In this document: positions 1-64,000 of the stretch, in pieces
How the letters are laid out: the number at the start of each line of letters is the position of its first letter
Position numbering within the stretch: position 1 is the first letter of the stretch
Assembly: GCA_034716855.1 (NCBI GenBank)
Contig: JAYEKV010000160.1
Coordinates: 1,926-65,925, forward strand
DNA length: 64,000 bases
Origin: Campylobacterota bacterium
Lineage (GTDB): Bacteria > Campylobacterota > Campylobacteria > Campylobacterales > Arcobacteraceae
Direction of reading: 5' to 3'
Position numbers and translations under genes: made by a program
The notes under the pieces: model-generated
The model's database searches: none
What the model saw: only the letters and a program-made list of their open reading frames with translations
What the model was told of the DNA's origin: nothing

Positions 1-31
1 TAACAGTAAAAATTAAATAAAAAAGATAATT

Positions 32-1855
32 ATGTTCATACCAACAACAAAAGAGGAACTAAAAAAACTAAACTGGGACTATCTTGATATTATTTTAGTA
101 AGCGGTGACACTTATATAGATTCACCATACAGTGGTATGGCTATCATAGGTAAACTACTGATTGCTCAAGGTTTTAAAGTAGGTATAATAGCTCAACCTG
201 ATCATGAAACTGATAAAGATATAAAAAGACTCGGTGAACCAAAACTATTTTGGGGTGTCAGCTCTGGACTTGTAGACAGTATGGTTGCAAACTATACTGC
301 ATTAAAAAAATTTAGAAACTCAGATGACTTTACCCCTAATGGTCAAAATAACAAAAGACCTGATAGAGCCACAATAGTTTATTCAAATCTTATAAGAAGA
401 TATTTTAAAGATACTGCTCCTATAGTTCTAGGTGGGATTGAGGCCAGTCTTAGAAGAGTTGCACATTATGATTTTTGGTCAAATAAAGTTAGAGGCTCTA
501 TACTTTTTGATGCAAAGGCTGATTATATCATATATGGTATGGGTGAAAAAACTGTTGTAGAACTTGCCTGTGCTTTAAGAGATAAAAATTCTGCAGAAGA
601 TATAAGAGGAGTGTGCTATATAAGCAAAACTGCAAAAGAGGATTATATACAGCTTCCAACCCTTAAACAATGTCAAGATAAAAATGAAAAAACAAAATTT
701 ATAGAGATGTTCCATAAATTTTATGAAAATAATGATCCTCTGACTTCCCAAGGGCTTTGTCAAGAACACAACGGAAGATACCTTATACAAAACACGCCAC
801 AGTACTATATGGAAGAGACAGAGATAGACAAAGTATATGATCTTCCCTATGAAAGAGAGGTACATCCATACTATGCCAAAGATGGTCATGTAAAAGCTAT
901 GGATACTATTCGGTTTTCTGTTACAACACATCATGGGTGTTACGGGGAGTGTAACTTTTGTGCCATATCTGTACATCAAGGAAGAACCATAAGAAGTAGA
1001 AGTGAAAAATCTATTTTAAATGAGGTAAAAGGATTTACACAAAATAAAAAGTTCAAAGGTACTATCTCTGATGTTGGTGGAGCTACAGCTAATATGTACG
1101 GGTATGAGTGTAATAAGAAGCTTGAAAAAGGCGTATGTGAAGATAGAAGATGTACAGGCTTTAGGATGTTCAATCCAAACAATAGAAAAAAAGAATGGAA
1201 TGATTATAAGATATGTAATGTACTAAAACCAAACCACCAAAGAAATATACAGCTTTTAAAAGATATAAGAGCTATTGACGGGGTAAAAAAAGTATTTGTA
1301 AACTCAGGTATCAGATATGACCTTATAAATGAAGACAAACAATACGGCAAAGAGTATCTTAAAGAGATAGTTACTCACCATGTAAGTGGGCAGATGAAAA
1401 TAGCACCGGAACACAGTGAAACAAAAGTATTGAAGTTTATGGGTAAGCCTGATAAAGAAGTACTTAAAGATTTTAAATCAAATTTTGAAAAACTCAATCA
1501 AAAAAGCGGTAAAAAACAGTTCTTAACTTACTATATGATTGCAGCTCATCCAGGGTCAACGCAAAAAGACATGGAAGATCTAAAAGAGTTTGCCAATAAA
1601 GACCTAAAGCTAAATCCACAACAGATACAAATATTTACCCCTACCCCTTCAACCTACTCCACTTTGATGTACTATACAGAAACCGATCCTTGGAAAATGG
1701 AAAAAATATTTGTAGAGAAAGATCCTTCAAGAAAACAAAAACAAAAAGATATAGTGACACAAAAAAGTTTTGGATCACCAAAAAATTCTAAAGGAAAAAG
1801 TGGCTATAATACGGAAAATAACAGATATAATAAAAACTATAAAAGGATTAAATAA
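32..1855 (+). CDS. ygiQ: YgiQ-family (UPF0313) radical SAM protein
   Basis: 607-aa ORF with radical-SAM cluster motif CYGECNFC (CxxxCxxC). The N-terminal LDIILVSGDTYIDSPYSG region and the length are typical of YgiQ. Lys-rich C-terminal tail. Confidence 0.85.
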   Translation: MFIPTTKEELKKLNWDYLDIILVSGDTYIDSPYSGMAIIGKLLIAQGFKVGIIAQPDHETDKDIKRLGEPKLFWGVSSGLVDSMVANYTALKKFRNSDDFTPNGQNNKRPDRATIVYSNLIRRYFKDTAPIVLGGIEASLRRVAHYDFWSNKVRGSILFDAKADYIIYGMGEKTVVELACALRDKNSAEDIRGVCYISKTAKEDYIQLPTLKQCQDKNEKTKFIEMFHKFYENNDPLTSQGLCQEHNGRYLIQNTPQYYMEETEIDKVYDLPYEREVHPYYAKDGHVKAMDTIRFSVTTHHGCYGECNFCAISVHQGRTIRSRSEKSILNEVKGFTQNKKFKGTISDVGGATANMYGYECNKKLEKGVCEDRRCTGFRMFNPNNRKKEWNDYKICNVLKPNHQRNIQLLKDIRAIDGVKKVFVNSGIRYDLINEDKQYGKEYLKEIVTHHVSGQMKIAPEHSETKVLKFMGKPDKEVLKDFKSNFEKLNQKSGKKQFLTYYMIAAHPGSTQKDMEDLKEFANKDLKLNPQQIQIFTPTPSTYSTLMYYTETDPWKMEKIFVEKDPSRKQKQKDIVTQKSFGSPKNSKGKSGYNTENNRYNKNYKRIK

Positions 1856-2776
1856 ATGGCATTATATATTTTTGGACACAAAGTACCAGACAGTGACAGT
1901 ATCATAGCTGCAATAGCTATGAGCTACATAAAAAACAAGCTTGGTGTTGAAGCTATAGCAGTAAGACAAGGTGATATAAATCCTGAATCACAATATATTT
2001 TAGATAAGTTTGATCTTGAAGCACCCGAACTTAAAACATCTTTTGCAGGAGAAGAGGTATATCTTACAGATTTTAGTGATATAGCACAAGCACCTGATGA
2101 TATAAAAGAAGCTTCTATAGTTGGGATAGTAGATCACCATAAATTAGGAGATCTTACAACAGCTGCACCACTTGAAGCTTGGATAAGACCTGTAGGATGT
2201 ACAAACACTATAGTAAAAGAGATGTTTGATTACTATGAAGTAGAGATACCAAAAAATATAGCTGGAGCTATGATGTGTGCAATTTTAAGTGATACAGTTA
2301 TCTTCAAATCACCAACTTGTACAAAACTTGACACAAAGATCACAAAAGAGCTTGCAGCAATTGCAGGGATCGAAGACTTTAAGGATATTGGTTTGGAGAT
2401 GTTCAAAGTAAAATCAGCTGTTGAGGGTGTTCCGGCTAGAGATCTAGTTATGAGAGACTACAAAAACTTTAATATGAACGGTAAAAAGGTAGGTATCGGT
2501 CAACTTGAAGTTGTTGATCTTTCTATTTTTGATAATATCAAAGATGACCTTCAAAAAGATATCAAGAAGCTTAAAGAGGAGGAAGGTTTAGATGCTGTTC
2601 TTCTTCTACTAACAGACATCATGGCTATGGGAAGTGAGATACTTGTAGCATCAAACAATAATAGAATCATAGAAAAAGCTTTTGATGTTACTATTGAGGA
2701 TGAAAAATTTTGGCTAAAAGGTTGCCTAAGTAGAAAAAAACAGATCGTGCCATTTTTAGAGCCGGCATTTGCATAA
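1856..2776 (+). CDS. ppaC: Family II (DHH) manganese-dependent inorganic pyrophosphatase
   Basis: 306 aa with N-terminal GHKVPDSDSI, DHH motif (VDHHKLGD) and a DHHA2-like C-terminal half. The ATG directly abuts the ygiQ stop. Confidence 0.9.
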   Translation: MALYIFGHKVPDSDSIIAAIAMSYIKNKLGVEAIAVRQGDINPESQYILDKFDLEAPELKTSFAGEEVYLTDFSDIAQAPDDIKEASIVGIVDHHKLGDLTTAAPLEAWIRPVGCTNTIVKEMFDYYEVEIPKNIAGAMMCAILSDTVIFKSPTCTKLDTKITKELAAIAGIEDFKDIGLEMFKVKSAVEGVPARDLVMRDYKNFNMNGKKVGIGQLEVVDLSIFDNIKDDLQKDIKKLKEEEGLDAVLLLLTDIMAMGSEILVASNNNRIIEKAFDVTIEDEKFWLKGCLSRKKQIVPFLEPAFA

Positions 2777-2781
2777 ACACT

Positions 2782-3969
2782 ATGGAAACAATAGACACTA
2801 ACTTATTATACATAGATGAAGAAGCCGTAGCAACACTTGCTATGGCAAGAGATGGCTTACTTAAACCAGTAACCTCACTAATGAACCAAGAGGAAGCTAA
2901 ACAAGTAGATAAAACAGGGAAATATAAAGATGGTCTCTTCCCTTTCTCTTTTGTTCTTGCACCTGCTGGAAATATGAATGCCAAAGTACTACAATCATCA
3001 AAAAAAGGTGACAAATTAAAGCTTGTATGTAAAGACAAAGTCTGTGGACATATCATTGTCGATGAAATATTTTCTATAAACAGAGATGAAAGAGTTCAAA
3101 AGATCTATGGTACAAATAACCCTGAACATCCAGGAGTAAAGGATACATATAAACGACTAGGTGAGTTTGCAATATGTGGAGAGTATGAGATAGAATTTGA
3201 AAATATCAAGAAAAATATAAAAACCTTAAACCAAAGTATAGAAAATATAGATGCTGTAAATACCTCTGCAATTATTTTATCAGGAAAGCCATTTCACAGA
3301 GTACATGAAAGAATAATCAGAACAGCCTTGGTAAAGTGTGACCTTCTTGTTATATTTCTTCAAAAGCCTTATAAAAAAGATACTTTAAGTTATGATATAA
3401 GATATAAAACTATCAAGTACTTTATAGATAACTATCTGCCAAGAGACAGAGTGGTTCTTCTTCCACTTGAAAGTACCTATATCTTTGGTGGATTTAATGA
3501 ACTAACACTAAATGCACTTGTGACAAAAAACTATGGTGTATCAAAACTTATAATCGGTCAAAACCATGCAGGTCTTGGTGCATACTGGGAAGATAAAAAA
3601 CTTTTAACTATTGCAGACTCCTTGGAAAAAGTAGATCTTGAGATTGAGATAATGAGCGAATTTACATACTGTGACAAATGTACTACACTAGTAAGTACAA
3701 ATGCCTGTCCTCACGGAAGCCATCACCATGTAAAATATCACAACGATTCAATAATGGAACTATTTGCACTTGGTATAATACCACCAGCAATACTTATGAG
3801 AAAAGATATCTCATCAATTATTTTAAGTGAACTTTATCCTGATAGAAAAAATAAACTTAAAAAAATACACCAAAACCTTTCAACCTCTTCAGGACTTATA
3901 GATGAGTTTAAAAGTGAAGACTTTTACTGTGGACTTATGAGTCTATATCAAACATCCTCACTCTCTTAA
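2782..3969 (+). CDS. ATP sulfurylase (sulfate adenylyltransferase)-like protein with divergent active-site motifs
   Basis: 395 aa. Collinear by eye with Sat proteins (HPGV, HRVHE = HxxH motif, IIGQNHAGLG in place of GRDHAG, YCDKCx8CPH zinc-type motif). The QTRNP and GRD signatures are replaced (see findings). Confidence 0.7.
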   Translation: METIDTNLLYIDEEAVATLAMARDGLLKPVTSLMNQEEAKQVDKTGKYKDGLFPFSFVLAPAGNMNAKVLQSSKKGDKLKLVCKDKVCGHIIVDEIFSINRDERVQKIYGTNNPEHPGVKDTYKRLGEFAICGEYEIEFENIKKNIKTLNQSIENIDAVNTSAIILSGKPFHRVHERIIRTALVKCDLLVIFLQKPYKKDTLSYDIRYKTIKYFIDNYLPRDRVVLLPLESTYIFGGFNELTLNALVTKNYGVSKLIIGQNHAGLGAYWEDKKLLTIADSLEKVDLEIEIMSEFTYCDKCTTLVSTNACPHGSHHHVKYHNDSIMELFALGIIPPAILMRKDISSIILSELYPDRKNKLKKIHQNLSTSSGLIDEFKSEDFYCGLMSLYQTSSLS

Positions 3970-3972
3970 GAG

Positions 3973-5211
3973 ATGGAAGCACTTTCTTTATTTAACACAA
4001 ATAAAGAGAGAGTTTTTTTCTTAACTTTTTGTTTTGTCATTTTTACGACAAATCTATTATTTTACTATAATGACTACTTAAACTTTAAAGATGAGGAAGT
4101 TTTTAAAACCTCTGCTAAAGTTGTAAATATCTATGATAAAAAAAGCTTTTCAACACTAAAGCTTCAAACAGATAACTTTACATCATTTATATCTGTTTCA
4201 AAGGATGTAGTTCTTAATAAAAATGACCAAATAACTCTTTATCTTTTAACTGAAGATATTAGCTTTGTCGATTATCTAAAAGGTTTCTATACAAAAGGTT
4301 TTAATCTATCTATAATAAGTAAAGAAACTAACATATCCAATAAATTACAAAAGATCATATCCTCACAACACTCTAACAATAATATATCATCACTTTATGA
4401 AGCTTTATTTATAGCCATACCTGTAGATAAAACCCTAAGAGATCAATTTGCAAAGCTTGGAATATCCCACCTTATAGCCATATCAGGTTTTCATCTTGGA
4501 GTATTGAGCATCGTGTTGTATTTTATATTTAATACTTTATACTCACCATTTCATCAAAAATATATCCCATATAGAAATAAAAAATACGATATATTGATAC
4601 TAACAGGTATCATACTGTTTTTTTACCTTTTATTAACACAACTAGCACCCTCTTTATTAAGAGCCTTTGTGATGTTTGTATTTGGTATATTTCTTCTTAG
4701 AAACAATATAAAAATACTCTCTTTTGAGACACTGTTTATAATTGTAATTATCATCATTACATTGTTTCCAAAACTATTGTTTTCTCTTTCTCTTTGGTTT
4801 AGTATCGCAGGTGTATTTTATATCTATCTTTTTTTACACTATTTTAAAGGGCTGAACAAATATATTCAAATAGCCCTTTTTAACTACTGGATATATTTTG
4901 CAATGAATCCAATAACCCACTACTTTTTTGCCACTACGGCATATGAACAGCTGTTATCTCCAATTATAACCATAATATTTACAATATTTTATCCATTAAG
5001 CTTACTGCTTCATATTGTAAATATTGGATTTTTAATGGATGGTGTAGTGAATATGATGTTGAGTGTAAATATAAATAGCTATGAAGTATTTACACCCTAT
5101 TGGTTTTTTATAGGGTATATAATTTTAAGCTTAGCCTCTATCTTTAGAAAAGAGGCTTTTTATCTTTTGAATTTTTGTTTTGTTGGATTTAATTTTTATC
5201 TGTTTTTGTAA
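3973..5211 (+). CDS. comEC: ComEC/Rec2-family DNA internalisation channel protein (short, membrane domain only)
   Basis: 412 aa, polytopic, with the competence-domain signature GISHLIAISGFHLGVL. No C-terminal MBL domain, as in short epsilonproteobacterial ComEC. Confidence 0.8.
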   Translation: MEALSLFNTNKERVFFLTFCFVIFTTNLLFYYNDYLNFKDEEVFKTSAKVVNIYDKKSFSTLKLQTDNFTSFISVSKDVVLNKNDQITLYLLTEDISFVDYLKGFYTKGFNLSIISKETNISNKLQKIISSQHSNNNISSLYEALFIAIPVDKTLRDQFAKLGISHLIAISGFHLGVLSIVLYFIFNTLYSPFHQKYIPYRNKKYDILILTGIILFFYLLLTQLAPSLLRAFVMFVFGIFLLRNNIKILSFETLFIIVIIIITLFPKLLFSLSLWFSIAGVFYIYLFLHYFKGLNKYIQIALFNYWIYFAMNPITHYFFATTAYEQLLSPIITIIFTIFYPLSLLLHIVNIGFLMDGVVNMMLSVNINSYEVFTPYWFFIGYIILSLASIFRKEAFYLLNFCFVGFNFYLFL

Positions 5212-5245
5212 TAAATAAAGGTATTTAGAGGTGCTCTTTAGTTTG

Positions 5246-5995
5246 TTAAACCTGCTTATTTAACGCCTTATCAAGAGTATATTTCATATCCTCATCAAGA
5301 TCAGCCATATTAGATCTCATCCACTGAAGATACCCTGCATCTTTTTGTGCTATCTCAACAATTTTTTCACCTTTATATTTACCAAATCTAAAAGTTTGGA
5401 TAAGTACAGGAGTTCTTGTAAGTTCTGCTAGTTTTTCCATAGGGTTGTAGTCTGGATAAACCTCTACACACTTTTTTGTAAGTTCTCTTAAAAAAAGTTT
5501 CATCACAAGCACATCACCTATTGCATCGTGTGCCTTTATAACTATATCTAGTTTATCTGCTTCCTCTTGCTCTGTTTTATATAACTCTAGAGCATATCTT
5601 AGATACTGAAGTCTATGATATGGAAGATTTGCATAAAGATGTTTTGCACACCTTAGTGTATCTATGATCGTATAGTTATTTACAAAGCCCTCTTTTTCAA
5701 GCATACCAAGATCAAAGTTTATATTGTGAGCTATAAGATAATTTGATGGGTTATTTAACTCTAAAATCTTAGTGTAAAATTTTGTTTGAGTACATAGTGG
5801 CTTTCCTACTAAAAGATCAGGGGTGATATTATGAACCTCCATAGCTTCAATTTTTATATCCACATCACTACTGCACATCTCATCATATACTTCTATATCA
5901 GTCTTACTACTTATAACCATACCACCTATTTGTATGATTCTATCATCTTGGTTGGCTCCTGTTGTTTCTGTGTCAAATAATATATACTTTGGCAA
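5246..5995 (-). CDS. DEDDh 3'-5' exonuclease (DnaQ/epsilon-like) with C-terminal DUF3820-like module
   Basis: 249 aa with Exo I ILFDTETTG, Exo II AHNINFDLGML and Exo III HDAIGDV. The C-terminal FGKYKGEKI...GYLQWM resembles DUF3820. Confidence 0.8.
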   Translation of the reverse strand: MPKYILFDTETTGANQDDRIIQIGGMVISSKTDIEVYDEMCSSDVDIKIEAMEVHNITPDLLVGKPLCTQTKFYTKILELNNPSNYLIAHNINFDLGMLEKEGFVNNYTIIDTLRCAKHLYANLPYHRLQYLRYALELYKTEQEEADKLDIVIKAHDAIGDVLVMKLFLRELTKKCVEVYPDYNPMEKLAELTRTPVLIQTFRFGKYKGEKIVEIAQKDAGYLQWMRSNMADLDEDMKYTLDKALNKQV

Positions 5996-6010
5996 AACTA
6001 TCCTTTTTTA

Positions 6011-7537
6011 TTAAAATATATCGGGGATATCAACATTCATATCCCCAACTTCATTGTTTTGTACAGGTGGCTGTTGTGAAGGTTGATTTTGTGGAACCAT
6101 ATCTGTTGGTATATCCACATTTGTTTCAACTTGTACATCTGATACATATTCAGTTATCTCTGGTTTTGATTCAAATGGCAGCTCTTTATCTACGAATTTT
6201 GTAAGTTCCTTATGGAAGTCAAGCTTTACTGTACCCGTTGAACCGTTTCTTTGTTTACCTATGATTATCTCAGCTTCCTCTACAGACTTATCCACAAAGG
6301 CACTTTTATATACAGGATCATCACCTCTATCGGCTGACTCTTTCTCTTTTCTTTGCTCATCTCTTTCTTTATAGATATCATCTCTATACACGAACATAAT
6401 GATATCCGCATCCTGCTCAATAGCACCAGATTCTCTAATATCACTAAGCATTGGTCTTTTATCTGGTCTATTTTCAAGTCCACGATTTAGCTGGGAAAGT
6501 GCAATAATAGGTATCTCCATCTCTCTTGCTAGTAGTTTTAGTCCCCTAGAGATCTCATCAACTACAAGTCGTCTATCAGTACCACCCGTTCCTTGCATAA
6601 GTTGAAGGTAGTCAATGATGATCATTTTAACATTGTTGTTTTCATTTTGTGCTATTTTTCTAGCTCTTGCTCTTAACTGATTGATATTTACACTTCCGTT
6701 ATCATCAACAAAAAGCTTTTTATCACTAAGAGAATCAAACGCTTCCTCAACCTGTTTTGCCTGAGTTGGGTCCAGTTCACCTTTTCTAACATTTTGAAGA
6801 GGTATACCTGTTTTGGCTGCTATTAGTCTTATCATTAGTTGCGTTTCTGGCATCTCTAAAGAGAAAAAGATAACACCATCACCCTTTTCAAGATTTTGTA
6901 GAGTTGTATTTAGAACTATAGAGGTTTTTCCCATAGCAGGTCTAGCAGCTATAATTACCAAGTCTCCTGCATTAAGTCCTGTAGTTTTCTTATCCAGTGC
7001 ATAAAATCCTGTAGTCTGACCAGTAAGATGTGTAGTACCCATCTCTTGCATCTTAAGGATATGTGCTTTAGTATTTGTGATGATAGTTGGCATATCTTTA
7101 AGCTCACTAGATGCACTGTCCATAGTGATATGATACAGTTCATTTTGTACCTTATCAACAGCATCTTGTGCTGTAATACTATCCTCTACAGTTAGTTTTT
7201 TGATATGTGTCGCAAGAGTCGCCAGTTCTCTTTTTACGGCACCGTCTTTTATCTCTTTTACATAAGCAGCCGTATTTGAGATAGGATTTGCTGAAAGTAT
7301 CTCAATAAGTACAGAATCACTTACTTCATTGGAATCAACTCTTTTTCTTATAAACTCTTCATCTATTGGTATATCTTGACTATGGAGCTGTGCCATAACC
7401 TCAAATACTTTTTGATGTGCAGGAAGATAAAAATCAGAAGGTTTTAAAACACCTAAAATATCCTCTATAAGGTCATGATCAAAAAGTACAGAGCTTAATA
7501 CGGCTCTTTCGATATTTAGTGCATAAATATTATCCAT
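6011..7537 (-). CDS. dnaB: Replicative DNA helicase DnaB
   Basis: 508 aa with Walker A ARPAMGKTS, IIIDYLQLM, ESGAIEQDADI and IIGKQRNG. Carries an internal insertion and a C-terminal extension. Confidence 0.95.
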   Translation of the reverse strand: MDNIYALNIERAVLSSVLFDHDLIEDILGVLKPSDFYLPAHQKVFEVMAQLHSQDIPIDEEFIRKRVDSNEVSDSVLIEILSANPISNTAAYVKEIKDGAVKRELATLATHIKKLTVEDSITAQDAVDKVQNELYHITMDSASSELKDMPTIITNTKAHILKMQEMGTTHLTGQTTGFYALDKKTTGLNAGDLVIIAARPAMGKTSIVLNTTLQNLEKGDGVIFFSLEMPETQLMIRLIAAKTGIPLQNVRKGELDPTQAKQVEEAFDSLSDKKLFVDDNGSVNINQLRARARKIAQNENNNVKMIIIDYLQLMQGTGGTDRRLVVDEISRGLKLLAREMEIPIIALSQLNRGLENRPDKRPMLSDIRESGAIEQDADIIMFVYRDDIYKERDEQRKEKESADRGDDPVYKSAFVDKSVEEAEIIIGKQRNGSTGTVKLDFHKELTKFVDKELPFESKPEITEYVSDVQVETNVDIPTDMVPQNQPSQQPPVQNNEVGDMNVDIPDIF

Positions 7538-7572
7538 TTAAGTTACCTGTTATTATATTTTTTTTCATTGTG

Positions 7573-7785
7573 TTAACTACACCTTTCAAATATATCATCA
7601 AGAAAATCTTTCTGATCTAAATTTTTACTTTTTTTGCCCTCTAGCTGCTCTTTTATCTCTAATAATTCATCTATCTCAAAGTATTCTAAGTATTTTGGAT
7701 TTATATCTACTTTTTCACCTTTTATACTTATTAGTTGTTTTATAACTTCTATCAGTTCTTCTTTTTGATTCATACTATTTTGCAA
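7573..7785 (-). CDS. Small acidic hypothetical protein
   Basis: 70-aa ORF that overlaps the upstream BFD-like gene by 11 nt (translational coupling). No recognisable motif. Confidence 0.4.
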   Translation of the reverse strand: MQNSMNQKEELIEVIKQLISIKGEKVDINPKYLEYFEIDELLEIKEQLEGKKSKNLDQKDFLDDIFERCS

Positions 7786-7999
7786 ACTTATTTAAAATCT
7801 GTTCTATATATAGTTCCATTTTAGGATCTCCAAAATCATCTTTTTTGGATTTACAACATCCGCAAGAACTACCAGCATCAGTGATTAGTTCAATATCATC
7901 CATAGTTTTTGCACCTTGGTCTTTTATAGCATGTACTATCTCACCAAGAGTTACTTTTTTACAATCACAAACTATATGTGAATATTGAAAATCAGCCAT
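7775..7999 (-). CDS. BFD-like (2Fe-2S)-binding domain protein
   Basis: 74 aa. The CDC...SSCGCC cysteine pattern and TLGEI..AI context are typical of the BFD-like [2Fe-2S] domain. Confidence 0.8.
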   Translation of the reverse strand: MADFQYSHIVCDCKKVTLGEIVHAIKDQGAKTMDDIELITDAGSSCGCCKSKKDDFGDPKMELYIEQILNKFAK

Positions 8000-8754
8000 T
8001 ACTTTTTCTCCTTTTTAAGAAGTTCATATGCTTCATTTATCTCTTGAAGTTTTTCTGTCGCCTGGTCTATTATAGACTGCTCTGCACCGCTTCCCGTAAC
8101 TATATCAGGGTGATTTTCTTTTACTAAAGCTCTGTATTTTTTCTTGATAGTTGACATATCATCATCTTTTGATACCCCTAGTATCTCACAAGCTTTTTCT
8201 ATAGATAATTCTTGTGAGTCTTTCTTCTGCGCATAGAACTGTTCAAATGCAGATATAAGTTGTTCAAAATCAGGCTTTTTGATCTCTAGGGCATTAGCAA
8301 TATCTTCTGTTATCATAAATTCAGCTTTAGAGAAGTCATTATCTATGAAAGCCAGATTTAAAAGATACTCCATAACTTTTAATCTTTTGTTGTATTCCCT
8401 TTTTGTAAGTTTTAGATACTTTTTTGCTACAGCTACAGTATCATCAAAACTTTCCATATGTTTTTTATAGATAGCTTTAAGTTCTTCTCTTATTTGTTGT
8501 GAATTTTCAAAATGATTTGATATATCTGTAAAAGTGTGACCCAAAATCTCAGCTTCAAGCTCACTTACTTTTCCATCTGCCTTTGCAACTTTTGCCATCA
8601 TAGCAATAAGAAGCCCTGCTTCATGATCTTCAAGATCACCTTGAAGTTTTTGCTTACCGTCAACTTTTATATGTTTAAAGTCTGAACTTTTATACCCTCT
8701 GTTTAACATATAAAAAACAAATCCTACTATTACCAATACTAATAACTTGATCAT
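7999..8754 (-). CDS. djlA: DjlA-like membrane co-chaperone (TM anchor, TerB-like domain, C-terminal J domain)
   Basis: 251 aa with N-terminal TM helix LLVLVIVGFVFYML, a central TerB-like region and a C-terminal J domain carrying HPD (KKKYRALVKENHPD). Confidence 0.65.
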   Translation of the reverse strand: MIKLLVLVIVGFVFYMLNRGYKSSDFKHIKVDGKQKLQGDLEDHEAGLLIAMMAKVAKADGKVSELEAEILGHTFTDISNHFENSQQIREELKAIYKKHMESFDDTVAVAKKYLKLTKREYNKRLKVMEYLLNLAFIDNDFSKAEFMITEDIANALEIKKPDFEQLISAFEQFYAQKKDSQELSIEKACEILGVSKDDDMSTIKKKYRALVKENHPDIVTGSGAEQSIIDQATEKLQEINEAYELLKKEKK

Positions 8755-8871
8755 TTAACACCTTTGAAAAAAATTGAGTGTAATTTTATCAAAATTTAGG
8801 TAAAATCCTCTGACTTAATTTATATTAGAGTCAAATAAGATAAAAAATAATTTTATATACAGAGGTGTTAC

Positions 8872-9249
8872 ATGTTCGGAATGGGGTTTATGGAGATTTT
8901 TCTTATTGCCATAGTTGCTATTATTGCACTAGGTCCTGAGAAACTACCGTCAGCTATGGTTGAGATAGCAAAGTTTTTTAGACAATTTAAAAGCGGTATA
9001 GAGGATGCTAAGTCAACAATCAACAGTGAACTAAATATTGATGAGATGAAACAAGAAGCTGCCAAATTCAAACAAAGTGTTGAAGATGTTAAAGAGATAG
9101 CTAGTGTTGATTTAAATGACATGACAAGTTTAGAAGATGATAACGAAGAAGAGGAAAAACCTAAAAAAGAAAAACAAAAAAAGAAAAAAGATATATATAA
9201 TGATGAGAAAAAAGAAACTATATCATTCAATGAAGAGGTAAAAGCATAA
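8872..9249 (+). CDS. tatB: Twin-arginine translocase subunit TatB
   Basis: 125 aa with the N-terminal MFGMGFMEIFLIAIVAIIALGPEKLP motif, then an amphipathic helix and a charged tail. Immediately upstream of tatC. Confidence 0.8.
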   Translation: MFGMGFMEIFLIAIVAIIALGPEKLPSAMVEIAKFFRQFKSGIEDAKSTINSELNIDEMKQEAAKFKQSVEDVKEIASVDLNDMTSLEDDNEEEEKPKKEKQKKKKDIYNDEKKETISFNEEVKA

Positions 9250-10010
9250 TGTTAGAAGATTTAAAACCACACATTGCTGATTTGAGAAAAAGACTTATGA
9301 TCTCGAGTGCTGCACTTCTTGTAGCATTTTTTGCTTGTTTTGCAGTATATGAGCCAATCCTTAACTGGATGATGGTACCTGTTGAAGCAGTTCTTGGTGA
9401 GAATTCACAAATGGTTGCAATCGAAGTTCAAGAGACATTCTTCACTGCTTTAAAAGTTGCATTTTTTAGTGGATTTTTAGTATCGCTTCCAGTAATTTTA
9501 TGGCAATTATGGTTATTCTTAGCTCCTGGTCTTTATGAAAATGAGAAAAAACTTGTAATCCCTTTTGTAGTTGGTGCTACAACTATGTTCTTAATAGGTG
9601 CATCATTTGCTTACTATGTAGTTGTACCTTTTGGTTTTGACTTTCTAGTAAACTTTGGTAATAGTGTCGTTACGGTTATGCCTAGTATCGGTAAATATGT
9701 AAGTTTCTTTACAAAATTATTATTTGGATTCGGACTTGCTTTTGAACTTCCTGTATTTACATTTTTCTTGGCAATTATAGGTCTTGTGAATGATCAAAAC
9801 CTAAAAGATTTCTTTAAATATGCAATCGTTCTTATTTTTATGCTTTCAGCTCTCTTAACACCGCCTGATATTATCACACAATTTTTAATGGCAGGACCAC
9901 TTATAATTCTTTACGGTGTATCTATTTATATAGCAAAAGTATTCAATCCAGCCTCAAAAGAAGAGGATGAGATTGAGGAGGAAGAGGAGCTTGAGGAGTC
10001 TAAGCATTAA
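9249..10010 (+). CDS. tatC: Twin-arginine translocase subunit TatC
   Basis: 253 aa with a 6-TM pattern and TatC-type sequence (HIADLRKRL, LWLFLAPGLY, LLTPPD). The start overlaps the tatB stop. Confidence 0.95.
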   Translation: MLEDLKPHIADLRKRLMISSAALLVAFFACFAVYEPILNWMMVPVEAVLGENSQMVAIEVQETFFTALKVAFFSGFLVSLPVILWQLWLFLAPGLYENEKKLVIPFVVGATTMFLIGASFAYYVVVPFGFDFLVNFGNSVVTVMPSIGKYVSFFTKLLFGFGLAFELPVFTFFLAIIGLVNDQNLKDFFKYAIVLIFMLSALLTPPDIITQFLMAGPLIILYGVSIYIAKVFNPASKEEDEIEEEEELEESKH

Positions 10011-11034
10011 AACTTTAGACCCTTTAAAAACATCAAGCTATGACTATCATCTACCCGATGAACTCATAGCAGCTTACCCTGTAACTCCAGCTGATGAAGC
10101 CAAGCTTTTAGTTTATAATAAAAATCAAAAAACAATAACCCACACAACCTTTAAGCACCTTCTTGATTTTGTACCATTAGATACCAATATTTTTTTCAAT
10201 GATACAAAAGTGATAAAAGCCAGAATATTCGGTACAAAACCAACAGGTGGTAAAGTTGAGCTATTATTTAACAAACCAATGCCAGAAAATCAATACCTTG
10301 TATATATAAGAGGTCGTGTACAAGAAGATCTTAATCTAAAATTTGACAATGATCTAAAAGCAAAAGTGATCAAGCTTCATGAAGATGGAAGTAGACTTGT
10401 AAAATTTTATAAAGATGATATAGAACTTGATTTTTTATTATTAGTTGAGATTTTAAACACTATAGGACACCTACCCTTACCACCTTACTTAAAAAGAGAA
10501 GATGAAAAATCAGATGATAAAAACTATCAAACTCTCTTTGCAAAAAACTATGGAGCAGTAGCAGCACCTACCGCATCACTTCATTTTACACCTGAACTTT
10601 TAGAAGAGTTGAAACTAAGACACCAGACACACTACTTGACACTACATGTAGGTGCAGGTACCTTTAAACCTGTAGAGTCTGAGGATATTTTGGATCACCC
10701 TATGCACAGTGAATATTATGATGTACCAAAAGATTCTCAAAATATACTAAATGGTGATAAAAAAATTTTAGCTGTGGGAACTACAGTTACTAGAACAATT
10801 GAGTTTTACAATGAAACAAAACAAACAAACGGTGAGGCAAATCTTTTTCTAAATCCTCTTAACAAACCAAAAAGGGTTGATTATTTACTTACAAACTTCC
10901 ATCTTCCAAAATCAACACTTATTATGCTTGTGGCATCGTTTGTAGGTCTTGAGGAGACTTTGAGGATATATGATGAAGCAATAAAAAACAAATATAGATT
11001 TTTCTCATACGGGGATGCTATGCTAATAATTTAA
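9967..11034 (+). CDS. queA: S-adenosylmethionine:tRNA ribosyltransferase-isomerase QueA
   Basis: Motifs YDYHLPDELIAAYP, GTTVTRTIE and LTNFHLPKSTLIMLV. The annotated ATG overlaps tatC by 44 nt. The true start is probably downstream (TTG 9991 or near 10006), because QueA normally has only about 8 residues before the SYDY motif. Confidence 0.9.
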   Translation: MRLRRKRSLRSLSIKTLDPLKTSSYDYHLPDELIAAYPVTPADEAKLLVYNKNQKTITHTTFKHLLDFVPLDTNIFFNDTKVIKARIFGTKPTGGKVELLFNKPMPENQYLVYIRGRVQEDLNLKFDNDLKAKVIKLHEDGSRLVKFYKDDIELDFLLLVEILNTIGHLPLPPYLKREDEKSDDKNYQTLFAKNYGAVAAPTASLHFTPELLEELKLRHQTHYLTLHVGAGTFKPVESEDILDHPMHSEYYDVPKDSQNILNGDKKILAVGTTVTRTIEFYNETKQTNGEANLFLNPLNKPKRVDYLLTNFHLPKSTLIMLVASFVGLEETLRIYDEAIKNKYRFFSYGDAMLII

Positions 11035-11048
11035 GATAATTGTGCCTC

Positions 11049-11621
11049 TTAAATTTTAGTTTGGTGATTAATAGCTTTTGAGAGAGATAAAATATCAACA
11101 TTTTCAAGGCTTACACCAGTTGGCACACCTTGTGCTATTTTAGTAAAACTAATCTCAAAATTTTTCAGTTTATCTTCTATAAATAATATAAAAGCATCAT
11201 TTGCAAGACTTGGTGTCACTGCAAAAAGTATGTTTTTTATACTTTTGTTTTTTACTTTATCTGTAAGCTGGTCTATTAAAGTTTCATCCAAAGATTCAAT
11301 AACAAAATATTTACCGTAAAACTGTTTTGATTCTTCAATTTGAAAAATATCCTTTGCACTTTGTACTATACATAAAATAGTATCATCTCTTTGTGTATCT
11401 AAACAAACCTCACATATTTCATGTTCACTCATTGCGTTACACTTAGTACATTTTTTTATACTTTGGATCGCTGTTTCTATACTATGTGCGAGTTTCATCC
11501 CCGTATAGCTGTTTTCTGTTACAATATGATAAGCTAATCTTATAGCTGATTTTCTACCGATAGTAGGCAGCATCTCAAAAGATTCTACAAGATCATAAAA
11601 TTTTTCTAAACCTTTATTCAT
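11049..11621 (-). CDS. recR: Recombination protein RecR
   Basis: HhH region LPTIGRKSAIRLAYHI, C4 zinc finger CTKCNAMSEHEICEVC and a Toprim region. Start placed at the internal Met (MNKGLEKF); the 13 hydrophobic codons upstream look spurious. Confidence 0.9.
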   Translation of the reverse strand: MNKGLEKFYDLVESFEMLPTIGRKSAIRLAYHIVTENSYTGMKLAHSIETAIQSIKKCTKCNAMSEHEICEVCLDTQRDDTILCIVQSAKDIFQIEESKQFYGKYFVIESLDETLIDQLTDKVKNKSIKNILFAVTPSLANDAFILFIEDKLKNFEISFTKIAQGVPTGVSLENVDILSLSKAINHQTKI

Positions 11622-11710
11622 AAGGTTTATTATAGCTAAAATCAGATAAAATAAAAGCAAATTGATTTAATAATAAATATTTAAAAATTTACAATAAAAG
11701 GATAATAACA

Positions 11711-12832
11711 TTGACTGATCTTTGCTATTATGAAATACTACAAGTAGAAAAAAGTGCCGATAAAAGTGCGTTAAAAAAAGCATATAGAAAAATGGCCATG
11801 AAATACCATCCTGATAAAAATCCTGATGATACTGAAGCGGAAGAGAACTTTAAAGCTGTAAATGAAGCTTATCAAGTTTTAAGTGATGAAGAAAAAAGAT
11901 CTATCTATGACAGATACGGTAAACAAGGTCTTGAGGGACACGGACAAGGTGGAGGCTTCTCAAGAGGTGGCTTTGATGATCTTGGTTCAATTTTTGAAGA
12001 GATGTTTGGAGGAGGCTTTGGCGGTGGTCGAAGTCAAAGAACAAGAAAAACATACAACTATGACCTAGATACTGAAATACAAATTGATGTGGAGTTCAAT
12101 GAAGCAGTATTCGGTTGTAAAAAAGATATTGACTATAAATATAAAAAAGCTTGTAAATCTTGTAAAGGTACAGGGGCAAAAGACGGTAAACTAAGTGAAT
12201 GTTCAACTTGTAACGGACAAGGTCAAGTACATATGAGGCAAGGATTTATGACATTTGCACAAACTTGTCCACATTGTCAAGGTAGTGGTCAAGCAGTAGC
12301 TTCTAAATGTAGCAAATGTAATGGAAACGGTTACAGTGAAGAGGAAGAAAGCTTCAAGGTTGATATACCAGAAGGTGTTAATGATGGAAACAGAATAAGA
12401 GTAAGCGGTAGAGGAAATATTGCACCTGATGGATCAAGAGGTGATCTGTACATACACATAAGAGTTGCCCAAGATAAACACTTTGTAAGACATGATAATG
12501 ATATCTATCTTGAAGTACCTCTATTCTTTACTCAAATAGCACTTGGTGAAACTATTAAGATACCGGGACTTAGGGGCGAATTAGAGCTTAAGGTTCCGGC
12601 AGGGGCTAGAGATAAACAACAGTTTACTTTTAAAGGTGAAGGTGTTAAAAGTGTCAATGGTTACGGTCAGGGTGATTTCGTAGCTCAGATCAAGATACAA
12701 TATCCTGAAAACTTAAACAACGAACAAAAAGAGTTGCTAGAAAAACTTCAAGAGAGTTTTGGAATAGAGTCAAAACCACATGAAGATACTTTTGGAACAT
12801 TGTTCGATACCGTAAAGGGTTGGTTTAAATAA
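11711..12832 (+). CDS. dnaJ: Molecular chaperone DnaJ
   Basis: 373 aa from a TTG start preceded by AAGGA. J domain with HPD, a G/F-rich region and four CxxCxGxG zinc-finger repeats. Confidence 0.95.
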
Positions 12833-13425
12833 TGAATATTAAAGCTGCACCTATGGGACCTTATCAAACAAATTGTTATATTGTAGAAAATAATGGTATT
12901 GAACTAATTATAGACCCGGGTGTGGATGCAGTTTCTTGGGTAATGAATAATGTGAAAAATCCAATAGCGATACTAAATACACATGGTCATTTTGATCATG
13001 TATGGAGCAATAATGAATTAAAGCAGAAGCTTAATATACCTATATATTGTCCTAAAGATGATTGTTTTATGCTTGAAAAAGATCCATTTTCTCACGGTAC
13101 ACCAAAAAGCGAAGCTGATATAAAAGTAGCAATGGATGAGACTTTTGATCTTAATGGAATTAAAGTAAAATTCCACCACTTCCCAGGTCATACACCTGGA
13201 TGCAGTGCAATAGAGATAGGACAAAATTTATTTAGCGGTGATTTTATTTTTCAAGGTTCCATAGGGAGAGTTGATTTCCCATTTTCAAATCCTGAAGATA
13301 TGAAAAAAAGTATAAAAAAAGTTTTACAATGGAATAAAGAGCTTGATATTTATCCTGGGCATGGAAATATGACAACCTTAGCAAAAGAGAAAAACTCTTT
13401 AATTAATTGGTTGAACTATTTATAG
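12832..13425 (+). CDS. MBL-fold metallo-hydrolase (glyoxalase II-like)
   Basis: 197 aa with the HGHFDH (HxHxDH) motif and downstream His/Asp ligands. The ATG overlaps the dnaJ stop. Confidence 0.8.
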   Translation: MNIKAAPMGPYQTNCYIVENNGIELIIDPGVDAVSWVMNNVKNPIAILNTHGHFDHVWSNNELKQKLNIPIYCPKDDCFMLEKDPFSHGTPKSEADIKVAMDETFDLNGIKVKFHHFPGHTPGCSAIEIGQNLFSGDFIFQGSIGRVDFPFSNPEDMKKSIKKVLQWNKELDIYPGHGNMTTLAKEKNSLINWLNYL

Positions 13426-13440
13426 AAGGGATGATATAGT

Positions 13441-14394
13441 ATGACAAACGAAAGTAACACTCTTTTAGACAAGCTAGTTAGTTTAGTATCACACGATAAT
13501 GTTAAAGAGGTTACGCAAATAGTAGAGAGTCTTAATAAAATAAATCAATTTCAACATACTATAGACGGCAATGATTCATTGGATAAATTATTTAAAAAAA
13601 TAGCTTATGAACTTCAAGTGGAGTTTAAAATTTTTAATTTTAGTGTAATACTTGATACTACTGAGTGGCAGGAGACACTTTTTACTTTTGGTGATTCTTC
13701 TTCATATACTTATACTTTCCATTTAAGAATAGATGAAAAACAACTTTTTTATATTAATATCTCAAAAGAAAATCTTACTGAGATGGATAAATTATCTTTA
13801 AATAGTTATTTTGACAGTATTATACAAATAGCTTATCTTAGATACAGTATAGAAAATAGCATAACTACTACTATAGATCCATTAACAAAATTAAATACAA
13901 GAATGTTTTTCCAAGAAGAGGCAAAAATGCTTATACCTTTAGCAATAAGGGAAAATATGAAAATAGGTGTTCTTCTTATAAATATAGATAGATTTAGAGC
14001 CGTCAATGATGAACATGGAAATGAATTTGGAGATGACTTTTTAACACTATATGCCACAAAAATAAAAGAAGTGATTAGAACCTCTGATATTGCTATAAGA
14101 TTTGGCGGTGGTGAGTTTTTAGTACTTTTAATGAATGTAGGAACAGAAGAAAATACATTAAACATAGCAGAAAAGTTAAAAGACATTTTAGCACAAACTT
14201 ATTTACTTACAAAAAATAGGGATAAATTTAAAAAAACTGTATGTATTGGAGTATCAATATTTCCAGATGATTCAACAGATATAAATGAGATAGTGAAAAA
14301 CAGTGAAATAGCGTTAAGTGACGCACAAGATCAAGGTAGAAATAAAGTTCTTAGGTTTGTAAATGAACAAGAAAGTACAATAGATCTATTTTAA
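13441..14394 (+). CDS. GGDEF-domain protein with degenerate active site (GGGEF) and intact RxxD I-site
   Basis: 317 aa with a C-terminal GGDEF fold (DPLTKLNTR, RFRAVNDEHGNEFGD, RTSDIAIRFGGGEFLVLL). GGGEF is encoded at nt 14104-14118. Confidence 0.8.
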   Translation: MTNESNTLLDKLVSLVSHDNVKEVTQIVESLNKINQFQHTIDGNDSLDKLFKKIAYELQVEFKIFNFSVILDTTEWQETLFTFGDSSSYTYTFHLRIDEKQLFYINISKENLTEMDKLSLNSYFDSIIQIAYLRYSIENSITTTIDPLTKLNTRMFFQEEAKMLIPLAIRENMKIGVLLINIDRFRAVNDEHGNEFGDDFLTLYATKIKEVIRTSDIAIRFGGGEFLVLLMNVGTEENTLNIAEKLKDILAQTYLLTKNRDKFKKTVCIGVSIFPDDSTDINEIVKNSEIALSDAQDQGRNKVLRFVNEQESTIDLF

Positions 14395-14418
14395 TAGATA
14401 ATATAAAGAGTTAATAGT

Positions 14419-16257
14419 ATGAAAAAACAGGTTATATCAAAGCTAATTGGAATTATGGTGCTAATAGGTATCACTTTAACACTTCTTGAGTCTTGCAATT
14501 TTAGAAGTCATGGTATTGCCACTGCACTAAACAAAGCAGAATCAATTTCGGAAGTTGTAAAAAATGGACTGACTTCTCATATGATAAATGGAAATATGGA
14601 TCAAAGAGATATATTCTTAAGTTCTATATCAAACATAAAAAATGTTGAAAGCATATGGATAATCAGAGGTCAAAATGTTATCAAACAATACGGTAAAGGG
14701 AAACTTCTAGAAAAACCTCGTGATGATATAGACAAAAAAGTACTTTCAAGCGGTAAGACAAAGTATTCACTAAATGAATCTTTTTCAAAAACAACCATAA
14801 GAGTTACTATACCATATAATGCTGATACAAAAAGCAATGTAAATTGTTTTGAATGTCATAATGTAGATCATGGTGAAACTCTAGGAGCTGTAAGTATCAT
14901 CATGAATATGTCTGATATAAAAGATTCTGGACTTAGCCTTGCTCTCTCAATTCTCATATTTACTGCTATTGCCATATTATTTGTTCTTTATTTTTCAAAT
15001 AAAACATTAAAGCCACACCTTGAAACAATTGATGAATTAAGCGAAAAAGTTAAAGATATGTCAAATGGTAAGTTTACAAATATCGTATCTAAACCAGGAC
15101 TATCTAAGGAATCAGAAAATCTTATAAAAGAATACAATATGTTGGTAAATGGTCTAAACACAACATTTTCAGATATAGACAATAAATTAAGTATCTTTGT
15201 AGGTGATCAAAAGTTATATACTGACAATCCACTTTTAAACTCACAAAGAATAGTAGGTAATCTTTCAGATATTTATCAATTTAAAAAAGAGATAGAGATA
15301 GACAGAAGCAAAGAGGATATATATAAAAGGCTTTCCCAAATATTAATAAATAAATTTAATATAAAGTACTTTAATCTAATGGAATTGGATTATAAGACAA
15401 ATAAAACTAAAGTAGTTTTCCAAAAAGGTAATAGAGATTATTGTTCCAATATTATAAAAGATGAACCTGAGCTTTGTAGAGTATCAAAACAAGCAACTGA
15501 TGTAGTATCAGTAAAAGACCATAAATCATGTTCAAGTTTCTGCAGTAATGCTAAATATCACTATTGTACATCTTTTGATATCAGTGATCAGTCTATACTA
15601 ATAGGTAACTTTGTATTTGATGACGAAAAAAATCTAAACAAAGTAAAGTCAAACATATCTCTAATAAAAAGTTATTTTATAGAAGCAACCCCTTCACTTG
15701 TTGTTAAGATGCTGTTAGAGGCTCTAAAAGATTCAGCTTTCAAAGATGGGCTAACAGGTCTTTACAATAGAAAATTCCTTGATGAACATCTAACAAAGCT
15801 CGTACCTCAAGCACTTCGAGAAAACATAAATATCGGTGTACTAATGCTTGATATGGATCATTTTAAAGCAGTAAATGATGAATACGGACATGATGTAGGT
15901 GACATTGTACTTAAAGAACTAGCCAGAATATTAGATGAATCAGTAAGGGATTCGGATATTGTAATAAGATATGGTGGAGAGGAATTTGTCGTTCTTTTAG
16001 TTGGTATTAAAGATGAAGAATCAGCACTGGATGTAGCAAACAAGATAAGAACAAATGTTAGTAAAAATGAGATAAATGTATATGCAGGTAATAAACTTAA
16101 AAAAACAGTAAGTTGTGGTTTATCTCTATTCCCACTAGACTCAAGCAACTTTGATATTGTAATGAAGAATGCCGATATAGCGCTATATGAAGCAAAAGAT
16201 TCTGGTAGAAATAAGGTGATTAGATTTATTGAAAAAGAAGAGGTCGAACTTTTCTAA
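14419..16257 (+). CDS. Membrane sensor diguanylate cyclase (periplasmic CXXCH domain, GGEEF)
   Basis: 612 aa. Two TM helices flank a periplasmic domain carrying CFECH (nt 14845-14859). A Cys-rich central module follows, then a C-terminal GGDEF domain with RDSD I-site and RYGGEEF. Confidence 0.85.
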   Translation: MKKQVISKLIGIMVLIGITLTLLESCNFRSHGIATALNKAESISEVVKNGLTSHMINGNMDQRDIFLSSISNIKNVESIWIIRGQNVIKQYGKGKLLEKPRDDIDKKVLSSGKTKYSLNESFSKTTIRVTIPYNADTKSNVNCFECHNVDHGETLGAVSIIMNMSDIKDSGLSLALSILIFTAIAILFVLYFSNKTLKPHLETIDELSEKVKDMSNGKFTNIVSKPGLSKESENLIKEYNMLVNGLNTTFSDIDNKLSIFVGDQKLYTDNPLLNSQRIVGNLSDIYQFKKEIEIDRSKEDIYKRLSQILINKFNIKYFNLMELDYKTNKTKVVFQKGNRDYCSNIIKDEPELCRVSKQATDVVSVKDHKSCSSFCSNAKYHYCTSFDISDQSILIGNFVFDDEKNLNKVKSNISLIKSYFIEATPSLVVKMLLEALKDSAFKDGLTGLYNRKFLDEHLTKLVPQALRENINIGVLMLDMDHFKAVNDEYGHDVGDIVLKELARILDESVRDSDIVIRYGGEEFVVLLVGIKDEESALDVANKIRTNVSKNEINVYAGNKLKKTVSCGLSLFPLDSSNFDIVMKNADIALYEAKDSGRNKVIRFIEKEEVELF

Positions 16258-16261
16258 ACAA

Positions 16262-16894
16262 CTAGGTAAAAACTTTTTGAAGTTCTTTATTTATTCTACT
16301 TTTAGAAAGTTCTTCTATATTCATCTTTTTTAAGATCTCTTTAGTTTTAATGTCGGTATTTAAACTAAACTGTGCCATAAATCTGACGGCTCTTACCAAG
16401 CGTAAACTATCTTGCTCAAAGCTTTTCTCATCTACCACTCTTAATATTTTATCTTCAATATCGTCTAAACCATTATGAAAATCATATAATTTACTCTCTA
16501 GTATATTATACATCAAACTATTCATAGTAAAATCTCGTCTTAATGTTGCTTTAAATTCATCATCCGTAATCTCTATATCAAATCCGTGATAACCCTTTGA
16601 AACCTTAGTTTCGACTCTTGGCAGGGCGATATCAATACCTTTATAATTATATACATTGAACTTTTCAGACAATACAACTGCATCTAGTTTTTGCATTATC
16701 TTTTTAAACAACTCTTGATCTACTCCAAAAACTTCAATATCTATATCATCTGAAACTATATTCATCATAGTATCTCTTAAAAATCCACCAACTATATATA
16801 TTCGTTTTGTATATGGTAAAAAAGCTAGTTTGATTTGATCTAGTTTATCTTGTTGTGTAGTTAAAAAAGTAAGCTGTAATTTAGAAGATTTCAC
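16262..16894 (-). CDS. PolyA polymerase/CCA-adding nucleotidyltransferase head-neck domain protein (short)
   Basis: 210 aa with GGFLRD (GGxVRD), DDIDIEV catalytic carboxylates, RRDFTMNSL and EQDSLRLVRAVRF. No body or tail domains. Confidence 0.65.
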   Translation of the reverse strand: MKSSKLQLTFLTTQQDKLDQIKLAFLPYTKRIYIVGGFLRDTMMNIVSDDIDIEVFGVDQELFKKIMQKLDAVVLSEKFNVYNYKGIDIALPRVETKVSKGYHGFDIEITDDEFKATLRRDFTMNSLMYNILESKLYDFHNGLDDIEDKILRVVDEKSFEQDSLRLVRAVRFMAQFSLNTDIKTKEILKKMNIEELSKSRINKELQKVFT

Positions 16895-16967
16895 TTTTAG
16901 CCTTACTTTATTATAACAGGAGAGAGAAGCTCTCCCGTGTATTAATTTTTTTATATTTTTCTATTTA

Positions 16968-18029
16968 TTAAATGTAACTTGCAATTAGATCACCCATTTG
17001 TGAACAATTAACCTGACTCTTACAATCATAAGCAGCTAGATCACCGGTTCTATAACCCTCACTCATAGCTTTTTTAATAGCTGCATCAATAGCATCTGCC
17101 GCAGACTCTTCATCCAAGCTGTATCTAAGCATCATTGATGCACTAGAAATTGTAGCAATAGGATTTGCTATCCCCTGCCCTGCGATATCCGGAGCTGAAC
17201 CATGAATAGGCTCATAAACTGCTGTTTTCTCACCAGTAGAAGCAGATGGTAAAAGACCTATTGAACCACTTAACATTGAAGCTTCATCAGATAAAATATC
17301 ACCAAAAATGTTTCCTGTTAGGATAACATCAAATTGTCTTGGATTTGCAATAAGCTGCATAGCACAGTTATCAACATACATATGTGTAAGTTCAACTTCA
17401 GGATACTGTGCAGCAATTCTTTCTGTTGTATCTCTCCAAAGTTGAGAAACATCAAGAACATTTGCTTTATCTATAGAGCAAACTCTTTTATCTCTTTTCA
17501 TTGCAAGTTTAAATGCAACATGAGCAATTCTTTCGATCTCTGAAACAGTATATACCATAGTGTTCCAACCTTTTTCTTCAGTTTTACCTTTTGGCTCACC
17601 AAAGTAGATACCACCAATAAGCTCTCTTACAACCATAATATCAACACCTTTGATAACTTCTGGTTTTAGTGAACTTGCATCAACTAATTCGTCATATACA
17701 ACTGCCGGTCTAAGGTTTGCAAAAACGCCCATCTCTTTTCTAAATCTTAAAAGTCCAGACTCAGGTCTAAGCTCTCTTGGCTGGTTATCCCATTTTGGAC
17801 CACCAATAGCACCAAATAAACAAGCATCTGATGCTAATACACCATCAATAGTTTCTTGAGGAAGAGGATTACCTGTTGCATCAATTGCACATCCACCCAT
17901 TAAATACTCTGAGTAATTAAAATCAATATCAAATTTTTTTCCAACTGCATCTAAAACTTTTACAGCCTCATCAACGATCTCTACACCGATACCGTCACCT
18001 TTTATTAGTGAGATATTATAGTTTGCCAT
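16968..18029 (-). CDS. leuB: 3-isopropylmalate dehydrogenase
   Basis: Motifs IKGDGIGVEI, ANLRP and HGSAPDIAGQGIANP. Start placed at MANYNISL (the seventh codon of the track ORF), overlapping the leuD end by 14 nt. Confidence 0.95.
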   Translation of the reverse strand: MANYNISLIKGDGIGVEIVDEAVKVLDAVGKKFDIDFNYSEYLMGGCAIDATGNPLPQETIDGVLASDACLFGAIGGPKWDNQPRELRPESGLLRFRKEMGVFANLRPAVVYDELVDASSLKPEVIKGVDIMVVRELIGGIYFGEPKGKTEEKGWNTMVYTVSEIERIAHVAFKLAMKRDKRVCSIDKANVLDVSQLWRDTTERIAAQYPEVELTHMYVDNCAMQLIANPRQFDVILTGNIFGDILSDEASMLSGSIGLLPSASTGEKTAVYEPIHGSAPDIAGQGIANPIATISSASMMLRYSLDEESAADAIDAAIKKAMSEGYRTGDLAAYDCKSQVNCSQMGDLIASYI

Positions 18030-18516
18030 GTGCTTCCTTTTTTGCAAAATTCATTAAACCACCATCAGCTAAAAGCTCCTGCATAAATGGTGGGATTGGA
18101 GTAAACTTATAAGTTTTTTCAGTATCAATATTTTCAATTGTTCCTCCGTCTAAATCAACAGAAACCAACTCACCCTCTTTTATCTCTAATGCATTATCTA
18201 GTTCAAAAATCGGTAACCCCATATTAAATGCGTTTCTATAAAATATTCTTGCAAAACTTGGAGCAATAACTGCTGCAACACCTGCTGCTTTTAGTGCAAT
18301 TGGAGCATGTTCTCTACTTGAACCGCATCCAAAATTTTCACCTGCTACTATTATATCCCCAGGCTGAACTTTTGAAGCAAAATCAGGATCTGCATCTTCC
18401 ATAACATACTTTGCCAAATGGTGTGGATCACTACTATTTAAATATCTTGCTGCAATGATCAGATCTGTATCAATATTGCTGCCAAAATTCCATACTTTAC
18501 CAGTAATTTTATTCAT
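18016..18516 (-). CDS. leuD: 3-isopropylmalate dehydratase small subunit
   Basis: 166 aa with the [14 protein letters not shown] motif. Directly upstream of leuB. Confidence 0.95.
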
Positions 18517-18596
18517 AATTGTCTATATCCTTTAATATTATTAACCGCATTTTATCCAAAGTTTCATTAATTAATTATTTTTTTAATAAGTTTGGG

Positions 18597-18602
18597 TATA
18601 AT
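18597..18602 (+). promoter_or_regulatory. Candidate -10 hexamer (TATAAT) for rpoD
   Basis: A perfect TATAAT lies 82 nt upstream of the rpoD ATG in an AT-rich divergent intergenic region. No -35 was assessed. Confidence 0.3.
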
Positions 18603-18683
18603 ATCGTCTTTAGTAACACAACGAAAGATGTATTTTAAACATCATCTTCGTTATACAAAACTTATAAAGGCTTGTAACAATAG

Positions 18684-20546
18684 ATGGCAACAAAAGTAAA
18701 AGATATAAATAAATCAATAGAGAAGATCTTTAAAGAGCATAAAGATACTACACTGACACATGAACAACTAGTAAAAATATTTCCTAAATCTCCAACTGCA
18801 GCCGTTACAAAAAAAATAGTGGCTCAAAAGCAGCTATTTAATGTTACGCTTATTAGTTCAAGAGAACAAGCAAAACGACTAAACGAAATAGAATTCAAAA
18901 AAAGAGAAGATGCTAGAATAAAAAGACAGGAAAATCCTGATGCTGACGAATTTGACCTTCTTAAAAATAAAGAGCTTCTAGAGTGGAGTAGATCCGACTC
19001 TCCTGTTAGAATGTATCTAAGAGAGATGGGTAAAGTACCTCTTCTTACAAAAGAGGAAGAGGTAGAGATAAGTCAATCTATGGAAAAAGGTGAGGACACT
19101 ATCCTTGATGCTATATGTTCAGTACCTTACCTTATAGATTTCATTTTAGAATACAAAGAGCCTTTAGTAAACAGAGAGAGAAAAGTAAAAGAGCTTTTTA
19201 AGAACTTTGATGATGAAGGTGATGATGAATCTGAAGATATTGAAGATACAGTAGAAGCCATAGAGGATGATGATAAAAAAGATAATAAAAAATCAAAAAA
19301 ATTAGACAAAAGAGCTGAGAATATTATTGAATCTTTCAAAATTCTTGAAAAAGCAAAGAAAGACTGGATCAAATTCACTTCTAAAGAGGAATATAAAAGT
19401 GAAGATGAACTTGACATATTAGTTTATGATCTAGCCAATGCATTTAAAAAGAAGCTTATAAAAGAAAGTTTAATTGAACTTGGTCCTACTAGTAAACTTA
19501 TTACGGAAATAGTAAAAGCTATGGAAACATCTTTAAATAGTGATGATGGTTTTGAGGTTGAACTTAAAAGACTAGAATATAAACTTCCATTATTTAATGA
19601 TACTTTAAAAGCTAACCACCAAGAGATACTTGACAAAATATTAACACTTTCAAAGGTTGATATTATAGGTATGGTACCTGAAGCCACAATGGTCTCTACA
19701 TACATGGAAATAAAAAAACTATTTCAAACAGCAGAAGCTAGTAAAGGTGGTTTTGATCTTGAAGAGGAAGAGTTAAAAGATGTCCTAGAGCAGATAAAAC
19801 TTGGTAAACAGATCACAGATAAAGCCAAAAACAGAATGGCTAAATCAAACCTTAGACTTGTTGTATCTATAGCAAAAAGATACACAAACAGAGGGCTTCC
19901 GTTCCTTGACCTGATCCAAGAAGGTAATATAGGACTTATGAAAGCTGTTGACAAATTTGAGTATAAAAAAGGATATAAATTCTCTACATATGCTACTTGG
20001 TGGATTAGACAAGCTATCTCAAGAGCTATTGCAGATCAAGCAAGAACTATTAGAATTCCAATACATATGATCGAAACTATCAATAGAATAAATAAGATCA
20101 TAAGAAAAGGTATCCAAGAAGAAGGTAAAGAGCCTGATGTAGATCAAATTGCAAAAGATGTTGGTCTAACTGTAGATAAGGTTAAGCAAGTAATTAAGAT
20201 CACTAAAGAGCCGGTATCACTTGATGCCCCTATAGGAAATGAAGATGATGGTAAATTCGGTGACTTCGTTGCAGATACACAAGCACCAACTCCTATTGAA
20301 AATATTATGCATGAAGACCTTTTAGGTCAAATTGATCAAATACTTGGTCAGCTTAATGAAAGAGAACAAGCTGTTATTAGAATGAGATTTGGTCTATTAG
20401 ATGACAAAAGTGATAGAACTCTTGAAGAGATCGGTAATACATTAAGTGTTACAAGAGAAAGAGTAAGGCAAATAGAGTCAAGTGCTATAAAGAAACTAAA
20501 ACATCCTAAAGTTGGAAGAAATCTTAAAAACTATGTTGAGAGTTAA
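18684..20546 (+). CDS. rpoD: RNA polymerase primary sigma factor RpoD
   Basis: 620 aa with an acidic region 1, region 2 ([27 protein letters not shown]) and region 4.2 (TLEEIG...[10 protein letters not shown]). Confidence 0.95.
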
Positions 20547-20574
20547 TACAAACTCTTAATATATTAAAAGTAAT

Positions 20575-20609
20575 AAAAAAGGGCAAGATTTAAATATCTT
20601 GCCCTTTTT
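20575..20609. terminator. Bidirectional rho-independent terminator between convergent rpoD and CNNM-family gene
   Basis: Perfect 9-bp stem GGGCAAGAT (20581-20589) / ATCTTGCCC (20596-20604) with a 6-nt loop. Flanked by an A-run upstream and a T-run downstream. Overlaps the last codons of the minus-strand CDS. Confidence 0.75.
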
Positions 20610-21642
20610 CTTTTGCTTTTCTTTTGGAGCGCATAATAGCTGTAGCCAATTGTCTCATATCTTCTGTTGTATCAAGCTCATCCATAATCTCTAAACCAAG
20701 TAAGGTCTCAAGACAATCCTCAAGTGTAACAATACCCTCTGTTTGATCATAACTATCTGTAACAATAAGCATATGACCTTTTGCTTTAGTAAAGCTACTC
20801 AAAGCTTTTAAAACAGGTATATTTTCATTAATACTTTCAACTTTACTCATGATAGTCTCTATAGTTACATCTGAATTATTTATTGCATGCTTAAAGATCT
20901 TTTTAGTAAGAACCATACCCACAATATTATCTATAGACTCATCATAAACAGGAACTCTTGAAAACTTATAGGTTCGTTTGTCTTCTAAAAGATCTTTAAT
21001 AAGAGTGTCTTTTTGTACAGCAAATACAACACTTCTAGGTGTTAAAATATCTTTTATCTTTTTGTTCTTTAAAGTTAAAGTATTTTCAATAATATCAGAC
21101 TCCATATCATTTATAACACCATCCTCTTCACTCAAGAGTGCTGTATGTATAAGCTCTTCTCTTGATACTGTATCACCTTCATTTTTATTATTTATCTTTC
21201 TGGTTACAAACATTGTAACTATTATTATAGGGTAAGTGATGAAAATAAATACATTAATAATTCTAGCAGCAACAGGAGCTAACTCTTTCCAGTAGACGGC
21301 ACCTATAGTTTTAGGTATGATCTCTGCAAAGAAAAGAATACTAAAGGTTAATGCTATAGATATAAATAGTATAAGATTACTGTCATTATTAAATACAACT
21401 TGTGCTTGAACACCAATAGCTGTAGCACCAAGAGTATTAGCAAAAGTGTTTAGTATTAATATTGATGAGATAGATTTGTCTACATCTTTTTTTAAGTCCT
21501 TAAGCAAACTTCCCGCTTTTGGATTAACCTGCTCTAAAACAGAGATATAAGAAACATTAGTAGATAACAGTATCGATTCCAAAACAGAACATAAAAATGA
21601 TACACTGACAACTAAAATAAATAAAAAGATCAAATATTCCAT
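20590..21642 (-). CDS. CNNM/HlyC-CorC family transporter-associated protein (DUF21 membrane domain + CBS pair)
   Basis: 350 aa with an N-terminal multi-TM DUF21-like region followed by a CBS-pair region (DILTPRS..., VPVYDESIDNIVG). Confidence 0.85.
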   Translation of the reverse strand: MEYLIFLFILVVSVSFLCSVLESILLSTNVSYISVLEQVNPKAGSLLKDLKKDVDKSISSILILNTFANTLGATAIGVQAQVVFNNDSNLILFISIALTFSILFFAEIIPKTIGAVYWKELAPVAARIINVFIFITYPIIIVTMFVTRKINNKNEGDTVSREELIHTALLSEEDGVINDMESDIIENTLTLKNKKIKDILTPRSVVFAVQKDTLIKDLLEDKRTYKFSRVPVYDESIDNIVGMVLTKKIFKHAINNSDVTIETIMSKVESINENIPVLKALSSFTKAKGHMLIVTDSYDQTEGIVTLEDCLETLLGLEIMDELDTTEDMRQLATAIMRSKRKAKEKGQDI

Positions 21643-21782
21643 ATATTATATTCTCACTTCTTTATATGTATATATAAGACAACAATGGGGGGATGAACTA
21701 TCCAAGTATTTCTCCTTAAGAATTTTAATATATTATTATACCAAATTTTCAATTATATTTACTGAAACTTTACTTAACAGTA

Positions 21783-22439
21783 TTAAAATACTTTTCCAAT
21801 AGAACTTATCACCTTCCCCAATACATCTATTTTAACTTTTGAAGCGATTTGCACAGGGTATTCTTTGTTGTCAGATATGATATCTAAATTACCGTCAACC
21901 CTTCTTTGTATTCTTTTTACAAAAAGTCCATTTTCATTTACAAAGGCATAAATACCATCTTTAGCAACATCATTTTTTGTTTTATCTATAAATATAATAT
22001 TACCGTTGTTTAAAGTTGGTTCCATACTGTCACCGGTAACATTGATTGCTTCAATATTTTTTACATTTTGTACCCCTCCAACCATATCTACAAAGAAATC
22101 AGGCAATTCAAGTTTTTCAAATTCATCTTCACTATCATATGCACCTCCACCGGCACTTACATTTATAGTTGGATAGTATTTAATCCAATACTTATCCGTA
22201 CTATCTATTAAACTACTTGGGTCTTGACCATATAGCATCCAATTTATAGATATTTTTTTTAAGGCACAAAAATCCAATATACTTGAAAAAGGTATACTAT
22301 TTCTTTTTTTCATAGTGGCAAAATTTACACTTGTAATATCTAAAGCAGTTGCGATATCTTTATCGAATATCTTTTTATCTTTTTTTTCACTGGATAAAAC
22401 ATCTCTTAGTTTTTCTATTATCTCATTTATATCTAACAT
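21783..22439 (-). CDS. XRE-HTH / S24 peptidase repressor (LexA/CI-like)
   Basis: 218 aa with an N-terminal HTH (IATALDITSVNFATMKKR) and a C-terminal S24 domain carrying the Ser motif GDSMEP and the Lys motif FVKRI. Confidence 0.8.
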   Translation of the reverse strand: MLDINEIIEKLRDVLSSEKKDKKIFDKDIATALDITSVNFATMKKRNSIPFSSILDFCALKKISINWMLYGQDPSSLIDSTDKYWIKYYPTINVSAGGGAYDSEDEFEKLELPDFFVDMVGGVQNVKNIEAINVTGDSMEPTLNNGNIIFIDKTKNDVAKDGIYAFVNENGLFVKRIQRRVDGNLDIISDNKEYPVQIASKVKIDVLGKVISSIGKVF

Positions 22440-22505
22440 ACCAATCCCTTAATTATAAATTATATTAAAATAATAACATAAAAAAAAGTATTTTTCAACA
22501 ATAAA

Positions 22506-22520
22506 ATTGCATTTTGCAAT
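22506..22520. promoter_or_regulatory. Candidate operator palindrome ATTGCA-TTT-TGCAAT upstream of the S24 repressor gene
   Basis: Perfect 6-bp inverted arms with a 3-bp spacer, about 70 bp upstream of the repressor start. A further TGCAAT half-site lies about 30 bp away. Confidence 0.25.
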
Positions 22521-22797
22521 ATTTTTTAACCAACCTACAAATATATGCAATAATTTCATATATAAATTAAGGAAATAACATGAAAACCAAAATAGATTCA
22601 TTTTCAGAGAAAATTGATACATTAATATATAAGATCGCTGAAATCATTTTGTAATATTGTAAAAAATGTATATTTTTTGTAAAATTTTTTATTTTATCTA
22701 CCAAACAAAACAAATTAAATATTTACTAAAGCAATTTTAATATAAAATTAGGAAATTTTAATTATTGGCACAAAGCCGATATAAAATGGAGTTAATT

Positions 22798-23052
22798 ATG
22801 GAAGAAGTAAACTTAGTTACAGAAGCACTGAAGTTTATGGTTTTAGGTATGGGTGTAGTTTTTACATTCCTTATTATTATGGTCTTTGTTTTGAAGTTTC
22901 AAGCGAAGCTTATTGCAAAATATTTCCCTGAAAAACCAAAAGATGTTTCTAATGAGTGGAAACCAAAAAATGCAACTGAGTCTGAAGACAAAGCTACTAT
23001 AGCGGCAATTACAGCTGCGATCATACATCACAATAATCACACAACACGATAG
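22798..23052 (+). CDS. oadG: Oxaloacetate decarboxylase gamma subunit
   Basis: Small single-TM protein (LVTEALKFMVLGMGVVFTFLII) at the head of the oadA/oadB genes. Start placed at ATG 22798, 6 nt after GGAG; the track ORF starts at TTG 22765. Confidence 0.65.
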   Translation: MEEVNLVTEALKFMVLGMGVVFTFLIIMVFVLKFQAKLIAKYFPEKPKDVSNEWKPKNATESEDKATIAAITAAIIHHNNHTTR

Positions 23053-23081
23053 TGTTTTGATTTATAAAAAGGTTAATTATA

Positions 23082-24887
23082 ATGTCAAAAAAATATATTG
23101 ATATAATGGATACTACTTTTAGAGACGGATTTCAATCTGTTTTTGGTGGTAGAGTTCTTATGGACGATTTCTTCCCTGCAGTTGAAGCTGCAAAAGAAGC
23201 TGGTATAACACACTTTGAATTTGGTGGTGGAGCAAGATTCCAATCACTATTCTTCTATTTACAAGAGAATGCATTTGAGATGATGGATAAATTTAGATCT
23301 ATCGTTGGTCCTGATGCAAACCTTCAAACACTCTCAAGAGGTATAAATACAGTAATGCTTGATACAGGAAGTAGAGATTTAGTTGACCTACATGCAAAAA
23401 TGTTTGCAAAACACGGAACTACTACAATTAGAAACTTTGATGCATTGAATGATGTACAAAATTTAGAATTCTCGGCAAAATGTATTAAAAATCACGGTTT
23501 GAAACATGAAGCAGTAGTTACTATGATGGATCTTCCTCCTGGTTGCTCTGGTGCTCATGATGTTGCATTCTATGAAAAAACTTTAAGAGGTATCTTAGAT
23601 AGCGGTTTACCGTACGATTCAATCTGTTTTAAAGATGCAAGCGGTACAGCAAATCCACATAAAGTTCACGAAACTATTAAAATGGCTAGAAAACTTTTAG
23701 GTGATGATACGCATATCAGACTTCATACACATGAAACAGCTGGTGTATCTGTATCATCTTACTTAGCTGCTCTTGAAGCTGGTGCTGATGGTATTGATTG
23801 TGCTGCTGCACCTGTAAGTGGTGGAACAAGCCAACCAGATATTTTAACTATGTTACATGCAACTAAGGGAACTAAATTTGACCTTGGTGGATTAACAACA
23901 GATAAAGTATTAACTTATCAAGAAACATTAAAAGATTGTTTAAAAGACTACTTTATGCCGCCTGAGGCTACACAAGTAAGTCCACTTATCCCATTCTCAC
24001 CAATGCCAGGTGGTGCTTTAACAGCAAATACTCAAATGATGAGAGACAGCGGAACATTAGATAAATTCCCTGAAGTTATTAAAGCGATGCAAGAGGTAGT
24101 AGAAAAAGGTGGATACGGTACATCTGTAACTCCTGTTTCTCAATTCTATTGGCAGCAAGCATATGCAAATGTAATGTTTGGACCATGGAAACAAATAGCT
24201 CCAGGATATGGGAAAATGGTACTTGGTTACTTTGGTAAAACTCCAGTTGAACCAGATGCAGATATTGTAAAATTAGCATCTGAAAAATTAAAACTAGAGC
24301 CAACTTCTGAAAATCCACTTGATATTTCAGATAAAGATGTTACAAAGTCAATCGCAGCTTGGAAAGAAAGATTAGAGATTGAAGGTCTTGAAACAACAGA
24401 AGAAAATATTTTTATTGCAGCGGCTTGTGATGAAAAAGGTATTGCATTCTTAAAAGGCGATTCACCGCTTAATGTGAGAAAAAATGATGATTGCGAAAAT
24501 AGCACATGTGAAACTAAAGGAGATAATAAAATGGCAGATGGGAATTATACAGTAGTAGTAGACGGAAAGAAATTCAGTGTACAAGTTGCAGAAGGAAATG
24601 CAGATATTCAAGTAGTAGCACCTGCGGCTGAAGCTGCACCTGCAGAAGCAGCACCGGCAGCAACATCAGGAGCTGGAACAGAAGTTGGAGCAACTGTAAA
24701 CGGTAATGTATGGAAAATCTTAGTAAATGTAGGTGACAAAGTTGAAAAAGGTCAAGTAATATCAATACTAGAAGCTATGAAAATGGAAATAGATATTGAA
24801 GCTCCATGTGCAGGTACTGTAACAGCTGTAGCCGTTAAGCCTAATGATGCAGTCGAAGAGGGACAAACTATAGTAGTTATTGGATAA
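23082..24887 (+). CDS. oadA: Oxaloacetate decarboxylase alpha subunit / pyruvate carboxylase subunit B type carboxyltransferase-biotin carrier
   Basis: 601 aa with a carboxyltransferase barrel (DTTFRDGFQS, HTHETAG), an Ala/Pro-rich linker and a biotinyl-lysine motif (EAMKME). Confidence 0.9.
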   Translation: MSKKYIDIMDTTFRDGFQSVFGGRVLMDDFFPAVEAAKEAGITHFEFGGGARFQSLFFYLQENAFEMMDKFRSIVGPDANLQTLSRGINTVMLDTGSRDLVDLHAKMFAKHGTTTIRNFDALNDVQNLEFSAKCIKNHGLKHEAVVTMMDLPPGCSGAHDVAFYEKTLRGILDSGLPYDSICFKDASGTANPHKVHETIKMARKLLGDDTHIRLHTHETAGVSVSSYLAALEAGADGIDCAAAPVSGGTSQPDILTMLHATKGTKFDLGGLTTDKVLTYQETLKDCLKDYFMPPEATQVSPLIPFSPMPGGALTANTQMMRDSGTLDKFPEVIKAMQEVVEKGGYGTSVTPVSQFYWQQAYANVMFGPWKQIAPGYGKMVLGYFGKTPVEPDADIVKLASEKLKLEPTSENPLDISDKDVTKSIAAWKERLEIEGLETTEENIFIAAACDEKGIAFLKGDSPLNVRKNDDCENSTCETKGDNKMADGNYTVVVDGKKFSVQVAEGNADIQVVAPAAEAAPAEAAPAATSGAGTEVGATVNGNVWKILVNVGDKVEKGQVISILEAMKMEIDIEAPCAGTVTAVAVKPNDAVEEGQTIVVIG

Positions 24888-24911
24888 CTACATTGAGTAT
24901 TGGAGAAAAAT

Positions 24912-26231
24912 ATGAATAAAAAACTTATCTCTTTTCTGTTTCTAGCAATGGTTACACTATTTAGCACATCTTTATATGCTGGTGGTGTAAGTGCAGAAGT
25001 TGAAACTGAAAAACAAGAGTACCAATCAAAAACAATGGGTGAGCTAGCTCATTCATTCTTTCAAACAACAGGGATTAATGCTTTCTTAAATCCTAGTGAT
25101 GATATAATGACAGCAGAAGCTCATGCGGAAGATGCTAGACCTATGACAACATTTGAACAAACATGGGGTAGAATTATTATGTTTATAGTATGCTTTATTC
25201 TATTCTATTTAGCTATTGCTAAAGGGTTTGAACCATTGTTGCTTCTTCCTATTGCATTTGGTGGATTATTAGCCAATATTCCATTAGCAGGTATTGGTGG
25301 AGAATCTGGAATGCTTGGTATTATCTATAATATGGGTATTGCAAATGGATTCTTCCCACTTCTAATCTTTATGGGTGTTGGCGCTATGACAGACTTTGGA
25401 CCACTGCTTGCAAATCCAAAAACAGCACTACTAGGTGGAGCAGCTCAATTTGGAATCTTCGGTTCATTAGTTGGTGCTGTTATGTTAGGATTCAGTATAC
25501 AAGATGCTAGTGCTATTTCTATAATTGGTGGTGCTGATGGTCCTACATCTATATTTATTGCAAATGCACTAGCTCCACACCTATTAGGTGCGATTGCGGT
25601 TGCAGCATATAGTTATATGGCACTTGTTCCAGTTATCCAGCCTCCTATTATGAAGGCTCTTACAACTGAAGAGGAAAGAAAAATAAAAATGCCTGCTCTT
25701 AGAAAGGTACACCCTTTAGAGAAATTATTATTACCAATCGTAATTTTAATGATGGCTATTTTACTATTACCTGAGTCTACTCCACTAATTGGTGCATTTG
25801 CTCTTGGTAACTTTGCAAAACAATCGGGTGTTGTTGATAGATTAAGTGACACAATGCAAAATGCACTTATTAATATAGTTACTATATTCTTAGGTCTTGG
25901 TGTTGGTTCTAAACTTGCAGCTGATAAATTCCTTGTATTAGATACAATGGGAATTATGGCTGTTGGTCTTGTTGCGTTTGCAGTGGGAACTGCAACTGGT
26001 GTTCTTATGGCTAAATTGATGAATAAATTTAGTCCAGCAGATGCACAAATCAACCCGTTAATTGGAGCTGCAGGAGTTTCTGCTGTACCAATGGCGGCGA
26101 GAGTTGTAAGTAAAGTTGGTCAAGATTATGATAAATCAAATGTATTATTAATGCATGCGATGGGTCCAAATGTTGCGGGTGTAATCGGTTCAGCAGTTGC
26201 TGCTGGTGTATTACTATCTATATTTAAATAA
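24912..26231 (+). CDS. oadB: Sodium ion-translocating decarboxylase beta subunit
   Basis: Polytopic membrane protein with [12 protein letters not shown] and other OadB-family features. Start placed at ATG 24912 after GGAG (24902-24905). Confidence 0.9.
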
Positions 26232-26253
26232 AAAGATTAGGGAAAATTTAATT

Positions 26254-27831
26254 ATGTCTAATATCAATAACTCAATTGGTCTAGAAAATGTGGGAACGAT
26301 TTATAGAAATCTTGACCTTGATACTTTAATAGATCATGCGGTTGAAAATGAAGGAGCTACAATCAGCTCAACAGGTGCTTTAATGATTGATACGGGGATC
26401 TTCACAGGAAGAAGCCCTAAAGATAAATACTTTGTTAATGCTGATCCTTCAAACAAGTATATTGCTTGGGGTGATGTAAATGCACCTATTAATAAAGAAG
26501 TTTATAACTCTTTATTAAATTTAGGGAAAAAACAATTAAGCGGAAAAGACCTTTATATAACTGATGTTTATTGTGGTGCTACAAAGTGTAGTAGAAAATC
26601 TATCAGATTTATTACTGAAATTGCTTGGCAGTCACACTTTATAAAAAATATGTTTATTGTTCCTTCAAAAGAAGATCTTGAAAACTTCCAACCTGAATTT
26701 ACAGTATACAATGCTTGTAAAACTACAAATCCTAATCACAAAGAAGATGGATTAAATTCTGAAGTATTTGTAGCATTTGATGTAGAAGCAAATGAAGCTG
26801 TTATCGGTGGTACATGGTATGCAGGAGAGATGAAAAAAGGTATCTTCTCTATGATGAATTACTGGCTTCCATTAGAAAACAAACTTCCTATGCATTGTTC
26901 TGCAAATGTAGGAAAAGACGGTGACACTGCCCTATTCTTTGGTCTTTCAGGAACAGGTAAAACAACACTTTCTACCGATCCAAACAGAGCACTAATCGGT
27001 GATGATGAGCATGGTTGGGATGATAATGGTGTATTTAATTTTGAAGGTGGATGTTACGCAAAGGTTATTAACCTAGATGCTGAATCTGAGCCTGAAATAT
27101 TTGCTGCTATTAAAAAAGGTGCTATATTAGAAAATGTAGTTGCTGATGAAAATGGCAATGTAGACTACAATGACAACTCAAAAACTGAGAATACTAGAGT
27201 TTCTTACCCTATTGATCATATTGAGAATATCCAAGCAGGTAGTGCTGCAGGACACCCTACAAATATTATCTTCTTAAGTGCAGATGCATATGGTGTATTA
27301 CCTCCTGTATCTAAACTTACTAAAGAACAAGCAATGTACTATTTCTTAAGTGGTTATACTGCAAAGGTAGCTGGAACTGAAAGAGGCGTAAAAGAACCTC
27401 AAGCTACATTCAGTGCTTGTTTTGGTGAAGCATTCCTTCCTCAGCATCCAACTGTATATGCAAAACTACTTGGTGAAAAAATAGACAAACACAATGTAAA
27501 TGTATTTTTAGTTAACACAGGTTGGACAGGTGGTGCATACGGTACTGGTTCTAGAATGAGTATTAAAAATACAAGAGCTTGTATAAATGGTATACTTGAC
27601 GGGAAGATAAATAATAGTGAATTTGAAACTACTCCTATATTTAATCTAAGTGTTCCTAAAACTCTTGAAGGTGTTGATACTGAAGTACTAAATCCTAGAA
27701 ATACTTGGGAAAATAAAGTTGCATATGATGCTCAAGCAAAAGAGTTGGCAACTATGTATGTAGCAAACTTCAAAAAATATCTTACAGATGATAGTGATTT
27801 TGACTTTACGGCTGCTGGTCCTAAAGTATAA
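26254..27831 (+). CDS. pckA: Phosphoenolpyruvate carboxykinase (ATP)
   Basis: Motifs [11 protein letters not shown] and IGDDEHGW, with ATP-type PEPCK length. Start placed at MSNINNSIG (ATG 26254). The upstream 19 codons overlap oadB and look spurious. Confidence 0.95.
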
Positions 27832-27855
27832 TTTTAAATAATTATTACTAACTAA

Positions 27856-27882
27856 GGGGAAGCATTAAGCTTCCCTTTTTTT
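27856..27882 (+). terminator. Rho-independent terminator after pckA
   Basis: Stem GGGAAGC (27857-27863) / GCTTCCC (27869-27875), loop ATTAA, followed by a run of 7 T. Confidence 0.8.
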
Positions 27883-27924
27883 ATTCTACTATAAAATTAC
27901 ATACCTAAACAATAAAGAACAAAT

Positions 27925-28416
27925 ATGAAAAAAGAACAATTTTTAAATGATATCCAAAGCAATTGTAGTGAAATACTACATTTAAGTACAAAACATATGT
28001 TAGACAAACTCTATAAAGATGATGAGGAATTAGACAAAATAAAGCTTACTGAGTTTTTTACTAATTATAAAAACTATCACCTTTATTTAAATGATTTTGC
28101 AGCAACAATATACAGTAGATATGCATCTAGCGTAAACAATCTATATATTGAAATGTGTGAATATTTAGATGTAGAAGTTGATAACAAATATACTTTGGAA
28201 CATGTAATTATAAAACTTGAAAAACAAACTCCAGAACTACTTTTAAGTCTTACTAGTGAAGATATACAAAAACAAACTATAATACATTTTGATGAAAAGT
28301 TAGAGGCGATAGAATCCTCTGCACACTACAATAACAATCTGGATGAATTTAAAGAAAGAGTAGATAAATTAAAACAAAATATTTACCTAGTTAAGAATGC
28401 ATTACAAATTTCATAA
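27925..28416 (+). CDS. Hypothetical helical protein
   Basis: 163-aa ORF with no recognised motif. Its 3' end overlaps the following radical SAM gene by 20 nt. Confidence 0.5.
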   Translation: MKKEQFLNDIQSNCSEILHLSTKHMLDKLYKDDEELDKIKLTEFFTNYKNYHLYLNDFAATIYSRYASSVNNLYIEMCEYLDVEVDNKYTLEHVIIKLEKQTPELLLSLTSEDIQKQTIIHFDEKLEAIESSAHYNNNLDEFKERVDKLKQNIYLVKNALQIS

Positions 28417-29263
28417 AGTATATATAGAACTTACAAATATTTGTGGCTTAGAGTGTACCTTTTGTCCAACAAAAGATATAAAGCCACAAACAATGACATT
28501 AGACACCTTTGAAACAATCATCAAACAAATAAAACCCTATACTAACAATATCGCTCTTCATGTATTTGGTGATCCTTTAACACTTTCAAATCTTGAACAT
28601 TATCTTGATATTGCATTAGAATATAATATAAAAGTTGATATCACAACTACAGGATATTATCTAAATAACTTCAAGTTAGAACTGTTTTTACATAAAGCGA
28701 TAAAACAGATCAATTTTTCTTTGAATAGTTACAATAAAAATGAGATGGATTTAAAGCTAGATCAATATCTAAAACCAATGCTTTTACTTTGTGATCTAAA
28801 ATTAAAAAATAAAATTAAAAGTTTTATAAATTTCAGACTTTGGAATCTAGATGAAACTAACAGTGAAAAATCATTTAATAAAGAGATCTTTAAGATATTG
28901 TCAAGTCATTTTAAACTAGATTTGTCAAATATTGATCCTAAAGGGTCTAAAAGAGTTGAAAATCAAATATTGATAAACTTTGATAATTATTTTAAATGGC
29001 CAAGCTTAAATGATAGTAAAATTAGTCACGGTTACTGTCATGGTCTTTCATCCCAACTGGCTATACTCTCATCCGGGAAAGTAGTACCTTGCTGCTTAGA
29101 TAGTTTTGGGATCATAGATCTTGGTAATATTGAGGATAAATCCTTAAAAGATATACTATTTTCACAAAAAGCTTTAAATATAAAAGATGGATTTAAAAAA
29201 AATATTGCAGTAGAGGAGTTATGTCAAAAATGTACCTATAAAAATAGGTTTAATTTGTTATAA
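28397..29263 (+). CDS. Radical SAM protein with C-terminal SPASM/twitch-like Cys cluster
   Basis: 288 aa with N-terminal CGLECTFC (CxxxCxxC) and C-terminal CHG...VPCCLD...CQKC cysteines. Confidence 0.8.
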   Translation: MHYKFHKVYIELTNICGLECTFCPTKDIKPQTMTLDTFETIIKQIKPYTNNIALHVFGDPLTLSNLEHYLDIALEYNIKVDITTTGYYLNNFKLELFLHKAIKQINFSLNSYNKNEMDLKLDQYLKPMLLLCDLKLKNKIKSFINFRLWNLDETNSEKSFNKEIFKILSSHFKLDLSNIDPKGSKRVENQILINFDNYFKWPSLNDSKISHGYCHGLSSQLAILSSGKVVPCCLDSFGIIDLGNIEDKSLKDILFSQKALNIKDGFKKNIAVEELCQKCTYKNRFNLL

Positions 29264-29270
29264 TTTCCAA

Positions 29271-29768
29271 ATGAAAAAACAAAGATTAGCAGTAACATTT
29301 ACAGGACCTTCAAATAGTGGAAAAACTACACTTATAGTTAAGCTCTCTACTTTACTTCAGAAAAAAGGGTATAAAGTTGCTATTATCAAACATGATCCAA
29401 AAGATAAAGCAATATTTGACAAAGAGGGAAAGGACAGCTATAAATTTACTAATACAGGTGCAGATGTAGCTGTTGTATCACCAAATAGAACTACTGTTTT
29501 TAAAAAAGAATCTTCATCAATTGATAATATTATATCAATGATGACAGATTTTGACTATTTATTGGTAGAGGGTTTAAAAACACTACCTCTTCCTAGAATA
29601 TGTGTACAACGAGAATCAATAAATGAAAAATATTTTGAGGTTACAGATACTATTGCCAGTGATAATACAATAGACAAAACAAAACTGCCTGAAGGTATGA
29701 CAACAATTGATCTAAATGATATTGAAGCCGTAATAAAATGGATAAACAAAAACGGTAAAAAAGTTTAA
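29271..29768 (+). CDS. mobB: Molybdopterin-guanine dinucleotide biosynthesis adaptor protein MobB
   Basis: 165 aa with P-loop [15 protein letters not shown], and LLVEG. Confidence 0.85.
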
Positions 29769-29782
29769 AAAGGATATATAAT

Positions 29783-30625
29783 ATGAATGAAATAATAGAA
29801 TCTATAAAAAAATCTACACTAGAGATAAAACAAATAATTGAAAAAGGTGATACAGGTAAAAGTGAAGAACAAAACTCTACAGGGGACACACAATTAAAAC
29901 TTGATATCGCCTCAGATGTAGTGATTGAAAAGAACTTTAAAGAGCTTTCTTGTGTAAAACAAATTGTAAGTGAAGAACAAGATAATATTGTAGATATTAA
30001 CTCAAATGGTGAATATCTAATAGCATATGATCCACTTGATGGAAGCAGTCTTGTAGATGTTAACCTATCTGTTGGATCTATATACGGTATATATAAGAAT
30101 GATTTTACAGGGAATAATATAGTTGCCTCTATCTATGTGGTATTTGGTCCAAAAGTTGAAATGGTTGTATGTGACGGATATAGTGTAAAATTATACCGAT
30201 TAAACAATAATGAATTTAACTATATAAAAGATATTAAAATGGATCAAAAAGGTTTTCTTAACTCTCCTGGGTCTACTCAACAGTGTTGGTATAAGCACCA
30301 TAAAGAGATGATAGAAGATATGTTCAATGACGGCTATATACTTACATACAGCGGAGGAATGGTTCCTGATCTTCACCATATACTACTAAAAGGCGGTGGT
30401 TTATTCTCATACCCAGGGGCTAGTGACAAACCAAAAGGTAAACTAAGACAGCTATTTGAGGTGTTCCCTTATGCACATGTTTTTGAAACTGCAGGAGGTA
30501 GTGCATCTGATGGAACAAGAAGAGTTTTAGAGATTGAAACTACACATATACATGATACAAGTCCATGTTTCTTTGGAAGCAATGATGAGATTAAAAGAGT
30601 TGAGTCAGTTTACAAAGCTCAATAA
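29783..30625 (+). CDS. fbp: Fructose-1,6-bisphosphatase, class 1 (short form)
   Basis: 280 aa with the YDPLDGSS metal-binding motif and [21 protein letters not shown]. Confidence 0.85.
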
Positions 30626-30627
30626 TT

Positions 30628-30825
30628 ATGGATAACACACAACAAGACAAGTGGGATATAGCATTAGATGCCCAACTTACAATTATAAAGCAGTGTCAAG
30701 AGCACAATAATATCAGTTCTTGTTTAGAATGTGATAAACTATTACAATGTGAAACAAGAGATAAATATGTTATAAATGTTTATGAAAGTATGAATAAAGG
30801 ATCAGGCGGAGGCTTTGAATTTTAA
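30628..30825 (+). CDS. Small Cys-rich hypothetical protein
   Basis: 65 aa with cysteine pattern C-x9-C-x2-C-x5-C. Starts 2 nt after the fbp stop. Confidence 0.5.
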   Translation: MDNTQQDKWDIALDAQLTIIKQCQEHNNISSCLECDKLLQCETRDKYVINVYESMNKGSGGGFEF

Positions 30826-30881
30826 ATTCGGAAAATTGTATACTTTTAACGGGGTTTTATTAATTAATTATATCTTTTATA

Positions 30882-30890
30882 TGATATAAT
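30882..30890 (+). promoter_or_regulatory. Candidate extended -10 promoter element (TGATATAAT) for the HDOD gene
   Basis: A perfect TGnTATAAT lies 34 nt upstream of the ATG in AT-rich DNA. Extended -10 promoters are typical of Campylobacterota. Confidence 0.4.
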
Positions 30891-30923
30891 TACTGAAATT
30901 TTAATTATCTATAGGAATATAAA

Positions 30924-31745
30924 ATGACTGAAGTATTATCAAAAAGAATAGATTCTTTACCACCATTACCAAAAACTATTATTGATCTGGAAGAGTTTAA
31001 AAAATCTACAAATAAAGATCTTGATCAATTAGTAAAGATTGTAGAGCAAGACCCATTAATTGTAGCTACTCTTCTTAAAGTGTCAAACTCTGCAATGTTT
31101 GGTTTTAACAATAAAGTAGAAACTGCAAGCAGAGCTATTAACCTTCTTGGTATTAATTTTACTTTATCTATTGCTTTTGGAAGTGCAATTAAAAATGCCT
31201 TTTCTACAGATCTTAAAGCTTATGGTTCTACATCTGACGGTTTCTTAAGACTTGCGAACATATCATCAAACTTACTAAGTTCATGGCTTGGGAGAATAGA
31301 CAATGAGCTTAAAGAAGAACTTGTACTACCTGCTTTCTTAATAGGAACTGGAAAATTTATACTATCTGGAATTGCTGGTGAAGAGAAGCAAGAAGATGAA
31401 TTCTTATCAAAGCTTAGAGAAAATCCTCTTAATATGCCTAATCTTGAAAAAGAATACTTTAATGCAACATCTACACAGGTTACATCTTCTATCTTTAAAC
31501 ACTGGAATCTAAGTGATAAATTAGTAAATATCATTGGATACACTGACAACCTAGAAAACTGTCCTGACAACTACCTAAAAGAAGCTCAAATACTTCATGT
31601 AATAAAAACTATTTGTAATATTACTGATCCTTTAGCAGATCAATTTGCTCAAGCTGGTATAGAAAAAGCTGAAGATTTTGGATTAGATACAAGAATGTTG
31701 GAAAAAGCTATAGAAAAAATGCAAGACAGGCTTTTAGACGAATAG
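30924..31745 (+). CDS. HDOD domain signalling protein
   Basis: 273 aa. LPPLPKTI, the ...DPLIVATLLKVSNSAMFG... region and the INLLGIN pattern are typical of HDOD. Confidence 0.85.
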   Translation: MTEVLSKRIDSLPPLPKTIIDLEEFKKSTNKDLDQLVKIVEQDPLIVATLLKVSNSAMFGFNNKVETASRAINLLGINFTLSIAFGSAIKNAFSTDLKAYGSTSDGFLRLANISSNLLSSWLGRIDNELKEELVLPAFLIGTGKFILSGIAGEEKQEDEFLSKLRENPLNMPNLEKEYFNATSTQVTSSIFKHWNLSDKLVNIIGYTDNLENCPDNYLKEAQILHVIKTICNITDPLADQFAQAGIEKAEDFGLDTRMLEKAIEKMQDRLLDE

Positions 31746-31760
31746 CCAATAAAAAGAGTT

Positions 31761-31786
31761 AAGAGCTTTATTTTATTAAAGCTCTT
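31761..31786. terminator. Bidirectional hairpin terminator between convergent genes
   Basis: 10-bp stem AAGAGCTTTA (31761-31770) / TAAAGCTCTT (31777-31786) with A/T runs on both sides. Overlaps the stop codon of the minus-strand gene. Confidence 0.65.
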
Positions 31787-32361
31787 ATTTTTTCTACTAC
31801 TGATTTCAAATTATCATTTATTTCACTCTGACTCATAGCACCTTCAATTGTACCTTTTTTTACTTTTCCATTACAAATCTTAGATATTAGACCGTTGGTA
31901 TCAACATAATAAACAAAATACTTTACGCTGTCGCTAGTTGGAACTTGTAGGAAATTTCTCATTGCACCATTCTTATCATATATCCAAGGTATGTGCTTAT
32001 CTCCTTTAAGTTCCGTGTTCTTTTTATGAGCCTGCCACTTTTTTATAAACCAAGGTGCATCTGAGATATTTGATACTATTATAAACTGACCTGCATCTAA
32101 TGAAAGCCTTTTTTCAAGTTCACCTGCCAATACTATTGACTCAAAATTACCGACATAGATTATAGAGTCAGGTTTTACTATACTCTTTGTGGTGAACTTT
32201 ATATCATCATCAAAACCTATAAGTTCTACAGATTCAGGTAAATTATCTAACTTTATCTCACCTTTAGTTATGGTTTTAGGAGGCTCTCCCGTTAATAATG
32301 TCAACCCTACAAGAATAACAACACTTAAAAATACTAATTTTAATACCGACATAAATTTCAT
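31768..32361 (-). CDS. Hypothetical exported or membrane-anchored protein
   Basis: 197 aa with an N-terminal signal or anchor helix (LKLVFLSVVILVGLTLL). Its start lies 1 nt from the stop of the upstream FAD oxidoreductase gene. Confidence 0.55.
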   Translation of the reverse strand: MKFMSVLKLVFLSVVILVGLTLLTGEPPKTITKGEIKLDNLPESVELIGFDDDIKFTTKSIVKPDSIIYVGNFESIVLAGELEKRLSLDAGQFIIVSNISDAPWFIKKWQAHKKNTELKGDKHIPWIYDKNGAMRNFLQVPTSDSVKYFVYYVDTNGLISKICNGKVKKGTIEGAMSQSEINDNLKSVVEKIRALIK

Positions 32362-32362
32362 T

Positions 32363-33478
32363 TTATTTTTTCCTTTTAACTTCTCTTATAAAGAGTCTAT
32401 CACAGGTTATATCATCATCTATAAAATCTTTGTTTACAATATGATCGACCAGCTTCTTAGATAAATATGGAGCTAATACAAAACCCCTGCCCCCAAGTCC
32501 ATTTAGTACAAAAAGATTTTTATACCTTGTAAATCTATCCCTTGGAACATGCGTTCCTTTTTTCATATAGGGAAACTCTTCTAATGTTTTATTACTATCT
32601 ATTAATTTACCTACAATTGGAAGATAGTCAACACTAGAAGCTCTTGCCCCACTATATGTATCCAAAACTTCAATATCTTTAAGATCAACTATTTGTGAAG
32701 CTTTTTGTAGTAGTTCATCTATATCTTTTTGAATATCTAAAGAGTTGCCAACATCCCTATGATGTGTAGCACCGATAGAAACCTTATATCTATTTTCTAT
32801 ATGGTAAGGAAAGCTTTTAGATATAGAACATTCCTTATGGTAATTATAATCAAGTTTTGTAGATGTGAGACTATCAATCCTTCTTCCCCATACACCTCTT
32901 ATATTAAAATAGAACTCATCTATCAAATCAATATCAGCACCTGTAGTTAAAATAAGATTATTGGCAGTTATTTGGTCATTTAAAAGCCATTTGTCTTCTT
33001 TTAAAACAATATCATTTACCTCATATTCAAACTCAGTATATATGCCGTCATTTAAATTTAACATCATATTACATATTTTTGAACTATCTACCACGGATGC
33101 ATCCTGAAAGAAATAACCATCATCTTTTTTCTTAAACTCAAAATCCATATAAGGGATATAAGTTTCAAACTTAGAGGCATCTATTGTATCTTTTGGTATT
33201 CGTACTGTGCCACATGATGATATAGCATCTGGAAAATTTTCATTATAAAGTTTTGTTGAATATTTTAAAGCTTCTGTTACAAGGTCTTTAAATCTATTTG
33301 GCTTACCAAGTAATGGTGACAGAAAAGCTCCTGCCGCCCCTGAAGCCCCAAAAGCTTCTTTTGGCTGTTTATCAATAATAAGTATATTATCTGAATATTT
33401 GCTAAGTTCGTAAGCTACACTACAGCCACCGATACCGGCTCCGATTATCACATAATCATAACTGTAGTTTTTTGACAT
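32363..33478 (-). CDS. FAD-dependent oxidoreductase (DAO family; MnmC oxidoreductase-domain-like)
   Basis: 371 aa with an N-terminal dinucleotide-binding motif (YDYVIIGAGIGGCS). Abuts the glyS stop. Confidence 0.8.
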   Translation of the reverse strand: MSKNYSYDYVIIGAGIGGCSVAYELSKYSDNILIIDKQPKEAFGASGAAGAFLSPLLGKPNRFKDLVTEALKYSTKLYNENFPDAISSCGTVRIPKDTIDASKFETYIPYMDFEFKKKDDGYFFQDASVVDSSKICNMMLNLNDGIYTEFEYEVNDIVLKEDKWLLNDQITANNLILTTGADIDLIDEFYFNIRGVWGRRIDSLTSTKLDYNYHKECSISKSFPYHIENRYKVSIGATHHRDVGNSLDIQKDIDELLQKASQIVDLKDIEVLDTYSGARASSVDYLPIVGKLIDSNKTLEEFPYMKKGTHVPRDRFTRYKNLFVLNGLGGRGFVLAPYLSKKLVDHIVNKDFIDDDITCDRLFIREVKRKK

Positions 33479-35503
33479 CTATATAGTGATCTCTTTGATA
33501 TCGGATATAGTTCGAAATGAATTATACACTATACCGATAAGGTTTTTTCTGTTTCTTCTTATCTTTTCATCTTCATGATTTACAAATACATTATCAAAGA
33601 AGCTGTCAAGCTCTGGTTTTAAAGCAAATAGAGCATCTAACTCTTCATCAAATGTTGTATAGGACTTAGATGTAATATCTTTGAACTTGCTATACAATAC
33701 CTTCTCTTCTTCATCACTAAATAATGACTCATCTACTGTTAGTATATTATCCATCTCTAAGTCTTTAACAATATTTGCAACTCTTTTGAATGTTGCACTA
33801 ATATTTTTAAATTCACTGCTCGAAGTTATTGGTTCAAGAGCTTCTATCTTTAACATAATATTTAAGATGTCATTTCTTCCTGTACTATTTAATACAGCCT
33901 TGATAATACTCGGATTTACTTTATTGTAAAGCTTATATAATCTTTCATTTAAGAACTCTACTAACTGCTCTTTATTTAGGTTGTTATAATTTTTTACAGT
34001 TCTATCAATTATACTGTTAATATCTAAATGTAGTTTATGTTCATAACAAATTTTAAAGATACCAGCTGCTGAACGCCTAAGAGCAAAAGGGTCTCTACTT
34101 CCCGTAGGCAGCATCCCTACACTAAACAGACCCATAAGATTATCAAGTTTATTAGATAAGGCAACAACACAACTGAAAGTATTTGAAGGAAGTTCACTAT
34201 CTTCACCATTTGGAAGATATTGTTCTTTTATTGCTGTAGCTACAAGTTTATCTCTATTTTCTTTTTGTGCATAGTAATATCCCATAGTTCCTTGAAGTTC
34301 CGTAAACTCATAAACCATATCCGTAAGTAGATCTGCTTTACTTAGCATAACTGCTTCATTGATTAACTCTTTCTCGTCAGACATATCAAAATCATCGGCA
34401 ATAAGAGAAGCTATATTAGCTTCTCTCTCACATTTATCATACATACTTCCTAGGTTCTCAACAAAACTTACTTTTTTTAAGCCTTCGTTTTGAAGTCCAT
34501 TTTTAATATCATTGTTCCAGAAGAACATACCATCTGCAAGTCTTGGCCTTAGAACTTTTTCATTTCCTGCAACAATATGTGAAAAGTCTTTAGTATATGA
34601 ATTAGATACAACTATAAACTTATTTGTGATCTTTCCATCTTTATATACGGCAAAATATCTTTGGTGCTCTTTCATCGAACCTATAATAACTTCATCAGGA
34701 AGTTCTAGGAACTCCTCATCAAAATTACCTAAAAGGGCAGTAGGATATTCTGTAATTGCGACAACTTCATCTAAAAGCTCTTCATCTATCTCAATTTTAA
34801 GGTCATTTTCTTTTTCTATAATAGACATTTGCTCAAGAATTGTTTTTCTTCTTTCAGCAGGGTAAAGAACTACACCATGCTTATCAAGCTTACAGAAATA
34901 ATCACCGGCAAAATCAAAATCAAACGGTTCATAAGATACCATTCTATGACCAAAACTTGATCTAGATGATTCTACTCCAAACAGTTCACCTGAAACTACA
35001 TCATCTCCAAGAACTATACTAAGTCCTCTTATTGGTCTAATAAAGCTGTCTGATCTGCTTCCCCATCTCATAGATTTACCAAAATTAAGTTTTGAAATAA
35101 ATTCATTTACCATATCATTTAAAAGATCACTGGAATTTTTACCAGCTACAGTTTTTTTATGATAAAGGAACTCATCATTACCTTTTTTCTCAACTTGCAG
35201 ATCTTTTGGATCGATACCGCATTTTTTTGCAAAACCTATAGCAGCTGGAGTTAATTCTCCATCTTTATAAGCTATTCTTAAAGGTGCACCCCACTGTTCT
35301 ACCTCTTTGTCATCTTGGGAAAGTTTAAATTCTCTATGCCAAAAAACTAATCTTCTTGGTGTATAATAAAAACTAAACTCACATAATAGATCGTTATCCT
35401 GTAATATATCTGACCACTTTTTTTCTATATTAGGAAGTTCTTTTAAAAATGGAATTGCCGGTAACTCTTCTACTACGATCTCTACTAATAACGGTTTAAT
35501 CAT
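33479..35503 (-). CDS. glyS: Glycine--tRNA ligase beta subunit
   Basis: GlyS-type sequence throughout (LLVEIVVEELPA, TPRRL, GTMGYYYA, RDPFALRR). Start placed at MIKPLL (ATG at 35503) rather than the track start at 35554. Confidence 0.95.
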   Translation of the reverse strand: MIKPLLVEIVVEELPAIPFLKELPNIEKKWSDILQDNDLLCEFSFYYTPRRLVFWHREFKLSQDDKEVEQWGAPLRIAYKDGELTPAAIGFAKKCGIDPKDLQVEKKGNDEFLYHKKTVAGKNSSDLLNDMVNEFISKLNFGKSMRWGSRSDSFIRPIRGLSIVLGDDVVSGELFGVESSRSSFGHRMVSYEPFDFDFAGDYFCKLDKHGVVLYPAERRKTILEQMSIIEKENDLKIEIDEELLDEVVAITEYPTALLGNFDEEFLELPDEVIIGSMKEHQRYFAVYKDGKITNKFIVVSNSYTKDFSHIVAGNEKVLRPRLADGMFFWNNDIKNGLQNEGLKKVSFVENLGSMYDKCEREANIASLIADDFDMSDEKELINEAVMLSKADLLTDMVYEFTELQGTMGYYYAQKENRDKLVATAIKEQYLPNGEDSELPSNTFSCVVALSNKLDNLMGLFSVGMLPTGSRDPFALRRSAAGIFKICYEHKLHLDINSIIDRTVKNYNNLNKEQLVEFLNERLYKLYNKVNPSIIKAVLNSTGRNDILNIMLKIEALEPITSSSEFKNISATFKRVANIVKDLEMDNILTVDESLFSDEEEKVLYSKFKDITSKSYTTFDEELDALFALKPELDSFFDNVFVNHEDEKIRRNRKNLIGIVYNSFRTISDIKEITI

Positions 35504-35660
35504 CTTGCTGCTGTCCCTTTGATTGATTTTCTTCTTTTGTGTTTGATTTTTCAAGCTTTTGTTTATGTTTTTCTACCTGAGTTTCGTTCATACCTCTTAT
35601 AAATATAAACAGGATGAATATAAATCCACCCCAAACAATTATGTCCAATATCTCTTTCAT
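35496..35660 (-). CDS. Small single-TM protein (54 aa), not in the ORF track
   Basis: My own translation is MKEILDIIVWGGFIFILFIFIRGMNETQVEKHKQKLEKSNTKEENQSKGQQQDD. The stop overlaps the glyS ATG (GATGATTAA). Confidence 0.4.
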   Translation of the reverse strand: MKEILDIIVWGGFIFILFIFIRGMNETQVEKHKQKLEKSNTKEENQSKGQQQDD

Positions 35661-35718
35661 CTATATCTCATTTTTATTATATAATAGTTGCGATTATACT
35701 CAAAAAGTACTTTTAAGC

Positions 35719-36090
35719 TTATAAGAGAAGTTTTTTGAACACTACACCGTCAATATTTTTTAAGGCATACTGTTCTATCTCATCTTCTGATTCTACAATT
35801 GCCAATATCTTTGAATCAAAAAGATAGTTTTCTGCACATTTTTGAGTATCTCCCAGGATAGAAGATACAGGCAGTATATATTTTGCTTTTAAAGCATTTG
35901 CATATATTGATTCTTTCAAAGAGGATATATTAACGGCATATTGTATCTCATTTTGAGCACAGTAACTCATCAATTTTTTATCATACTCAAAACAAAGCGT
36001 TGAGTTTGACTTTGTATTTTTAATGTCATCAATTGTTTTAATTGACTCTATTGGCTCATATGGTATAAATTCATCACCTAAAATGATCAT
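35719..36090 (-). CDS. Hypothetical protein
   Basis: 123-aa ORF in an operon-like array with the zinc-ribbon protein and rsmG. No motif recognised. Confidence 0.5.
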   Translation of the reverse strand: MIILGDEFIPYEPIESIKTIDDIKNTKSNSTLCFEYDKKLMSYCAQNEIQYAVNISSLKESIYANALKAKYILPVSSILGDTQKCAENYLFDSKILAIVESEDEIEQYALKNIDGVVFKKLLL

Positions 36091-36102
36091 GTAAAATTCC
36101 TT

Positions 36103-36318
36103 TTAACCTTTTAAACACTCTTTAGAACAATAGTATTTACCATTACTCAGTATTGCATCATCTTTTGATGTATATGTTCCACACTTAGGACACTCTACAA
36201 GAGTATCTGTTATTTGATCATACTTTGTATCTTTAATATTTTTTTCTCTATTCTTCTTAAAAAATACAATATAAACTAAAAATAATACGGCACCAACCGC
36301 CAAAACTTTAAATATCAT
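36103..36318 (-). CDS. Small membrane-anchored zinc-ribbon protein (PP0621-family-like)
   Basis: 71 aa with an N-terminal TM helix and a C-terminal CPKC...YCSKEC motif. Confidence 0.6.
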   Translation of the reverse strand: MIFKVLAVGAVLFLVYIVFFKKNREKNIKDTKYDQITDTLVECPKCGTYTSKDDAILSNGKYYCSKECLKG

Positions 36319-36319
36319 C

Positions 36320-36913
36320 TTAAAATAAACCTTTTCTTTTCATATATAAATAATTTCTGTGATCGCCTCTTTTTATAACTTCATAATTATCAAGTTTAGC
36401 ATCTGAAACTTCCTCTTCACATAAACTTCCTTTGTAAAAAAGGTATTCAGTATCATTACCGCTTATATTATTAGTCAAACTCAATAAAAAAGAGGTGTTA
36501 GTAACAGCCCTGCTTGTAATTATATCAAAACTAGAAGGAGGCATATTCTCAACTCTGTTTTGAACAACTTCTACATTAGGTAACTTCAAAGCATTTTTAA
36601 CAAAATTTAAAAATGCCACCCTTTTAGCTTTTGGTTCAACTAAAGAGATTTTAGCCTCAGGTCTGGCAATTGCTAAGATCATCCCAGGATACCCTGCCCC
36701 AGTTCCAATATCTGCTAATGTATCAAAACTGTTCATAAACTTTAAAGGATAAATACTATCTAATATATTCTCTTCTATCTGTTCTTTTGTTAATTGTGCT
36801 GTTAAACTGTGTACGGCACCCCATTGTTGCAAAAGAGATATAAACTGATCACATCTTACATAGAACTGTTCATCAAATTCAAGCCCTATATTTTTTAATT
36901 TTTTACTTAACAC
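36320..36913 (-). CDS. rsmG: 16S rRNA (guanine527-N7)-methyltransferase RsmG
   Basis: 197 aa with the SAM-binding motif DIGTGAGYPG and GidB-like length and layout. Confidence 0.9.
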   Translation of the reverse strand: MLSKKLKNIGLEFDEQFYVRCDQFISLLQQWGAVHSLTAQLTKEQIEENILDSIYPLKFMNSFDTLADIGTGAGYPGMILAIARPEAKISLVEPKAKRVAFLNFVKNALKLPNVEVVQNRVENMPPSSFDIITSRAVTNTSFLLSLTNNISGNDTEYLFYKGSLCEEEVSDAKLDNYEVIKRGDHRNYLYMKRKGLF

Positions 36914-36925
36914 TTTGAGATCCTC

Positions 36926-37486
36926 TTATAAAAGATGTTCCATCTTCTCTTTTTTGACTTGTAAATAGTTTTTATTTTTATCAGTGACACCAACTTGTAC
37001 AGGTATTCTATCAACTATTTTAGCTTTTGTACCTTTTAGCTTGGCAGGATTGTTTGTCATAAGTTTTATCTCTTTTATCTTAAAATATTCTAATATAAAA
37101 TCAACTATATCATAAGTTCTTTGATCACTTCCAAATCCTAGTTGATGATTTGCTTCAACCGTATCAAACCCTTTATCTTGAAGATTATAAGCATTTACTT
37201 TGTTTAAGAGTCCTATATCTCGTCCCTCTTGTCGTAAGTATATTACCATGCCACCATTTTTTGATATATAATCCAACGCATAGTTTAATTGTGCCTGACA
37301 GTCACACTTTATACTTCCTATAGCATCACCGGTTAGACATTCACTGTGTATTCGTACAACAGGTGAAGGATCAAGATCTTTAGTATAAATCACAAGATGC
37401 TCTTTAATACCCTCTTTAAATGATCGTATTAAAAAATCCCCATGTGTAGTTGGAAGGTTTGCTACTTCAGATACTTCTATATTCAT
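36926..37486 (-). CDS. ribA: GTP cyclohydrolase II
   Basis: 186 aa with RIHSECLTGD, the CDC zinc ligands and YLRQEGRDIGL. Confidence 0.9.
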   Translation of the reverse strand: MNIEVSEVANLPTTHGDFLIRSFKEGIKEHLVIYTKDLDPSPVVRIHSECLTGDAIGSIKCDCQAQLNYALDYISKNGGMVIYLRQEGRDIGLLNKVNAYNLQDKGFDTVEANHQLGFGSDQRTYDIVDFILEYFKIKEIKLMTNNPAKLKGTKAKIVDRIPVQVGVTDKNKNYLQVKKEKMEHLL

Positions 37487-37631
37487 AATATCAATAATTC
37501 CTAGTTCTATAAATTAGTTTGGATTATATCTAAATAGATTTAAAACAATTTAATTTCATTAAAATATCAATGAATTTAAGCGGATATAGTAAATCTACCG
37601 AACTAAAAAGTTCTTTAGTATAATGTTTTGG

Positions 37632-39620
37632 TTATTTAATATTAACAATAGGTAAACTAATAGTAAATATTGCTCCATCTTTACCATTTACAACATCTAT
37701 ATCACCGTCCATATGATTTCTAATAATATCAAAGCTCATATGAAGCCCAAGTCCTGTACCATCATCACCTTTTGTTGTAAAATATTGATCAAATATTTTA
37801 TTTATGATACTCTCTTGAATACCACCGGCATTATCCTCTATGGTTATATGTACCATATCGTTTTTTACATAACTATCTAAAATAATCATCCCATTTTTTA
37901 TATTATTGGCTAAAAGTGCATCTTTTGCATTAGTTATTATATTTATAAATACTTGAAGCACTTCATCTGCAATTACATTGATAGTTATACCTTTTCTACA
38001 GTTTTTATTTCTTATATTAATGTTATTGTCAAGCAAACTTGGTTTTATGATCTCCATAGTGTATTCTATAATACTATTTAAACTATGTTTTTTTAATACT
38101 TTATCACCTTTTATAAATTCTCTAAATGTAGTGATCGTGTCAGCAAGATATTTTACATTGGTAAGAATACTATTTGTTGTTTCTTCAAAATAATCATCTG
38201 TTAATATATCAAGGTCCTTTTGTACCTGAATAGATGTCATAGCAACACTGATTCCATTTAAAGGTTGTCTCCACTGATGTGCAATATTTCCAAGCATATC
38301 ACCCATTTGAGCCATTTTTCTTTGTTCTGTGAGCATAGTTTCTTGTCTTTTTAATATCTCCTGCTCTCTTTTTATACTTTTTGTCAAGTCATCGTTTAAA
38401 GTACTCAATTCATTTGAAGTTACATTTATCAGATGAGATAAAGCTTTAGATGACAAAGTATGTAAATCAAGATGCGATGACTCTTCAACTATATCTTTCA
38501 CAGATATATTATCTGTTTCACTTAATGCAAGAACTGTCATAGTTTGATTCATTAATTCTACAGATGATTTATTACAATTTGTAAAGAATTCACCATAGGT
38601 AAAAAAGCCCGCCGTATCAGCTATTTTACTAAAAGGTTCAATCTCATTAGAAGCTAAATGATTCATAAATCTTCTTCTTGCCATGCAAGAATATATAAAA
38701 ATAGACTCAACAGGTATATCTTTTAACTTATTTGGTATATCTATTGAACTGTTTAATATTAGTTCATTATTACCGTAACCAAATCTTACCTTATCTCCAT
38801 TATGGATATCTCCTGCAAATCTTAAAGCACCTTCACTACCGACACCTGTAACAGCCCTTGCAATGTTAATACCGTCTCTTTGAATAATTAAAGGAAATTC
38901 TATACCAATAACAGGGAGCTTTGCAGCTACATCATCACCAAGGTAATACTTGTAAGTATCATAAGCAGACATTTTATCAATTGTATATACAATATTATCT
39001 TTTGACGATGTAATGTTAAGTTCTTTCCCTATTGGCTCCCAATTAAAATTATAATCAGTAAAAACATTTAGTTGTCCGTTTAGACTAACAGCAACTGCAC
39101 CTTTTGTTATAATCTCATCTTTTGTAAAAACAAATGTTTCCACAAAAGATGAATTATCTCCTGAAAGACCACCTGATATAACTACATCTTTATTTTCTTG
39201 TTTCAGTCCCAATAAAAATTGTTCACCGTCTATATTTAATCCATCTGCAAAAGATATTACAACTTTCGTATCATTTTGAATTATTTTTTCTGACAATTTG
39301 ATCCCAAGATCCCTAGAACTCAAGTTTTTATCATTTATATAATTACATTTGCATTTTACATTTTGGAATTTAGTTATACTGATTACTGTTTTTGTGATTG
39401 AAACTTTATCTTGAAGAATTTCACCGTCTGTAGTAGAACCGATTATTACGGCATTTGGGATCAAAGAGTTTATATCTTTTAACATTGCAGATATAAACTC
39501 TTTATTTATTACACCTGTAAATATTTGTATAAATAATTCATCATTGGTATCAAACCCCTCTTCTTTAAAGAAGTCCTCTAATAAATCTATGGAATTATAA
39601 TATGTATTTACAGTTTTCAT
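37632..39620 (-). CDS. FIST-domain sensor histidine kinase
   Basis: 662 aa with an N-terminal FIST_N/FIST_C-like region, a coiled coil, the H-box NIAHQWRQPLN and HATPase motifs (DNAGGI, GTGLGL). Confidence 0.85.
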   Translation of the reverse strand: MKTVNTYYNSIDLLEDFFKEEGFDTNDELFIQIFTGVINKEFISAMLKDINSLIPNAVIIGSTTDGEILQDKVSITKTVISITKFQNVKCKCNYINDKNLSSRDLGIKLSEKIIQNDTKVVISFADGLNIDGEQFLLGLKQENKDVVISGGLSGDNSSFVETFVFTKDEIITKGAVAVSLNGQLNVFTDYNFNWEPIGKELNITSSKDNIVYTIDKMSAYDTYKYYLGDDVAAKLPVIGIEFPLIIQRDGINIARAVTGVGSEGALRFAGDIHNGDKVRFGYGNNELILNSSIDIPNKLKDIPVESIFIYSCMARRRFMNHLASNEIEPFSKIADTAGFFTYGEFFTNCNKSSVELMNQTMTVLALSETDNISVKDIVEESSHLDLHTLSSKALSHLINVTSNELSTLNDDLTKSIKREQEILKRQETMLTEQRKMAQMGDMLGNIAHQWRQPLNGISVAMTSIQVQKDLDILTDDYFEETTNSILTNVKYLADTITTFREFIKGDKVLKKHSLNSIIEYTMEIIKPSLLDNNINIRNKNCRKGITINVIADEVLQVFINIITNAKDALLANNIKNGMIILDSYVKNDMVHITIEDNAGGIQESIINKIFDQYFTTKGDDGTGLGLHMSFDIIRNHMDGDIDVVNGKDGAIFTISLPIVNIK

Positions 39621-39636
39621 TGATTACAAATAATCT

Positions 39637-40146
39637 TTATCTTGCATCTTTAATTGCGTTTAGTACCTCTTCATAATCTGGTTCATCAGTTACCTCAGGA
39701 ACAACCTGCTTATAAGTTATCTCACCACTTCTGTTTATGACAAAGATAGTTCTTGCTAATAATCCTTTTAGTTTATTATCTACCATAAGTACACCGTAAG
39801 ATTTACCAAACTCTTTATCTACATAGTCACTTCCAACTTCTAGATTATCTATACCTTCTGTTGTACAAAACTTCGAAGAAGCAAAAGGCAAGTCCATAGA
39901 CACAACAGTAGTCATACATATATCAAGATTACCAACCTCTTGATTGAACCTTCTAGTCTCAGCTGCACAAGTTGAAGTATCTAAAGAAGGTACAGATATA
40001 ATTAACTGAACCTTATCGTTTGCTCCACCAACCTCTATATCTTCTAGGTCTGCACTTACTATTGTAACTACAGGCGCCATATCTCCAACTTGAAGGTCGT
40101 TGCCTTCCAATGTTACATCAGTACCTTTAAATTTTGTCATCTCCAT
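39637..40146 (-). CDS. tpx: Thiol peroxidase
   Basis: 169 aa with Tpx-type sequence, including VPSLDTSTC (peroxidatic Cys) and the resolving Cys region. Confidence 0.95.
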   Translation of the reverse strand: MEMTKFKGTDVTLEGNDLQVGDMAPVVTIVSADLEDIEVGGANDKVQLIISVPSLDTSTCAAETRRFNQEVGNLDICMTTVVSMDLPFASSKFCTTEGIDNLEVGSDYVDKEFGKSYGVLMVDNKLKGLLARTIFVINRSGEITYKQVVPEVTDEPDYEEVLNAIKDAR

Positions 40147-40176
40147 ATCATACTCCTTTATTTTAAGATTAAACTA

Positions 40177-42117
40177 TTAAGAAACCAAATCCTTGATCTT
40201 AACTTTTAGTTGATCAACGGTAAACCCAAACTTCTCAAATAATTTATTTGCAGGTCCACTTTCTCCAAATGATTCCATACCAATCACATGATCTGCAAAT
40301 TTGTAGTATTCCATAGCAGTAGCAGCTTCAATTGCAACAACTGTTGTATTTGGATCAATAATTGTATCTATATATTCTTTAGATTGTTCACAAAGAAGAT
40401 CAAAACATGGTACAGATACAATATTTGCATTTATCCCAAAATCAGATTCTAAGAAACATGCAGTTTGAAGTGCCAACATAACTTCACTACCAGAAGCCAT
40501 TAAAGTCACTTTTGCATTATCTCTTTTTGTTAATAAATACCCACCGTTACTAACTTCACCATGTGCCTTTTCAGGCTTAAGTGTTTTAAGCTTTTGTCTT
40601 GATGTTACAAATGCAGTAGGTGCATTCATAGTTAAAGCCTTCTTCCAACATTCAATATTTTCAGTAGCATCAGCAGGTCTAAAAGTATAGAAGTTAGGCA
40701 TAGCTCTAAACTGACTTAATTGTTCAACAGGCTGATGTGTAGCACCATCTTCACCAACACCGATAGAGTCATGACTCCAGATAAAATGTTGAGAAATATT
40801 TGAAAGTGCAGCAACTCTAGCTGCCGGTTTTAAATAGTCTGAGAATATAAAGAATGTTGCAGTATATACTTTAAATAAACCATAAAGATTCATCGCATTT
40901 GAAATTGCAGCCATAGAGTGTTCTTTTATTCCAAAGTGCAGATTCCTACCTTTTGGAAAATCTCCAAGACCTAAAAGCTCAGTTTTATTTGAAGGTGCAA
41001 GGTCTGCAGATCCACCTATGAAGCTTGGTACTGCTTTAGCAATTGCATTTAATATCTTATGGTTTGAATCTCTAGTTGCTATCTCTGCAGTTTCACTAAA
41101 GTCAGGATATTCAACTTTTGAATAATCAGGATTTAAAAGTGCAGTTAATGTTTCATTTTGCTCACTTAAAGGAAGATCTTTTTTAACTAATTTATCCCAT
41201 GCTTTACTTAAAAGTGCACCTGACTCAGTTTTATCAAAAGCTTCTTTCACTTCACATGGAACTACAAAAGATGCTTCTGGGTCAAATCCTGCATTTTTCT
41301 TTGAAGATTTAAGCTCTTCGTCACCTAAAGGTGCACCGTGTGTTTTGTGTGAACCTTCCATAGTAGCAGCACCTTTTCCGATTGCTGTTTTTGCTATGAT
41401 TATTGTTGGTTTGTCACTATTTTTAGAATCTACTAGAGCACTGTCTATCTCTTCAAAATCATGTCCGTCAATTGTGATAACATTAAAATTAATAGCTTCA
41501 AATCTTTTTGCTACATCTTCACTCCATGCAATTGATATATCACCCTCAATAGTTATATCATTACTGTCGTATATAAGAGTAAAGTTTGATATACCCTGAT
41601 GACCTAAAGTTGCACATGCTTCATATGAGATACCCTCTTGAAGATCTCCATCACCACATAAACAATAAACATGATGATCAATAATTTCAGCAGTCTCAGA
41701 GTTTACACAGTACTTTGCATACTCACTTGCCATAGCAAAACCTACAGCATTTGCAACACCCTGCCCTAAAGGACCAGTTGTGATCTCTACACCACTTGTA
41801 TGTCCATACTCAGGGTGACCAGGAGTTTTACTTCCAACTTGTCTAAAATCTTTAAGATCGTTTATATTTACATCAAATCCCCATAAATGCAATAAAGAAT
41901 AAACCAAACTACTGGCATGACCACCTGAGAATACAAGTCTATCTCTATTTAGCCATGTAGGGTTTTTAGGATCAAGTTTAAGGTGTTTACTTAATACTGT
42001 TGCAATATCAGCAAGTCCCATAGGCGCACCTGGGTGTCCGCTATTTGCTTGTTGTACCATATCTGCTGCTAAAAATCTAATCGTATCTGCTTGTTTTTGT
42101 AAAAGTTGTTGTGACAA
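40177..42117 (-). CDS. tkt: Transketolase
   Basis: 646 aa with N-terminal SGHPGAPMG, the TPP motif GDGDLQEG and transketolase pyrimidine-binding and C-terminal regions. Confidence 0.95.
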   Translation of the reverse strand: MSQQLLQKQADTIRFLAADMVQQANSGHPGAPMGLADIATVLSKHLKLDPKNPTWLNRDRLVFSGGHASSLVYSLLHLWGFDVNINDLKDFRQVGSKTPGHPEYGHTSGVEITTGPLGQGVANAVGFAMASEYAKYCVNSETAEIIDHHVYCLCGDGDLQEGISYEACATLGHQGISNFTLIYDSNDITIEGDISIAWSEDVAKRFEAINFNVITIDGHDFEEIDSALVDSKNSDKPTIIIAKTAIGKGAATMEGSHKTHGAPLGDEELKSSKKNAGFDPEASFVVPCEVKEAFDKTESGALLSKAWDKLVKKDLPLSEQNETLTALLNPDYSKVEYPDFSETAEIATRDSNHKILNAIAKAVPSFIGGSADLAPSNKTELLGLGDFPKGRNLHFGIKEHSMAAISNAMNLYGLFKVYTATFFIFSDYLKPAARVAALSNISQHFIWSHDSIGVGEDGATHQPVEQLSQFRAMPNFYTFRPADATENIECWKKALTMNAPTAFVTSRQKLKTLKPEKAHGEVSNGGYLLTKRDNAKVTLMASGSEVMLALQTACFLESDFGINANIVSVPCFDLLCEQSKEYIDTIIDPNTTVVAIEAATAMEYYKFADHVIGMESFGESGPANKLFEKFGFTVDQLKVKIKDLVS

Positions 42118-42171
42118 TTTTATTTCCTATATTGTGTTTTTTATTATTTTACCTAAAATTTGGTAAATATT

Positions 42172-43833
42172 TTATTGGTCAAAATCTTTATTTCTGAATT
42201 TTTTCCTAATATATAAAAATTCCTGCATATGTTCATTGAAAATATCAACAATCTCTGGATCAAAGTGTTTCCCTTTTTGATCATTTATAAAATTAATAAT
42301 ATCAGGTAAAGGCCAACCTTTTTTATAACTTCTATCTTCCCCTAAAGCATCAAATACATCAGCAAGTGCTGTTATTCTAGAATAGATATGTATCTCTTCC
42401 TCTTTTATTCCTTTTGGATAACCTGAACCATCCCATTTTTCGTGGTGTTCATATGCAATTTGTGAAGCTGTTTTTACTATTTTATTTTTTGAACCATTCA
42501 GCATATGATAACCAACTGTAGTATGTGACTTCATTATCTCAAATTCTACATCAGTAAGTTTTCCAGCTTTATGTAAAATATCATCAGGGATTCCTACTTT
42601 ACCAATATCATGTAAAGCACTAGCACTATATAACAGATCTATATCGTCTTTATCTATACCTAAATGTGTAGCTATAATTTTACAGTACTCAGCTACCCTT
42701 CTTACATGATACCCAGTCTCCTCACTTCTAGTTTCTGCTATCATACCCATTCTTGTAAGGATCTCTTCTTGGGTATTTTTAAGTTCAAGGTTTAGCTCGA
42801 CTATATCAGTAATATCTTTTCTAATAGCTATATATTCAGAAATTTCATTGTTTTTATCCATTATAGGCAGAATTGTAGTATCAACATAATAGAACGAACC
42901 ATCTTTTTTTCTATTCTTTACTTGTCCATTCCATACTTGTTTACTCTTAATAGTGTCCCATAGATTTTCAAATATTTTTTTAGGTAGGTCTTTACTTCTT
43001 ACGATATTGTGAGGTTTACCTATTAACTCTTCCCTTGTGTACTGGGATGCTTTACAAAACTCATCATTCACATAAGTGATATTACCTTTTAAGTCAGTTT
43101 TAGAAACTATATTTGTTATATCGATTGCATCTTTATATTGATGAAAAAGTTTTTCAGTATCTTCTAAAGTACTTTCCGTTTTCATTTGATTTAATATCAA
43201 TCTCATTGAATACATCATAATTACAATTATTGAGAAGATTGTCATTATTGTAGTAATAGCAATAAAATTTTTCTGACTTTTCATATCACTATGAAATTGA
43301 TCAGTAAGATCATCAAAACCTTTTGTTTTCATTTTACTTATCATTTTAAAATACATTCTACTCTTTACAGCAAGTGGAGTAGCATCAACTTTATAGTCTT
43401 TATACATTTTGTATTTTTCTTCATTTGTAGCATTTTTTAATGAAAGCATCTTTGATAATGCATCATCTACAAAAGCTAATGTTGACTTTTTAGATAAACT
43501 TAAAACCAATAATTTACTTTTATCGTCAAAAGTATCTTTAATACTATCTTCTAATTGATCATAATTATATTTTATTATATCTATACTATTTTTCAATTTA
43601 TTAATATTATTATCATATTCATTTCCAAGCATAATATCTCTAGTAGATCTACTTATATAATTCACCTCTTTATTAATAAGTAATATAGCTGTCTTACCCT
43701 TGACAGCTTTATCTTTATAGGCTATAAAAGAATCATCAAGTTTTTTTGCAGTATGAATAATAAACTGTGAAGCTACAAATACAGTCACTACTATAATAGA
43801 GGTTATAATATATATTTTTTGTTTTATGTTCAA
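42172..43833 (-). CDS. Membrane sensor HD-GYP phosphodiesterase with PAS domain
   Basis: 553 aa with two TM segments flanking an extracytoplasmic region, a PAS domain, and an HD-GYP domain (HDIGK, HHEKWDGSGYP). Confidence 0.9.
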   Translation of the reverse strand: MNIKQKIYIITSIIVVTVFVASQFIIHTAKKLDDSFIAYKDKAVKGKTAILLINKEVNYISRSTRDIMLGNEYDNNINKLKNSIDIIKYNYDQLEDSIKDTFDDKSKLLVLSLSKKSTLAFVDDALSKMLSLKNATNEEKYKMYKDYKVDATPLAVKSRMYFKMISKMKTKGFDDLTDQFHSDMKSQKNFIAITTIMTIFSIIVIMMYSMRLILNQMKTESTLEDTEKLFHQYKDAIDITNIVSKTDLKGNITYVNDEFCKASQYTREELIGKPHNIVRSKDLPKKIFENLWDTIKSKQVWNGQVKNRKKDGSFYYVDTTILPIMDKNNEISEYIAIRKDITDIVELNLELKNTQEEILTRMGMIAETRSEETGYHVRRVAEYCKIIATHLGIDKDDIDLLYSASALHDIGKVGIPDDILHKAGKLTDVEFEIMKSHTTVGYHMLNGSKNKIVKTASQIAYEHHEKWDGSGYPKGIKEEEIHIYSRITALADVFDALGEDRSYKKGWPLPDIINFINDQKGKHFDPEIVDIFNEHMQEFLYIRKKFRNKDFDQ

Positions 43834-43955
43834 ATCTTATCCAAAATTATTTTTTTATTATTCTAATATAATATTACTTATAAAACTTAATATTTTTATT
43901 AGAAAGTGGAAATTTATAACATAACGGGTAAAATACTAAAAAACAAAGGGTACCT

Positions 43956-44405
43956 ATGAACTTAAAAGATAAATTAAAAGCTGATTTAAAAGAAGCTATG
44001 AGAGCTAAAGAGATAACAAAAAGAGATTCTATCAGATCTATAAATACAATGATAAAACAAATTGAAGTTGATCAAAGGATAGAACTAAAAGATGAAGATA
44101 TTGTAAAACTTATCCAAAAAGGTATAAAACAAAGAGAAGAAGCTATCTCTCAATACAAAGATGCCAAAAGAGATGATCTTGTTGAAAATGAACAAAATCA
44201 AATAGATATATTTAATCTTTATCTTCCAAAACAATTATCAGATTCAGAACTTGAAGGAATTTTAAAAACAATTATTACAGAAGTTGGTGCAACATCTATG
44301 AAAGATATGGGAAAGATAATGAATCCTGCAAAAGAAAAAATCGGCGGTTCTGCAGATGGTAAGAGGATTAATGAAACAGTAAAAAAACTACTTACTGAAC
44401 AATAA
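43956..44405 (+). CDS. GatB/YqeY domain protein
   Basis: 149 aa with the typical LKADLKEAMRAKE N-terminus and length. Confidence 0.85.
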   Translation: MNLKDKLKADLKEAMRAKEITKRDSIRSINTMIKQIEVDQRIELKDEDIVKLIQKGIKQREEAISQYKDAKRDDLVENEQNQIDIFNLYLPKQLSDSELEGILKTIITEVGATSMKDMGKIMNPAKEKIGGSADGKRINETVKKLLTEQ

Positions 44406-44410
44406 ACTAC

Positions 44411-44442
44411 AAAAGATCTTTTACTTCCCTAAAAGATCTTTT
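44411..44442. terminator. Hairpin formed by two copies of the self-complementary 12-mer AAAAGATCTTTT (likely bidirectional terminator)
   Basis: Copies at 44411-44422 and 44431-44442 are separated by 8 nt and sit between convergent genes. The second copy overlaps the last codons of the minus-strand CDS. Confidence 0.55.
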
Positions 44443-45428
44443 AACTGAACAAAACTATTCAATATAGATGCATTGATATAGTAAACATCCACAGCATCTT
44501 GCAACACAAACACATGTTCTTTCCAATTTACAAGATCATCCATAATAGCAACTATAAACTTTGATGCCATCTCTTTTCTTTCAACTTCGTTAAAATCTGT
44601 TTCTTTCAACAATTCCACAAGCCCATAAAGAACCTTGCTTAGTTCTTCAAACTCCGTAAATGTATATAAAAATCTATTGTATTTTTCAAGAAGATATACA
44701 ATATCATCCAATTTGTCTTCAATCTTACTTTCAAAAAGTAGAAAAGCGATAAGTGCATCTAACTCCTCTTCAAGGTCTATAAGGTCTTCAGTATCAAGTT
44801 CGTTTTCACTATAGCCTTCTAAAAACTCCATAGCAGTAACTTTTTTATGAGAATCATTAAAAGCATCCATTAACTCTTTACTGTGTTCTATACCATTTTT
44901 ATCTTCTTCTTCATCAAAATCCATAAAGTCATCTGAATCATCATCAAAATCCATAAACTCTTCTGAATCATCATCAAAGTCCATAAACTCGTCATCTTGC
45001 TCTTCATTTGAATCTGGCAGTTCTTTTTGCTCTTCTTTTTTATCGTTGAAACCTTCTAAAAAAGTTTCTAATGAGTACTCTATCTCTTTGTTGTCATAAG
45101 GTTGATATATATATTTGTAAACACCAAGTTTTAATGCTTTAAATCTATACTCTTTGTCATTAAGATTTGTAACACCGATAATTTGAGGCAATTCTATATT
45201 CATAATCCTCAATTGTCCTAGCATCTTAAGTGCATCTAACTTACAAGAAGCAATATTTACATATGCAAGATCAATTTTATTATCACTCAATATTTTAACT
45301 GCATCAGTACAGTTTTCAGCTTCAAAATAATTACAATCAATACCAACTTTTTTTAAATACTCCGTGGAATCTTGACGAATTATTTTATTATGCAAAGGAT
45401 TACTATCTACTAATAAAATATTTAACAT
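44421..45428 (-). CDS. Acidic pseudo-receiver protein with triplicated FMDFD motif (possibly ChePep-related)
   Basis: 335 aa. The N-terminal REC-like fold lacks the phospho-acceptor Asp (YVNIAS) and the conserved Lys (YQPY). An acidic repeat linker and a helical C-terminal domain follow. Last gene of the chemosensory operon. Confidence 0.7.
   Translation of the reverse strand: MLNILLVDSNPLHNKIIRQDSTEYLKKVGIDCNYFEAENCTDAVKILSDNKIDLAYVNIASCKLDALKMLGQLRIMNIELPQIIGVTNLNDKEYRFKALKLGVYKYIYQPYDNKEIEYSLETFLEGFNDKKEEQKELPDSNEEQDDEFMDFDDDSEEFMDFDDDSDDFMDFDEEEDKNGIEHSKELMDAFNDSHKKVTAMEFLEGYSENELDTEDLIDLEEELDALIAFLLFESKIEDKLDDIVYLLEKYNRFLYTFTEFEELSKVLYGLVELLKETDFNEVERKEMASKFIVAIMDDLVNWKEHVFVLQDAVDVYYINASILNSFVQLKDLLGK
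44911..45000 (-). repeat. 3 x 30-bp in-frame tandem repeat encoding (D/E)(D/E)FMDFD(D/E)(D/E)S
   Basis: Units at 44911-44940, 44941-44970 and 44971-45000 are near-identical on direct reading. Confidence 0.9.
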
Positions 45429-45431
45429 ATA

Positions 45432-45656
45432 TCAGACAGCCAACTTTAGGTTTTCAAAAAATTTTTCATTAAATTCATCCTCTACAGTTATCTGTTTTTC
45501 AGTAGATAAACAAAATAGTATCTGCATAATTGAAGGGTGTATATCATTTGAAGTTACAACTATTTCATCACAATCTTTCGAAAGCTTCAACAACTCTTCA
45601 TAATTTTCATATTCTAATTTATCCTCTAAAATAAGTACATTTTCTTCTAGCTTCAT
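45432..45656 (-). CDS. Small STAS-like protein (tentative)
   Basis: 74 aa. The hydrophobic/acidic pattern (VLILEDKLEY...DEIVVTSNDIHPSIMQILFCL) resembles short STAS/SpoIIAA-like domains. Embedded in the che operon. Confidence 0.4.
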   Translation of the reverse strand: MKLEENVLILEDKLEYENYEELLKLSKDCDEIVVTSNDIHPSIMQILFCLSTEKQITVEDEFNEKFFENLKLAV

Positions 45657-45670
45657 TATCTATCCTTCTA

Positions 45671-46057
45671 TTATCTTATTCTAAGAACTCTTTTTATGGC
45701 CGTAATAACTTTATTACTTGTAAAGGGCTTAGTTATCCAACCGGTAAGTCCTACTGCTTTACCTTTGGCTTTCATTTCAGGTGAATTTTCAGTAGTCAAT
45801 GCCAATATAGGTTTTATTTTTGTAGATGGAACTGACTTTAAAAACTTTGCAAGATCAAGACCATTCATCTCAGGCATATTTATATCCGTTATACACATAT
45901 CATAAACCATACCATTTTTAACATCCTCTACAAGTTCCAAAGGATTTGTGTAAGATATTCTTTCTATTTCTCCTGCTTTTTCAAGATCCTCCATAGCCAT
46001 CTCTAAAGAAAGATGTACTGTCTGAGAATCATCTACAACGACAACTTTTTTTGCCAT
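45671..46057 (-). CDS. cheY: CheY-like single-domain response regulator
   Basis: 128 aa with canonical DD, the phospho-acceptor in ITDINMP, T in ALTTE and K in TKPF. Confidence 0.85.
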   Translation of the reverse strand: MAKKVVVVDDSQTVHLSLEMAMEDLEKAGEIERISYTNPLELVEDVKNGMVYDMCITDINMPEMNGLDLAKFLKSVPSTKIKPILALTTENSPEMKAKGKAVGLTGWITKPFTSNKVITAIKRVLRIR

Positions 46058-46059
46058 AA

Positions 46060-46815
46060 TTAGTCTCCTTGAATTTTATTTAATATATAAGTACTTAAGA
46101 TATCATAATCTATAGCACCTCTAGCTTTTGGTTCACTTTTACATAAAGGAATACCATCAACAAATGCTTTTGCAAGCTTTATATCTCTTCTTATTGAGGG
46201 TAAAATTTTATCCTTCCCTATACTCAATTCTAACTTGTCCAATATTTCTGTATGTTCTATCATACTTTTATTGTACATTGTAGGTACTACACCTAAAAGT
46301 TCTATATCAGATTTTACACTAATAGAGTTTTTATAAAAAATTCTTAAAAACTGTAAAACACCCACTAAGCTTAAATACTCACACTGCATTGGTACAAGTG
46401 CATAGTCACTTACTTTTAGAGCATTTTTCAAAAGTATATCTGATGTTGGAGGTGTATCTATAATACAAAAATCATAATCTTTTTTCTGTTTTATTTTTCT
46501 AAAAAGCTTTTTAAGTTTAGCTGATTCACTTGCAAGTTCAGATATATCAAAATTCACATGTGCAGGTATAAAATCCAAAGTAGGTACTGCCGTATTTTGA
46601 ACAGCATTTTTATAAAACTTACCCATTTTCAGCATATCATGAATTCCAAGTACAAAATGGTCATTCACACCAAGACCAGTTTGAAGATGTCCTTGTGTAT
46701 CCAAATCAATTAAAAGGACCTCATAACCTTTTGAAGCAATATTAAAAGCAAGGTTTACAGATGTTGTGGTCTTACCAACCCCGCCTTTTCTATTAGTAAC
46801 TAAAATTGTTTTCAA
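46060..46815 (-). CDS. ParA/MinD-family ATPase embedded in the chemosensory operon
   Basis: 251 aa with a deviant Walker A (NRKGGVGKTT). Lies 2 nt from cheY and 12 nt from cheR. No parB nearby. Confidence 0.85.
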   Translation of the reverse strand: MKTILVTNRKGGVGKTTTSVNLAFNIASKGYEVLLIDLDTQGHLQTGLGVNDHFVLGIHDMLKMGKFYKNAVQNTAVPTLDFIPAHVNFDISELASESAKLKKLFRKIKQKKDYDFCIIDTPPTSDILLKNALKVSDYALVPMQCEYLSLVGVLQFLRIFYKNSISVKSDIELLGVVPTMYNKSMIEHTEILDKLELSIGKDKILPSIRRDIKLAKAFVDGIPLCKSEPKARGAIDYDILSTYILNKIQGD

Positions 46816-46827
46816 AAATAACCCCCT

Positions 46828-47646
46828 CTAATACTTTTGGTAAACCAACGATTTACCCATTCTTTGAGTTTTAAAAAGTGAACTTATACGACTCATTTTG
46901 TCTGCATGACCTAAGAAAATATATCCATCATTATTTAAAAGATCATAAAAAGTGACACCAACTTCTCTTCTGCTTTCATCGTCAAAGTATATCAACATAT
47001 TTCTTGAAAAAATTATGTCAAACTTCCCAAGTAGTCTTACTTGTGATTTATCCATAATATTAACTATTTTAAAATTAACTGCACCTTTTATCATTGGTGC
47101 TATCTCAAAACCTTTTTCAGTTATGTTAAAATATTCTTTTAAAAGATGATTTGGTATAAATTGAACACTTCGTTTATTATAAATACCTTTTTTTGCTTTT
47201 TTTATTACCGTACTATCTATATCAATTGCAACAATCTCTATATCTCTTTTATTGATAATTTCAGCTTCGTCCAAAATATTTAAAACCATTGTATAAGGTT
47301 CTTCCCCTGTAGATGAAGGTGCACAAAGTATTCTAATTATATCATCTTTAGCTTTATTTCTATCAATTTGAGGAAGAACTATATCAATTAATGATTCAAA
47401 ATGGTGCTTTTCTCGGTAGAAATAAGTTTCATTCACTGTTATCAAATTAATAACTTCTTGAATTATTGCTTGACTCTTTCCAAACCTAATAGTATGAAAA
47501 AAAGATCTAAAATTTTCATATCCGTGTTCATCCAAATAAGGTGTTAGTTTTTTAATAAAAGAATCCTGTTTTTTATCATCTATAAAAATACCGGTCTTTC
47601 TATAAATATAATCTCGTATCTTTATAAACTCTTTATAATTAATCAT
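46828..47646 (-). CDS. cheR: Chemotaxis protein methyltransferase CheR
   Basis: 272 aa with an N-terminal helical domain and a SAM-binding domain (ILCAPSSTGEEPY, FSRNMLIYF). Confidence 0.9.
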   Translation of the reverse strand: MINYKEFIKIRDYIYRKTGIFIDDKKQDSFIKKLTPYLDEHGYENFRSFFHTIRFGKSQAIIQEVINLITVNETYFYREKHHFESLIDIVLPQIDRNKAKDDIIRILCAPSSTGEEPYTMVLNILDEAEIINKRDIEIVAIDIDSTVIKKAKKGIYNKRSVQFIPNHLLKEYFNITEKGFEIAPMIKGAVNFKIVNIMDKSQVRLLGKFDIIFSRNMLIYFDDESRREVGVTFYDLLNNDGYIFLGHADKMSRISSLFKTQRMGKSLVYQKY

Positions 47647-47649
47647 AAA

Positions 47650-48294
47650 TTAACCTTTGATCTTCTCACATGCCAAGTCTATACCAAAAGCTACATAAGG
47701 CTCTTGTGAAAACTTTTCTTTTAATAATAAAAGTTCTTCTATATCCTCTAACTCACCAATCTCACCTAAGTAATCAACAGCTGTCATAATGACATTAATA
47801 TTCTTTTCATCTTCTATAAGCTCTAAAAGCATATCTCTGGAATCTTCATAATTAACATCACCTAATATATTTACAGCAAATATTCGAATATCTTTATCTT
47901 CATTGTGAAGAAGTTTTGATATAAAAGGTTTTGCAGTTTCACCGTACTCTTGTAGAAAAGTTATCGCTTTATTTCTAAGATATGCATTAGATGATTGTAA
48001 CATTTTGAAAATATTATCATAATCCTCCGCCCTTTTAGGTTTGGTTGTAAAGCTTGAAAAAGCATGATCTATAAGAGGATGATCTATAAGAGGATGATCT
48101 AAATTATCCTGATTTGAATACTTACTTAACAGTATATCTAGAACATAACTTATCTCCTGATGTCCCAAAATATAGTTCAGAGCATCAAATCTTACCTCTT
48201 CGATCTCATCATTATTTTCAAATGCATCTTTAGCATCTAAAAAAGTTCTGAATGTTCTTGTATACTCTTCTACATTGCTCTTAACAAAAGCCAT
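47650..48294 (-). CDS. HEAT-repeat protein
   Basis: 214 aa with three or more HEAT-like repeats (NAYLRNKAITFLQEYG, DKDIRIFAVNILGDV, NVIMTAVDYLGEIG). Located between cheB and cheR. Confidence 0.7.
   Translation of the reverse strand: MAFVKSNVEEYTRTFRTFLDAKDAFENNDEIEEVRFDALNYILGHQEISYVLDILLSKYSNQDNLDHPLIDHPLIDHAFSSFTTKPKRAEDYDNIFKMLQSSNAYLRNKAITFLQEYGETAKPFISKLLHNEDKDIRIFAVNILGDVNYEDSRDMLLELIEDEKNINVIMTAVDYLGEIGELEDIEELLLLKEKFSQEPYVAFGIDLACEKIKG
48064..48101 (-). repeat. 15-bp tandem repeat (about 2.5 copies) encoding DHPLI-DHPLI-DH
   Basis: ATGATCTATAAGAGG is repeated at 48064-48078 and 48079-48093, with a partial third copy. In frame within the HEAT gene. Confidence 0.85.
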
Positions 48295-49358
48295 TATTTA
48301 CCTCCAAACTTCAATATCTCTTTTAATATTTCAGGAAAAGGGAGAACTTTAACTGTTCCACCTTTTTCATATGCTGCCCTTGGCATACCGTAAATTGTCG
48401 CAGTTTCTTTTGATTCTGCAATTGTGTATGCACCTTTATTTTTTAGCTCAACCATACCTAATGCACCGTCATCACCAATACCTGTAAGTTCAATAGCTAA
48501 TATATTCTCACATTTCATTGTTTTTGAAGCAGAAAAAAACATCTCACCTACAGAAGGAGTAAAAAACAATTTTTTAGTATTCGAGCCTAATTTTACACTT
48601 ACAAGTCCTGAAGCCTTTTTTGAAAAGACCATATGGTATCCACCTTTACCTATTATAAGTTTTCCTGCAGTTAAAGGTTCATTGTTCTTGGCTTCTACAA
48701 CATTCAAATTAGAAATATCATTAAGTCTTGTTGCAAACTTCTCAGTAAAAAGCTCCGGCATATGCTGTACCACACAAATAGGATATGGATAATCAGCAGG
48801 CATTGTCGTAGCAATCTTTTCGATTAAACCAGGACCCCCTGTTGAAGATCCTACCAAAACAAACTTTTCAGCTTTTTGCGATGATGAAACAATTTTTTTA
48901 ACTTTCTTTTTTCCAAGTCCCGTTTTCGTTACATTACCCGCTTTTCTAATAACAAGTCTATTTTTTGATATATTAGTTGCTGCTGTTACTTTTCTAATAA
49001 TCTCATCACCTGATTCTTTTACTTTTAAAGTAATAGTCCCAGGCTTCCCTACAAAATCAACCGCACCGTAATCAAGAGCTTCAAATGTAATATCAGCATC
49101 CCCTTGTGTTAGAGAACTTACCATAACAATAGGTGTGGGTTTTTTCTTCATTATCGTTTTTACTGCACTTAAACCATCCATAACCGGCATATTTATATCC
49201 ATAGTTATTGCATCAAAATCTGATTCAAAAGTTTTTTCAACAGCTTCTTGACCGTTTTTTGCATAATCTACCTCAAAAGAGGCAGAAGTAAGCAGCTTGC
49301 CAAGTTCTCTTCTTATAAGTGCAGAATCATCAACGATTAGTATTTTTTTAGCCATCAA
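48294..49358 (-). CDS. cheB: Chemotaxis response regulator protein-glutamate methylesterase CheB
   Basis: 354 aa with a REC domain (DDS, TMDINMP) and a methylesterase domain (GSSTGGP, VVQHMP, GIGDDGA). Confidence 0.9.
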   Translation of the reverse strand: MMAKKILIVDDSALIRRELGKLLTSASFEVDYAKNGQEAVEKTFESDFDAITMDINMPVMDGLSAVKTIMKKKPTPIVMVSSLTQGDADITFEALDYGAVDFVGKPGTITLKVKESGDEIIRKVTAATNISKNRLVIRKAGNVTKTGLGKKKVKKIVSSSQKAEKFVLVGSSTGGPGLIEKIATTMPADYPYPICVVQHMPELFTEKFATRLNDISNLNVVEAKNNEPLTAGKLIIGKGGYHMVFSKKASGLVSVKLGSNTKKLFFTPSVGEMFFSASKTMKCENILAIELTGIGDDGALGMVELKNKGAYTIAESKETATIYGMPRAAYEKGGTVKVLPFPEILKEILKFGGK

Positions 49359-49364
49359 CTCTCT

Positions 49365-50135
49365 TTATATGTGAATATCATTTATAATTGTTGCTATTTT
49401 ACCGTCTTCAAGTTCTATTGCACAATCAAATTGAACGATCTCACCCTCTTCTACTTGACTTAACTTTTGTTTTTGTTCATCTTTTATAGTTATAATATCA
49501 ATAACATCATCCACAAGAATATTAACTGTATCACCTTTACTTGTATTAAATGCAACAATTCTCTGAATTGAGTTTGTCCAAAGGTCAATATCTTTGTTTA
49601 ACATCTCCAGATTATTAATAACTATATCATAATGGTTATGAATCTCCGTTCTTATTATACCTACGGCTTTTTCCTTATCTGTAAGTGCAGTATCTATTAC
49701 AACTCTACCTTTTTGGTGAAGATGTTTATGATGAGGATTGATCTCCCTTTTTATCTTATCCATAAATGTATCATCACATTTTAAACATGTAAGAATATCA
49801 TCAAGCCATTTCCCTAAAGGACAAGCATGTGGGTCAAGTGTTTTTGTGAAATCTTTATCTTGATTTACAGACTCTTCTAACTCTTTTATCCAATCTGCAT
49901 GTCCTTGTTTAATACTTGCGATAAACTCTTGAAGCTCTTCGCTCATCTCTTTATAGTGCATCATCTTTCTTAAACTTACAACAGTACCTATATGACCTCT
50001 TATGTTCATAACACCAAGGATATATTCTGCTACTTCAGGTATCTCCGTTATATCCTTAGGTCTTAGTATCTCTATAATACTCTCAACATCTATTGCAAAA
50101 TATTTGTCTTTAACTACTAATAATAAATACTCCAT
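49365..50135 (-). CDS. CheW-like coupling protein with CZB (chemoreceptor zinc-binding) domain inserted in the CheW fold
   Basis: 256 aa. The N-terminal half of CheW covers residues 1-58 (YFAIDVESIIEI...GVMNIRGHIGTVVSL). The CZB motif HADW-x22-CPLGKW-x25-HKHLH covers residues 79-140. The C-terminal half of CheW covers about residues 190-256. Confidence 0.8.
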   Translation of the reverse strand: MEYLLLVVKDKYFAIDVESIIEILRPKDITEIPEVAEYILGVMNIRGHIGTVVSLRKMMHYKEMSEELQEFIASIKQGHADWIKELEESVNQDKDFTKTLDPHACPLGKWLDDILTCLKCDDTFMDKIKREINPHHKHLHQKGRVVIDTALTDKEKAVGIIRTEIHNHYDIVINNLEMLNKDIDLWTNSIQRIVAFNTSKGDTVNILVDDVIDIITIKDEQKQKLSQVEEGEIVQFDCAIELEDGKIATIINDIHI

Positions 50136-50138
50136 CTC

Positions 50139-52037
50139 TTATCCTTGTTGTAATTCATCTGCTGAAACTGCTAGATCTTCAATATAATCACCCATCTCTG
50201 CTATTGTGTCATTTATAAGTGATGCCGCATGTTTTGATTCTTCAGTATTTTGAAGTGACTGCTGTGCTGCACCTAGTATTTGAGTACTTGCTGTTAATGC
50301 TTCTTCAATAGAACACTTATTTTTTTCGTTTGCTATTTTTAAACCGTTAAAAGCTTCTATTATTTTTTCTACATTTGTTATAGCTCTTGAAGCTTCATCT
50401 TTTAACATATTTACAGTAATAAGCTCTTGTTCTTGATTGTTCATAGTTGTTTCCCAGATAGTATCAATATTTTCTATCTCTTCATCAAGGCTGTCCATAA
50501 CATCCTGAACCTTATCCATATTATTCCCGGCATCCTGTGCAAGACTTCTGATATCTCCACTTACAACGGCAAAACCTTTACCGCTTTCACCTGCACGAGC
50601 TGCTTCTACACTACCGCTTACTGCCAGCATTGTAGTTTGAGCATTTGTATTTACAATTTTTACAAGTGTCTTATTGATCTTATTTGCTTCTTTGTCAACA
50701 AGTCTCATCTGCTTACTTGTAACTTTACCCTCAACAACACTCTCATCTGTAAATTTATGAGTTTCATGGAGTTCTGATTCAACATCTTTTAAATATTTCG
50801 CTGTTTTATCAAGGAAATCAATAACCTCTAAAGTATTATCTAAAAGTTCATTTTGTATATCCAATGAATCTTCTGCAAATTTTTGATTTACACTAGATTC
50901 TTCAGAAGTTATCTGTGCTGCTCCTTCTATTTGTTCTAAAGCAATTACCGACTGCTGCATAGATTTTTGTATCTCTTCAACTACACTTATAAGCTCTTCA
51001 GCCGCCGTAGAAATCTCTTCAGCATCTTTTGAGGCATCTGTTGAGTTCTTTAGCTCTTCTGCAAGTTCAGACAATCCACTTGCCGCTTCTTCTGATTCAT
51101 GAAGTGCATTAACCTGCATCTCTATAGAGTTTGTGATCTGTGCAACGGCACTTGCACTCTCCTCTGCCGCACTTGCAATAGATTCACTACCTTTATTGAA
51201 CTCCTGTGCTTTATCTGCAAGATCTTCAAACTTTTTTACACTTGAAATTATTATATCAATGGCAGTTTGGATACTTTCCATAGAACCTTGAATGTTTTTG
51301 GTAATAGATTCGCCAAGGTCTGAAGAGTTGATAATAAGTGAAGCAACTGTTTGAATATTGTTCTCAACTTTTTCAATAGATTCTTGAATATTGCTAACAA
51401 CTTCTCTTATCACATCTGCATATGTTGTAGATACAGCAGCAAGCTCTCTTGTCTCAGCTGCAACAACTGCAAAACCTTTACCCTGCTCTTTTGCTTTTGC
51501 TGCTTCAATTGCCGCATTTAATGCAAGTAGATTTGTCTGGTCTGCAATCTTTGCGATCAAACCAACTGCCTGACCGATATTGTCACTGGCTTTTTTCATA
51601 TCTGCACTTTTTTCTTGTACATTTGTAACAGTTTGTGAAGCTAGCTGCATTCTATTTGCAGTTTCTATAACTTTCTCGCCACCCTCTTCAACAACAACTT
51701 TTGTTGATGAAGCCAAAGCAACAGATTCATTTAACTCTCTCATTGTTTTTTGAATAGATTGATTTAGCTGAGTAACAACTTTTAAACTTTGCTCAGATGC
51801 ACCTGCGTTTTGTTCACTGGCAGCTGCTATTTGTTCCATAGCACTTTTTAACTCTTCAATAGCACTAACGCTCTCTTGAGCTTTTCTTAAAATTTCTGTT
51901 GATACACCGTCTATAGCTTCAGATATCTGCTGTTGCTTTGCCAATGTTCTGTTTCTTTTTTTATTTACCACATCACTTCTTTTTGATTTTACTCCACCAA
52001 TATTAGATGATGCGGTATTATGTTCTACGAAAGCCAT
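50139..52037 (-). CDS. Soluble methyl-accepting chemotaxis protein with two tandem signalling domains
   Basis: 632 aa with no TM segment. Two MCP hairpin-tip motifs are present (...LLALNAAIEAAKAKEQGKGFAVVAAETRELA and ...MLAVSGSVEAARAGESGKGFAVVSGDIRSLA). Confidence 0.85.
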   Translation of the reverse strand: MAFVEHNTASSNIGGVKSKRSDVVNKKRNRTLAKQQQISEAIDGVSTEILRKAQESVSAIEELKSAMEQIAAASEQNAGASEQSLKVVTQLNQSIQKTMRELNESVALASSTKVVVEEGGEKVIETANRMQLASQTVTNVQEKSADMKKASDNIGQAVGLIAKIADQTNLLALNAAIEAAKAKEQGKGFAVVAAETRELAAVSTTYADVIREVVSNIQESIEKVENNIQTVASLIINSSDLGESITKNIQGSMESIQTAIDIIISSVKKFEDLADKAQEFNKGSESIASAAEESASAVAQITNSIEMQVNALHESEEAASGLSELAEELKNSTDASKDAEEISTAAEELISVVEEIQKSMQQSVIALEQIEGAAQITSEESSVNQKFAEDSLDIQNELLDNTLEVIDFLDKTAKYLKDVESELHETHKFTDESVVEGKVTSKQMRLVDKEANKINKTLVKIVNTNAQTTMLAVSGSVEAARAGESGKGFAVVSGDIRSLAQDAGNNMDKVQDVMDSLDEEIENIDTIWETTMNNQEQELITVNMLKDEASRAITNVEKIIEAFNGLKIANEKNKCSIEEALTASTQILGAAQQSLQNTEESKHAASLINDTIAEMGDYIEDLAVSADELQQG

Positions 52038-54793
52038 TACTTTTTCTCCTTTTGATTTATAAGTTTAACTGGATTAATTACAAATAAAACTTCACCGTTT
52101 CCTAAAAGTGAAGTACCTGAAATGAACGGATGATCTTTAAAGTTTGATGATAGAGGTTTTTGAATTATATCTAACTGATTTACAAACTCATCAACCACAT
52201 AACCAAATTTATTTTCTGATGTTTCAATAATCAATAACGATATATTCTCTTTTTGATCAACATCTTTTGAAAGAAGATTATAATTAAATATTAACGGTAT
52301 AAGGTTACCTCTTAGTTTCAACATTGGTTTTTTATTTACATACTCTATCTCTTCTTTTGGTATTTGAACAGTTTCACTTATTGTATCCATTGCAAGAGCA
52401 TAATTAACATCTCCTAGTTTCACATGGAATACATTTGTAAGCGCAACGCTCATTGGAAGCTCCAGTACCAATGTAGTACCCACACCAACTTCACTTTTTA
52501 AAGATATCTTACCTCCAACATCATCGATACTTTGTCTAACTACATCCATACCTACACCACGACCTGAAAGCTCACTTATTTTTTCCATAGTCGATACACC
52601 TGGATGAAATACTAGCATAAGCTTCTCTTCCCGACTCATCTCATCAAGCTGATCTGGATCTACCATCTTTTTATCAAGAGCCTTATGAACAACCTTATCT
52701 ACATCTATACCTCTACCGTCATCCTCTATAGTGATATATACTTTATCCCCTAATGATTGTGCAGAAATAGAGATATTACCTTCAGGGTCTTTACCGTTCT
52801 CTTCTCTCTCTTCTGGCGTTTCTATACCATGATCTAATGAGTTTCTAATTATATGAATAAGCGGATCTGCTAATTTTTCAATAATTGTTTTGTCAAGTTT
52901 TGTTTCTCCACCCTCTTCATGATATTTAATCTTTTTATTTAAAGATTTAGAGATATCTCTTACAAGTTTAGGGTATCTATCAAAAATAAAAGATACAGAA
53001 AGTAGTCTCATCTGCATAACTTTTTCTTGAAGTAAAGTTGTAACTCTATTGATCTCATCATATCTGGTCTGAAGATCTCTCTTACTTGACTCTACATTAG
53101 AGATATCCAATCCATCAGCTATATATGGTAAAGCATTTTTAATAACAAGCATCTCTCCAACTATATCCATCATAGAGTCTATATCAGATAAGTCAATTTT
53201 AACAGTTTTTGCCACTTGTTTTGCAACTTTTTGATTCTTTTCTTTTTTTGACTCTTTTTTAGTCTTTTTAGTAACTTCATTTTTATTCTGTGAAATCTCT
53301 GATTCCGACTTTCGTTCAATTACTTTCTCTGGTTCAGGTGCATCGTTCTCAACTTCTATTTTTTCTTCTACAATATCTTTACAACCTATAGAATCAAACA
53401 TATTCTCAATTACTCTTAATAGATCATCCTTATCATTACAATTTTCTATACCAAAATGATCACCTAAAGATTTTTCTAATTTTAATAAAACAGATTTAAT
53501 TTGAGTATGTACATTTTCATTGTCAATGTTATTTAAAATATAATTTTGTTCGGATAAAATATCTGCTATTGTTTTTTTATCATCTTCATCTAGTGAAACA
53601 ACTTCTGATATAACTTCTTCAGATATCTCTTCTTTTTGTATATTATCTATTTCAATTGTATCTTCTTCTGTTTCTTGTTCAGGTTCTTCTAAAGATTGAA
53701 TCTCTTCTTCTATCTCATCTTCTATTATATTCTCATCATTAATTAATTCAAGAATATAATTTAATGCTTTTGGGATAAGTTTTTCATCAAGATTACAATC
53801 CTCTATCAAATATCTTAATCTTCCAAATAAAAATCCTTGTAAAGAGTTTGGATTTAAGATATCCACTACAGCTTTTAAATTTGCTACAATATTTTTATAA
53901 TCAAACTCAGCAGGAAGATTTTTAATATCATCTAAAAAATCTATAATAGAATCATTTGTTTGTATCTCAAGTTCACAATTTAAAAGTGATTTAACTGATA
54001 ATGGATACACACTTACATCTTCTAAAAAGTTATAAAAAGCATCTTCGAGTAATTCTTGATTTGAGTATACTATAGCTGTGATTCTTGAAGACCATTGAAG
54101 AGGATCCTCTTTTATCTGCTCTAATGTAGCTGAAACTTCAGTATGTATAGAGATTATATTTTCATTTTCAAGTAAATAAAGGGCATAAAAAGGATCATTA
54201 CCCATTTGAAGTGTATCTTCATCAAGATCAATATCTATAAAATAATAATTCATGTTTGTAAAAGATTCTTGAGTTATCTCCTGTGGCTCGTAAGGTATAG
54301 TATTTAACTCAATAGAAGAAAAGTCATTTTTAAACATATTTGCAAAAAAAGGAACTTCATCATCAATAATATTTAACTCAGTATCAATACCCTCTATAAC
54401 TTCCTCTTTTAAATCAAGTATCTCTTCTCTTAATTTTTTAAATTCTAATATTTTATCTTCACCTACAGAAGCTACCTCTCCGCTCTCTTCTGTGGCATCT
54501 ACCAGCTCAGTAACTTCATCAAACATATCATATAATGCATCTAATAAAGTATCACTATATGTTATTTTATCGTTACGGTAAGCATCAAGAAGATCTTCAG
54601 CTATATGGGTAACCTCTTTAACTGCATCAAAGCCTGAAAGACCCGAACTACCTTTTAGTGTATGAGCAGCACGAAAGAGTGCATTTACAGTATCTTTATC
54701 AGACCCTTCCAAGCTTGAAAGATTTTTATCTAGATAAAGAAGATTTTCTCTTGCTTCTACTAAAAACTGTTCTAATATTGGATTCATCTTCAC
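52037..54793 (-). CDS. cheA: Chemotaxis histidine kinase CheA with long non-canonical P1-P3 linker
   Basis: 918 aa with P1 Hpt (AAHTLKGSSGLSG), a roughly 400-aa acidic region, P3/P4 (HIIRNSLDHGIE, GRGVGMDVV) and a P5 CheW-like domain. Confidence 0.9.
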   Translation of the reverse strand: MKMNPILEQFLVEARENLLYLDKNLSSLEGSDKDTVNALFRAAHTLKGSSGLSGFDAVKEVTHIAEDLLDAYRNDKITYSDTLLDALYDMFDEVTELVDATEESGEVASVGEDKILEFKKLREEILDLKEEVIEGIDTELNIIDDEVPFFANMFKNDFSSIELNTIPYEPQEITQESFTNMNYYFIDIDLDEDTLQMGNDPFYALYLLENENIISIHTEVSATLEQIKEDPLQWSSRITAIVYSNQELLEDAFYNFLEDVSVYPLSVKSLLNCELEIQTNDSIIDFLDDIKNLPAEFDYKNIVANLKAVVDILNPNSLQGFLFGRLRYLIEDCNLDEKLIPKALNYILELINDENIIEDEIEEEIQSLEEPEQETEEDTIEIDNIQKEEISEEVISEVVSLDEDDKKTIADILSEQNYILNNIDNENVHTQIKSVLLKLEKSLGDHFGIENCNDKDDLLRVIENMFDSIGCKDIVEEKIEVENDAPEPEKVIERKSESEISQNKNEVTKKTKKESKKEKNQKVAKQVAKTVKIDLSDIDSMMDIVGEMLVIKNALPYIADGLDISNVESSKRDLQTRYDEINRVTTLLQEKVMQMRLLSVSFIFDRYPKLVRDISKSLNKKIKYHEEGGETKLDKTIIEKLADPLIHIIRNSLDHGIETPEEREENGKDPEGNISISAQSLGDKVYITIEDDGRGIDVDKVVHKALDKKMVDPDQLDEMSREEKLMLVFHPGVSTMEKISELSGRGVGMDVVRQSIDDVGGKISLKSEVGVGTTLVLELPMSVALTNVFHVKLGDVNYALAMDTISETVQIPKEEIEYVNKKPMLKLRGNLIPLIFNYNLLSKDVDQKENISLLIIETSENKFGYVVDEFVNQLDIIQKPLSSNFKDHPFISGTSLLGNGEVLFVINPVKLINQKEKK

Positions 54794-54811
54794 CTCCTCT
54801 TCAATATTTTG

Positions 54812-55180
54812 TTAACTACACTTTATAGTTAATAATTTAGCAACCCTTAATAGGTCATCACTGCTTACTGGCTTAACCTCGTAAAAATTTGCACCTGCTT
54901 CATATGCTATAGTTCTATCACTTTTATCTGATTCAGTAGAGATCATAACTATAGAAGCATCATAGCCTGAATTTTCTCTATATCTTCGAACAAATGAATA
55001 TCCGTCTAAAATAGGCATATTTATATCAACTAAAAATAGATCATAACTGTTTTCACTTACTTTTTCCAGTGCTTCCATACCATTTTCTGCTTCATCTATT
55101 TCATAGCCTGCACCTTGAAGTATCTGCTTATGATAAAGTCTTACCGTTACTGAATCATCTACAATCAAAATTTTCATCAT
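54812..55180 (-). CDS. cheY: CheY-like single-domain response regulator (first gene of the operon)
   Basis: 122 aa with canonical DD, LVDINMP, ST and KP residues. A strong RBS (AGGAGGGAAG) lies immediately upstream. Confidence 0.85.
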   Translation of the reverse strand: MMKILIVDDSVTVRLYHKQILQGAGYEIDEAENGMEALEKVSENSYDLFLVDINMPILDGYSFVRRYRENSGYDASIVMISTESDKSDRTIAYEAGANFYEVKPVSSDDLLRVAKLLTIKCS

Positions 55181-55307
55181 CTTCCCTCCTAAATATAGCT
55201 AATAGAAGATTTTAATTATTAAATTTAGTTTAATAAAGAAAACTATACTTAAATCAAAACCAATATGCAATAATAGTATATTTTAGATTAAAATAGTGTC
55301 AAAGTTA

Positions 55308-55316
55308 TGTTACAAT
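55308..55316 (+). promoter_or_regulatory. Candidate extended -10 element (TGTTACAAT) upstream of the REC / REC-HK genes
   Basis: A TGnTAcAAT match lies about 80 nt upstream of ATG 55398 in the divergent AT-rich intergenic region. Confidence 0.3.
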
Positions 55317-55397
55317 CTGTAAATTTCTATATTTTAAAATCAACACATTAAAATGACATTTTTTTAAGATAACATTTTATTATAAAAGGTTTAATAT

Positions 55398-55780
55398 ATG
55401 AACAACAATTTACATGAAAGATTGAAAAATCTTAATGTTTTATTTGTGGATGATGATATATATGTTATAGACATCATGAAAGAGATACTCCCTTATTTAT
55501 TTAATAGGAGTTTTTATGCAGCAGATGGAGTAGAAGGTTTATCTATTTTTAAAAACAACCATATAGATATTATACTTACAGATCTTCACATGCCAAATAT
55601 GAACGGTATAAAGATGACTCAAGAGATAAAAACAATAAACAAAAACATAAAAACTATATAATAAGTGCCAGCAGTGAAAATAAAACATTAAATAAAATAG
55701 AAAAAGTATTTGATGTTTCTATAACAAAACCAATAAATTCAACAGACCTATACAAAGCATTAAAAAAAGTGATGGGATAA
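55398..55780 (+). pseudogene. Single-domain response regulator interrupted by a frameshift at about 55653-55664
   Basis: Frame 1 gives 87 aa of a canonical REC (DDD, TDLHMP) ending at TAA 55659-55661. The frame starting at 55658 continues IISASSENKTLNKIEKVFDVSITKPINSTDLYKALKKVMG and ends in TAATG, overlapping the next gene start. Confidence 0.75.
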
Positions 55781-56898
55781 TGGAAACGATAAAAGAAACA
55801 ACTGTACTGTATGTAGAAGATGATAAAAAGATATTAAAAAGTTTTTTTGACATTAGTGAAAGTATATTTAAAAAAACACATCTTGCACATAACGGTAAAG
55901 AGGGACTTGATTTATATATTAAATATAAAGAGAGTATCGATGTAGTCATTACAGACTTAAATATGCCTATAATGGATGGTATAGAGATGATTAAACAAAT
56001 AAGAGACATTAACTTTGAAATACCTATTATTATTACAAGTGCTTACAATGATCATGTTACTTTAAATAAAGTCATCAATCTAAATGTTGATGGATTCATC
56101 AATAAACCTTTTTCTTATAAGGAACTATTATCAAGTGTAAATAAAGTATTAAAGCCGATCTTTTATAAAAAAGAATTAGAAGAAAAAAACATTTTATTAT
56201 ATCAACAGTCAAAATTTGCAGCTATGGGGGAGATGATAGGTAATATTGCCCACCAGTGGAGACAACCTTTAAATTCAATAGGTGCTACTATGATGAGGCT
56301 TGAATTTCAAACAAAAAATAATGATTTAAGCAAAAAAGCTGTAGAAGATACAATAGAAAAAACAAATAAAATATTAAATCACATGTCTAAAACGATAGAT
56401 GACTTTAGAAACTTTTTCTCACCCCATAAAGAAAAATCAATATTTAAATTTAAAGAGATCATTAATGATATTAGTGAACTTTTCATGCCCCAATTAACTT
56501 CAGACAATATATCTCTAGAGATAATATGTAAAAAAGATATAGAGATCTATGGATATCCAAATGAACTCAAACAAGTTTTACTTAATATCTTAAGCAATTC
56601 AAAAGATGCAATAATAGCATCAAGTAAAAATAACGGTAAAATAGATATATCAATAAAACAGTGTACAAATGATGTTATCATATCTATCTCAGATAACGGT
56701 GATGGAATCAAGCAAGAGATACTTGAAAAGATATTTGATCCATATTTTACAACAAAGTTTCAGGCACAAGGTACGGGTATTGGTTTATATATGTCAAAGC
56801 TTATCATTGAAAATAATATGCAAGGGACTATAAATGTCAAAAATACTAAATACGGTGCAAAGTTCACTATAAAAATACCTATATCTTTAGAAGATTAA
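55780..56898 (+). CDS. Hybrid response regulator-histidine kinase (REC + HisKA-like + HATPase)
   Basis: 372 aa with an N-terminal canonical REC (EDD, ITDLNMP, NKPF), the H-box NIAHQWRQPLN and HATPase motifs (DNGDGI, GTGIGL). Confidence 0.85.
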   Translation: METIKETTVLYVEDDKKILKSFFDISESIFKKTHLAHNGKEGLDLYIKYKESIDVVITDLNMPIMDGIEMIKQIRDINFEIPIIITSAYNDHVTLNKVINLNVDGFINKPFSYKELLSSVNKVLKPIFYKKELEEKNILLYQQSKFAAMGEMIGNIAHQWRQPLNSIGATMMRLEFQTKNNDLSKKAVEDTIEKTNKILNHMSKTIDDFRNFFSPHKEKSIFKFKEIINDISELFMPQLTSDNISLEIICKKDIEIYGYPNELKQVLLNILSNSKDAIIASSKNNGKIDISIKQCTNDVIISISDNGDGIKQEILEKIFDPYFTTKFQAQGTGIGLYMSKLIIENNMQGTINVKNTKYGAKFTIKIPISLED

Positions 56899-56916
56899 TC
56901 AAAGAGGGATTATATT

Positions 56917-57885
56917 ATGATAAAAATAAAAAACAGTATTTTGTCTATTTCCATTTTATTTTATCTAAGCGGATGTAGTTTACCACAACAAATTACAGGT
57001 GAATATTATCTCCAACAACAAAAATACAAAAATGGTATTGAATTTTTTCAACAAAAAATATCTCAAGATGATCAAGATTCAACATCATATTATTATTTAG
57101 GAAGATTCCTATTAGCAAAAAACAAAACAAAAGAAGCTATACCTTATTTGGAAAAAGCTATTAAGCTTGATAACTCAAAATCAAACTATTACAGTTGGCT
57201 TGGTGTCTCATACGGTACGCTTGATCTATATAAAGAAGAGATGAAAGCTTATAAAAAAGCTTTATTATTAGATAAGAAAAATATTCAGGCTCTTACATAT
57301 TTAGCTCATAACTATTTTGACTCTAATTTATATATAAAAGCATTAAATTATTATAACAAAGTTCTAAAGATATCACCTCAAAATCAAACATCTCTTTATA
57401 ACAGAGCATTAATACTTGGTAAACTTGAAAGGACACCAGAACAACTACAAGCATATAAAGAATACCTATCATACTACCCTTTTGGTACATTGGCTAGAAA
57501 ATCAGTAACTCAGATAAACAAAATAGGGAATTTTGACTATGAAAACTTATCCTTAGCTTACCAAAACACAACAATCAAAAGTATAAAGTTTAAGCCATTA
57601 AGTACTGATATAGATATTAATTCAAAAGAGTCTTTAAATATAATCGGAAATATATTATCAAAAAATAAAAAGATAAATCTTCATATAATATCTTACCAAC
57701 TCAACAATAAAAAACTGGCAAAAGAAAAAGTGAAAAAGATTAAAACATATCTACTTAAAAGATTTAAAACTATCGATCCTTACAGATTAAAACTAAGTTG
57801 GTTCGATAATCCAAAAATTAAGAAATTTGGTAATAATAAATATATATTAAATGAATATATACAATTTATTGCCGAAGTTAACTAA
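56917..57885 (+). CDS. TPR-repeat lipoprotein with degenerate OmpA-like C-terminal domain
   Basis: 322 aa with a signal peptide and lipobox (LSGCS), several TPR repeats and a C-terminal roughly 100-aa OmpA_C-like pattern lacking obvious peptidoglycan-binding residues. Confidence 0.7.
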   Translation: MIKIKNSILSISILFYLSGCSLPQQITGEYYLQQQKYKNGIEFFQQKISQDDQDSTSYYYLGRFLLAKNKTKEAIPYLEKAIKLDNSKSNYYSWLGVSYGTLDLYKEEMKAYKKALLLDKKNIQALTYLAHNYFDSNLYIKALNYYNKVLKISPQNQTSLYNRALILGKLERTPEQLQAYKEYLSYYPFGTLARKSVTQINKIGNFDYENLSLAYQNTTIKSIKFKPLSTDIDINSKESLNIIGNILSKNKKINLHIISYQLNNKKLAKEKVKKIKTYLLKRFKTIDPYRLKLSWFDNPKIKKFGNNKYILNEYIQFIAEVN

Positions 57886-57901
57886 ACAAAAGGAGAAAAA
57901 A

Positions 57902-58459
57902 ATGAAAAAATTTGTTTATAGATTTATGATAAGTACTGCATTAGTTGCAGCTGGTTCTGTATCACTCTTAGGTGATGATGATATTTCAGAACTAACCAAT
58001 GAAGTACAGGTACAAAAAGCTCAAAATTTAGCAGAAAATACACAAGAGGTTACTGAAGCTAAAATAAATTTAGCTGATGCACAAGAAGCCTATGATAATG
58101 ATCCTGAAAATGAGGAACTTAAAGAGGCACTTGATAATGCAATACAACAGTTGGCAGATATGACTGATGAATCTGTAAACTCAATAAATGATATGAGAGA
58201 GTCAGGCATGGGATGGGGTGAGATTGCACATGAACTTGGTGTTCATCCAAGTGTATTAGGTCTTGGTCATACTAATAATATAAAAAATCAAGAAAGAATG
58301 AGAGAAACAAAATCTTTTAAAACTTCAAATCAAAATCGATCAGAAAATAGCAGTAATAAACTAAAAGGTAAAAGTTCTGATTCTAAAGATAAAGGAAATT
58401 CAGGCAATAAAGATAAAGGCAACTCTAGTAATAAGGGTAACGGGAAAGATAAAAACTAA
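57902..58459 (+). CDS. Secreted hypothetical protein with Lys/Asn/Ser/Gly-rich repeat tail
   Basis: Start placed at ATG 57902 after AGGAG. Signal peptide MKKFVYRFMISTALVAAGSVSLLG. The C-terminus carries KDKGNSGN-type repeats. Confidence 0.55.
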   Translation: MKKFVYRFMISTALVAAGSVSLLGDDDISELTNEVQVQKAQNLAENTQEVTEAKINLADAQEAYDNDPENEELKEALDNAIQQLADMTDESVNSINDMRESGMGWGEIAHELGVHPSVLGLGHTNNIKNQERMRETKSFKTSNQNRSENSSNKLKGKSSDSKDKGNSGNKDKGNSSNKGNGKDKN

Positions 58460-58466
58460 AAAAGGT

Positions 58467-58500
58467 ATTCTAAGTATGATCTACAATTCATACTTAGAAT
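58467..58500. terminator. Bidirectional hairpin terminator between convergent genes
   Basis: Perfect 13-bp stem ATTCTAAGTATGA (58467-58479) / TCATACTTAGAAT (58488-58500) with an 8-nt loop. Confidence 0.75.
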
Positions 58501-58513
58501 AATATATTAAAAG

Positions 58514-59578
58514 TTACTGATGTATTAATTCTGATATTAGTTCAGTAGCATAGCTTCCTTTTGGAAGTTCAAAACCAAGTTCAAACCAAGCTTTTTCCTC
58601 TTTGTATTCACTGCTTATATTTTGAGGGAAAATCCACGCAAATCTTCTAGCACCATCTTCTTTAGTTTCTTTTATAAAAGGTGATTCAAACTTTAAAGCA
58701 TCGTCAACGGCAAGTTTTGTTTTTTTACCTGAAAGAAGACCTGTAGGTACTCTGTCTTTTAGATAAAATTTTTCAGATTCTGAATCTAAATCTTCACAGT
58801 AAAATATCTTACCATATGGATAATGACTCATCACATCACCTTTTAAAACTTTCAATGGATGTTTTTGTTTCTGTATATCCTTGATCATATTCTCATCTAA
58901 ATTTAGTTTTTCACTTATCTCACTTGCTTTAAAGCTCTCAATAATTTTACTGATCTCAATACGCTTTGAAAGCCATTGGTTAAAAAGATATGACTGATAA
59001 GCATTTATAAACATCTGCTTTAACTTTCTATTTTTTTCTCTTCTTTTACCCTCAATGATCTCTTGACCTTTGATATAGTTATCACCGTCTATTCCAAACC
59101 TTTGAAAACCAAAATAATTTGGCATACCGTTTAAAGCGATCTGCCCTAAAGCATCTTCTAGGATATTTTTATGAAAAGGCTGAACTCTTTTTAATCTTAT
59201 AAAGAATTTATTTCCTTTTAAATGCCCTACTCTTATTTTGTTATTGTGGTATGTTTTTTCTAGTATTTTAATATTTGGATGATCAAAAGCATCAATTTTA
59301 TCTTCAAAATTTCTATGTAGACTTATATACTGTACCGTCATGGCATTTTTATCTTTTAAACCTGCATATCCTATATCACGGCTTTTTGCACCAATATGAT
59401 CAGATAAGATACTTACCATATCCCAAGTTGAAAGATCTTTTTTTCTTATCTTTAAAATAAGGTGTTCCCCCTCACCGCTAAATTCATACAGAGGTATCTC
59501 TGTAACGACAAAATCATCTTTGCTTTGTTTAAAATAAACATCTACTTTACTATGGTTTAAATATCTTTGTAATTTCAT
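58514..59578 (-). CDS. truD: tRNA pseudouridine(13) synthase TruD
   Basis: 354 aa with the catalytic-Asp motif YAGLKDKNA and TruD-type layout. Confidence 0.9.
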   Translation of the reverse strand: MKLQRYLNHSKVDVYFKQSKDDFVVTEIPLYEFSGEGEHLILKIRKKDLSTWDMVSILSDHIGAKSRDIGYAGLKDKNAMTVQYISLHRNFEDKIDAFDHPNIKILEKTYHNNKIRVGHLKGNKFFIRLKRVQPFHKNILEDALGQIALNGMPNYFGFQRFGIDGDNYIKGQEIIEGKRREKNRKLKQMFINAYQSYLFNQWLSKRIEISKIIESFKASEISEKLNLDENMIKDIQKQKHPLKVLKGDVMSHYPYGKIFYCEDLDSESEKFYLKDRVPTGLLSGKKTKLAVDDALKFESPFIKETKEDGARRFAWIFPQNISSEYKEEKAWFELGFELPKGSYATELISELIHQ

Positions 59579-59589
59579 ATATCTTCTTT

Positions 59590-60426
59590 TTATTTTTTAA
59601 AATGGTGATTTGTACAAGGGCAGTGGTAACTACCCTCAACTGTTTTTGCAAATATGTTTAACTTTATATTGTGCTTTTTGGCTATTTTGTTTATCTTTTT
59701 TTTATCTTTTTTATCAAAACTGAACAGTACCTCATACTCTTCACCGCTGCAACCTGTATTGACAGATATACTTTCAAAAAATTCAAAACCTAAATTGTTG
59801 GCTTTACTTAATCTTTCAAGCTCAAAGAATAGTCCATCAGAGATATCCATAGTACTCTTTATAAAAGGTGCTATCTCATAAAAAAAATCAGGGTTTAAAA
59901 CAGGCTTGATAAACTTTGAATCTTTTGATATTTTTTTACCTTTTATAAGCTTGTCAAGATCTTTTTTTACACTTCCAAGCTCCCCTGTATAACATACAAG
60001 ATCACCGATATCTGAACCGCTTCTTAATGTAGGCTTTGAGGTGACAGATATAATTGTAACAGATATATCAAGTTTTATATTTGATATTGTATCACCGCCT
60101 ATTATCTCAATACCAAATTCTTCTGCTGCACTTTTAAAACCACTTGCTAGTTTATCCATCTGCTTTTGTGTAAAGTAAGGTGGAATAGCTACGGTTAATA
60201 AAGCATATTTAGGTTTTGCATTCATAACTATTGCATCACTTATATTTACAAGCATCGACTTTCTTGCTATTTGTTTCAGACTCATCCACTCTTCTTTAAA
60301 GTGAACATTCTCAAAAAAGGCATCCATACTGTATACATATTTGCCTACAACTGCTCCGTCATCACCTATATATTTGCTCTTTGCAAATTGTTTAATAAAA
60401 TAATCTTCTTTGTTCATAATCCGCAT
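59590..60426 (-). CDS. thiL: Thiamine-monophosphate kinase
   Basis: 278 aa with an AIR-synthase-like fold and ThiL motifs (IGDDGAV, DISDAIVMN, MDISDGL). An alternative start at ATG 60417 is possible. Confidence 0.85.
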   Translation of the reverse strand: MRIMNKEDYFIKQFAKSKYIGDDGAVVGKYVYSMDAFFENVHFKEEWMSLKQIARKSMLVNISDAIVMNAKPKYALLTVAIPPYFTQKQMDKLASGFKSAAEEFGIEIIGGDTISNIKLDISVTIISVTSKPTLRSGSDIGDLVCYTGELGSVKKDLDKLIKGKKISKDSKFIKPVLNPDFFYEIAPFIKSTMDISDGLFFELERLSKANNLGFEFFESISVNTGCSGEEYEVLFSFDKKDKKKINKIAKKHNIKLNIFAKTVEGSYHCPCTNHHFKK

Positions 60427-60449
60427 TATAGCATTTTATAGTTATAATA

Positions 60450-61745
60450 GTGTCTTTATTAAAAACAAAAGGGAACAACTTGGATTATTTAAAAGTTTCA
60501 GGTAAAAAAAAGTTGCAAGGAAGTGTAAAGATAAGCGGAGCTAAAAATGCCGCACTTCCACTGCTTGCTTCTACAATACTTTCATCAAATAAGATAAATA
60601 TATCAAATCTGCCAAATGTAGCAGATATAAACACTTTGCTTAAACTACTTGGTATGTTAGGCTCAACATATGAGAAGAATGAGCTGTTGACAATAGACTC
60701 TACAACTATCACACAAACAAAGGCGACTTATGAGATAGTAAAGACCATGAGAGCTTCTATACTTGTATTAGGTCCACTACTTGCCAGATTTGGTCATTGT
60801 GAGGTGTCACTTCCTGGAGGTTGTGCCATAGGTCAAAGACCTGTAGACCTTCACTTAAAAGCTTTAGAGCAGATGGGTGCAAATATAGTTATAAAAAACG
60901 GCTACATCCAAGCAACTGTTGATGGTGCTTTAAAAGGTGCAACTATAGTTTTTGACAAGATAACAGTAACAGGAACAGAAAATATAGTGATGGCAGCAGC
61001 TTTAGCTCAAGGTACCACAACAATTATAAATGCTGCAAAAGAGCCTGAAGTGGTACAACTTTGTGAAGTATTAAAAAATGCAGGTCTAAATATAAAGGGT
61101 ATCGGTACAAATACACTAACTATTGAAGGTACAAATAAAAAACTGCTACCATTTAAAGACTTTAAGATAATCCCTGACAGAATTGAAGCCGGTACTTATC
61201 TTTGTGCAGGAGCTATAACAAACTCTATAATAACGGTAGAGGATGTAGAACCTTCTCATCTTGATGCAGTTCTTGCTAAATTTGAAGAGATGGGATATAT
61301 GATCGTAAAAGATAAAAGCAACATTACTATATTTCCCGCAAATAAAATCAAACCAGTAAATATAGTTACTACAGAATATCCTGGATTTCCAACAGATATG
61401 CAAGCTCAGTTTATGGCAATTGCTACAATGGCAGACGGAGTAAGCATAATAGATGAAAAACTTTTTGAAAATCGATTTATGCATGTGAGTGAACTTATAA
61501 GAATGGGTGCAGAGATAACACTAAACGGTACGGTAGCAAATATAACAGGAACTCCTAAAAAACTCTATGGAGCTGATGTTATGGCTACTGATCTTCGTGC
61601 AAGCAGTGCCTTAGTTCTTGCGGCACTAGTCGCCCAAGGGGAAACAAATATCCATAGAATATATCATCTTGACAGAGGATATGATCGACTAGAGGAGAAA
61701 CTTTCACACCTTGGTGCACAAATACAGAGGCTTAAACAAAATTGA
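60450..61745 (+). CDS. murA: UDP-N-acetylglucosamine 1-carboxyvinyltransferase
   Basis: Motifs [10 protein letters not shown], catalytic Cys in [15 protein letters not shown], and DRIEAGT. The track start is GTG 60450. TTG 60480 (LDYLKVSG) fits the usual MurA N-terminus better. Confidence 0.95.
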
Positions 61746-61801
61746 CAATAAAGTCAACTTTGAGTACAATATTGCCCTTTAGTAAAAAACAGGATAATAA
61801 T

Positions 61802-62728
61802 ATGAAACACTTTTTAACATTAAAAGATTATTCAAAAAAAGAGATTTTAGAGATTATTGATCTTGCAGTAAAGATCAAAAAAGAGACAAAAAAAAACATC
61901 TTTAAAAAATATATGCCAAATAAAACACTTGGTATGATATTTGCAAAAAGCAGTACCAGAACAAGAGTAAGCTTTGAAACAGGTATATATCAACTAGGTG
62001 GTGTTGGACTTTTTTTAAGTTCAAACGATATTCAACTAGGTCGAGGTGAACCAATAAGCGATACAAGTCGAGTAATCTCAAGAATGGTAGATATGATCAT
62101 GATAAGAAATGACTCTCAAAAAGAGCTTGAAGAGTTTGCTTCATACTCTAAAGTACCAGTTATAAACGGTCTTACTGATAAATATCACCCTGTACAACTT
62201 ATGGCTGATTATCTTACAATTAAAGAGCATGGACTAGAAGAGAATATTGTGGCAGCATATATTGGAGATGGAAACAATATGACACACTCTTGGTTAATGT
62301 TAGCTGCAAAACTTGGCTTTGACCTAAGAATAGCTACCCCAAAAGGCTACGAAGTTGATCCAGATATTCTAAATACTGCCCTAGAGTTTGCAAAAAAAAG
62401 TGGAAGTACCATAACTGTTACAAATGATCCTAAAGAGGCTGTAAAAGACGCAACTGTTGTTACTACAGACACTTGGGTGTCAATGGGTCAAGAAGACGAA
62501 AAAGAGAAAAGAATAAAAGACTTTACCGGTTTCATAGTTGATAAAAAACTAATGAGCCTTGCAGATAAAAAAGCTATATTCTTACACTGTTTACCAGCAT
62601 ATAGAGAGTATGAAGTAAGTACAGAGGTTTTTGAAGACCATGCTGATACTATATTTAGTGAAGCTGAGAATAGACTTCATGCACAAAAAGCTATTATGGT
62701 ATGGCTTGATCAAAAAAGAGACGGATAA
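61802..62728 (+). CDS. argF: Ornithine carbamoyltransferase
   Basis: Motifs STRTR, HPVQ, and HCLPA. Start placed at [10 protein letters not shown] (ATG 61802). The upstream 20 codons overlap murA and look spurious. Confidence 0.95.
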
Positions 62729-62739
62729 AAAGATAACAT

Positions 62740-64000
62740 ATGATAGATTTTAAAAAATTTGAAAAATACAGTCGCCCTGGACCTAGATATACAAGCTATC
62801 CTACTGCACCTGAATTTCACACAAACTTTACACAAACTGACTTGATAGAAAAATTCAAATCTCAAAATGATGACAGACCACTATCTTTATATATCCATAT
62901 ACCTTTTTGTAGAAGTGCCTGTTACTTTTGTGGATGTAATGTAATATTTACATCTAAAGAGGATAAAAAAGTAAAATATCTTGAATATCTAAAAAAAGAG
63001 TTAAAGATAATAGCCAAACATCTTAATACGAATAGAGTAGTAACACAAATGCACTTTGGTGGGGGAACTCCAACATTTCTAAGTGCAGAACAATTAAAAG
63101 AAGTTACCGACGCCATAAAAGAAACTTTTCCGAATTTTTCAAACGATGCTGAAATTTCATGTGAAGTAGATCCTAGATTCTTTACAAAAGAACATATGGA
63201 TGTATTAAAAGAAGCAGGAACAAACAGACTAAGTTTTGGTGTACAAGATCTTGATCCAAAAGTTCAACAAACGATACATAGAATACAACCTTACGAAACT
63301 ACCAGAAATGTTATGAAAATTGCTAGAGATGCCGAAATAGATTCTATAAATATTGACCTTATTTACGGTCTTCCATATCAAACAAAAGAGACTTTTAGAA
63401 AAACTATAGAACAAATAGTTGAACTAAATCCAGATAGACTTGCAGTGTTTAATTATGCTCATGTACCTTGGATGATGAAAACTCAAAGAAAATTTGATGA
63501 AACTACTTTTGCACCACCATCCACAAAGCTTGAGATACTAAAAGACAGTATTGATTTCTTTACTACACACGGATATAAAATGGTAGGTATGGATCACTTT
63601 GCAAAACCGGAAGATGAATTGTTTAAAGCTATAGACAAAGGTGAACTACATAGAAACTTCCAAGGATACACTACTAAAGGTGGAGCTGACCTTATTGGTA
63701 TAGGTGTAACATCTATTGGTGATGGTGTAGATTATTATGTACAAAACTTCAAAGATCTAAAATCATATGAAGAGACTATAGACAAAGGTGAACTTCCTGT
63801 ATTTAAAGGCTACAGTCTAAATGATGATGATATTTTAAGACAATATGTTATTATGGAGCTTATGTCTAACTTCTCACTTGATATAAAAAGAGTTGAAGAA
63901 AAATTCAATATAAATTTTAAAGAGTATTTCAAAGATGCTATTGAAGCATTAAAAGAATTTGAAGAAGCTGAATTATTAACAATAACTGATGATAAAATAG
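62740..64000 (+). CDS. hemN: Oxygen-independent coproporphyrinogen III oxidase HemN (5' part; runs off the window)
   Basis: Not in the ORF track because no stop occurs in the window. My translation from ATG 62740 is MIDFKKFEKYSRPGPRYTSYPTAPEFH...LSLYIHIPFCRSACYFCGCN (radical SAM CxxxCxxC). The frame stays open to 64000. Confidence 0.9.
   Translation, partial: MIDFKKFEKYSRPGPRYTSYPTAPEFHTNFTQTDLIEKFKSQNDDRPLSLYIHIPFCRSACYFCGCNVIFTSKEDKKVKYLEYLKKELKIIAKHLNTNRVVTQMHFGGGTPTFLSAEQLKEVTDAIKETFPNFSNDAEISCEVDPRFFTKEHMDVLKEAGTNRLSFGVQDLDPKVQQTIHRIQPYETTRNVMKIARDAEIDSINIDLIYGLPYQTKETFRKTIEQIVELNPDRLAVFNYAHVPWMMKTQRKFDETTFAPPSTKLEILKDSIDFFTTHGYKMVGMDHFAKPEDELFKAIDKGELHRNFQGYTTKGGADLIGIGVTSIGDGVDYYVQNFKDLKSYEETIDKGELPVFKGYSLNDDDILRQYVIMELMSNFSLDIKRVEEKFNINFKEYFKDAIEALKEFEEAELLTITDDKI

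Follow-up and report, generated by a model that had tools for sequence, protein, structure and literature searches.

What kind of chemosensory pathway is encoded by eleven adjacent genes with no apparent membrane component, and through which protein would a signal enter it? The operon (Table 1) lies in a 64-kb stretch of an Arcobacteraceae genome, here called the window. An ORF listing finds exactly 11 ORFs on the minus strand between 44421 and 55180, separated by 18, -1, 3, 6, -1, 3, 12, 2, 14 and 3 nt, as tightly as the first-pass annotation had described; a purine-rich stretch resembling a ribosome-binding site precedes 10 of the 11, and strand switches flank the operon on both sides. From the spacing we infer that the genes are co-transcribed. 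The sigma-70-like site upstream matches 11 of 12 consensus positions in a consensus scan and is a candidate promoter, only suggestive in that the total count of such sites in this intergenic region is not above that in shuffles. Against a 96% relative (L004), dN/dS is 0.02-0.14 in all eleven genes, which are therefore real genes; purifying selection acts on every one of them. Pfam and NCBIfam annotation agrees with the domains originally listed, save for a shaky STAS-like label on the 74-aa protein, and the reported absence of transmembrane helices is borne out, as judged by hydropathy alone, since the highest Kyte-Doolittle 19-residue mean among the 11 proteins is 1.40, under the usual threshold of ~1.6.

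Table 1. Features of the operon and its borders, in order of transcription (positions are those of the window).
Feature	Position	Strand	Basis or remark
Divergent genes	from 55398	+	upstream boundary of operon
Sigma-70-like site, TTGACA-16-TATACT	55275..55302	-	~95 nt before CheY1; best in upstream intergenic region
CheY1, 122 aa, stand-alone receiver	54812..55180	-	Pfam Response_reg 5.1e-26
CheA, 918 aa, GTG start	52037..54793	-	Pfam Hpt, H-kinase_dim, HATPase_c, CheW
DosM-type soluble receptor, 632 aa	50139..52037	-	two MCPsignal stretches (Pfam)
Basic N-terminal motif of DosM, …KSKRSDVVNKKRNRTLAKQQQISE…	51927..51995	-	conserved among homologues
DosM hairpin tip 1, EAAKAKEQGKGFAVV, aa 178-192	51462..51506	-	motif search
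DosM hairpin tip 2, EAARAGESGKGFAVV, aa 478-492	50562..50606	-	motif search
CheW(CZB), 256 aa	49365..50135	-	Pfam CheW 1-70/138 + CZB
CZB insertion, about aa 66-186	49578..49940	-	Pfam CZB; splicing; plain-CheW alignment
CheB methylesterase with receiver, 354 aa	48294..49358	-	Pfam CheB_methylest 1.3e-49
HEAT-repeat protein, 214 aa	47650..48294	-	Pfam HEAT_2 6.6e-14
CheR methyltransferase, 272 aa	46828..47646	-	Pfam CheR 5.7e-52, CheR_N 1.2e-7
ParA/MinD-type ATPase, 251 aa	46060..46815	-	Pfam AAA_31 3.4e-40, CbiA, ParA, MipZ
CheY2, 128 aa, stand-alone receiver	45671..46057	-	Pfam Response_reg 5.2e-18
p74, 74 aa	45432..45656	-	no Pfam/NCBIfam family; jackhmmer relatives
p335, degenerate receiver domain	45054..45428	-	Pfam Response_reg 3.8e-8
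p335, acidic/aromatic triple repeat, DDEFMDFDDDSEEFMDFDDDSDDFMDFD	44913..44996	-	read from translation
p335, C-terminal ~145-aa domain	44424..44858	-	conserved, family-specific
YqeY gene	43956-44405	+	convergent neighbour, downstream boundary of operon

The receptor is the membrane-free double hairpin originally proposed: it consists of two tandem signalling hairpins without a sensor domain, whose tips begin at aa 178 and 478, 300 residues apart, its N- and C-terminal halves match one another (blastp 3.7e-13), and its hydropathy maximum is 0.98 on the same scale. Methylation-like motifs occur at aa 71-80 and 288-297. By our own arithmetic from the tip positions, each helical arm measures roughly 145-155 residues (about 21-22 heptads), which is near the two tandem ~44-heptad signalling domains of the receptor type given as cognate for the F9 class (PMC9321776). 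Full-length homologues of 627-650 aa adjoin CheW3. All full-length homologues listed, from both of the cluster types described below, carry the basic motif (K/R)3xRT(L/M)AKQQQISE near the N terminus, the lone exception being a 5'-truncated ORF in L009.

The class F9, poorly understood and known from Vibrio cholerae cluster I, has two hallmarks: a receptor of this kind with two signalling domains, DosM, and CheW3, a triple CheW. Two relatives (L004, L005) have the eleven genes in identical order, and a third (L008) keeps that order through p74, with a p335-like gene placed upstream of CheY1 instead. Clusters in Sulfurimonas MAGs (type B; L003, L010-L013, L015-L021) read DosM-CheW3-CheB-HEAT-CheR-CheY-x-CheY-CheA-CheW(CZB)-p74-like-ParA-RR; L030 has this order with a plain CheW in place of CheW(CZB), whereas in L029 these parts are rearranged and a single CheW is missing. 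As far as the single CheW, the Sulfurimonas MAG order matches the published row [DosMW3B.RY.YAW1], which is assigned to F9 in S. gotlandica and Sulfuricurvum; V. cholerae is entered in the same table as [DosMW3B.RYA.YM], and Caldicellulosiruptor with DosM+W1 clusters (PMC9321776 S6 Table). The window differs from the Sulfurimonas-type clusters in having their parts minus CheW3, with CheW(CZB) directly after DosM. The combination is conserved rather than an isolated case, and the Sulfurimonas/Sulfuricurvum order has already been published as F9.

Orthology supports the same correspondence gene by gene. An orthologue of CheY1, whose receiver residues are intact (DD, Asp52, Thr, Lys), precedes CheA in every related cluster, and that of CheY2, which keeps every catalytic residue, follows CheR in type B clusters. 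CheA comprises Hpt (6-94), dimerisation (529-595), HATPase (643-781) and P5/CheW-like (789-915) domains with a long P2/linker region of ~430 aa; it scores 368 and 321 bits against NCBIfam CheA models, and orthologues from Sulfurimonas-type F9 clusters reach 577-617 bits. CheB exceeds the cut-off of NCBIfam PRK00742 (336 against 293 bits). The HEAT slot between CheB and CheR is likewise conserved, with full-length orthologues in type A, type B, L029 and L030, and most of the published F9 gene orders show a '.' there, separating B from R (PMC9321776 S6 Table). Orthology and synteny with DosM+CheW3 clusters are therefore plain, and the operon is probably an F9-class cytoplasm-assembling pathway, in an Arcobacteraceae-type variant that has lost CheW3 and whose lone coupling protein is a CheW with an inserted CZB. 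The assignment is made from gene content and order; formal membership is incomplete because the class-defining CheW3 is absent.

The first-pass annotation had taken the combination of parts to be without precedent, and an operon that unites DosM-type with ParA- and STAS-like genes could be read as a novel chimera, joining a Vibrio-type DosM system to a partition module of the Rhodobacter cheOp3 type in a new self-contained pathway, for which PpfA and TlpT offer a precedent (PMC6829392). The combination instead reads as the Campylobacterota form of F9: the HEAT protein, ParA, the p74 family and a response regulator bearing the C-terminal domain of p335 regularly accompany DosM+CheW3. ParA homologues are in any case common in che operons, occurring in 37% of 206 species (PMC2829493), and there is otherwise no likeness to cheOp3, which has a split CheA3/CheA4 that the operon lacks and whose TlpT is a single-domain 36H receptor rather than a doubled one with two tips. 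With the STAS assignment of p74 also non-significant, a chimeric origin seems very improbable.

The ATPase itself matches NCBIfam ParA_partition in addition to four Pfam families; it has a deviant Walker A motif (KGGVGKT), its orthologues occur within DosM+CheW3 clusters, and no ParB is encoded among the 11 operon genes. Jackhmmer ties p74 to 75-90-aa ORFs preceding ParA in 14 loci, the p74-family gene in related clusters lying directly upstream of the ParA gene and overlapping it. The AF2 model (pLDDT 91) predicts a small beta-beta-alpha-beta-alpha-beta-alpha fold. Its best structural match is the STAS protein MlaB (TM 0.62), which is what stands of the earlier STAS-like label, but at an E-value of 0.39; among 20 relatives, three match Pfam STAS_2 at E=0.03, and hhalign gives no significant match to SpoIIAA/RsbV. 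p74 is possibly STAS-like, on weak support.

The operon's only coupling protein contains one CheW domain split by a CZB four-helix module, as first reported. Splicing out aa 66-186 restores a single CheW stretch (1-129/138; 83 bits versus 70 unspliced), the plain CheW that fills this slot in L030 (140 aa) aligns on either side of the insertion (1-68 and 67-136), and the same topology is seen in the AF2 model (pLDDT 81), although this is poor over the N-terminal half of CheW (aa 27-60 weakly modelled, aa 27-41 with pLDDT <50). The top Foldseek matches of this model are CheW proteins (prob 0.99, E about 0.1, non-significant), in alignments of 258-263 columns to CheWs of 146-156 residues. The zinc ligands, His79, Cys105 (in the motif DPHACPLGKW), His136 and His140, are invariant together with the CxLGxW motif across 17 sequences whose identity falls as low as 28%. 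The CheW-CZB architecture is already on record (PMC8262984, PMC10653840); in the literature searched we found no description of a CZB inserted within the CheW fold with four invariant zinc ligands, nor of one in the middle domain of CheW3. The insertion family is large: 91 representatives lie below E<1e-30, its best 150 matches include 29 multi-CheW proteins of 600-770 aa, and the same insertion recurs in domain 2, the middle one, of many CheW3 proteins.

CZB acts as a HOCl/Zn sensor (PMC6715182, PMC8262984), and sensing via CheW has a precedent in CheWS (PMC10653840). In contrast to the chemoreceptor CZBs that sense HOCl, in which Arg typically follows the Cys and from which the CheW-CZB subgroup differs at this residue (PMC8262984), the protein here has Pro after Cys105, a difference that counts against a sensing role. 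It is quite possible, if somewhat short of probable, that the signal instead comes from soluble chemoreceptors whose genes lie elsewhere in the genome (MCPs of matching length that bear PAS, CZB or haem), with DosM as scaffold only; the CZB on CheW would then be at most a modulator. In V. cholerae, DosM fills part of each trimer, which it shares with other soluble receptors that are needed and are encoded elsewhere, and a sensor domain is absent from 98% of DosM homologues (PMC7534058, PMC9321776). The earlier description of the operon as self-contained is therefore unproven. The 64 kb of visible genome hold no further MCP gene, two MCP-CZB genes and a PAS protein adjoin the cluster of L029, and a PAS protein precedes DosM in L003 and L030. 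Such input is compatible with the F9 reading rather than exclusive of it. Few proteins of the operon, however, are as constrained as CheW(CZB) (dN/dS 0.035 against L004 and 0.066 against L005, the latter the lowest of all 11 genes), its zinc site is invariant over 28-96% identity, and it occupies the CheW3 position beside DosM; for these reasons we argue that its role is central rather than marginal.

A central role could also be structural: dimerising CZB bundles would link CheW units non-covalently where CheW3 concatenates them covalently, as a way to build baseplates rich in CheW, and zinc would be a cofactor for folding. After losing CheW3, the lineage did retain CheW(CZB) and shift it beside DosM, many CheW3 proteins bear the same insertion, and the CZB of DgcZ reportedly crystallised as a dimeric bundle (PDB 3T9O). 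That entry is cited in PMC8262984. We nevertheless consider a structural role rather unlikely: Sulfurimonas-type clusters hold CheW3 and CheW(CZB) together, so that the two are not simply interchangeable, a plain CheW fills the slot in L030, and the strictly kept Cys-containing motif suits a reactive site equally well.

At the output end, p335 (335 aa) is the acidic pseudo-receiver protein originally described: its receiver is weak (33.9 bits, cut-off 30.2), has Asn58 for the phospho-acceptor Asp, Gln109 for Lys and Asp8-Ser9 for Asp-Asp, and is followed by the acidic repeat. Homologues of the Sulfurimonas type and several of the Arcobacteraceae type have intact receivers in the alignment, and the acceptor Asp is missing in the window's sublineage. 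As motifs related to the repeat, L029 has FDFIDFDEDEE, type B a C-terminal DDIFDF, and L006/L008/L009 have ELEFF/DLEFF/DIEFF. The C-terminal domain, whose sequence suggests that it is helical, has no family match in Pfam or PDB; the RR-~440 proteins of type B keep it, as does a 390-aa protein in L029. If the pathway has an effector of its own, this family would be the leading candidate. The pathway might then not serve motility, its output being that regulator or neighbouring two-component or c-di-GMP-type genes. Deletion of cheA1 in V. cholerae has no chemotaxis phenotype, F9 function being obscure even there (PMC7534058), the cluster-specific regulator with its novel C-terminal domain is conserved, a receiver-histidine kinase hybrid occurs inside type B clusters and as the divergent neighbour of the operon in the window, and a PAS/HD-domain protein lies ~0.6 kb past the downstream end, beyond one convergent gene. 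We regard a non-motility output as somewhat unlikely, given that flagella occur in 97% of the species with F9 (PMC9321776), that the operon encodes two ordinary CheY-type receivers, and that p335, as candidate effector, no longer has a phospho-acceptor in the window. This alternative is limited to output and is compatible with the F9 assignment.

A cytoplasmic array is the natural prediction for an F9-class operon, and F9 arrays are double-layer (PMC7534058). By analogy with V. cholerae cluster I, DosM dimers would span two baseplates of CheA P5 and CheW(CZB), with the CZB bundle projecting from a CheW loop between both beta-barrel halves. There it may form a putative Zn-thiolate switch, as in TlpD and DgcZ, that responds to oxidant, HOCl or Zn and alters either the control of CheA or the assembly of CheW-CheW/CheW-P5 rings. 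CheR and CheB would provide adaptation through Glu/Gln pairs on DosM, and CheA would pass phosphoryl groups to CheY1, CheY2 and CheB. PpfA positioning runs via TlpT (PMC6829392), and the basic N terminus of DosM is a candidate ParA- or nucleoid-contact peptide. For these parts, as for p335, gene neighbourhood and analogy are our guide, and we hypothesize that the ParA-type ATPase with p74, and perhaps with that N terminus, may position and partition the array on the nucleoid in a PpfA-like manner.

The eleven minus-strand genes at 44421-55180 listed by the first-pass annotation were reproduced exactly by the ORF list, with gaps of 18, -1, 3, 6, -1, 3, 12, 2, 14 and 3 nt between consecutive genes and RBS-like purine runs upstream of every gene except the last. 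The domain labels it had proposed were largely right, most being confirmed by Pfam and NCBIfam on the 11 proteins: one full-length, 918-aa CheA in which the Hpt, dimerisation, HATPase and P5 domains are all present, a receptor with two MCPsignal stretches (Pfam), two CheYs, CheB, a HEAT_2 protein, CheR and a ParA/MinD-type ATPase. The claim that the operon has no membrane component also stands, since the highest 19-residue Kyte-Doolittle mean in the 11 proteins is 1.40 and none of them therefore contains a TM-like segment. A convergent YqeY gene borders the operon on one side and divergent, plus-strand genes on the other, and the genes around it in the window are chromosomal housekeeping genes. 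Measured against a 96%-identical relative (locus L004), dN/dS is 0.02-0.14 for all 11 genes. The upstream spacer holds one good -35/-10 match, but promoter-like counts overall equal those of shuffles, which makes the scan uninformative; no terminator was found.

The receptor is a DosM, the soluble protein that together with the triple CheW (CheW3) defines the F9 chemosensory class, a class of unknown function whose cytoplasmic array consists of two sandwiched layers, with DosM stabilising the structure (PMC7534058, PMC9321776). Hairpin-tip motifs are found at aa 178 (EAAKAKEQGKGFAVV) and aa 478 (EAARAGESGKGFAVV), methylation-type motifs at aa 71-80 and 288-297, and the two halves of the protein align with each other as an internal repeat. 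With a hydropathy maximum of 0.98 it is without a TM segment, and a sensor domain is also absent; it is, in other words, a double-signalling-domain receptor with neither membrane anchor nor sensor, as expected of the class. By arithmetic, its 632 residues, including a basic N-terminal tail of ~35 aa, come near the length of a tandem pair of ~44-heptad signalling domains.

The gene following dosM encodes not CheW3 but a 256-aa single CheW with a CZB module, CheW(CZB), in which the Pfam match to CheW covers only the first half of that domain (69.9 bits, cut-off 23.5) and is followed by one to CZB (38.1 bits, cut-off 29.4). This protein is a single CheW domain interrupted by CZB. Deletion of aa 66-186 converts the half-match (profile positions 1-70) into one match over profile positions 1-129 of 138, at 83.4 bits. 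The AF2 model (pLDDT 81, with the N-terminal half poorly modelled) places a helical bundle at residues 64-189 between two beta halves, and its best Foldseek matches, albeit with weak E-values, are CheWs of 146-156 residues aligned over 258-263 columns. When a plain 140-aa CheW from the related locus L030 is aligned to the CheW(CZB) of Sulfurimonas-type clusters, its residues 1-68 fall on residues 1-68 and its residues 67-136 on residues 184-257, a clean footprint of an insertion. Within the module, His79, Cys105, His136 and His140, which form the 3His/1Cys zinc site, and the motif DPHxCxLGxW do not vary among 17 sequences, the most divergent of them 28% identical; the same holds for Leu107, Gly108 and Trp110 of the Cys-x-Leu-Gly-x-Trp motif. 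No further CheW-like ORF was found in the 64-kb window by phmmer with the operon CheW(CZB) and CheA. Close relatives of CheW(CZB), 72-96% identical, come from uncultured Campylobacterota/Arcobacteraceae MAGs, and the cultured Arcobacter sp. FWKO B has a homolog at 80%.

When GTDB species, each represented by one genome, were scanned for the pattern, 18 Campylobacterota loci were obtained, and annotation of the related loci with the window proteins by phmmer/jackhmmer distinguished two arrangements. Type A clusters, which like the window lack CheW3, follow the window order in L004 and L005, and in L008 through p74 (the 74-aa protein), with the gene resembling p335 (the 335-aa protein) upstream of CheY1; L007 is without HEAT, and L009 without HEAT and ParA. 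A distant type-A-like locus, L035, whose DosM is 42% identical, reads Y-RR471-CheA-DosM-CheW(260 aa, CZB-like)-CheB-CheR-77aa-Y. The cluster of Arcobacter sp. FWKO B is related and shorter, the recovered contigs having neither HEAT nor ParA; in the FWKO B-type contigs a 149-aa Nitro_FeMo-Co (NifX/NifB-C-like) protein lies between CheW(CZB) and CheB, and is possibly another cofactor-based input. Type B clusters, which carry CheW3, are those of Sulfurimonas MAGs (L003, L010-L013, L015-L021), ordered DosM-CheW3-CheB-HEAT-CheR-CheY-130aa-CheY-CheA-CheW(CZB)-~90aa-ParA-(receiver-HisKA-HATPase)-RR~440-68aa. L030 keeps the type B order with its plain 140-aa CheW in the CheW(CZB) position, and L029 reads CheA-374aa-DosM-CheW3-CheB-HEAT-CheR-75aa-ParA and has two genes for soluble MCP-CZB proteins in the vicinity. 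The 130-aa gene between the two type B CheYs belongs to no Pfam family, has no counterpart in the window and is unrelated to the p335 C-terminal domain. Loci L022-L028 of the genome scan are Firmicutes CheV (CheW plus receiver) that match through the N-terminal CheW half only, and were set aside as irrelevant.

CheW3 is present in L003, L010, L029 and L030, and the synteny of type B, L029 and L030 shows that each of the window families recurs in clusters bearing the F9 signature pair, DosM and CheW3, with CheW3 alone missing from the window. The first-pass annotation did not know this combination of parts from any one operon; the system falls within a known class. Searches by phmmer with the window CheA, CheB and CheR returned the corresponding genes of the DosM+CheW3 clusters with high scores, and in the window CheA the P2-P3 region is long, as has been described for F9. 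The F9 block of DosM-CheW-CheB-(non-che gene)-CheR is likewise present and is accompanied by CheY and CheA, in the order CheY-CheA-DosM-CheW-CheB-HEAT-CheR. In all likelihood the operon encodes an F9-derived, predicted cytoplasmic array system.

Among described F9 systems, cluster I of Vibrio cholerae, comprising DosM (VC1403), triple CheW (VC1402), CheA1, CheB1, CheR1 and CheY, shares with the window a soluble receptor that has no sensor and carries its two signalling domains in tandem, a receptor-CheW-CheB-(non-che gene)-CheR block, stand-alone CheYs and the absence of a membrane component; the likeness would extend to a predicted double-baseplate cytoplasmic array. The window differs in that a single CheW with internal CZB replaces CheW3, that CheY and CheA lie upstream rather than downstream of DosM, that it additionally has ParA, p74 and an RR-plus-helical-domain gene, and that no MCP gene flanks the cluster. 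Published gene orders are [DosMW3B.RYA.YM] for V. cholerae, DosMW1BA.RY.M for Caldicellulosiruptor and [DosMW3B.RY.YAW1] for S. gotlandica GD1 and Sulfuricurvum sp. 17-40-25 (PMC9321776, S6 Table). The last of these agrees with type B as far as the single CheW, its '.' between the two Ys being the 130-aa gene. Between the S. gotlandica/Sulfuricurvum-type F9 and Sulfurimonas MAG loci and the window, no window family is missing and all are orthologous. Unlike the window, the Sulfurimonas-type clusters retain CheW3 beside DosM, place CheW(CZB) after CheA, have an intact receiver in RR~440, and carry in addition the 130-aa gene and, as a rule, a hybrid of receiver and histidine kinase; their single CheW is entered in PMC9321776 as 'W1', with CZB unmentioned. 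The second, F9-like cluster of Caldicellulosiruptor resembles the window in pairing DosM with a single-domain CheW, not CheW3, and differs in gene order and phylum. The survey in PMC9321776 required both DosM and CheW3, and type A clusters therefore fell outside it; its main text gives Arcobacter F7 only.

An alignment profile of CheW(CZB), searched against 1.84 billion representative proteins, gave 91 matches at E<1e-30. Most of the top matches are proteins of 236-296 aa aligned end to end. Multi-CheW proteins of 600-770 aa account for 29 of the best 150 matches (counted from the match table), and the query aligns to approximately residues 170-465 in 28 of these and to residues 354-598 in the other (P0245). 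Pfam, applied to four multi-CheW proteins, found four CheW stretches with CZB at ~aa 250-330, which makes them CheW3 proteins with CZB inserted in the second domain. In one such locus (L032: dCache-MCP-CheW3(CZB)-CheB-x-HEAT-CheR-CheY-CheA-CheV) the protein follows a transmembrane dCache-HAMP MCP, not DosM, while the CheB-x-HEAT-CheR-CheY-CheA block is otherwise F9-like. The family is not exclusively cluster-borne, since P0163, a single-domain homolog, is an orphan among housekeeping genes.

CheW-CZB proteins as such are not new: they comprise 1.4% of CZB proteins and are commonest in Clostridia (PMC8262984), and they are included, without experimental work, among the known CheW architectures (PMC10653840); on DosM proteins CZB was recorded in only two cases (PMC9321776, S6 Table). 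Our literature search returned no link between CZB and F9 and no account of CZB insertion topology. What is new here is a CheW3-less arrangement in which CheW(CZB) is the sole adaptor, the demonstration of CZB as an insertion inside the CheW fold, and the recurrence of the same insertion inside CheW3. The window CheW(CZB) has in common with other CheW-CZB proteins, and with the CZB sensors TlpD of H. pylori and DgcZ of E. coli, a cytosolic CZB with a 3His/1Cys site and CxLGxW; it differs in that the module is inserted within the CheW fold rather than fused terminally, in its F9 partner system, and in that the residue after the CZB Cys is Pro, not Arg. A precedent for sensing through CheW is CheWS of Treponema denticola (PMC10653840), which, like CheW(CZB), puts a sensor domain on the coupling protein at the baseplate. 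CheWS input bypasses the receptors, as that of CheW(CZB) would; its sensor is a CheR-like SAM domain of another fold, fused C-terminally, in an F2-class membrane array.

By analogy with such proteins, CZB-in-CheW may be a main input of the array, an assignment that we hold tentatively and at somewhat less than even odds. The bolder reading, in which CheW(CZB) rather than the receptor would in this lineage be the primary sensor, acting on the kinase or on array assembly as a Zn-thiolate baseplate switch for oxidant or zinc and rendering CheW3 dispensable, is rather doubtful. Among the main alternatives, input might instead arrive via receptors encoded elsewhere. Alternatively, the role of CZB might be purely structural, the module dimerising CheW(CZB) and thereby substituting for the concatenation of CheW domains in CheW3.

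ParA carries KGGVGKT at aa 10-16 and matches AAA_31, CbiA, ParA and MipZ in Pfam, which detected no ParB-like ORF in the operon. A survey of 206 species found 37% of them to have a ParA homolog in a che operon (PMC2829493). The R. sphaeroides cheOp3 system (PpfA/TlpT) likewise combines a ParA-type ATPase without ParB, a cytoplasmic-receptor operon and a distinct receptor N-terminus; in contrast to the window, its TlpT is a single-domain 36H receptor, its CheA is split into CheA3/CheA4, and it is without DosM, HEAT or CZB, with no sequence likeness shown beyond the ParA superfamily. In the window, the receptor N-terminus bears a conserved basic motif common to all full-length DosM homologs examined, in both cluster types. 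It is found also in FWKO B-type DosM, where the 9-kb contigs L001 and L002 show no ParA gene within the cluster. This N-terminus could, by analogy with TlpT/PpfA and FrzCD, be a contact peptide for ParA or DNA.

In related clusters, the p74 family is a gene of 75-90 aa directly upstream of, and overlapping, parA, and this constant pairing suggests that p74 is a ParA partner. The first-pass annotation called p74 STAS-like and tentatively placed a STAS-like gene in cheOp3; neither PMC6829392 nor PMC2829493 confirms the latter, and five routes gave no significant match for the former. The p74 model (pLDDT 91; beta-beta-alpha-beta-alpha-beta-alpha) was built from an AF2 alignment that is shallow because the homologue search gave only three proteins. 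By TM score it comes closest to MlaB, a STAS protein (TMq 0.62, prob 0.77, E=0.39), with generic alpha/beta fragments scoring similarly. The window protein was assigned to no family by Pfam or NCBIfam and matches neither the STAS nor the STAS_2 profile; of 20 relatives, 3 match STAS_2 at E=0.03. Profiles of PDB entries gave nothing, and hhalign against SpoIIAA and RsbV sequences, both recognised as STAS by Pfam, was not significant (E=0.15). Since no fold or sequence test was significant, a STAS-like p74 is a lead and not a finding, at best a weak resemblance to MlaB.

The last protein, p335, retains a receiver fold with a marginal match (Response_reg, 33.9 bits, cut-off 30.2), and its designation as a pseudo-receiver was borne out, with Asn58, Gln109 and Asp8-Ser9 replacing the acceptor Asp, the Lys and the acidic pair. 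This degeneration is limited to the window and its closest relative L004; receivers are intact in L007 and type B. The family is that of the RR~440 proteins, and its C-terminal domain is found also in the 374/390-aa protein of L029. For this domain of ~145 aa there was no known family, Pfam and PDB profiles giving only low-complexity matches to designed helical bundles. A triple acidic/aromatic repeat in p335 has counterparts in its homologs (FDFIDFD in L029; a C-terminal DDIFDF in type B; also a C-terminal ELEFF). CheR/CheB-tethering pentapeptides follow the pattern x-aromatic-x-x-aromatic. The EFMDF of the repeat fits this pattern but lies internally, and a role in CheR tethering is put forward as an idea only, as is that of the type B DDIFDF terminus as a CheZ-like C-terminal CheY-binding peptide.

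Several genes near the operon may be pertinent. A receiver-HisKA-HATPase hybrid kinase may belong to the operon's signalling unit; a similar kinase lies inside most Sulfurimonas-type clusters, and L004 has, divergent from its cluster, a 383-aa protein with a receiver match that is plausibly the counterpart. Between this kinase and the operon, a frameshift divides a stand-alone receiver gene in two, as a result either of pseudogenisation or of an error in assembling the MAG. The kinase is directly followed by a TPR-repeat protein (C-terminal OmpA, E=0.03), whose end overlaps a 202-aa ORF with no significant family (best HTH_38, 19.5 bits, cut-off 27). About 0.6 kb past the downstream end of the operon, beyond YqeY, lies a PAS protein with an HD_5 match of the kind expected from a c-di-GMP phosphodiesterase of HD-GYP type, which it may be. 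A FIST histidine kinase is encoded ~5 kb from the operon and another of the same architecture ~3 kb from the L035 cluster, which could be coincidence or a conserved neighbour.

Coordinates of features in the window and in related loci
Feature	Locus	Coordinates	Strand	Remarks
DosM basic N-terminal motif (K/R)3xRT(L/M)AKQQQISE, aa 15-37	window	51927-51995	-	homologue comparison
p335 triple tandem acidic/aromatic repeat DDxxEFMDFD, aa 145-172	window	44913-44996	-	
CheW3 with CZB in second CheW domain	L032	10001-12055		also P0166, P0171, P0174, P0187
Split stand-alone receiver gene	window	55398-55780	+	frameshift near 55655-55660, A-rich run
Split receiver, part 1	window	55398-55661	+	with DDD and acceptor Asp
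Split receiver, part 2	window	55658-55780	+	IISASSENK…ITKPI; stop overlaps start of next gene
Receiver-HisKA-HATPase hybrid kinase, 372 aa	window	55780-56898	+	divergent from operon
Similar hybrid kinase, ~500-512 aa (example)	L010	11744-13282		inside type B cluster
TPR-repeat protein, 322 aa, and 202-aa ORF	window	56917-58459	+	
PAS + HD/HD_5 protein, 553 aa	window	42172-43833	-	
FIST-FIST_C-HATPase histidine kinase	window	37632-39620	-	
FIST kinase of same architecture	L035	1232-3229		
Nitro_FeMo-Co protein, 149 aa	L001	3979-4428		FWKO B-type
Nitro_FeMo-Co protein, 149 aa	L002	4221-4670		FWKO B-type
130-aa gene between two CheYs	L010	6443-6835		and equivalents in type B

Reasoning from the F9, CZB, CheWS and PpfA precedents, we envisage that CheA P5 and CheW(CZB) would form a double baseplate bridged by DosM, and that a Zn-thiolate switch on the CheW loop would control the kinase or ring assembly. 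CheR and CheB would act on DosM in adaptation, phosphotransfer would proceed to the two CheYs, and ParA with p74 would position the array. The RR-plus-helical-domain family would be a candidate effector. An output other than motility is a further main alternative, though a less likely one.

For the double-layer cytoplasmic arrays of F9 systems, neither stimulus nor output is known, V. cholerae included. A recognised redox/zinc sensor module placed within the CheW fold in F9-type clusters, in single CheWs as well as CheW3, would point to the baseplate, not the receptor, as the site of input, and the window variant, with one CheW and one sensorless receptor, is thereby the simplest such system. 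Surveys that require DosM and CheW3 together miss DosM clusters without CheW3. Positioning of the array and its output may involve three conserved, uncharacterised companions, namely the HEAT protein, the p74 family next to ParA and the response regulator whose C-terminal domain is new, and the availability of Arcobacter sp. FWKO B in culture makes experiments feasible. If the proposed role of CheW(CZB) as primary sensor is true, sensing at the baseplate would be a general and overlooked route of input to F9 arrays.

What the first reader, a model, noticed from the sequence alone, without database searches (positions are those of the whole stretch)
49566..49958. CZB zinc/oxidant-sensing module inserted inside a CheW domain
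**Split CheW fold.** The 256-aa protein starts as a normal CheW (YFAIDVESIIEILRPKDITEIPEVAEYILGVMNIRGHIGTVVSLRK). It ends as one as well (RIVAFNTSKGDTVNILVDDVIDIITIK...IATIINDIHI). The two halves are separated by about 130 residues.

**CZB motif in the insert.** The insert matches the published CZB core motif Hxx[WFYL]-x21-28-Cx[LFMVI]Gx[WFLVI]-x18-27-HxxxH. The observed sequence is HADW, then 22 residues, then CPLGKW, then 25 residues, then HKHLH (nt 49716-49901).

**Why it is unusual.** CZB domains are known on chemoreceptors such as Helicobacter TlpD and on diguanylate cyclases such as DgcZ, where they bind zinc and react with hypochlorous acid through the Cys. A CZB placed as an insertion within the CheW fold, in an operon whose receptor has no sensor domain, suggests that signal input goes through the coupling protein.
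Basis: partly seen in the sequence, partly recalled or inferred. Interest (0 to 1): 0.72.

Follow-up and report, generated by a model that had tools for sequence, protein, structure and literature searches.

The report
Zinc-sensor domain nested inside CheW
This gene encodes a chemotaxis coupling protein (CheW) with a zinc-binding CZB sensor domain inserted in one of its loops; the combination is already catalogued as "CheW-CZB" but has never been tested, and here it is the only coupling protein in a gene cluster whose receptor has no sensor of its own.

Summary
ORF 49365-50135 (minus strand, 256 aa) is a CheW domain split after its fifth beta-strand by a 131-aa CZB four-helix bundle (aa 60-190, nt 49566-49958). 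Pfam scores both domains above their curated cut-offs. The published CZB motif sits exactly at nt 49716-49901.

An AlphaFold model built on 104 relatives (pLDDT 94) matches solved CheW structures across both halves, and its insert matches the DgcZ CZB crystal structure. The four zinc ligands (H79, C105, H136, H140) are kept in 219 of 227 single-domain relatives.

It is not a new kind of protein. Perkins et al. 2021 list "CheW-CZB" as 1.4% of CZB proteins. Every relative I aligned, from at least four phyla, has the same nested topology.

The local context is the more interesting part. The operon follows the F9-class gene order, with a DosM-type receptor that has two signalling domains and no sensor, and a ParA-like ATPase. 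The usual triple-CheW protein is replaced by this single CheW-CZB.

The most likely function is a zinc/thiol-redox input delivered to CheA through the adaptor. That is inferred, not shown.

A conserved extra CxxC next to the zinc cysteine is unexplained.

The parts
49365..50135 (-). cheW-CZB gene, 256 aa plus stop. It is the only free-standing CheW-like ORF in the window.
   Evidence: ORF list. Pfam CheW and CZB hits. A family-HMM scan of all window ORFs finds only this one.
49959..50135 (-). CheW N-terminal half, aa 1-59. Predicted strands are 2-8, 11-16, 20-24, 39-45 and 48-54. It contains E22 and R46, the equivalents of E. coli E38 and R62.
   Evidence: Pfam profile positions 1-70. PDB alignment. 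AlphaFold model. Pair statistics.
49566..49958 (-). Nested CZB domain, aa 60-190. Predicted helices are 64-91, 106-114, 122-150 and 154-190.
   Evidence: Pfam CZB at 38.1 bits. Model pLDDT above 90 across most of the insert (87-89 at aa 111-130). Foldseek match to 3t9o_B: probability 1.00, TM 0.71, rmsd 3.2.
49716..49901 (-). CZB core motif with the zinc ligands: H79 (49899-49901), C105 (49821-49823), H136 (49728-49730) and H140 (49716-49718).
   Evidence: Regex match. Codons read. All four ligands are kept in 219 of 227 single-domain relatives.
49776..49787 (-). Extra CxxC (C117-L-K-C120), six residues after the CxLGxW motif. It is specific to one subfamily.
   Evidence: Present in 43 of 299 session proteins, including relatives at 25-43% identity. 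Absent from the Sulfurimonas-type clade.
49368..49565 (-). CheW C-terminal half, aa 191-256. Predicted strands are 192-197, 203-208, 210-216, 234-241 and 247-254. D209 is nearly invariant.
   Evidence: Second Pfam CheW stretch. Non-significant PDB alignment of query 199-221 to T. maritima CheW 78-100 (1.0 bit). Model. D209 in 263 of 268 modules.
50139..52037 (-). DosM-type soluble receptor, 632 aa. It has two signalling hairpins (GKGFAVV at aa 186 and 486), no transmembrane segment and no sensor domain.
   Evidence: Pfam MCPsignal in two stretches. Internal repeat with BLASTP E 3e-13, and maximum 19-residue hydropathy of 0.98.
52037..54793 (-). CheA, 918 aa. Domains are Hpt, dimerisation, ATPase and a CheW-like P5. 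About 430 residues lie between Hpt and the dimerisation domain.
   Evidence: Pfam.
54812..55180 (-). CheY-like response regulator, 122 aa; first gene of the cluster.
   Evidence: ORF list. Conserved upstream of cheA in related loci.
48294..49358 (-). CheB methylesterase, 354 aa.
   Evidence: NCBIfam NF001965, E 2.5e-100.
47650..48294 (-). HEAT-repeat protein, 214 aa, between cheB and cheR. This is the '.' position in the published F9 gene order.
   Evidence: Pfam HEAT_2. The same position is occupied in L012 and L026. Published gene orders.
46828..47646 (-). CheR methyltransferase, 272 aa.
   Evidence: NCBIfam NF007902, E 1.4e-43.
46060..46815 (-). ParA/MinD-like ATPase, 251 aa.
   Evidence: NCBIfam ParA-family hits. 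Conserved next to cheW-CZB in the Sulfurimonas loci.
44421..46057 (-). Distal genes of the operon: CheY-like protein (128 aa), a 74-aa protein, and a 335-aa response regulator with acidic FMDFD repeats.
   Evidence: ORF list. Pfam Response_reg. Co-linear in L001, L002 and L005.

Best explanation
**What it is (shown).** The gene encodes a CheW-CZB coupling protein. It is a complete CheW fold with a chemoreceptor zinc-binding (CZB) helical bundle inserted between the fifth and sixth beta-strands. The insert starts directly after the beta4-beta5 hairpin. That hairpin corresponds to E. coli CheW I55-V68, a proposed CheA-binding site.

**Where it sits (shown).** It belongs to a tightly packed 11-gene operon: cheY, cheA, a dosM-like receptor, cheW-CZB, cheB, a HEAT-repeat gene, cheR, a parA-like gene, cheY and two more genes. 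The core order matches the F9 chemosensory class, which in Vibrio cholerae builds two-layered cytoplasmic arrays scaffolded by the sensor-less double-headed receptor DosM. Here the usual triple-CheW protein is absent from the cluster. CheW-CZB is the only adaptor encoded in it.

**How it most likely works (inferred).**
1. The protein assembles with the CheA P5 domain and the DosM tips into the array baseplates.
2. The CZB holds Zn2+ through H79, C105, H136 and H140.
3. Oxidation of C105, or a fall in available zinc, releases the metal and loosens the bundle. This is the order-to-disorder switch shown for DgcZ and TlpD.
4. Both ends of the bundle run almost without linker into CheW strands. The change would therefore be passed to the CheA- and receptor-binding surfaces and alter CheA activity or array coupling.

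**Net effect (inferred).** The adaptor would supply a cytoplasmic zinc/thiol-redox input to a system whose receptor cannot sense. Given the free-living sulfur-oxidiser hosts, the physiological stimulus is more likely general oxidants or zinc status than HOCl.
For: **Identity and topology**
- Pfam CheW scores 69.9 bits in two stretches, and CZB scores 38.1 bits; both are above cut-off.
- T. maritima CheW aligns significantly to query 3-71; query 199-221 aligns only as a non-significant second segment.
- The AlphaFold model on a 104-sequence alignment has pLDDT 94 and pTM 0.86. It shows 5 + 5 strands flanking four helices, with no more than 5 loop residues at either junction.
- Foldseek matches CheW structures at E 5e-8 to 1e-6 and TM 0.69-0.76, spanning both halves. 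It matches DgcZ CZB 3t9o_B at probability 1.00 and TM 0.71.

**Selection on the zinc site**
- H79, C105, H136 and H140 are invariant in 17 orthologues that reach down to 28% identity.
- They are at least 90% conserved in 104 sequences.
- The full H-C-H-H set is intact in 219 of 227 single-domain relatives.

**CheW function retained**
- The equivalent of the E. coli E38-R62 salt bridge (E22/R46) is E/R in 132 and charge-swapped R/E in 56 of 268 modules. R56 and D209 are nearly invariant.
- The role of that bridge and of I55-V68 is described in PMC3828127.

**Context**
- In 14 of the 18 Campylobacterota loci the gene lies immediately after cheA or dosM; in three short or truncated loci (L011, L013, L016) only cheA could be seen, and in L014 neither.
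- The receptor is DosM-type and has no sensor.
- Published F9 gene orders read DosM-W3-B-.-R. [quoted passage not shown]
- No other free-standing CheW-like ORF occurs in the window.

**CZB mechanism**
- Cys oxidation leads to zinc release and then to disorder that reaches both CZB termini (PMC8262984).
- Sensing through CheW-fused domains has been proposed before (PMC10653840).
Against: - No experiment exists on any CheW-CZB protein. Zinc binding, redox reactivity and any effect on CheA are all inferred.
- I could not inspect model coordinates. The geometry of the zinc site and the direction in which the bundle projects relative to the receptor and CheA surfaces are unknown.
- The first AlphaFold run, on 17 sequences, mis-modelled the N-terminal CheW half. 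The good model therefore depends on alignment depth.
- In triple-CheW relatives that carry the same insert, only 9 of 31 keep all four ligands. A few single-domain members have also lost them. The insert can therefore persist without zinc, which points to a structural role.
- Many relatives are orphan genes far from any che operon. The link to DosM clusters is not general.
- F9 membership was not confirmed with class-specific models, and other CheW genes may exist elsewhere in this genome.
Confidence: 0.55

Rival explanations
1. The insert is mainly a structural or oligomerisation module, not a sensor. CZB domains are homodimers. A CZB dimer would tie two CheW domains together without a covalent link. 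That would do for this cluster what covalent concatenation does in the triple-CheW protein of F9 arrays. Zinc would be a permanent structural cofactor.
For: - F9 systems normally use concatenated CheW3. Here a single CheW with the insert takes that gene position.
- The same insert occurs in the second domain of 600-770-aa multi-CheW proteins, where 22 of 31 have lost at least one zinc ligand.
- Some single-domain members also lack ligands.
- CZB alpha1 residues pack against the partner in the homodimer (PMC8262984).
- DgcZ binds zinc very tightly (my recollection of Zahringer et al. 2013, not checked here).
Against: - In the single-domain class 96% keep all four ligands, including the reactive Cys, down to about 20% sequence identity. 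That argues for selection on more than fold stability.
- A His or Asp would serve equally well as a purely structural ligand.
- Dimerisation of this protein was not tested.
- The two roles are not exclusive: redox-controlled cross-linking would still be signalling.
Confidence: 0.3
2. The protein is a dedicated HOCl (bleach) sensor, like H. pylori TlpD and E. coli DgcZ.
For: - The Cys-containing motif CxLGxW is intact.
- HOCl reactivity has been shown for CZB domains from two distant clusters, including cluster III, which contains the CheW-CZB proteins (PMC8262984).
Against: - Close relatives come from environmental Campylobacterota: Arcobacteraceae and Sulfurimonas metagenome-assembled genomes, and a hydrothermal-vent metagenome.
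- Other carriers are the acetogen Acetobacterium woodii, Nitrospinota and Phycisphaeraceae. None of these is in a neutrophil-exposed niche.
- Perkins et al. regard zinc binding as the ancestral function and HOCl sensing as a later adaptation to hosts.
- Position 2 of the Cys motif differs from the Arg-rich chemoreceptor type.
Confidence: 0.1
3. The nested arrangement is an artefact: a frameshift, a mis-assembly, a chance motif, or a decaying gene.
For: None found.
Against: - The reading frame is intact, with translational-coupling spacing to both neighbouring genes.
- There are 27 orthologue clusters of full or near-full length at 72-96% identity.
- There are 91 representatives at E below 1e-30, and the same insertion point (CheW profile positions 64-71) recurs in every relative examined.
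- The motif appears in none of 200,000 shuffles.
Confidence: 0.01

Closest known systems
CheW-CZB subgroup of CZB proteins (Perkins et al. 2021, mBio, PMC8262984; listed as a known CheW architecture in Muok et al. 2023, PMC10653840)
   Same: - It has the same two Pfam domains in one soluble protein of about 260 aa.
- The 3His/1Cys site is intact.
- Position 2 of the Cys motif is variable or Ala, as reported for this subgroup. The window has Pro; distant relatives have Ala as consensus.
- Named members found here include Acetobacterium woodii, Eubacteriaceae and Oscillospiraceae. This fits the paper's statement that the subgroup is 'most abundant in Clostridia'.
   Different: - Nothing sets this protein apart from the subgroup in kind.
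- The paper's text never says that the CZB is nested inside the CheW fold; it discusses only N- and C-terminal CZBs.
- It does not mention the DosM/F9 context or the extra CxxC.
- No member of the subgroup has been studied experimentally.
F9-class chemosensory system (Vibrio cholerae cluster I: DosM plus triple-CheW 'CheW3'; Briegel et al. 2016; Mo et al. 2022, PMC9321776)
   Same: - The receptor has two signalling domains and no sensor or membrane segment.
- The core gene order is DosM-W-B-(HEAT)-R, with cheY and cheA alongside.
- CheA has a long insertion before the dimerisation domain.
- Sulfurimonas loci show the published order DosM-W3-B-.-R-Y-.-Y-A-W1, in which W1 is the CheW-CZB.
   Different: - The window's cluster has no CheW3. 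A single CheW with a nested CZB sits in that position.
- A ParA-like ATPase is part of the operon.
- The published survey reported only the F7 class in Arcobacter.
- Class-specific models and the receptor heptad class (44H) were not tested.
H. pylori TlpD and E. coli DgcZ (characterised CZB proteins)
   Same: - The CZB fold and ligand set are the same. The model matches DgcZ CZB 3T9O with TM 0.71.
- TlpD is also a cytoplasmic chemotaxis input from a member of the Campylobacterota.
   Different: - In those proteins the CZB is a terminal domain on the receptor or on the cyclase.
- Here it is inserted in the adaptor, so both CZB termini are tied to the regulated domain.
- Sequence similarity outside the motif is low.
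CheWS of Treponema denticola (CheW fused to a CheR-like sensor; Muok et al. 2023)
   Same: Same concept: a CheW that carries its own input domain and brings a signal into the array through the coupling protein.
   Different: The sensor domain is different and is fused at the end, not nested. The chemosensory class and the membrane-bound arrays also differ.

Membership tests
CheW-like domain (PF01584) | Profile match above the curated threshold | tested here: met
   69.9 bits against a cut-off of 23.5, in two stretches.
CheW-like domain (PF01584) | Fold of two intertwined five-stranded beta-barrels | tested here: met
   Prediction only. The model has ten strands. Foldseek matches 2ch4, 2qdl, 6s1k and 8c5v CheW chains with TM (target) 0.69-0.76, E 5e-8 to 1e-6, and alignments spanning both halves.
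CheW-like domain (PF01584) | Conserved coupling residues (equivalents of the E. coli E38-R62 salt bridge) | tested here: met
   The window has E22 and R46. Across 268 nested modules the pair is E/R in 132 and charge-swapped R/E in 56 (PMC3828127).
CheW-like domain (PF01584) | Binds CheA P5 and receptor tips | not testable with these tools
   Supported only by context: the gene lies next to cheA or dosM in 17 of the 18 related loci; the truncated L014 shows neither.
CZB domain (PF13682) | Profile match above the curated threshold | tested here: met
   38.1 bits against a cut-off of 29.4, E 2e-9, aa 79-146.
CZB domain (PF13682) | 3His/1Cys core motif, conserved in relatives | tested here: met
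   Regex match at aa 79-140. The H-C-H-H set is intact in 219 of 227 single-domain relatives.
CZB domain (PF13682) | Helical-bundle fold like DgcZ CZB | tested here: met
   Prediction only. 3t9o_B matches with probability 1.00, TM (target) 0.71 and rmsd 3.2 over 123 columns. The E-value is a modest 2.5e-2 because the query has two domains.
CZB domain (PF13682) | Binds Zn2+; the Cys is redox-reactive | not testable with these tools
   Needs ICP-MS and sulfenic-acid assays.
CZB domain (PF13682) | Homodimer through alpha1 | not tested
   No multimer prediction was available.
CheW-CZB subgroup (Perkins 2021) | CheW and CZB in one protein, with no MCP, GGDEF or EAL domain | tested here: met
   These are the only two Pfam families found.
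F9 chemosensory class | DosM: a receptor with two tandem signalling domains and no sensor | tested here: met
   Two hairpin tips, internal repeat at E 3e-13, and no transmembrane segment.
F9 chemosensory class | Triple-CheW adaptor (CheW3) | tested here: not met
   There is no CheW3 in the cluster or anywhere in the window. The Sulfurimonas relatives have both CheW3 and CheW-CZB.
F9 chemosensory class | Gene order DosM-W-B-.-R with cheY and cheA | tested here: met
   The window order is Y-A-DosM-W-B-HEAT-R, compared with the published orders.
F9 chemosensory class | Class-specific CheA/CheB/CheR profiles and a 44H receptor | not testable with these tools
   No class HMMs were available. Hairpin arms of about 21-22 heptads are compatible with 44H, but that is only a rough count.

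The most novel reading that the evidence does not exclude
In this Arcobacteraceae-type lineage the triple-CheW scaffold of an F9/DosM cytoplasmic array has been replaced by a single CheW with a nested CZB. The CZB also carries an extra CxxC dithiol. On this reading the whole pathway has no ligand-binding receptor. It takes its only input from the zinc/thiol-redox state of the adaptor, which may also control array assembly through CZB dimerisation. That would be a receptor-independent chemosensory system.
Probability: 0.25. Interest if true: 0.65.

Novelty: new member of a known kind. Interest (0 to 1): 0.38.

Why it matters
The function and input of F9-class cytoplasmic arrays are still unknown. 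This includes Vibrio cholerae cluster I. Their DosM receptors lack sensors, and published work says that other sensory proteins must feed them.

A cluster in which the only adaptor carries a conserved zinc/redox sensor gives a concrete, testable candidate for that input. It also gives a simple system for asking whether a coupling protein, not a receptor, can drive CheA.

The nested topology ties both ends of the CZB switch to the regulated domain. That makes it a useful natural test of the order-to-disorder model of CZB signalling.

As a catalogue entry the protein is ordinary, because the architecture is already listed.

Tried and rejected
**Steps that led nowhere or were superseded**
- The first AlphaFold run on 17 mostly close orthologues gave pLDDT 81. 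It had a disordered 27-41 segment and a spurious helix over strands 45-59. Its Foldseek search had no hit below E 0.1. I discarded it in favour of the 104-sequence model.
- I searched the Perkins 2021 supplements for CheW or Arcobacter and found nothing.
- I tried to read Draper 2011 and Briegel 2016; neither is held.
- The CheW-architecture study by Vass et al. mentions neither CZB nor insertions.
- The genome scan also returned seven Firmicutes loci (L019-L025) that match only the N-terminal CheW half. Six of them (L020-L025) have a receiver-domain (CheY-like) match directly downstream of that CheW half, the layout expected of CheV. I did not confirm this with Pfam, and I set all seven aside as irrelevant.

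**Hypotheses I rejected**
- I asked whether the CxxC subfamily is tied to DosM clusters. It is not: P0043 and P0214 are orphan genes.
- I asked whether an extra histidine (H135) forms a second site together with the CxxC. H135 is confined to the closest clade, so I rejected this as a general feature.
- I first equated R56 with E. coli R62. The alignment offset of +16 shows that R62 corresponds to R46 and that R56 corresponds to R72.
Full report
**1. The observation**

- The published CZB regex matches aa 79-140, which is nt 49716-49901. It reads HADW, 22 residues, CPLGKW, 25 residues, HKHLH.
- It matches no other ORF among the 135 window ORFs of at least 70 aa, and none of 200,000 shuffles of the protein.
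- Pfam finds CheW (PF01584) at 69.9 bits against a cut-off of 23.5. The hit is split into two stretches, and the first ends at profile position 70 of 138.
- Pfam finds CZB (PF13682) at 38.1 bits against a cut-off of 29.4, covering aa 79-146.
- Against solved structures, T. maritima CheW residues 5-73 align significantly to query 3-71. Residues 78-100 align to query 199-221 only as a non-significant second segment (1.0 bit).

About 130 residues (aa 60-190, nt 49566-49958) are therefore inserted in a single CheW loop.

**2. Fold**

A first AlphaFold run on 17 mostly close orthologues modelled the insert well but not the N-terminal CheW half. It gave no usable structure matches.

A second run used 104 diverse relatives and gave pLDDT 94 and pTM 0.86.
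- Five strands come first: 2-8, 11-16, 20-24, 39-45 and 48-54.
- Four helices follow: 64-91, 106-114, 122-150 and 154-190.
- Five more strands close the fold: 192-197, 203-208, 210-216, 234-241 and 247-254.

Foldseek matched this model to CheW crystal, NMR and cryo-EM structures at E 5e-8 to 1e-6. TM-scores normalised to the target were 0.69-0.76, and the alignments of about 252-255 columns span both halves. Foldseek also matched the DgcZ CZB domain 3T9O at probability 1.00, TM 0.71 and rmsd 3.2 Å.

In the model the flanks therefore assemble into one CheW fold, with the bundle protruding from it. The junctions are short: no more than 5 loop residues on entry and 1 on exit. I read that as rigid coupling, which is an inference.

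**3. Conservation**
- H79, C105, H136 and H140 are invariant in 17 orthologues reaching down to 28% identity.
- They are at least 90% conserved in the 104-sequence alignment.
- CheW features are kept too. The alignment offset to E. coli CheW is +16, so E. coli E38/R62 correspond to E22/R46 here.
- Across 268 nested modules this pair is E/R in 132 and charge-swapped R/E in 56. That is the pattern expected if the salt bridge coupling the receptor and kinase sites (PMC3828127) is maintained.
- The beta4-beta5 hairpin just before the insert corresponds to E. coli I55-V68, a proposed CheA-binding site.

**4. How common it is**

A profile search of 1.84 billion representative proteins gave 91 hits below E 1e-30. 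About 88 of the top 150 are proteins of 240-300 aa that match end to end.

Pfam scans of diverse members all show the first CheW stretch ending at profile positions 64-71, followed by CZB. The insertion point is therefore the same throughout.

Named carriers:
- Arcobacter sp. FWKO B
- Arcobacteraceae, Sulfurimonadaceae and Sulfurimonas metagenome-assembled genomes
- Acetobacterium woodii
- Eubacteriaceae and Oscillospiraceae
- Nitrospinota
- Phycisphaeraceae

Precomputed annotation already prints 'CheW, CZB, CheW'.

**5. Literature**
- Perkins et al. 2021 define seven CZB architecture subgroups. One is 'CheW-CZB', at 1.4% of CZB proteins and most abundant in Clostridia (PMC8262984).
- Muok et al. 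2023 list CheW-CZB among known CheW architectures. They propose that sensing through CheW-fused domains may be widespread (PMC10653840).
- Neither text says the CZB is nested. Perkins et al. discuss only N- and C-terminal CZBs.
- I found no experimental work on any CheW-CZB protein.

The architecture is therefore known.

**6. Local context**

The gene sits in an 11-gene minus-strand operon with gaps of -1 to 18 nt. The order is:
1. cheY
2. cheA
3. a 632-aa receptor
4. cheW-CZB
5. cheB
6. a HEAT-repeat gene
7. cheR
8. a parA-like gene
9. cheY
10. a 74-aa ORF
11. a response regulator

The receptor has two signalling hairpins (GKGFAVV at aa 186 and 486), an internal repeat (E 3e-13), no transmembrane segment and no sensor domain. 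That is the DosM type that defines the F9 class.

Published F9 gene orders read DosM-W3-B-.-R-Y-A. [quoted passage not shown] In V. cholerae these proteins build two-layered cytoplasmic arrays (PMC7534058).

The window keeps the DosM-W-B-HEAT-R core but has no triple-CheW. CheW-CZB is the only free-standing CheW-like ORF in the 64 kb.

Related loci:
- Five close loci and one at 43% identity show the same layout.
- Sulfurimonas loci read DosM-CheW3-B-HEAT-R-Y-.-Y-A-CheW-CZB-ParA. This matches the published order '[DosMW3B.RY.YAW1]' for S. gotlandica.
- The 'W1' of that table is therefore very probably a CheW-CZB. I infer this from sister genomes; I did not check S. gotlandica itself.

Elsewhere the gene is often an orphan.

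**7. Mechanism**

The CZB mechanism established for DgcZ and TlpD runs as follows. Oxidation of the zinc-bound Cys lowers zinc affinity. Zinc release then causes an order-to-disorder transition that reaches the N- and C-terminal helices (PMC8262984).

In the nested topology both of those helices lead straight into CheW strands next to the proposed CheA-binding hairpin. The best-supported model is therefore a zinc/thiol-redox switch in the adaptor that changes CheA control or array coupling. This would give a sensor-less DosM array its input.

- Shown: the identity of the protein, its topology, the conservation and the genomic context.
- Inferred: metal binding, reactivity and the effect on CheA.

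The main rival is a structural or dimerising role. In triple-CheW proteins that carry the same insert in their second domain, only 9 of 31 keep all four ligands. The bundle can therefore persist without zinc.

HOCl specificity is unlikely given the habitats of the carriers. Perkins et al. themselves regard zinc binding as the ancestral function.

**8. Verdict**

This is a new, uncharacterised member of the known CheW-CZB class. Three features add interest: it replaces CheW3 in an F9-like cluster, its topology is nested, and a subfamily-specific CxxC lies beside the zinc cysteine.

Interest is moderate, at about 0.38.

Noticed in passing
window 49776-49787 (-), aa 117-120: An extra CxxC (C-L-K-C) lies six residues after the CZB CxLGxW motif. 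Relative to Sulfurimonas-type relatives it is a 4-residue insertion. It is conserved as C-[LMS]-[KST]-C in 43 of 299 proteins seen, including relatives at 25-43% identity. It could be a second redox or metal site. I found no description of it in the papers read.
   Followed up: partly
window 50139-52037 (-): The 632-aa receptor is DosM-type. It has two signalling hairpins and an internal duplication, with no sensor and no membrane segment. Its first ~35 residues are lysine/arginine-rich, and a ParA-like ATPase is encoded in the same operon. This recalls ParA-dependent positioning of cytoplasmic chemoreceptor clusters (from memory, not tested).
   Followed up: partly
proteins P0046, P0051, P0054 and about 28 others; locus L026 8001-10055: Multi-CheW (CheW3-like) proteins of 600-770 aa carry the same helical insert at the same site in their second CheW domain. 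Only 9 of 31 keep the H-C-H-H ligands, so many look like degenerate, zinc-free CZB inserts. P0046 lies in an MCP-W3(CZB)-B-.-HEAT-R-Y-A-V cluster.
   Followed up: partly
L012 7977-8741 and other Sulfurimonas loci L007-L018: The single-domain 'W1' gene listed after cheA in the published F9 gene order for Sulfurimonas gotlandica and Sulfuricurvum appears to be a CheW-CZB. That paper does not note the sensor domain.
   Followed up: partly
aa 22 and 46 of the protein (window about 49998-50072, -): The equivalents of the E. coli CheW E38-R62 salt bridge are E/R in the window's clade and charge-swapped R/E in the Sulfurimonas clade (56 of 268 modules). This is a neat compensatory change.
   Followed up: yes
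window 52037-54793 (-): CheA has about 430 residues between the Hpt domain (aa 6-94) and the dimerisation domain (aa 529-595). This stretch includes long acidic segments. A 2026 preprint reports an unexplained insertion at this place in F9 CheA.
   Followed up: no
window 44421-45428 (-): The last gene of the operon is a response regulator with three tandem acidic 'FMDFD(D/E)' repeats and a C-terminal region that matches no family. A 74-aa ORF with no family match precedes it. Both are co-linear in close relatives.
   Followed up: no
window 37632-39620 (-) and L029 1-229: A FIST-domain histidine kinase lies about 5 kb from the che cluster in the window. One also lies beside the homologous cluster in a relative at 43% identity, which may be a conserved neighbourhood.
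   Followed up: no
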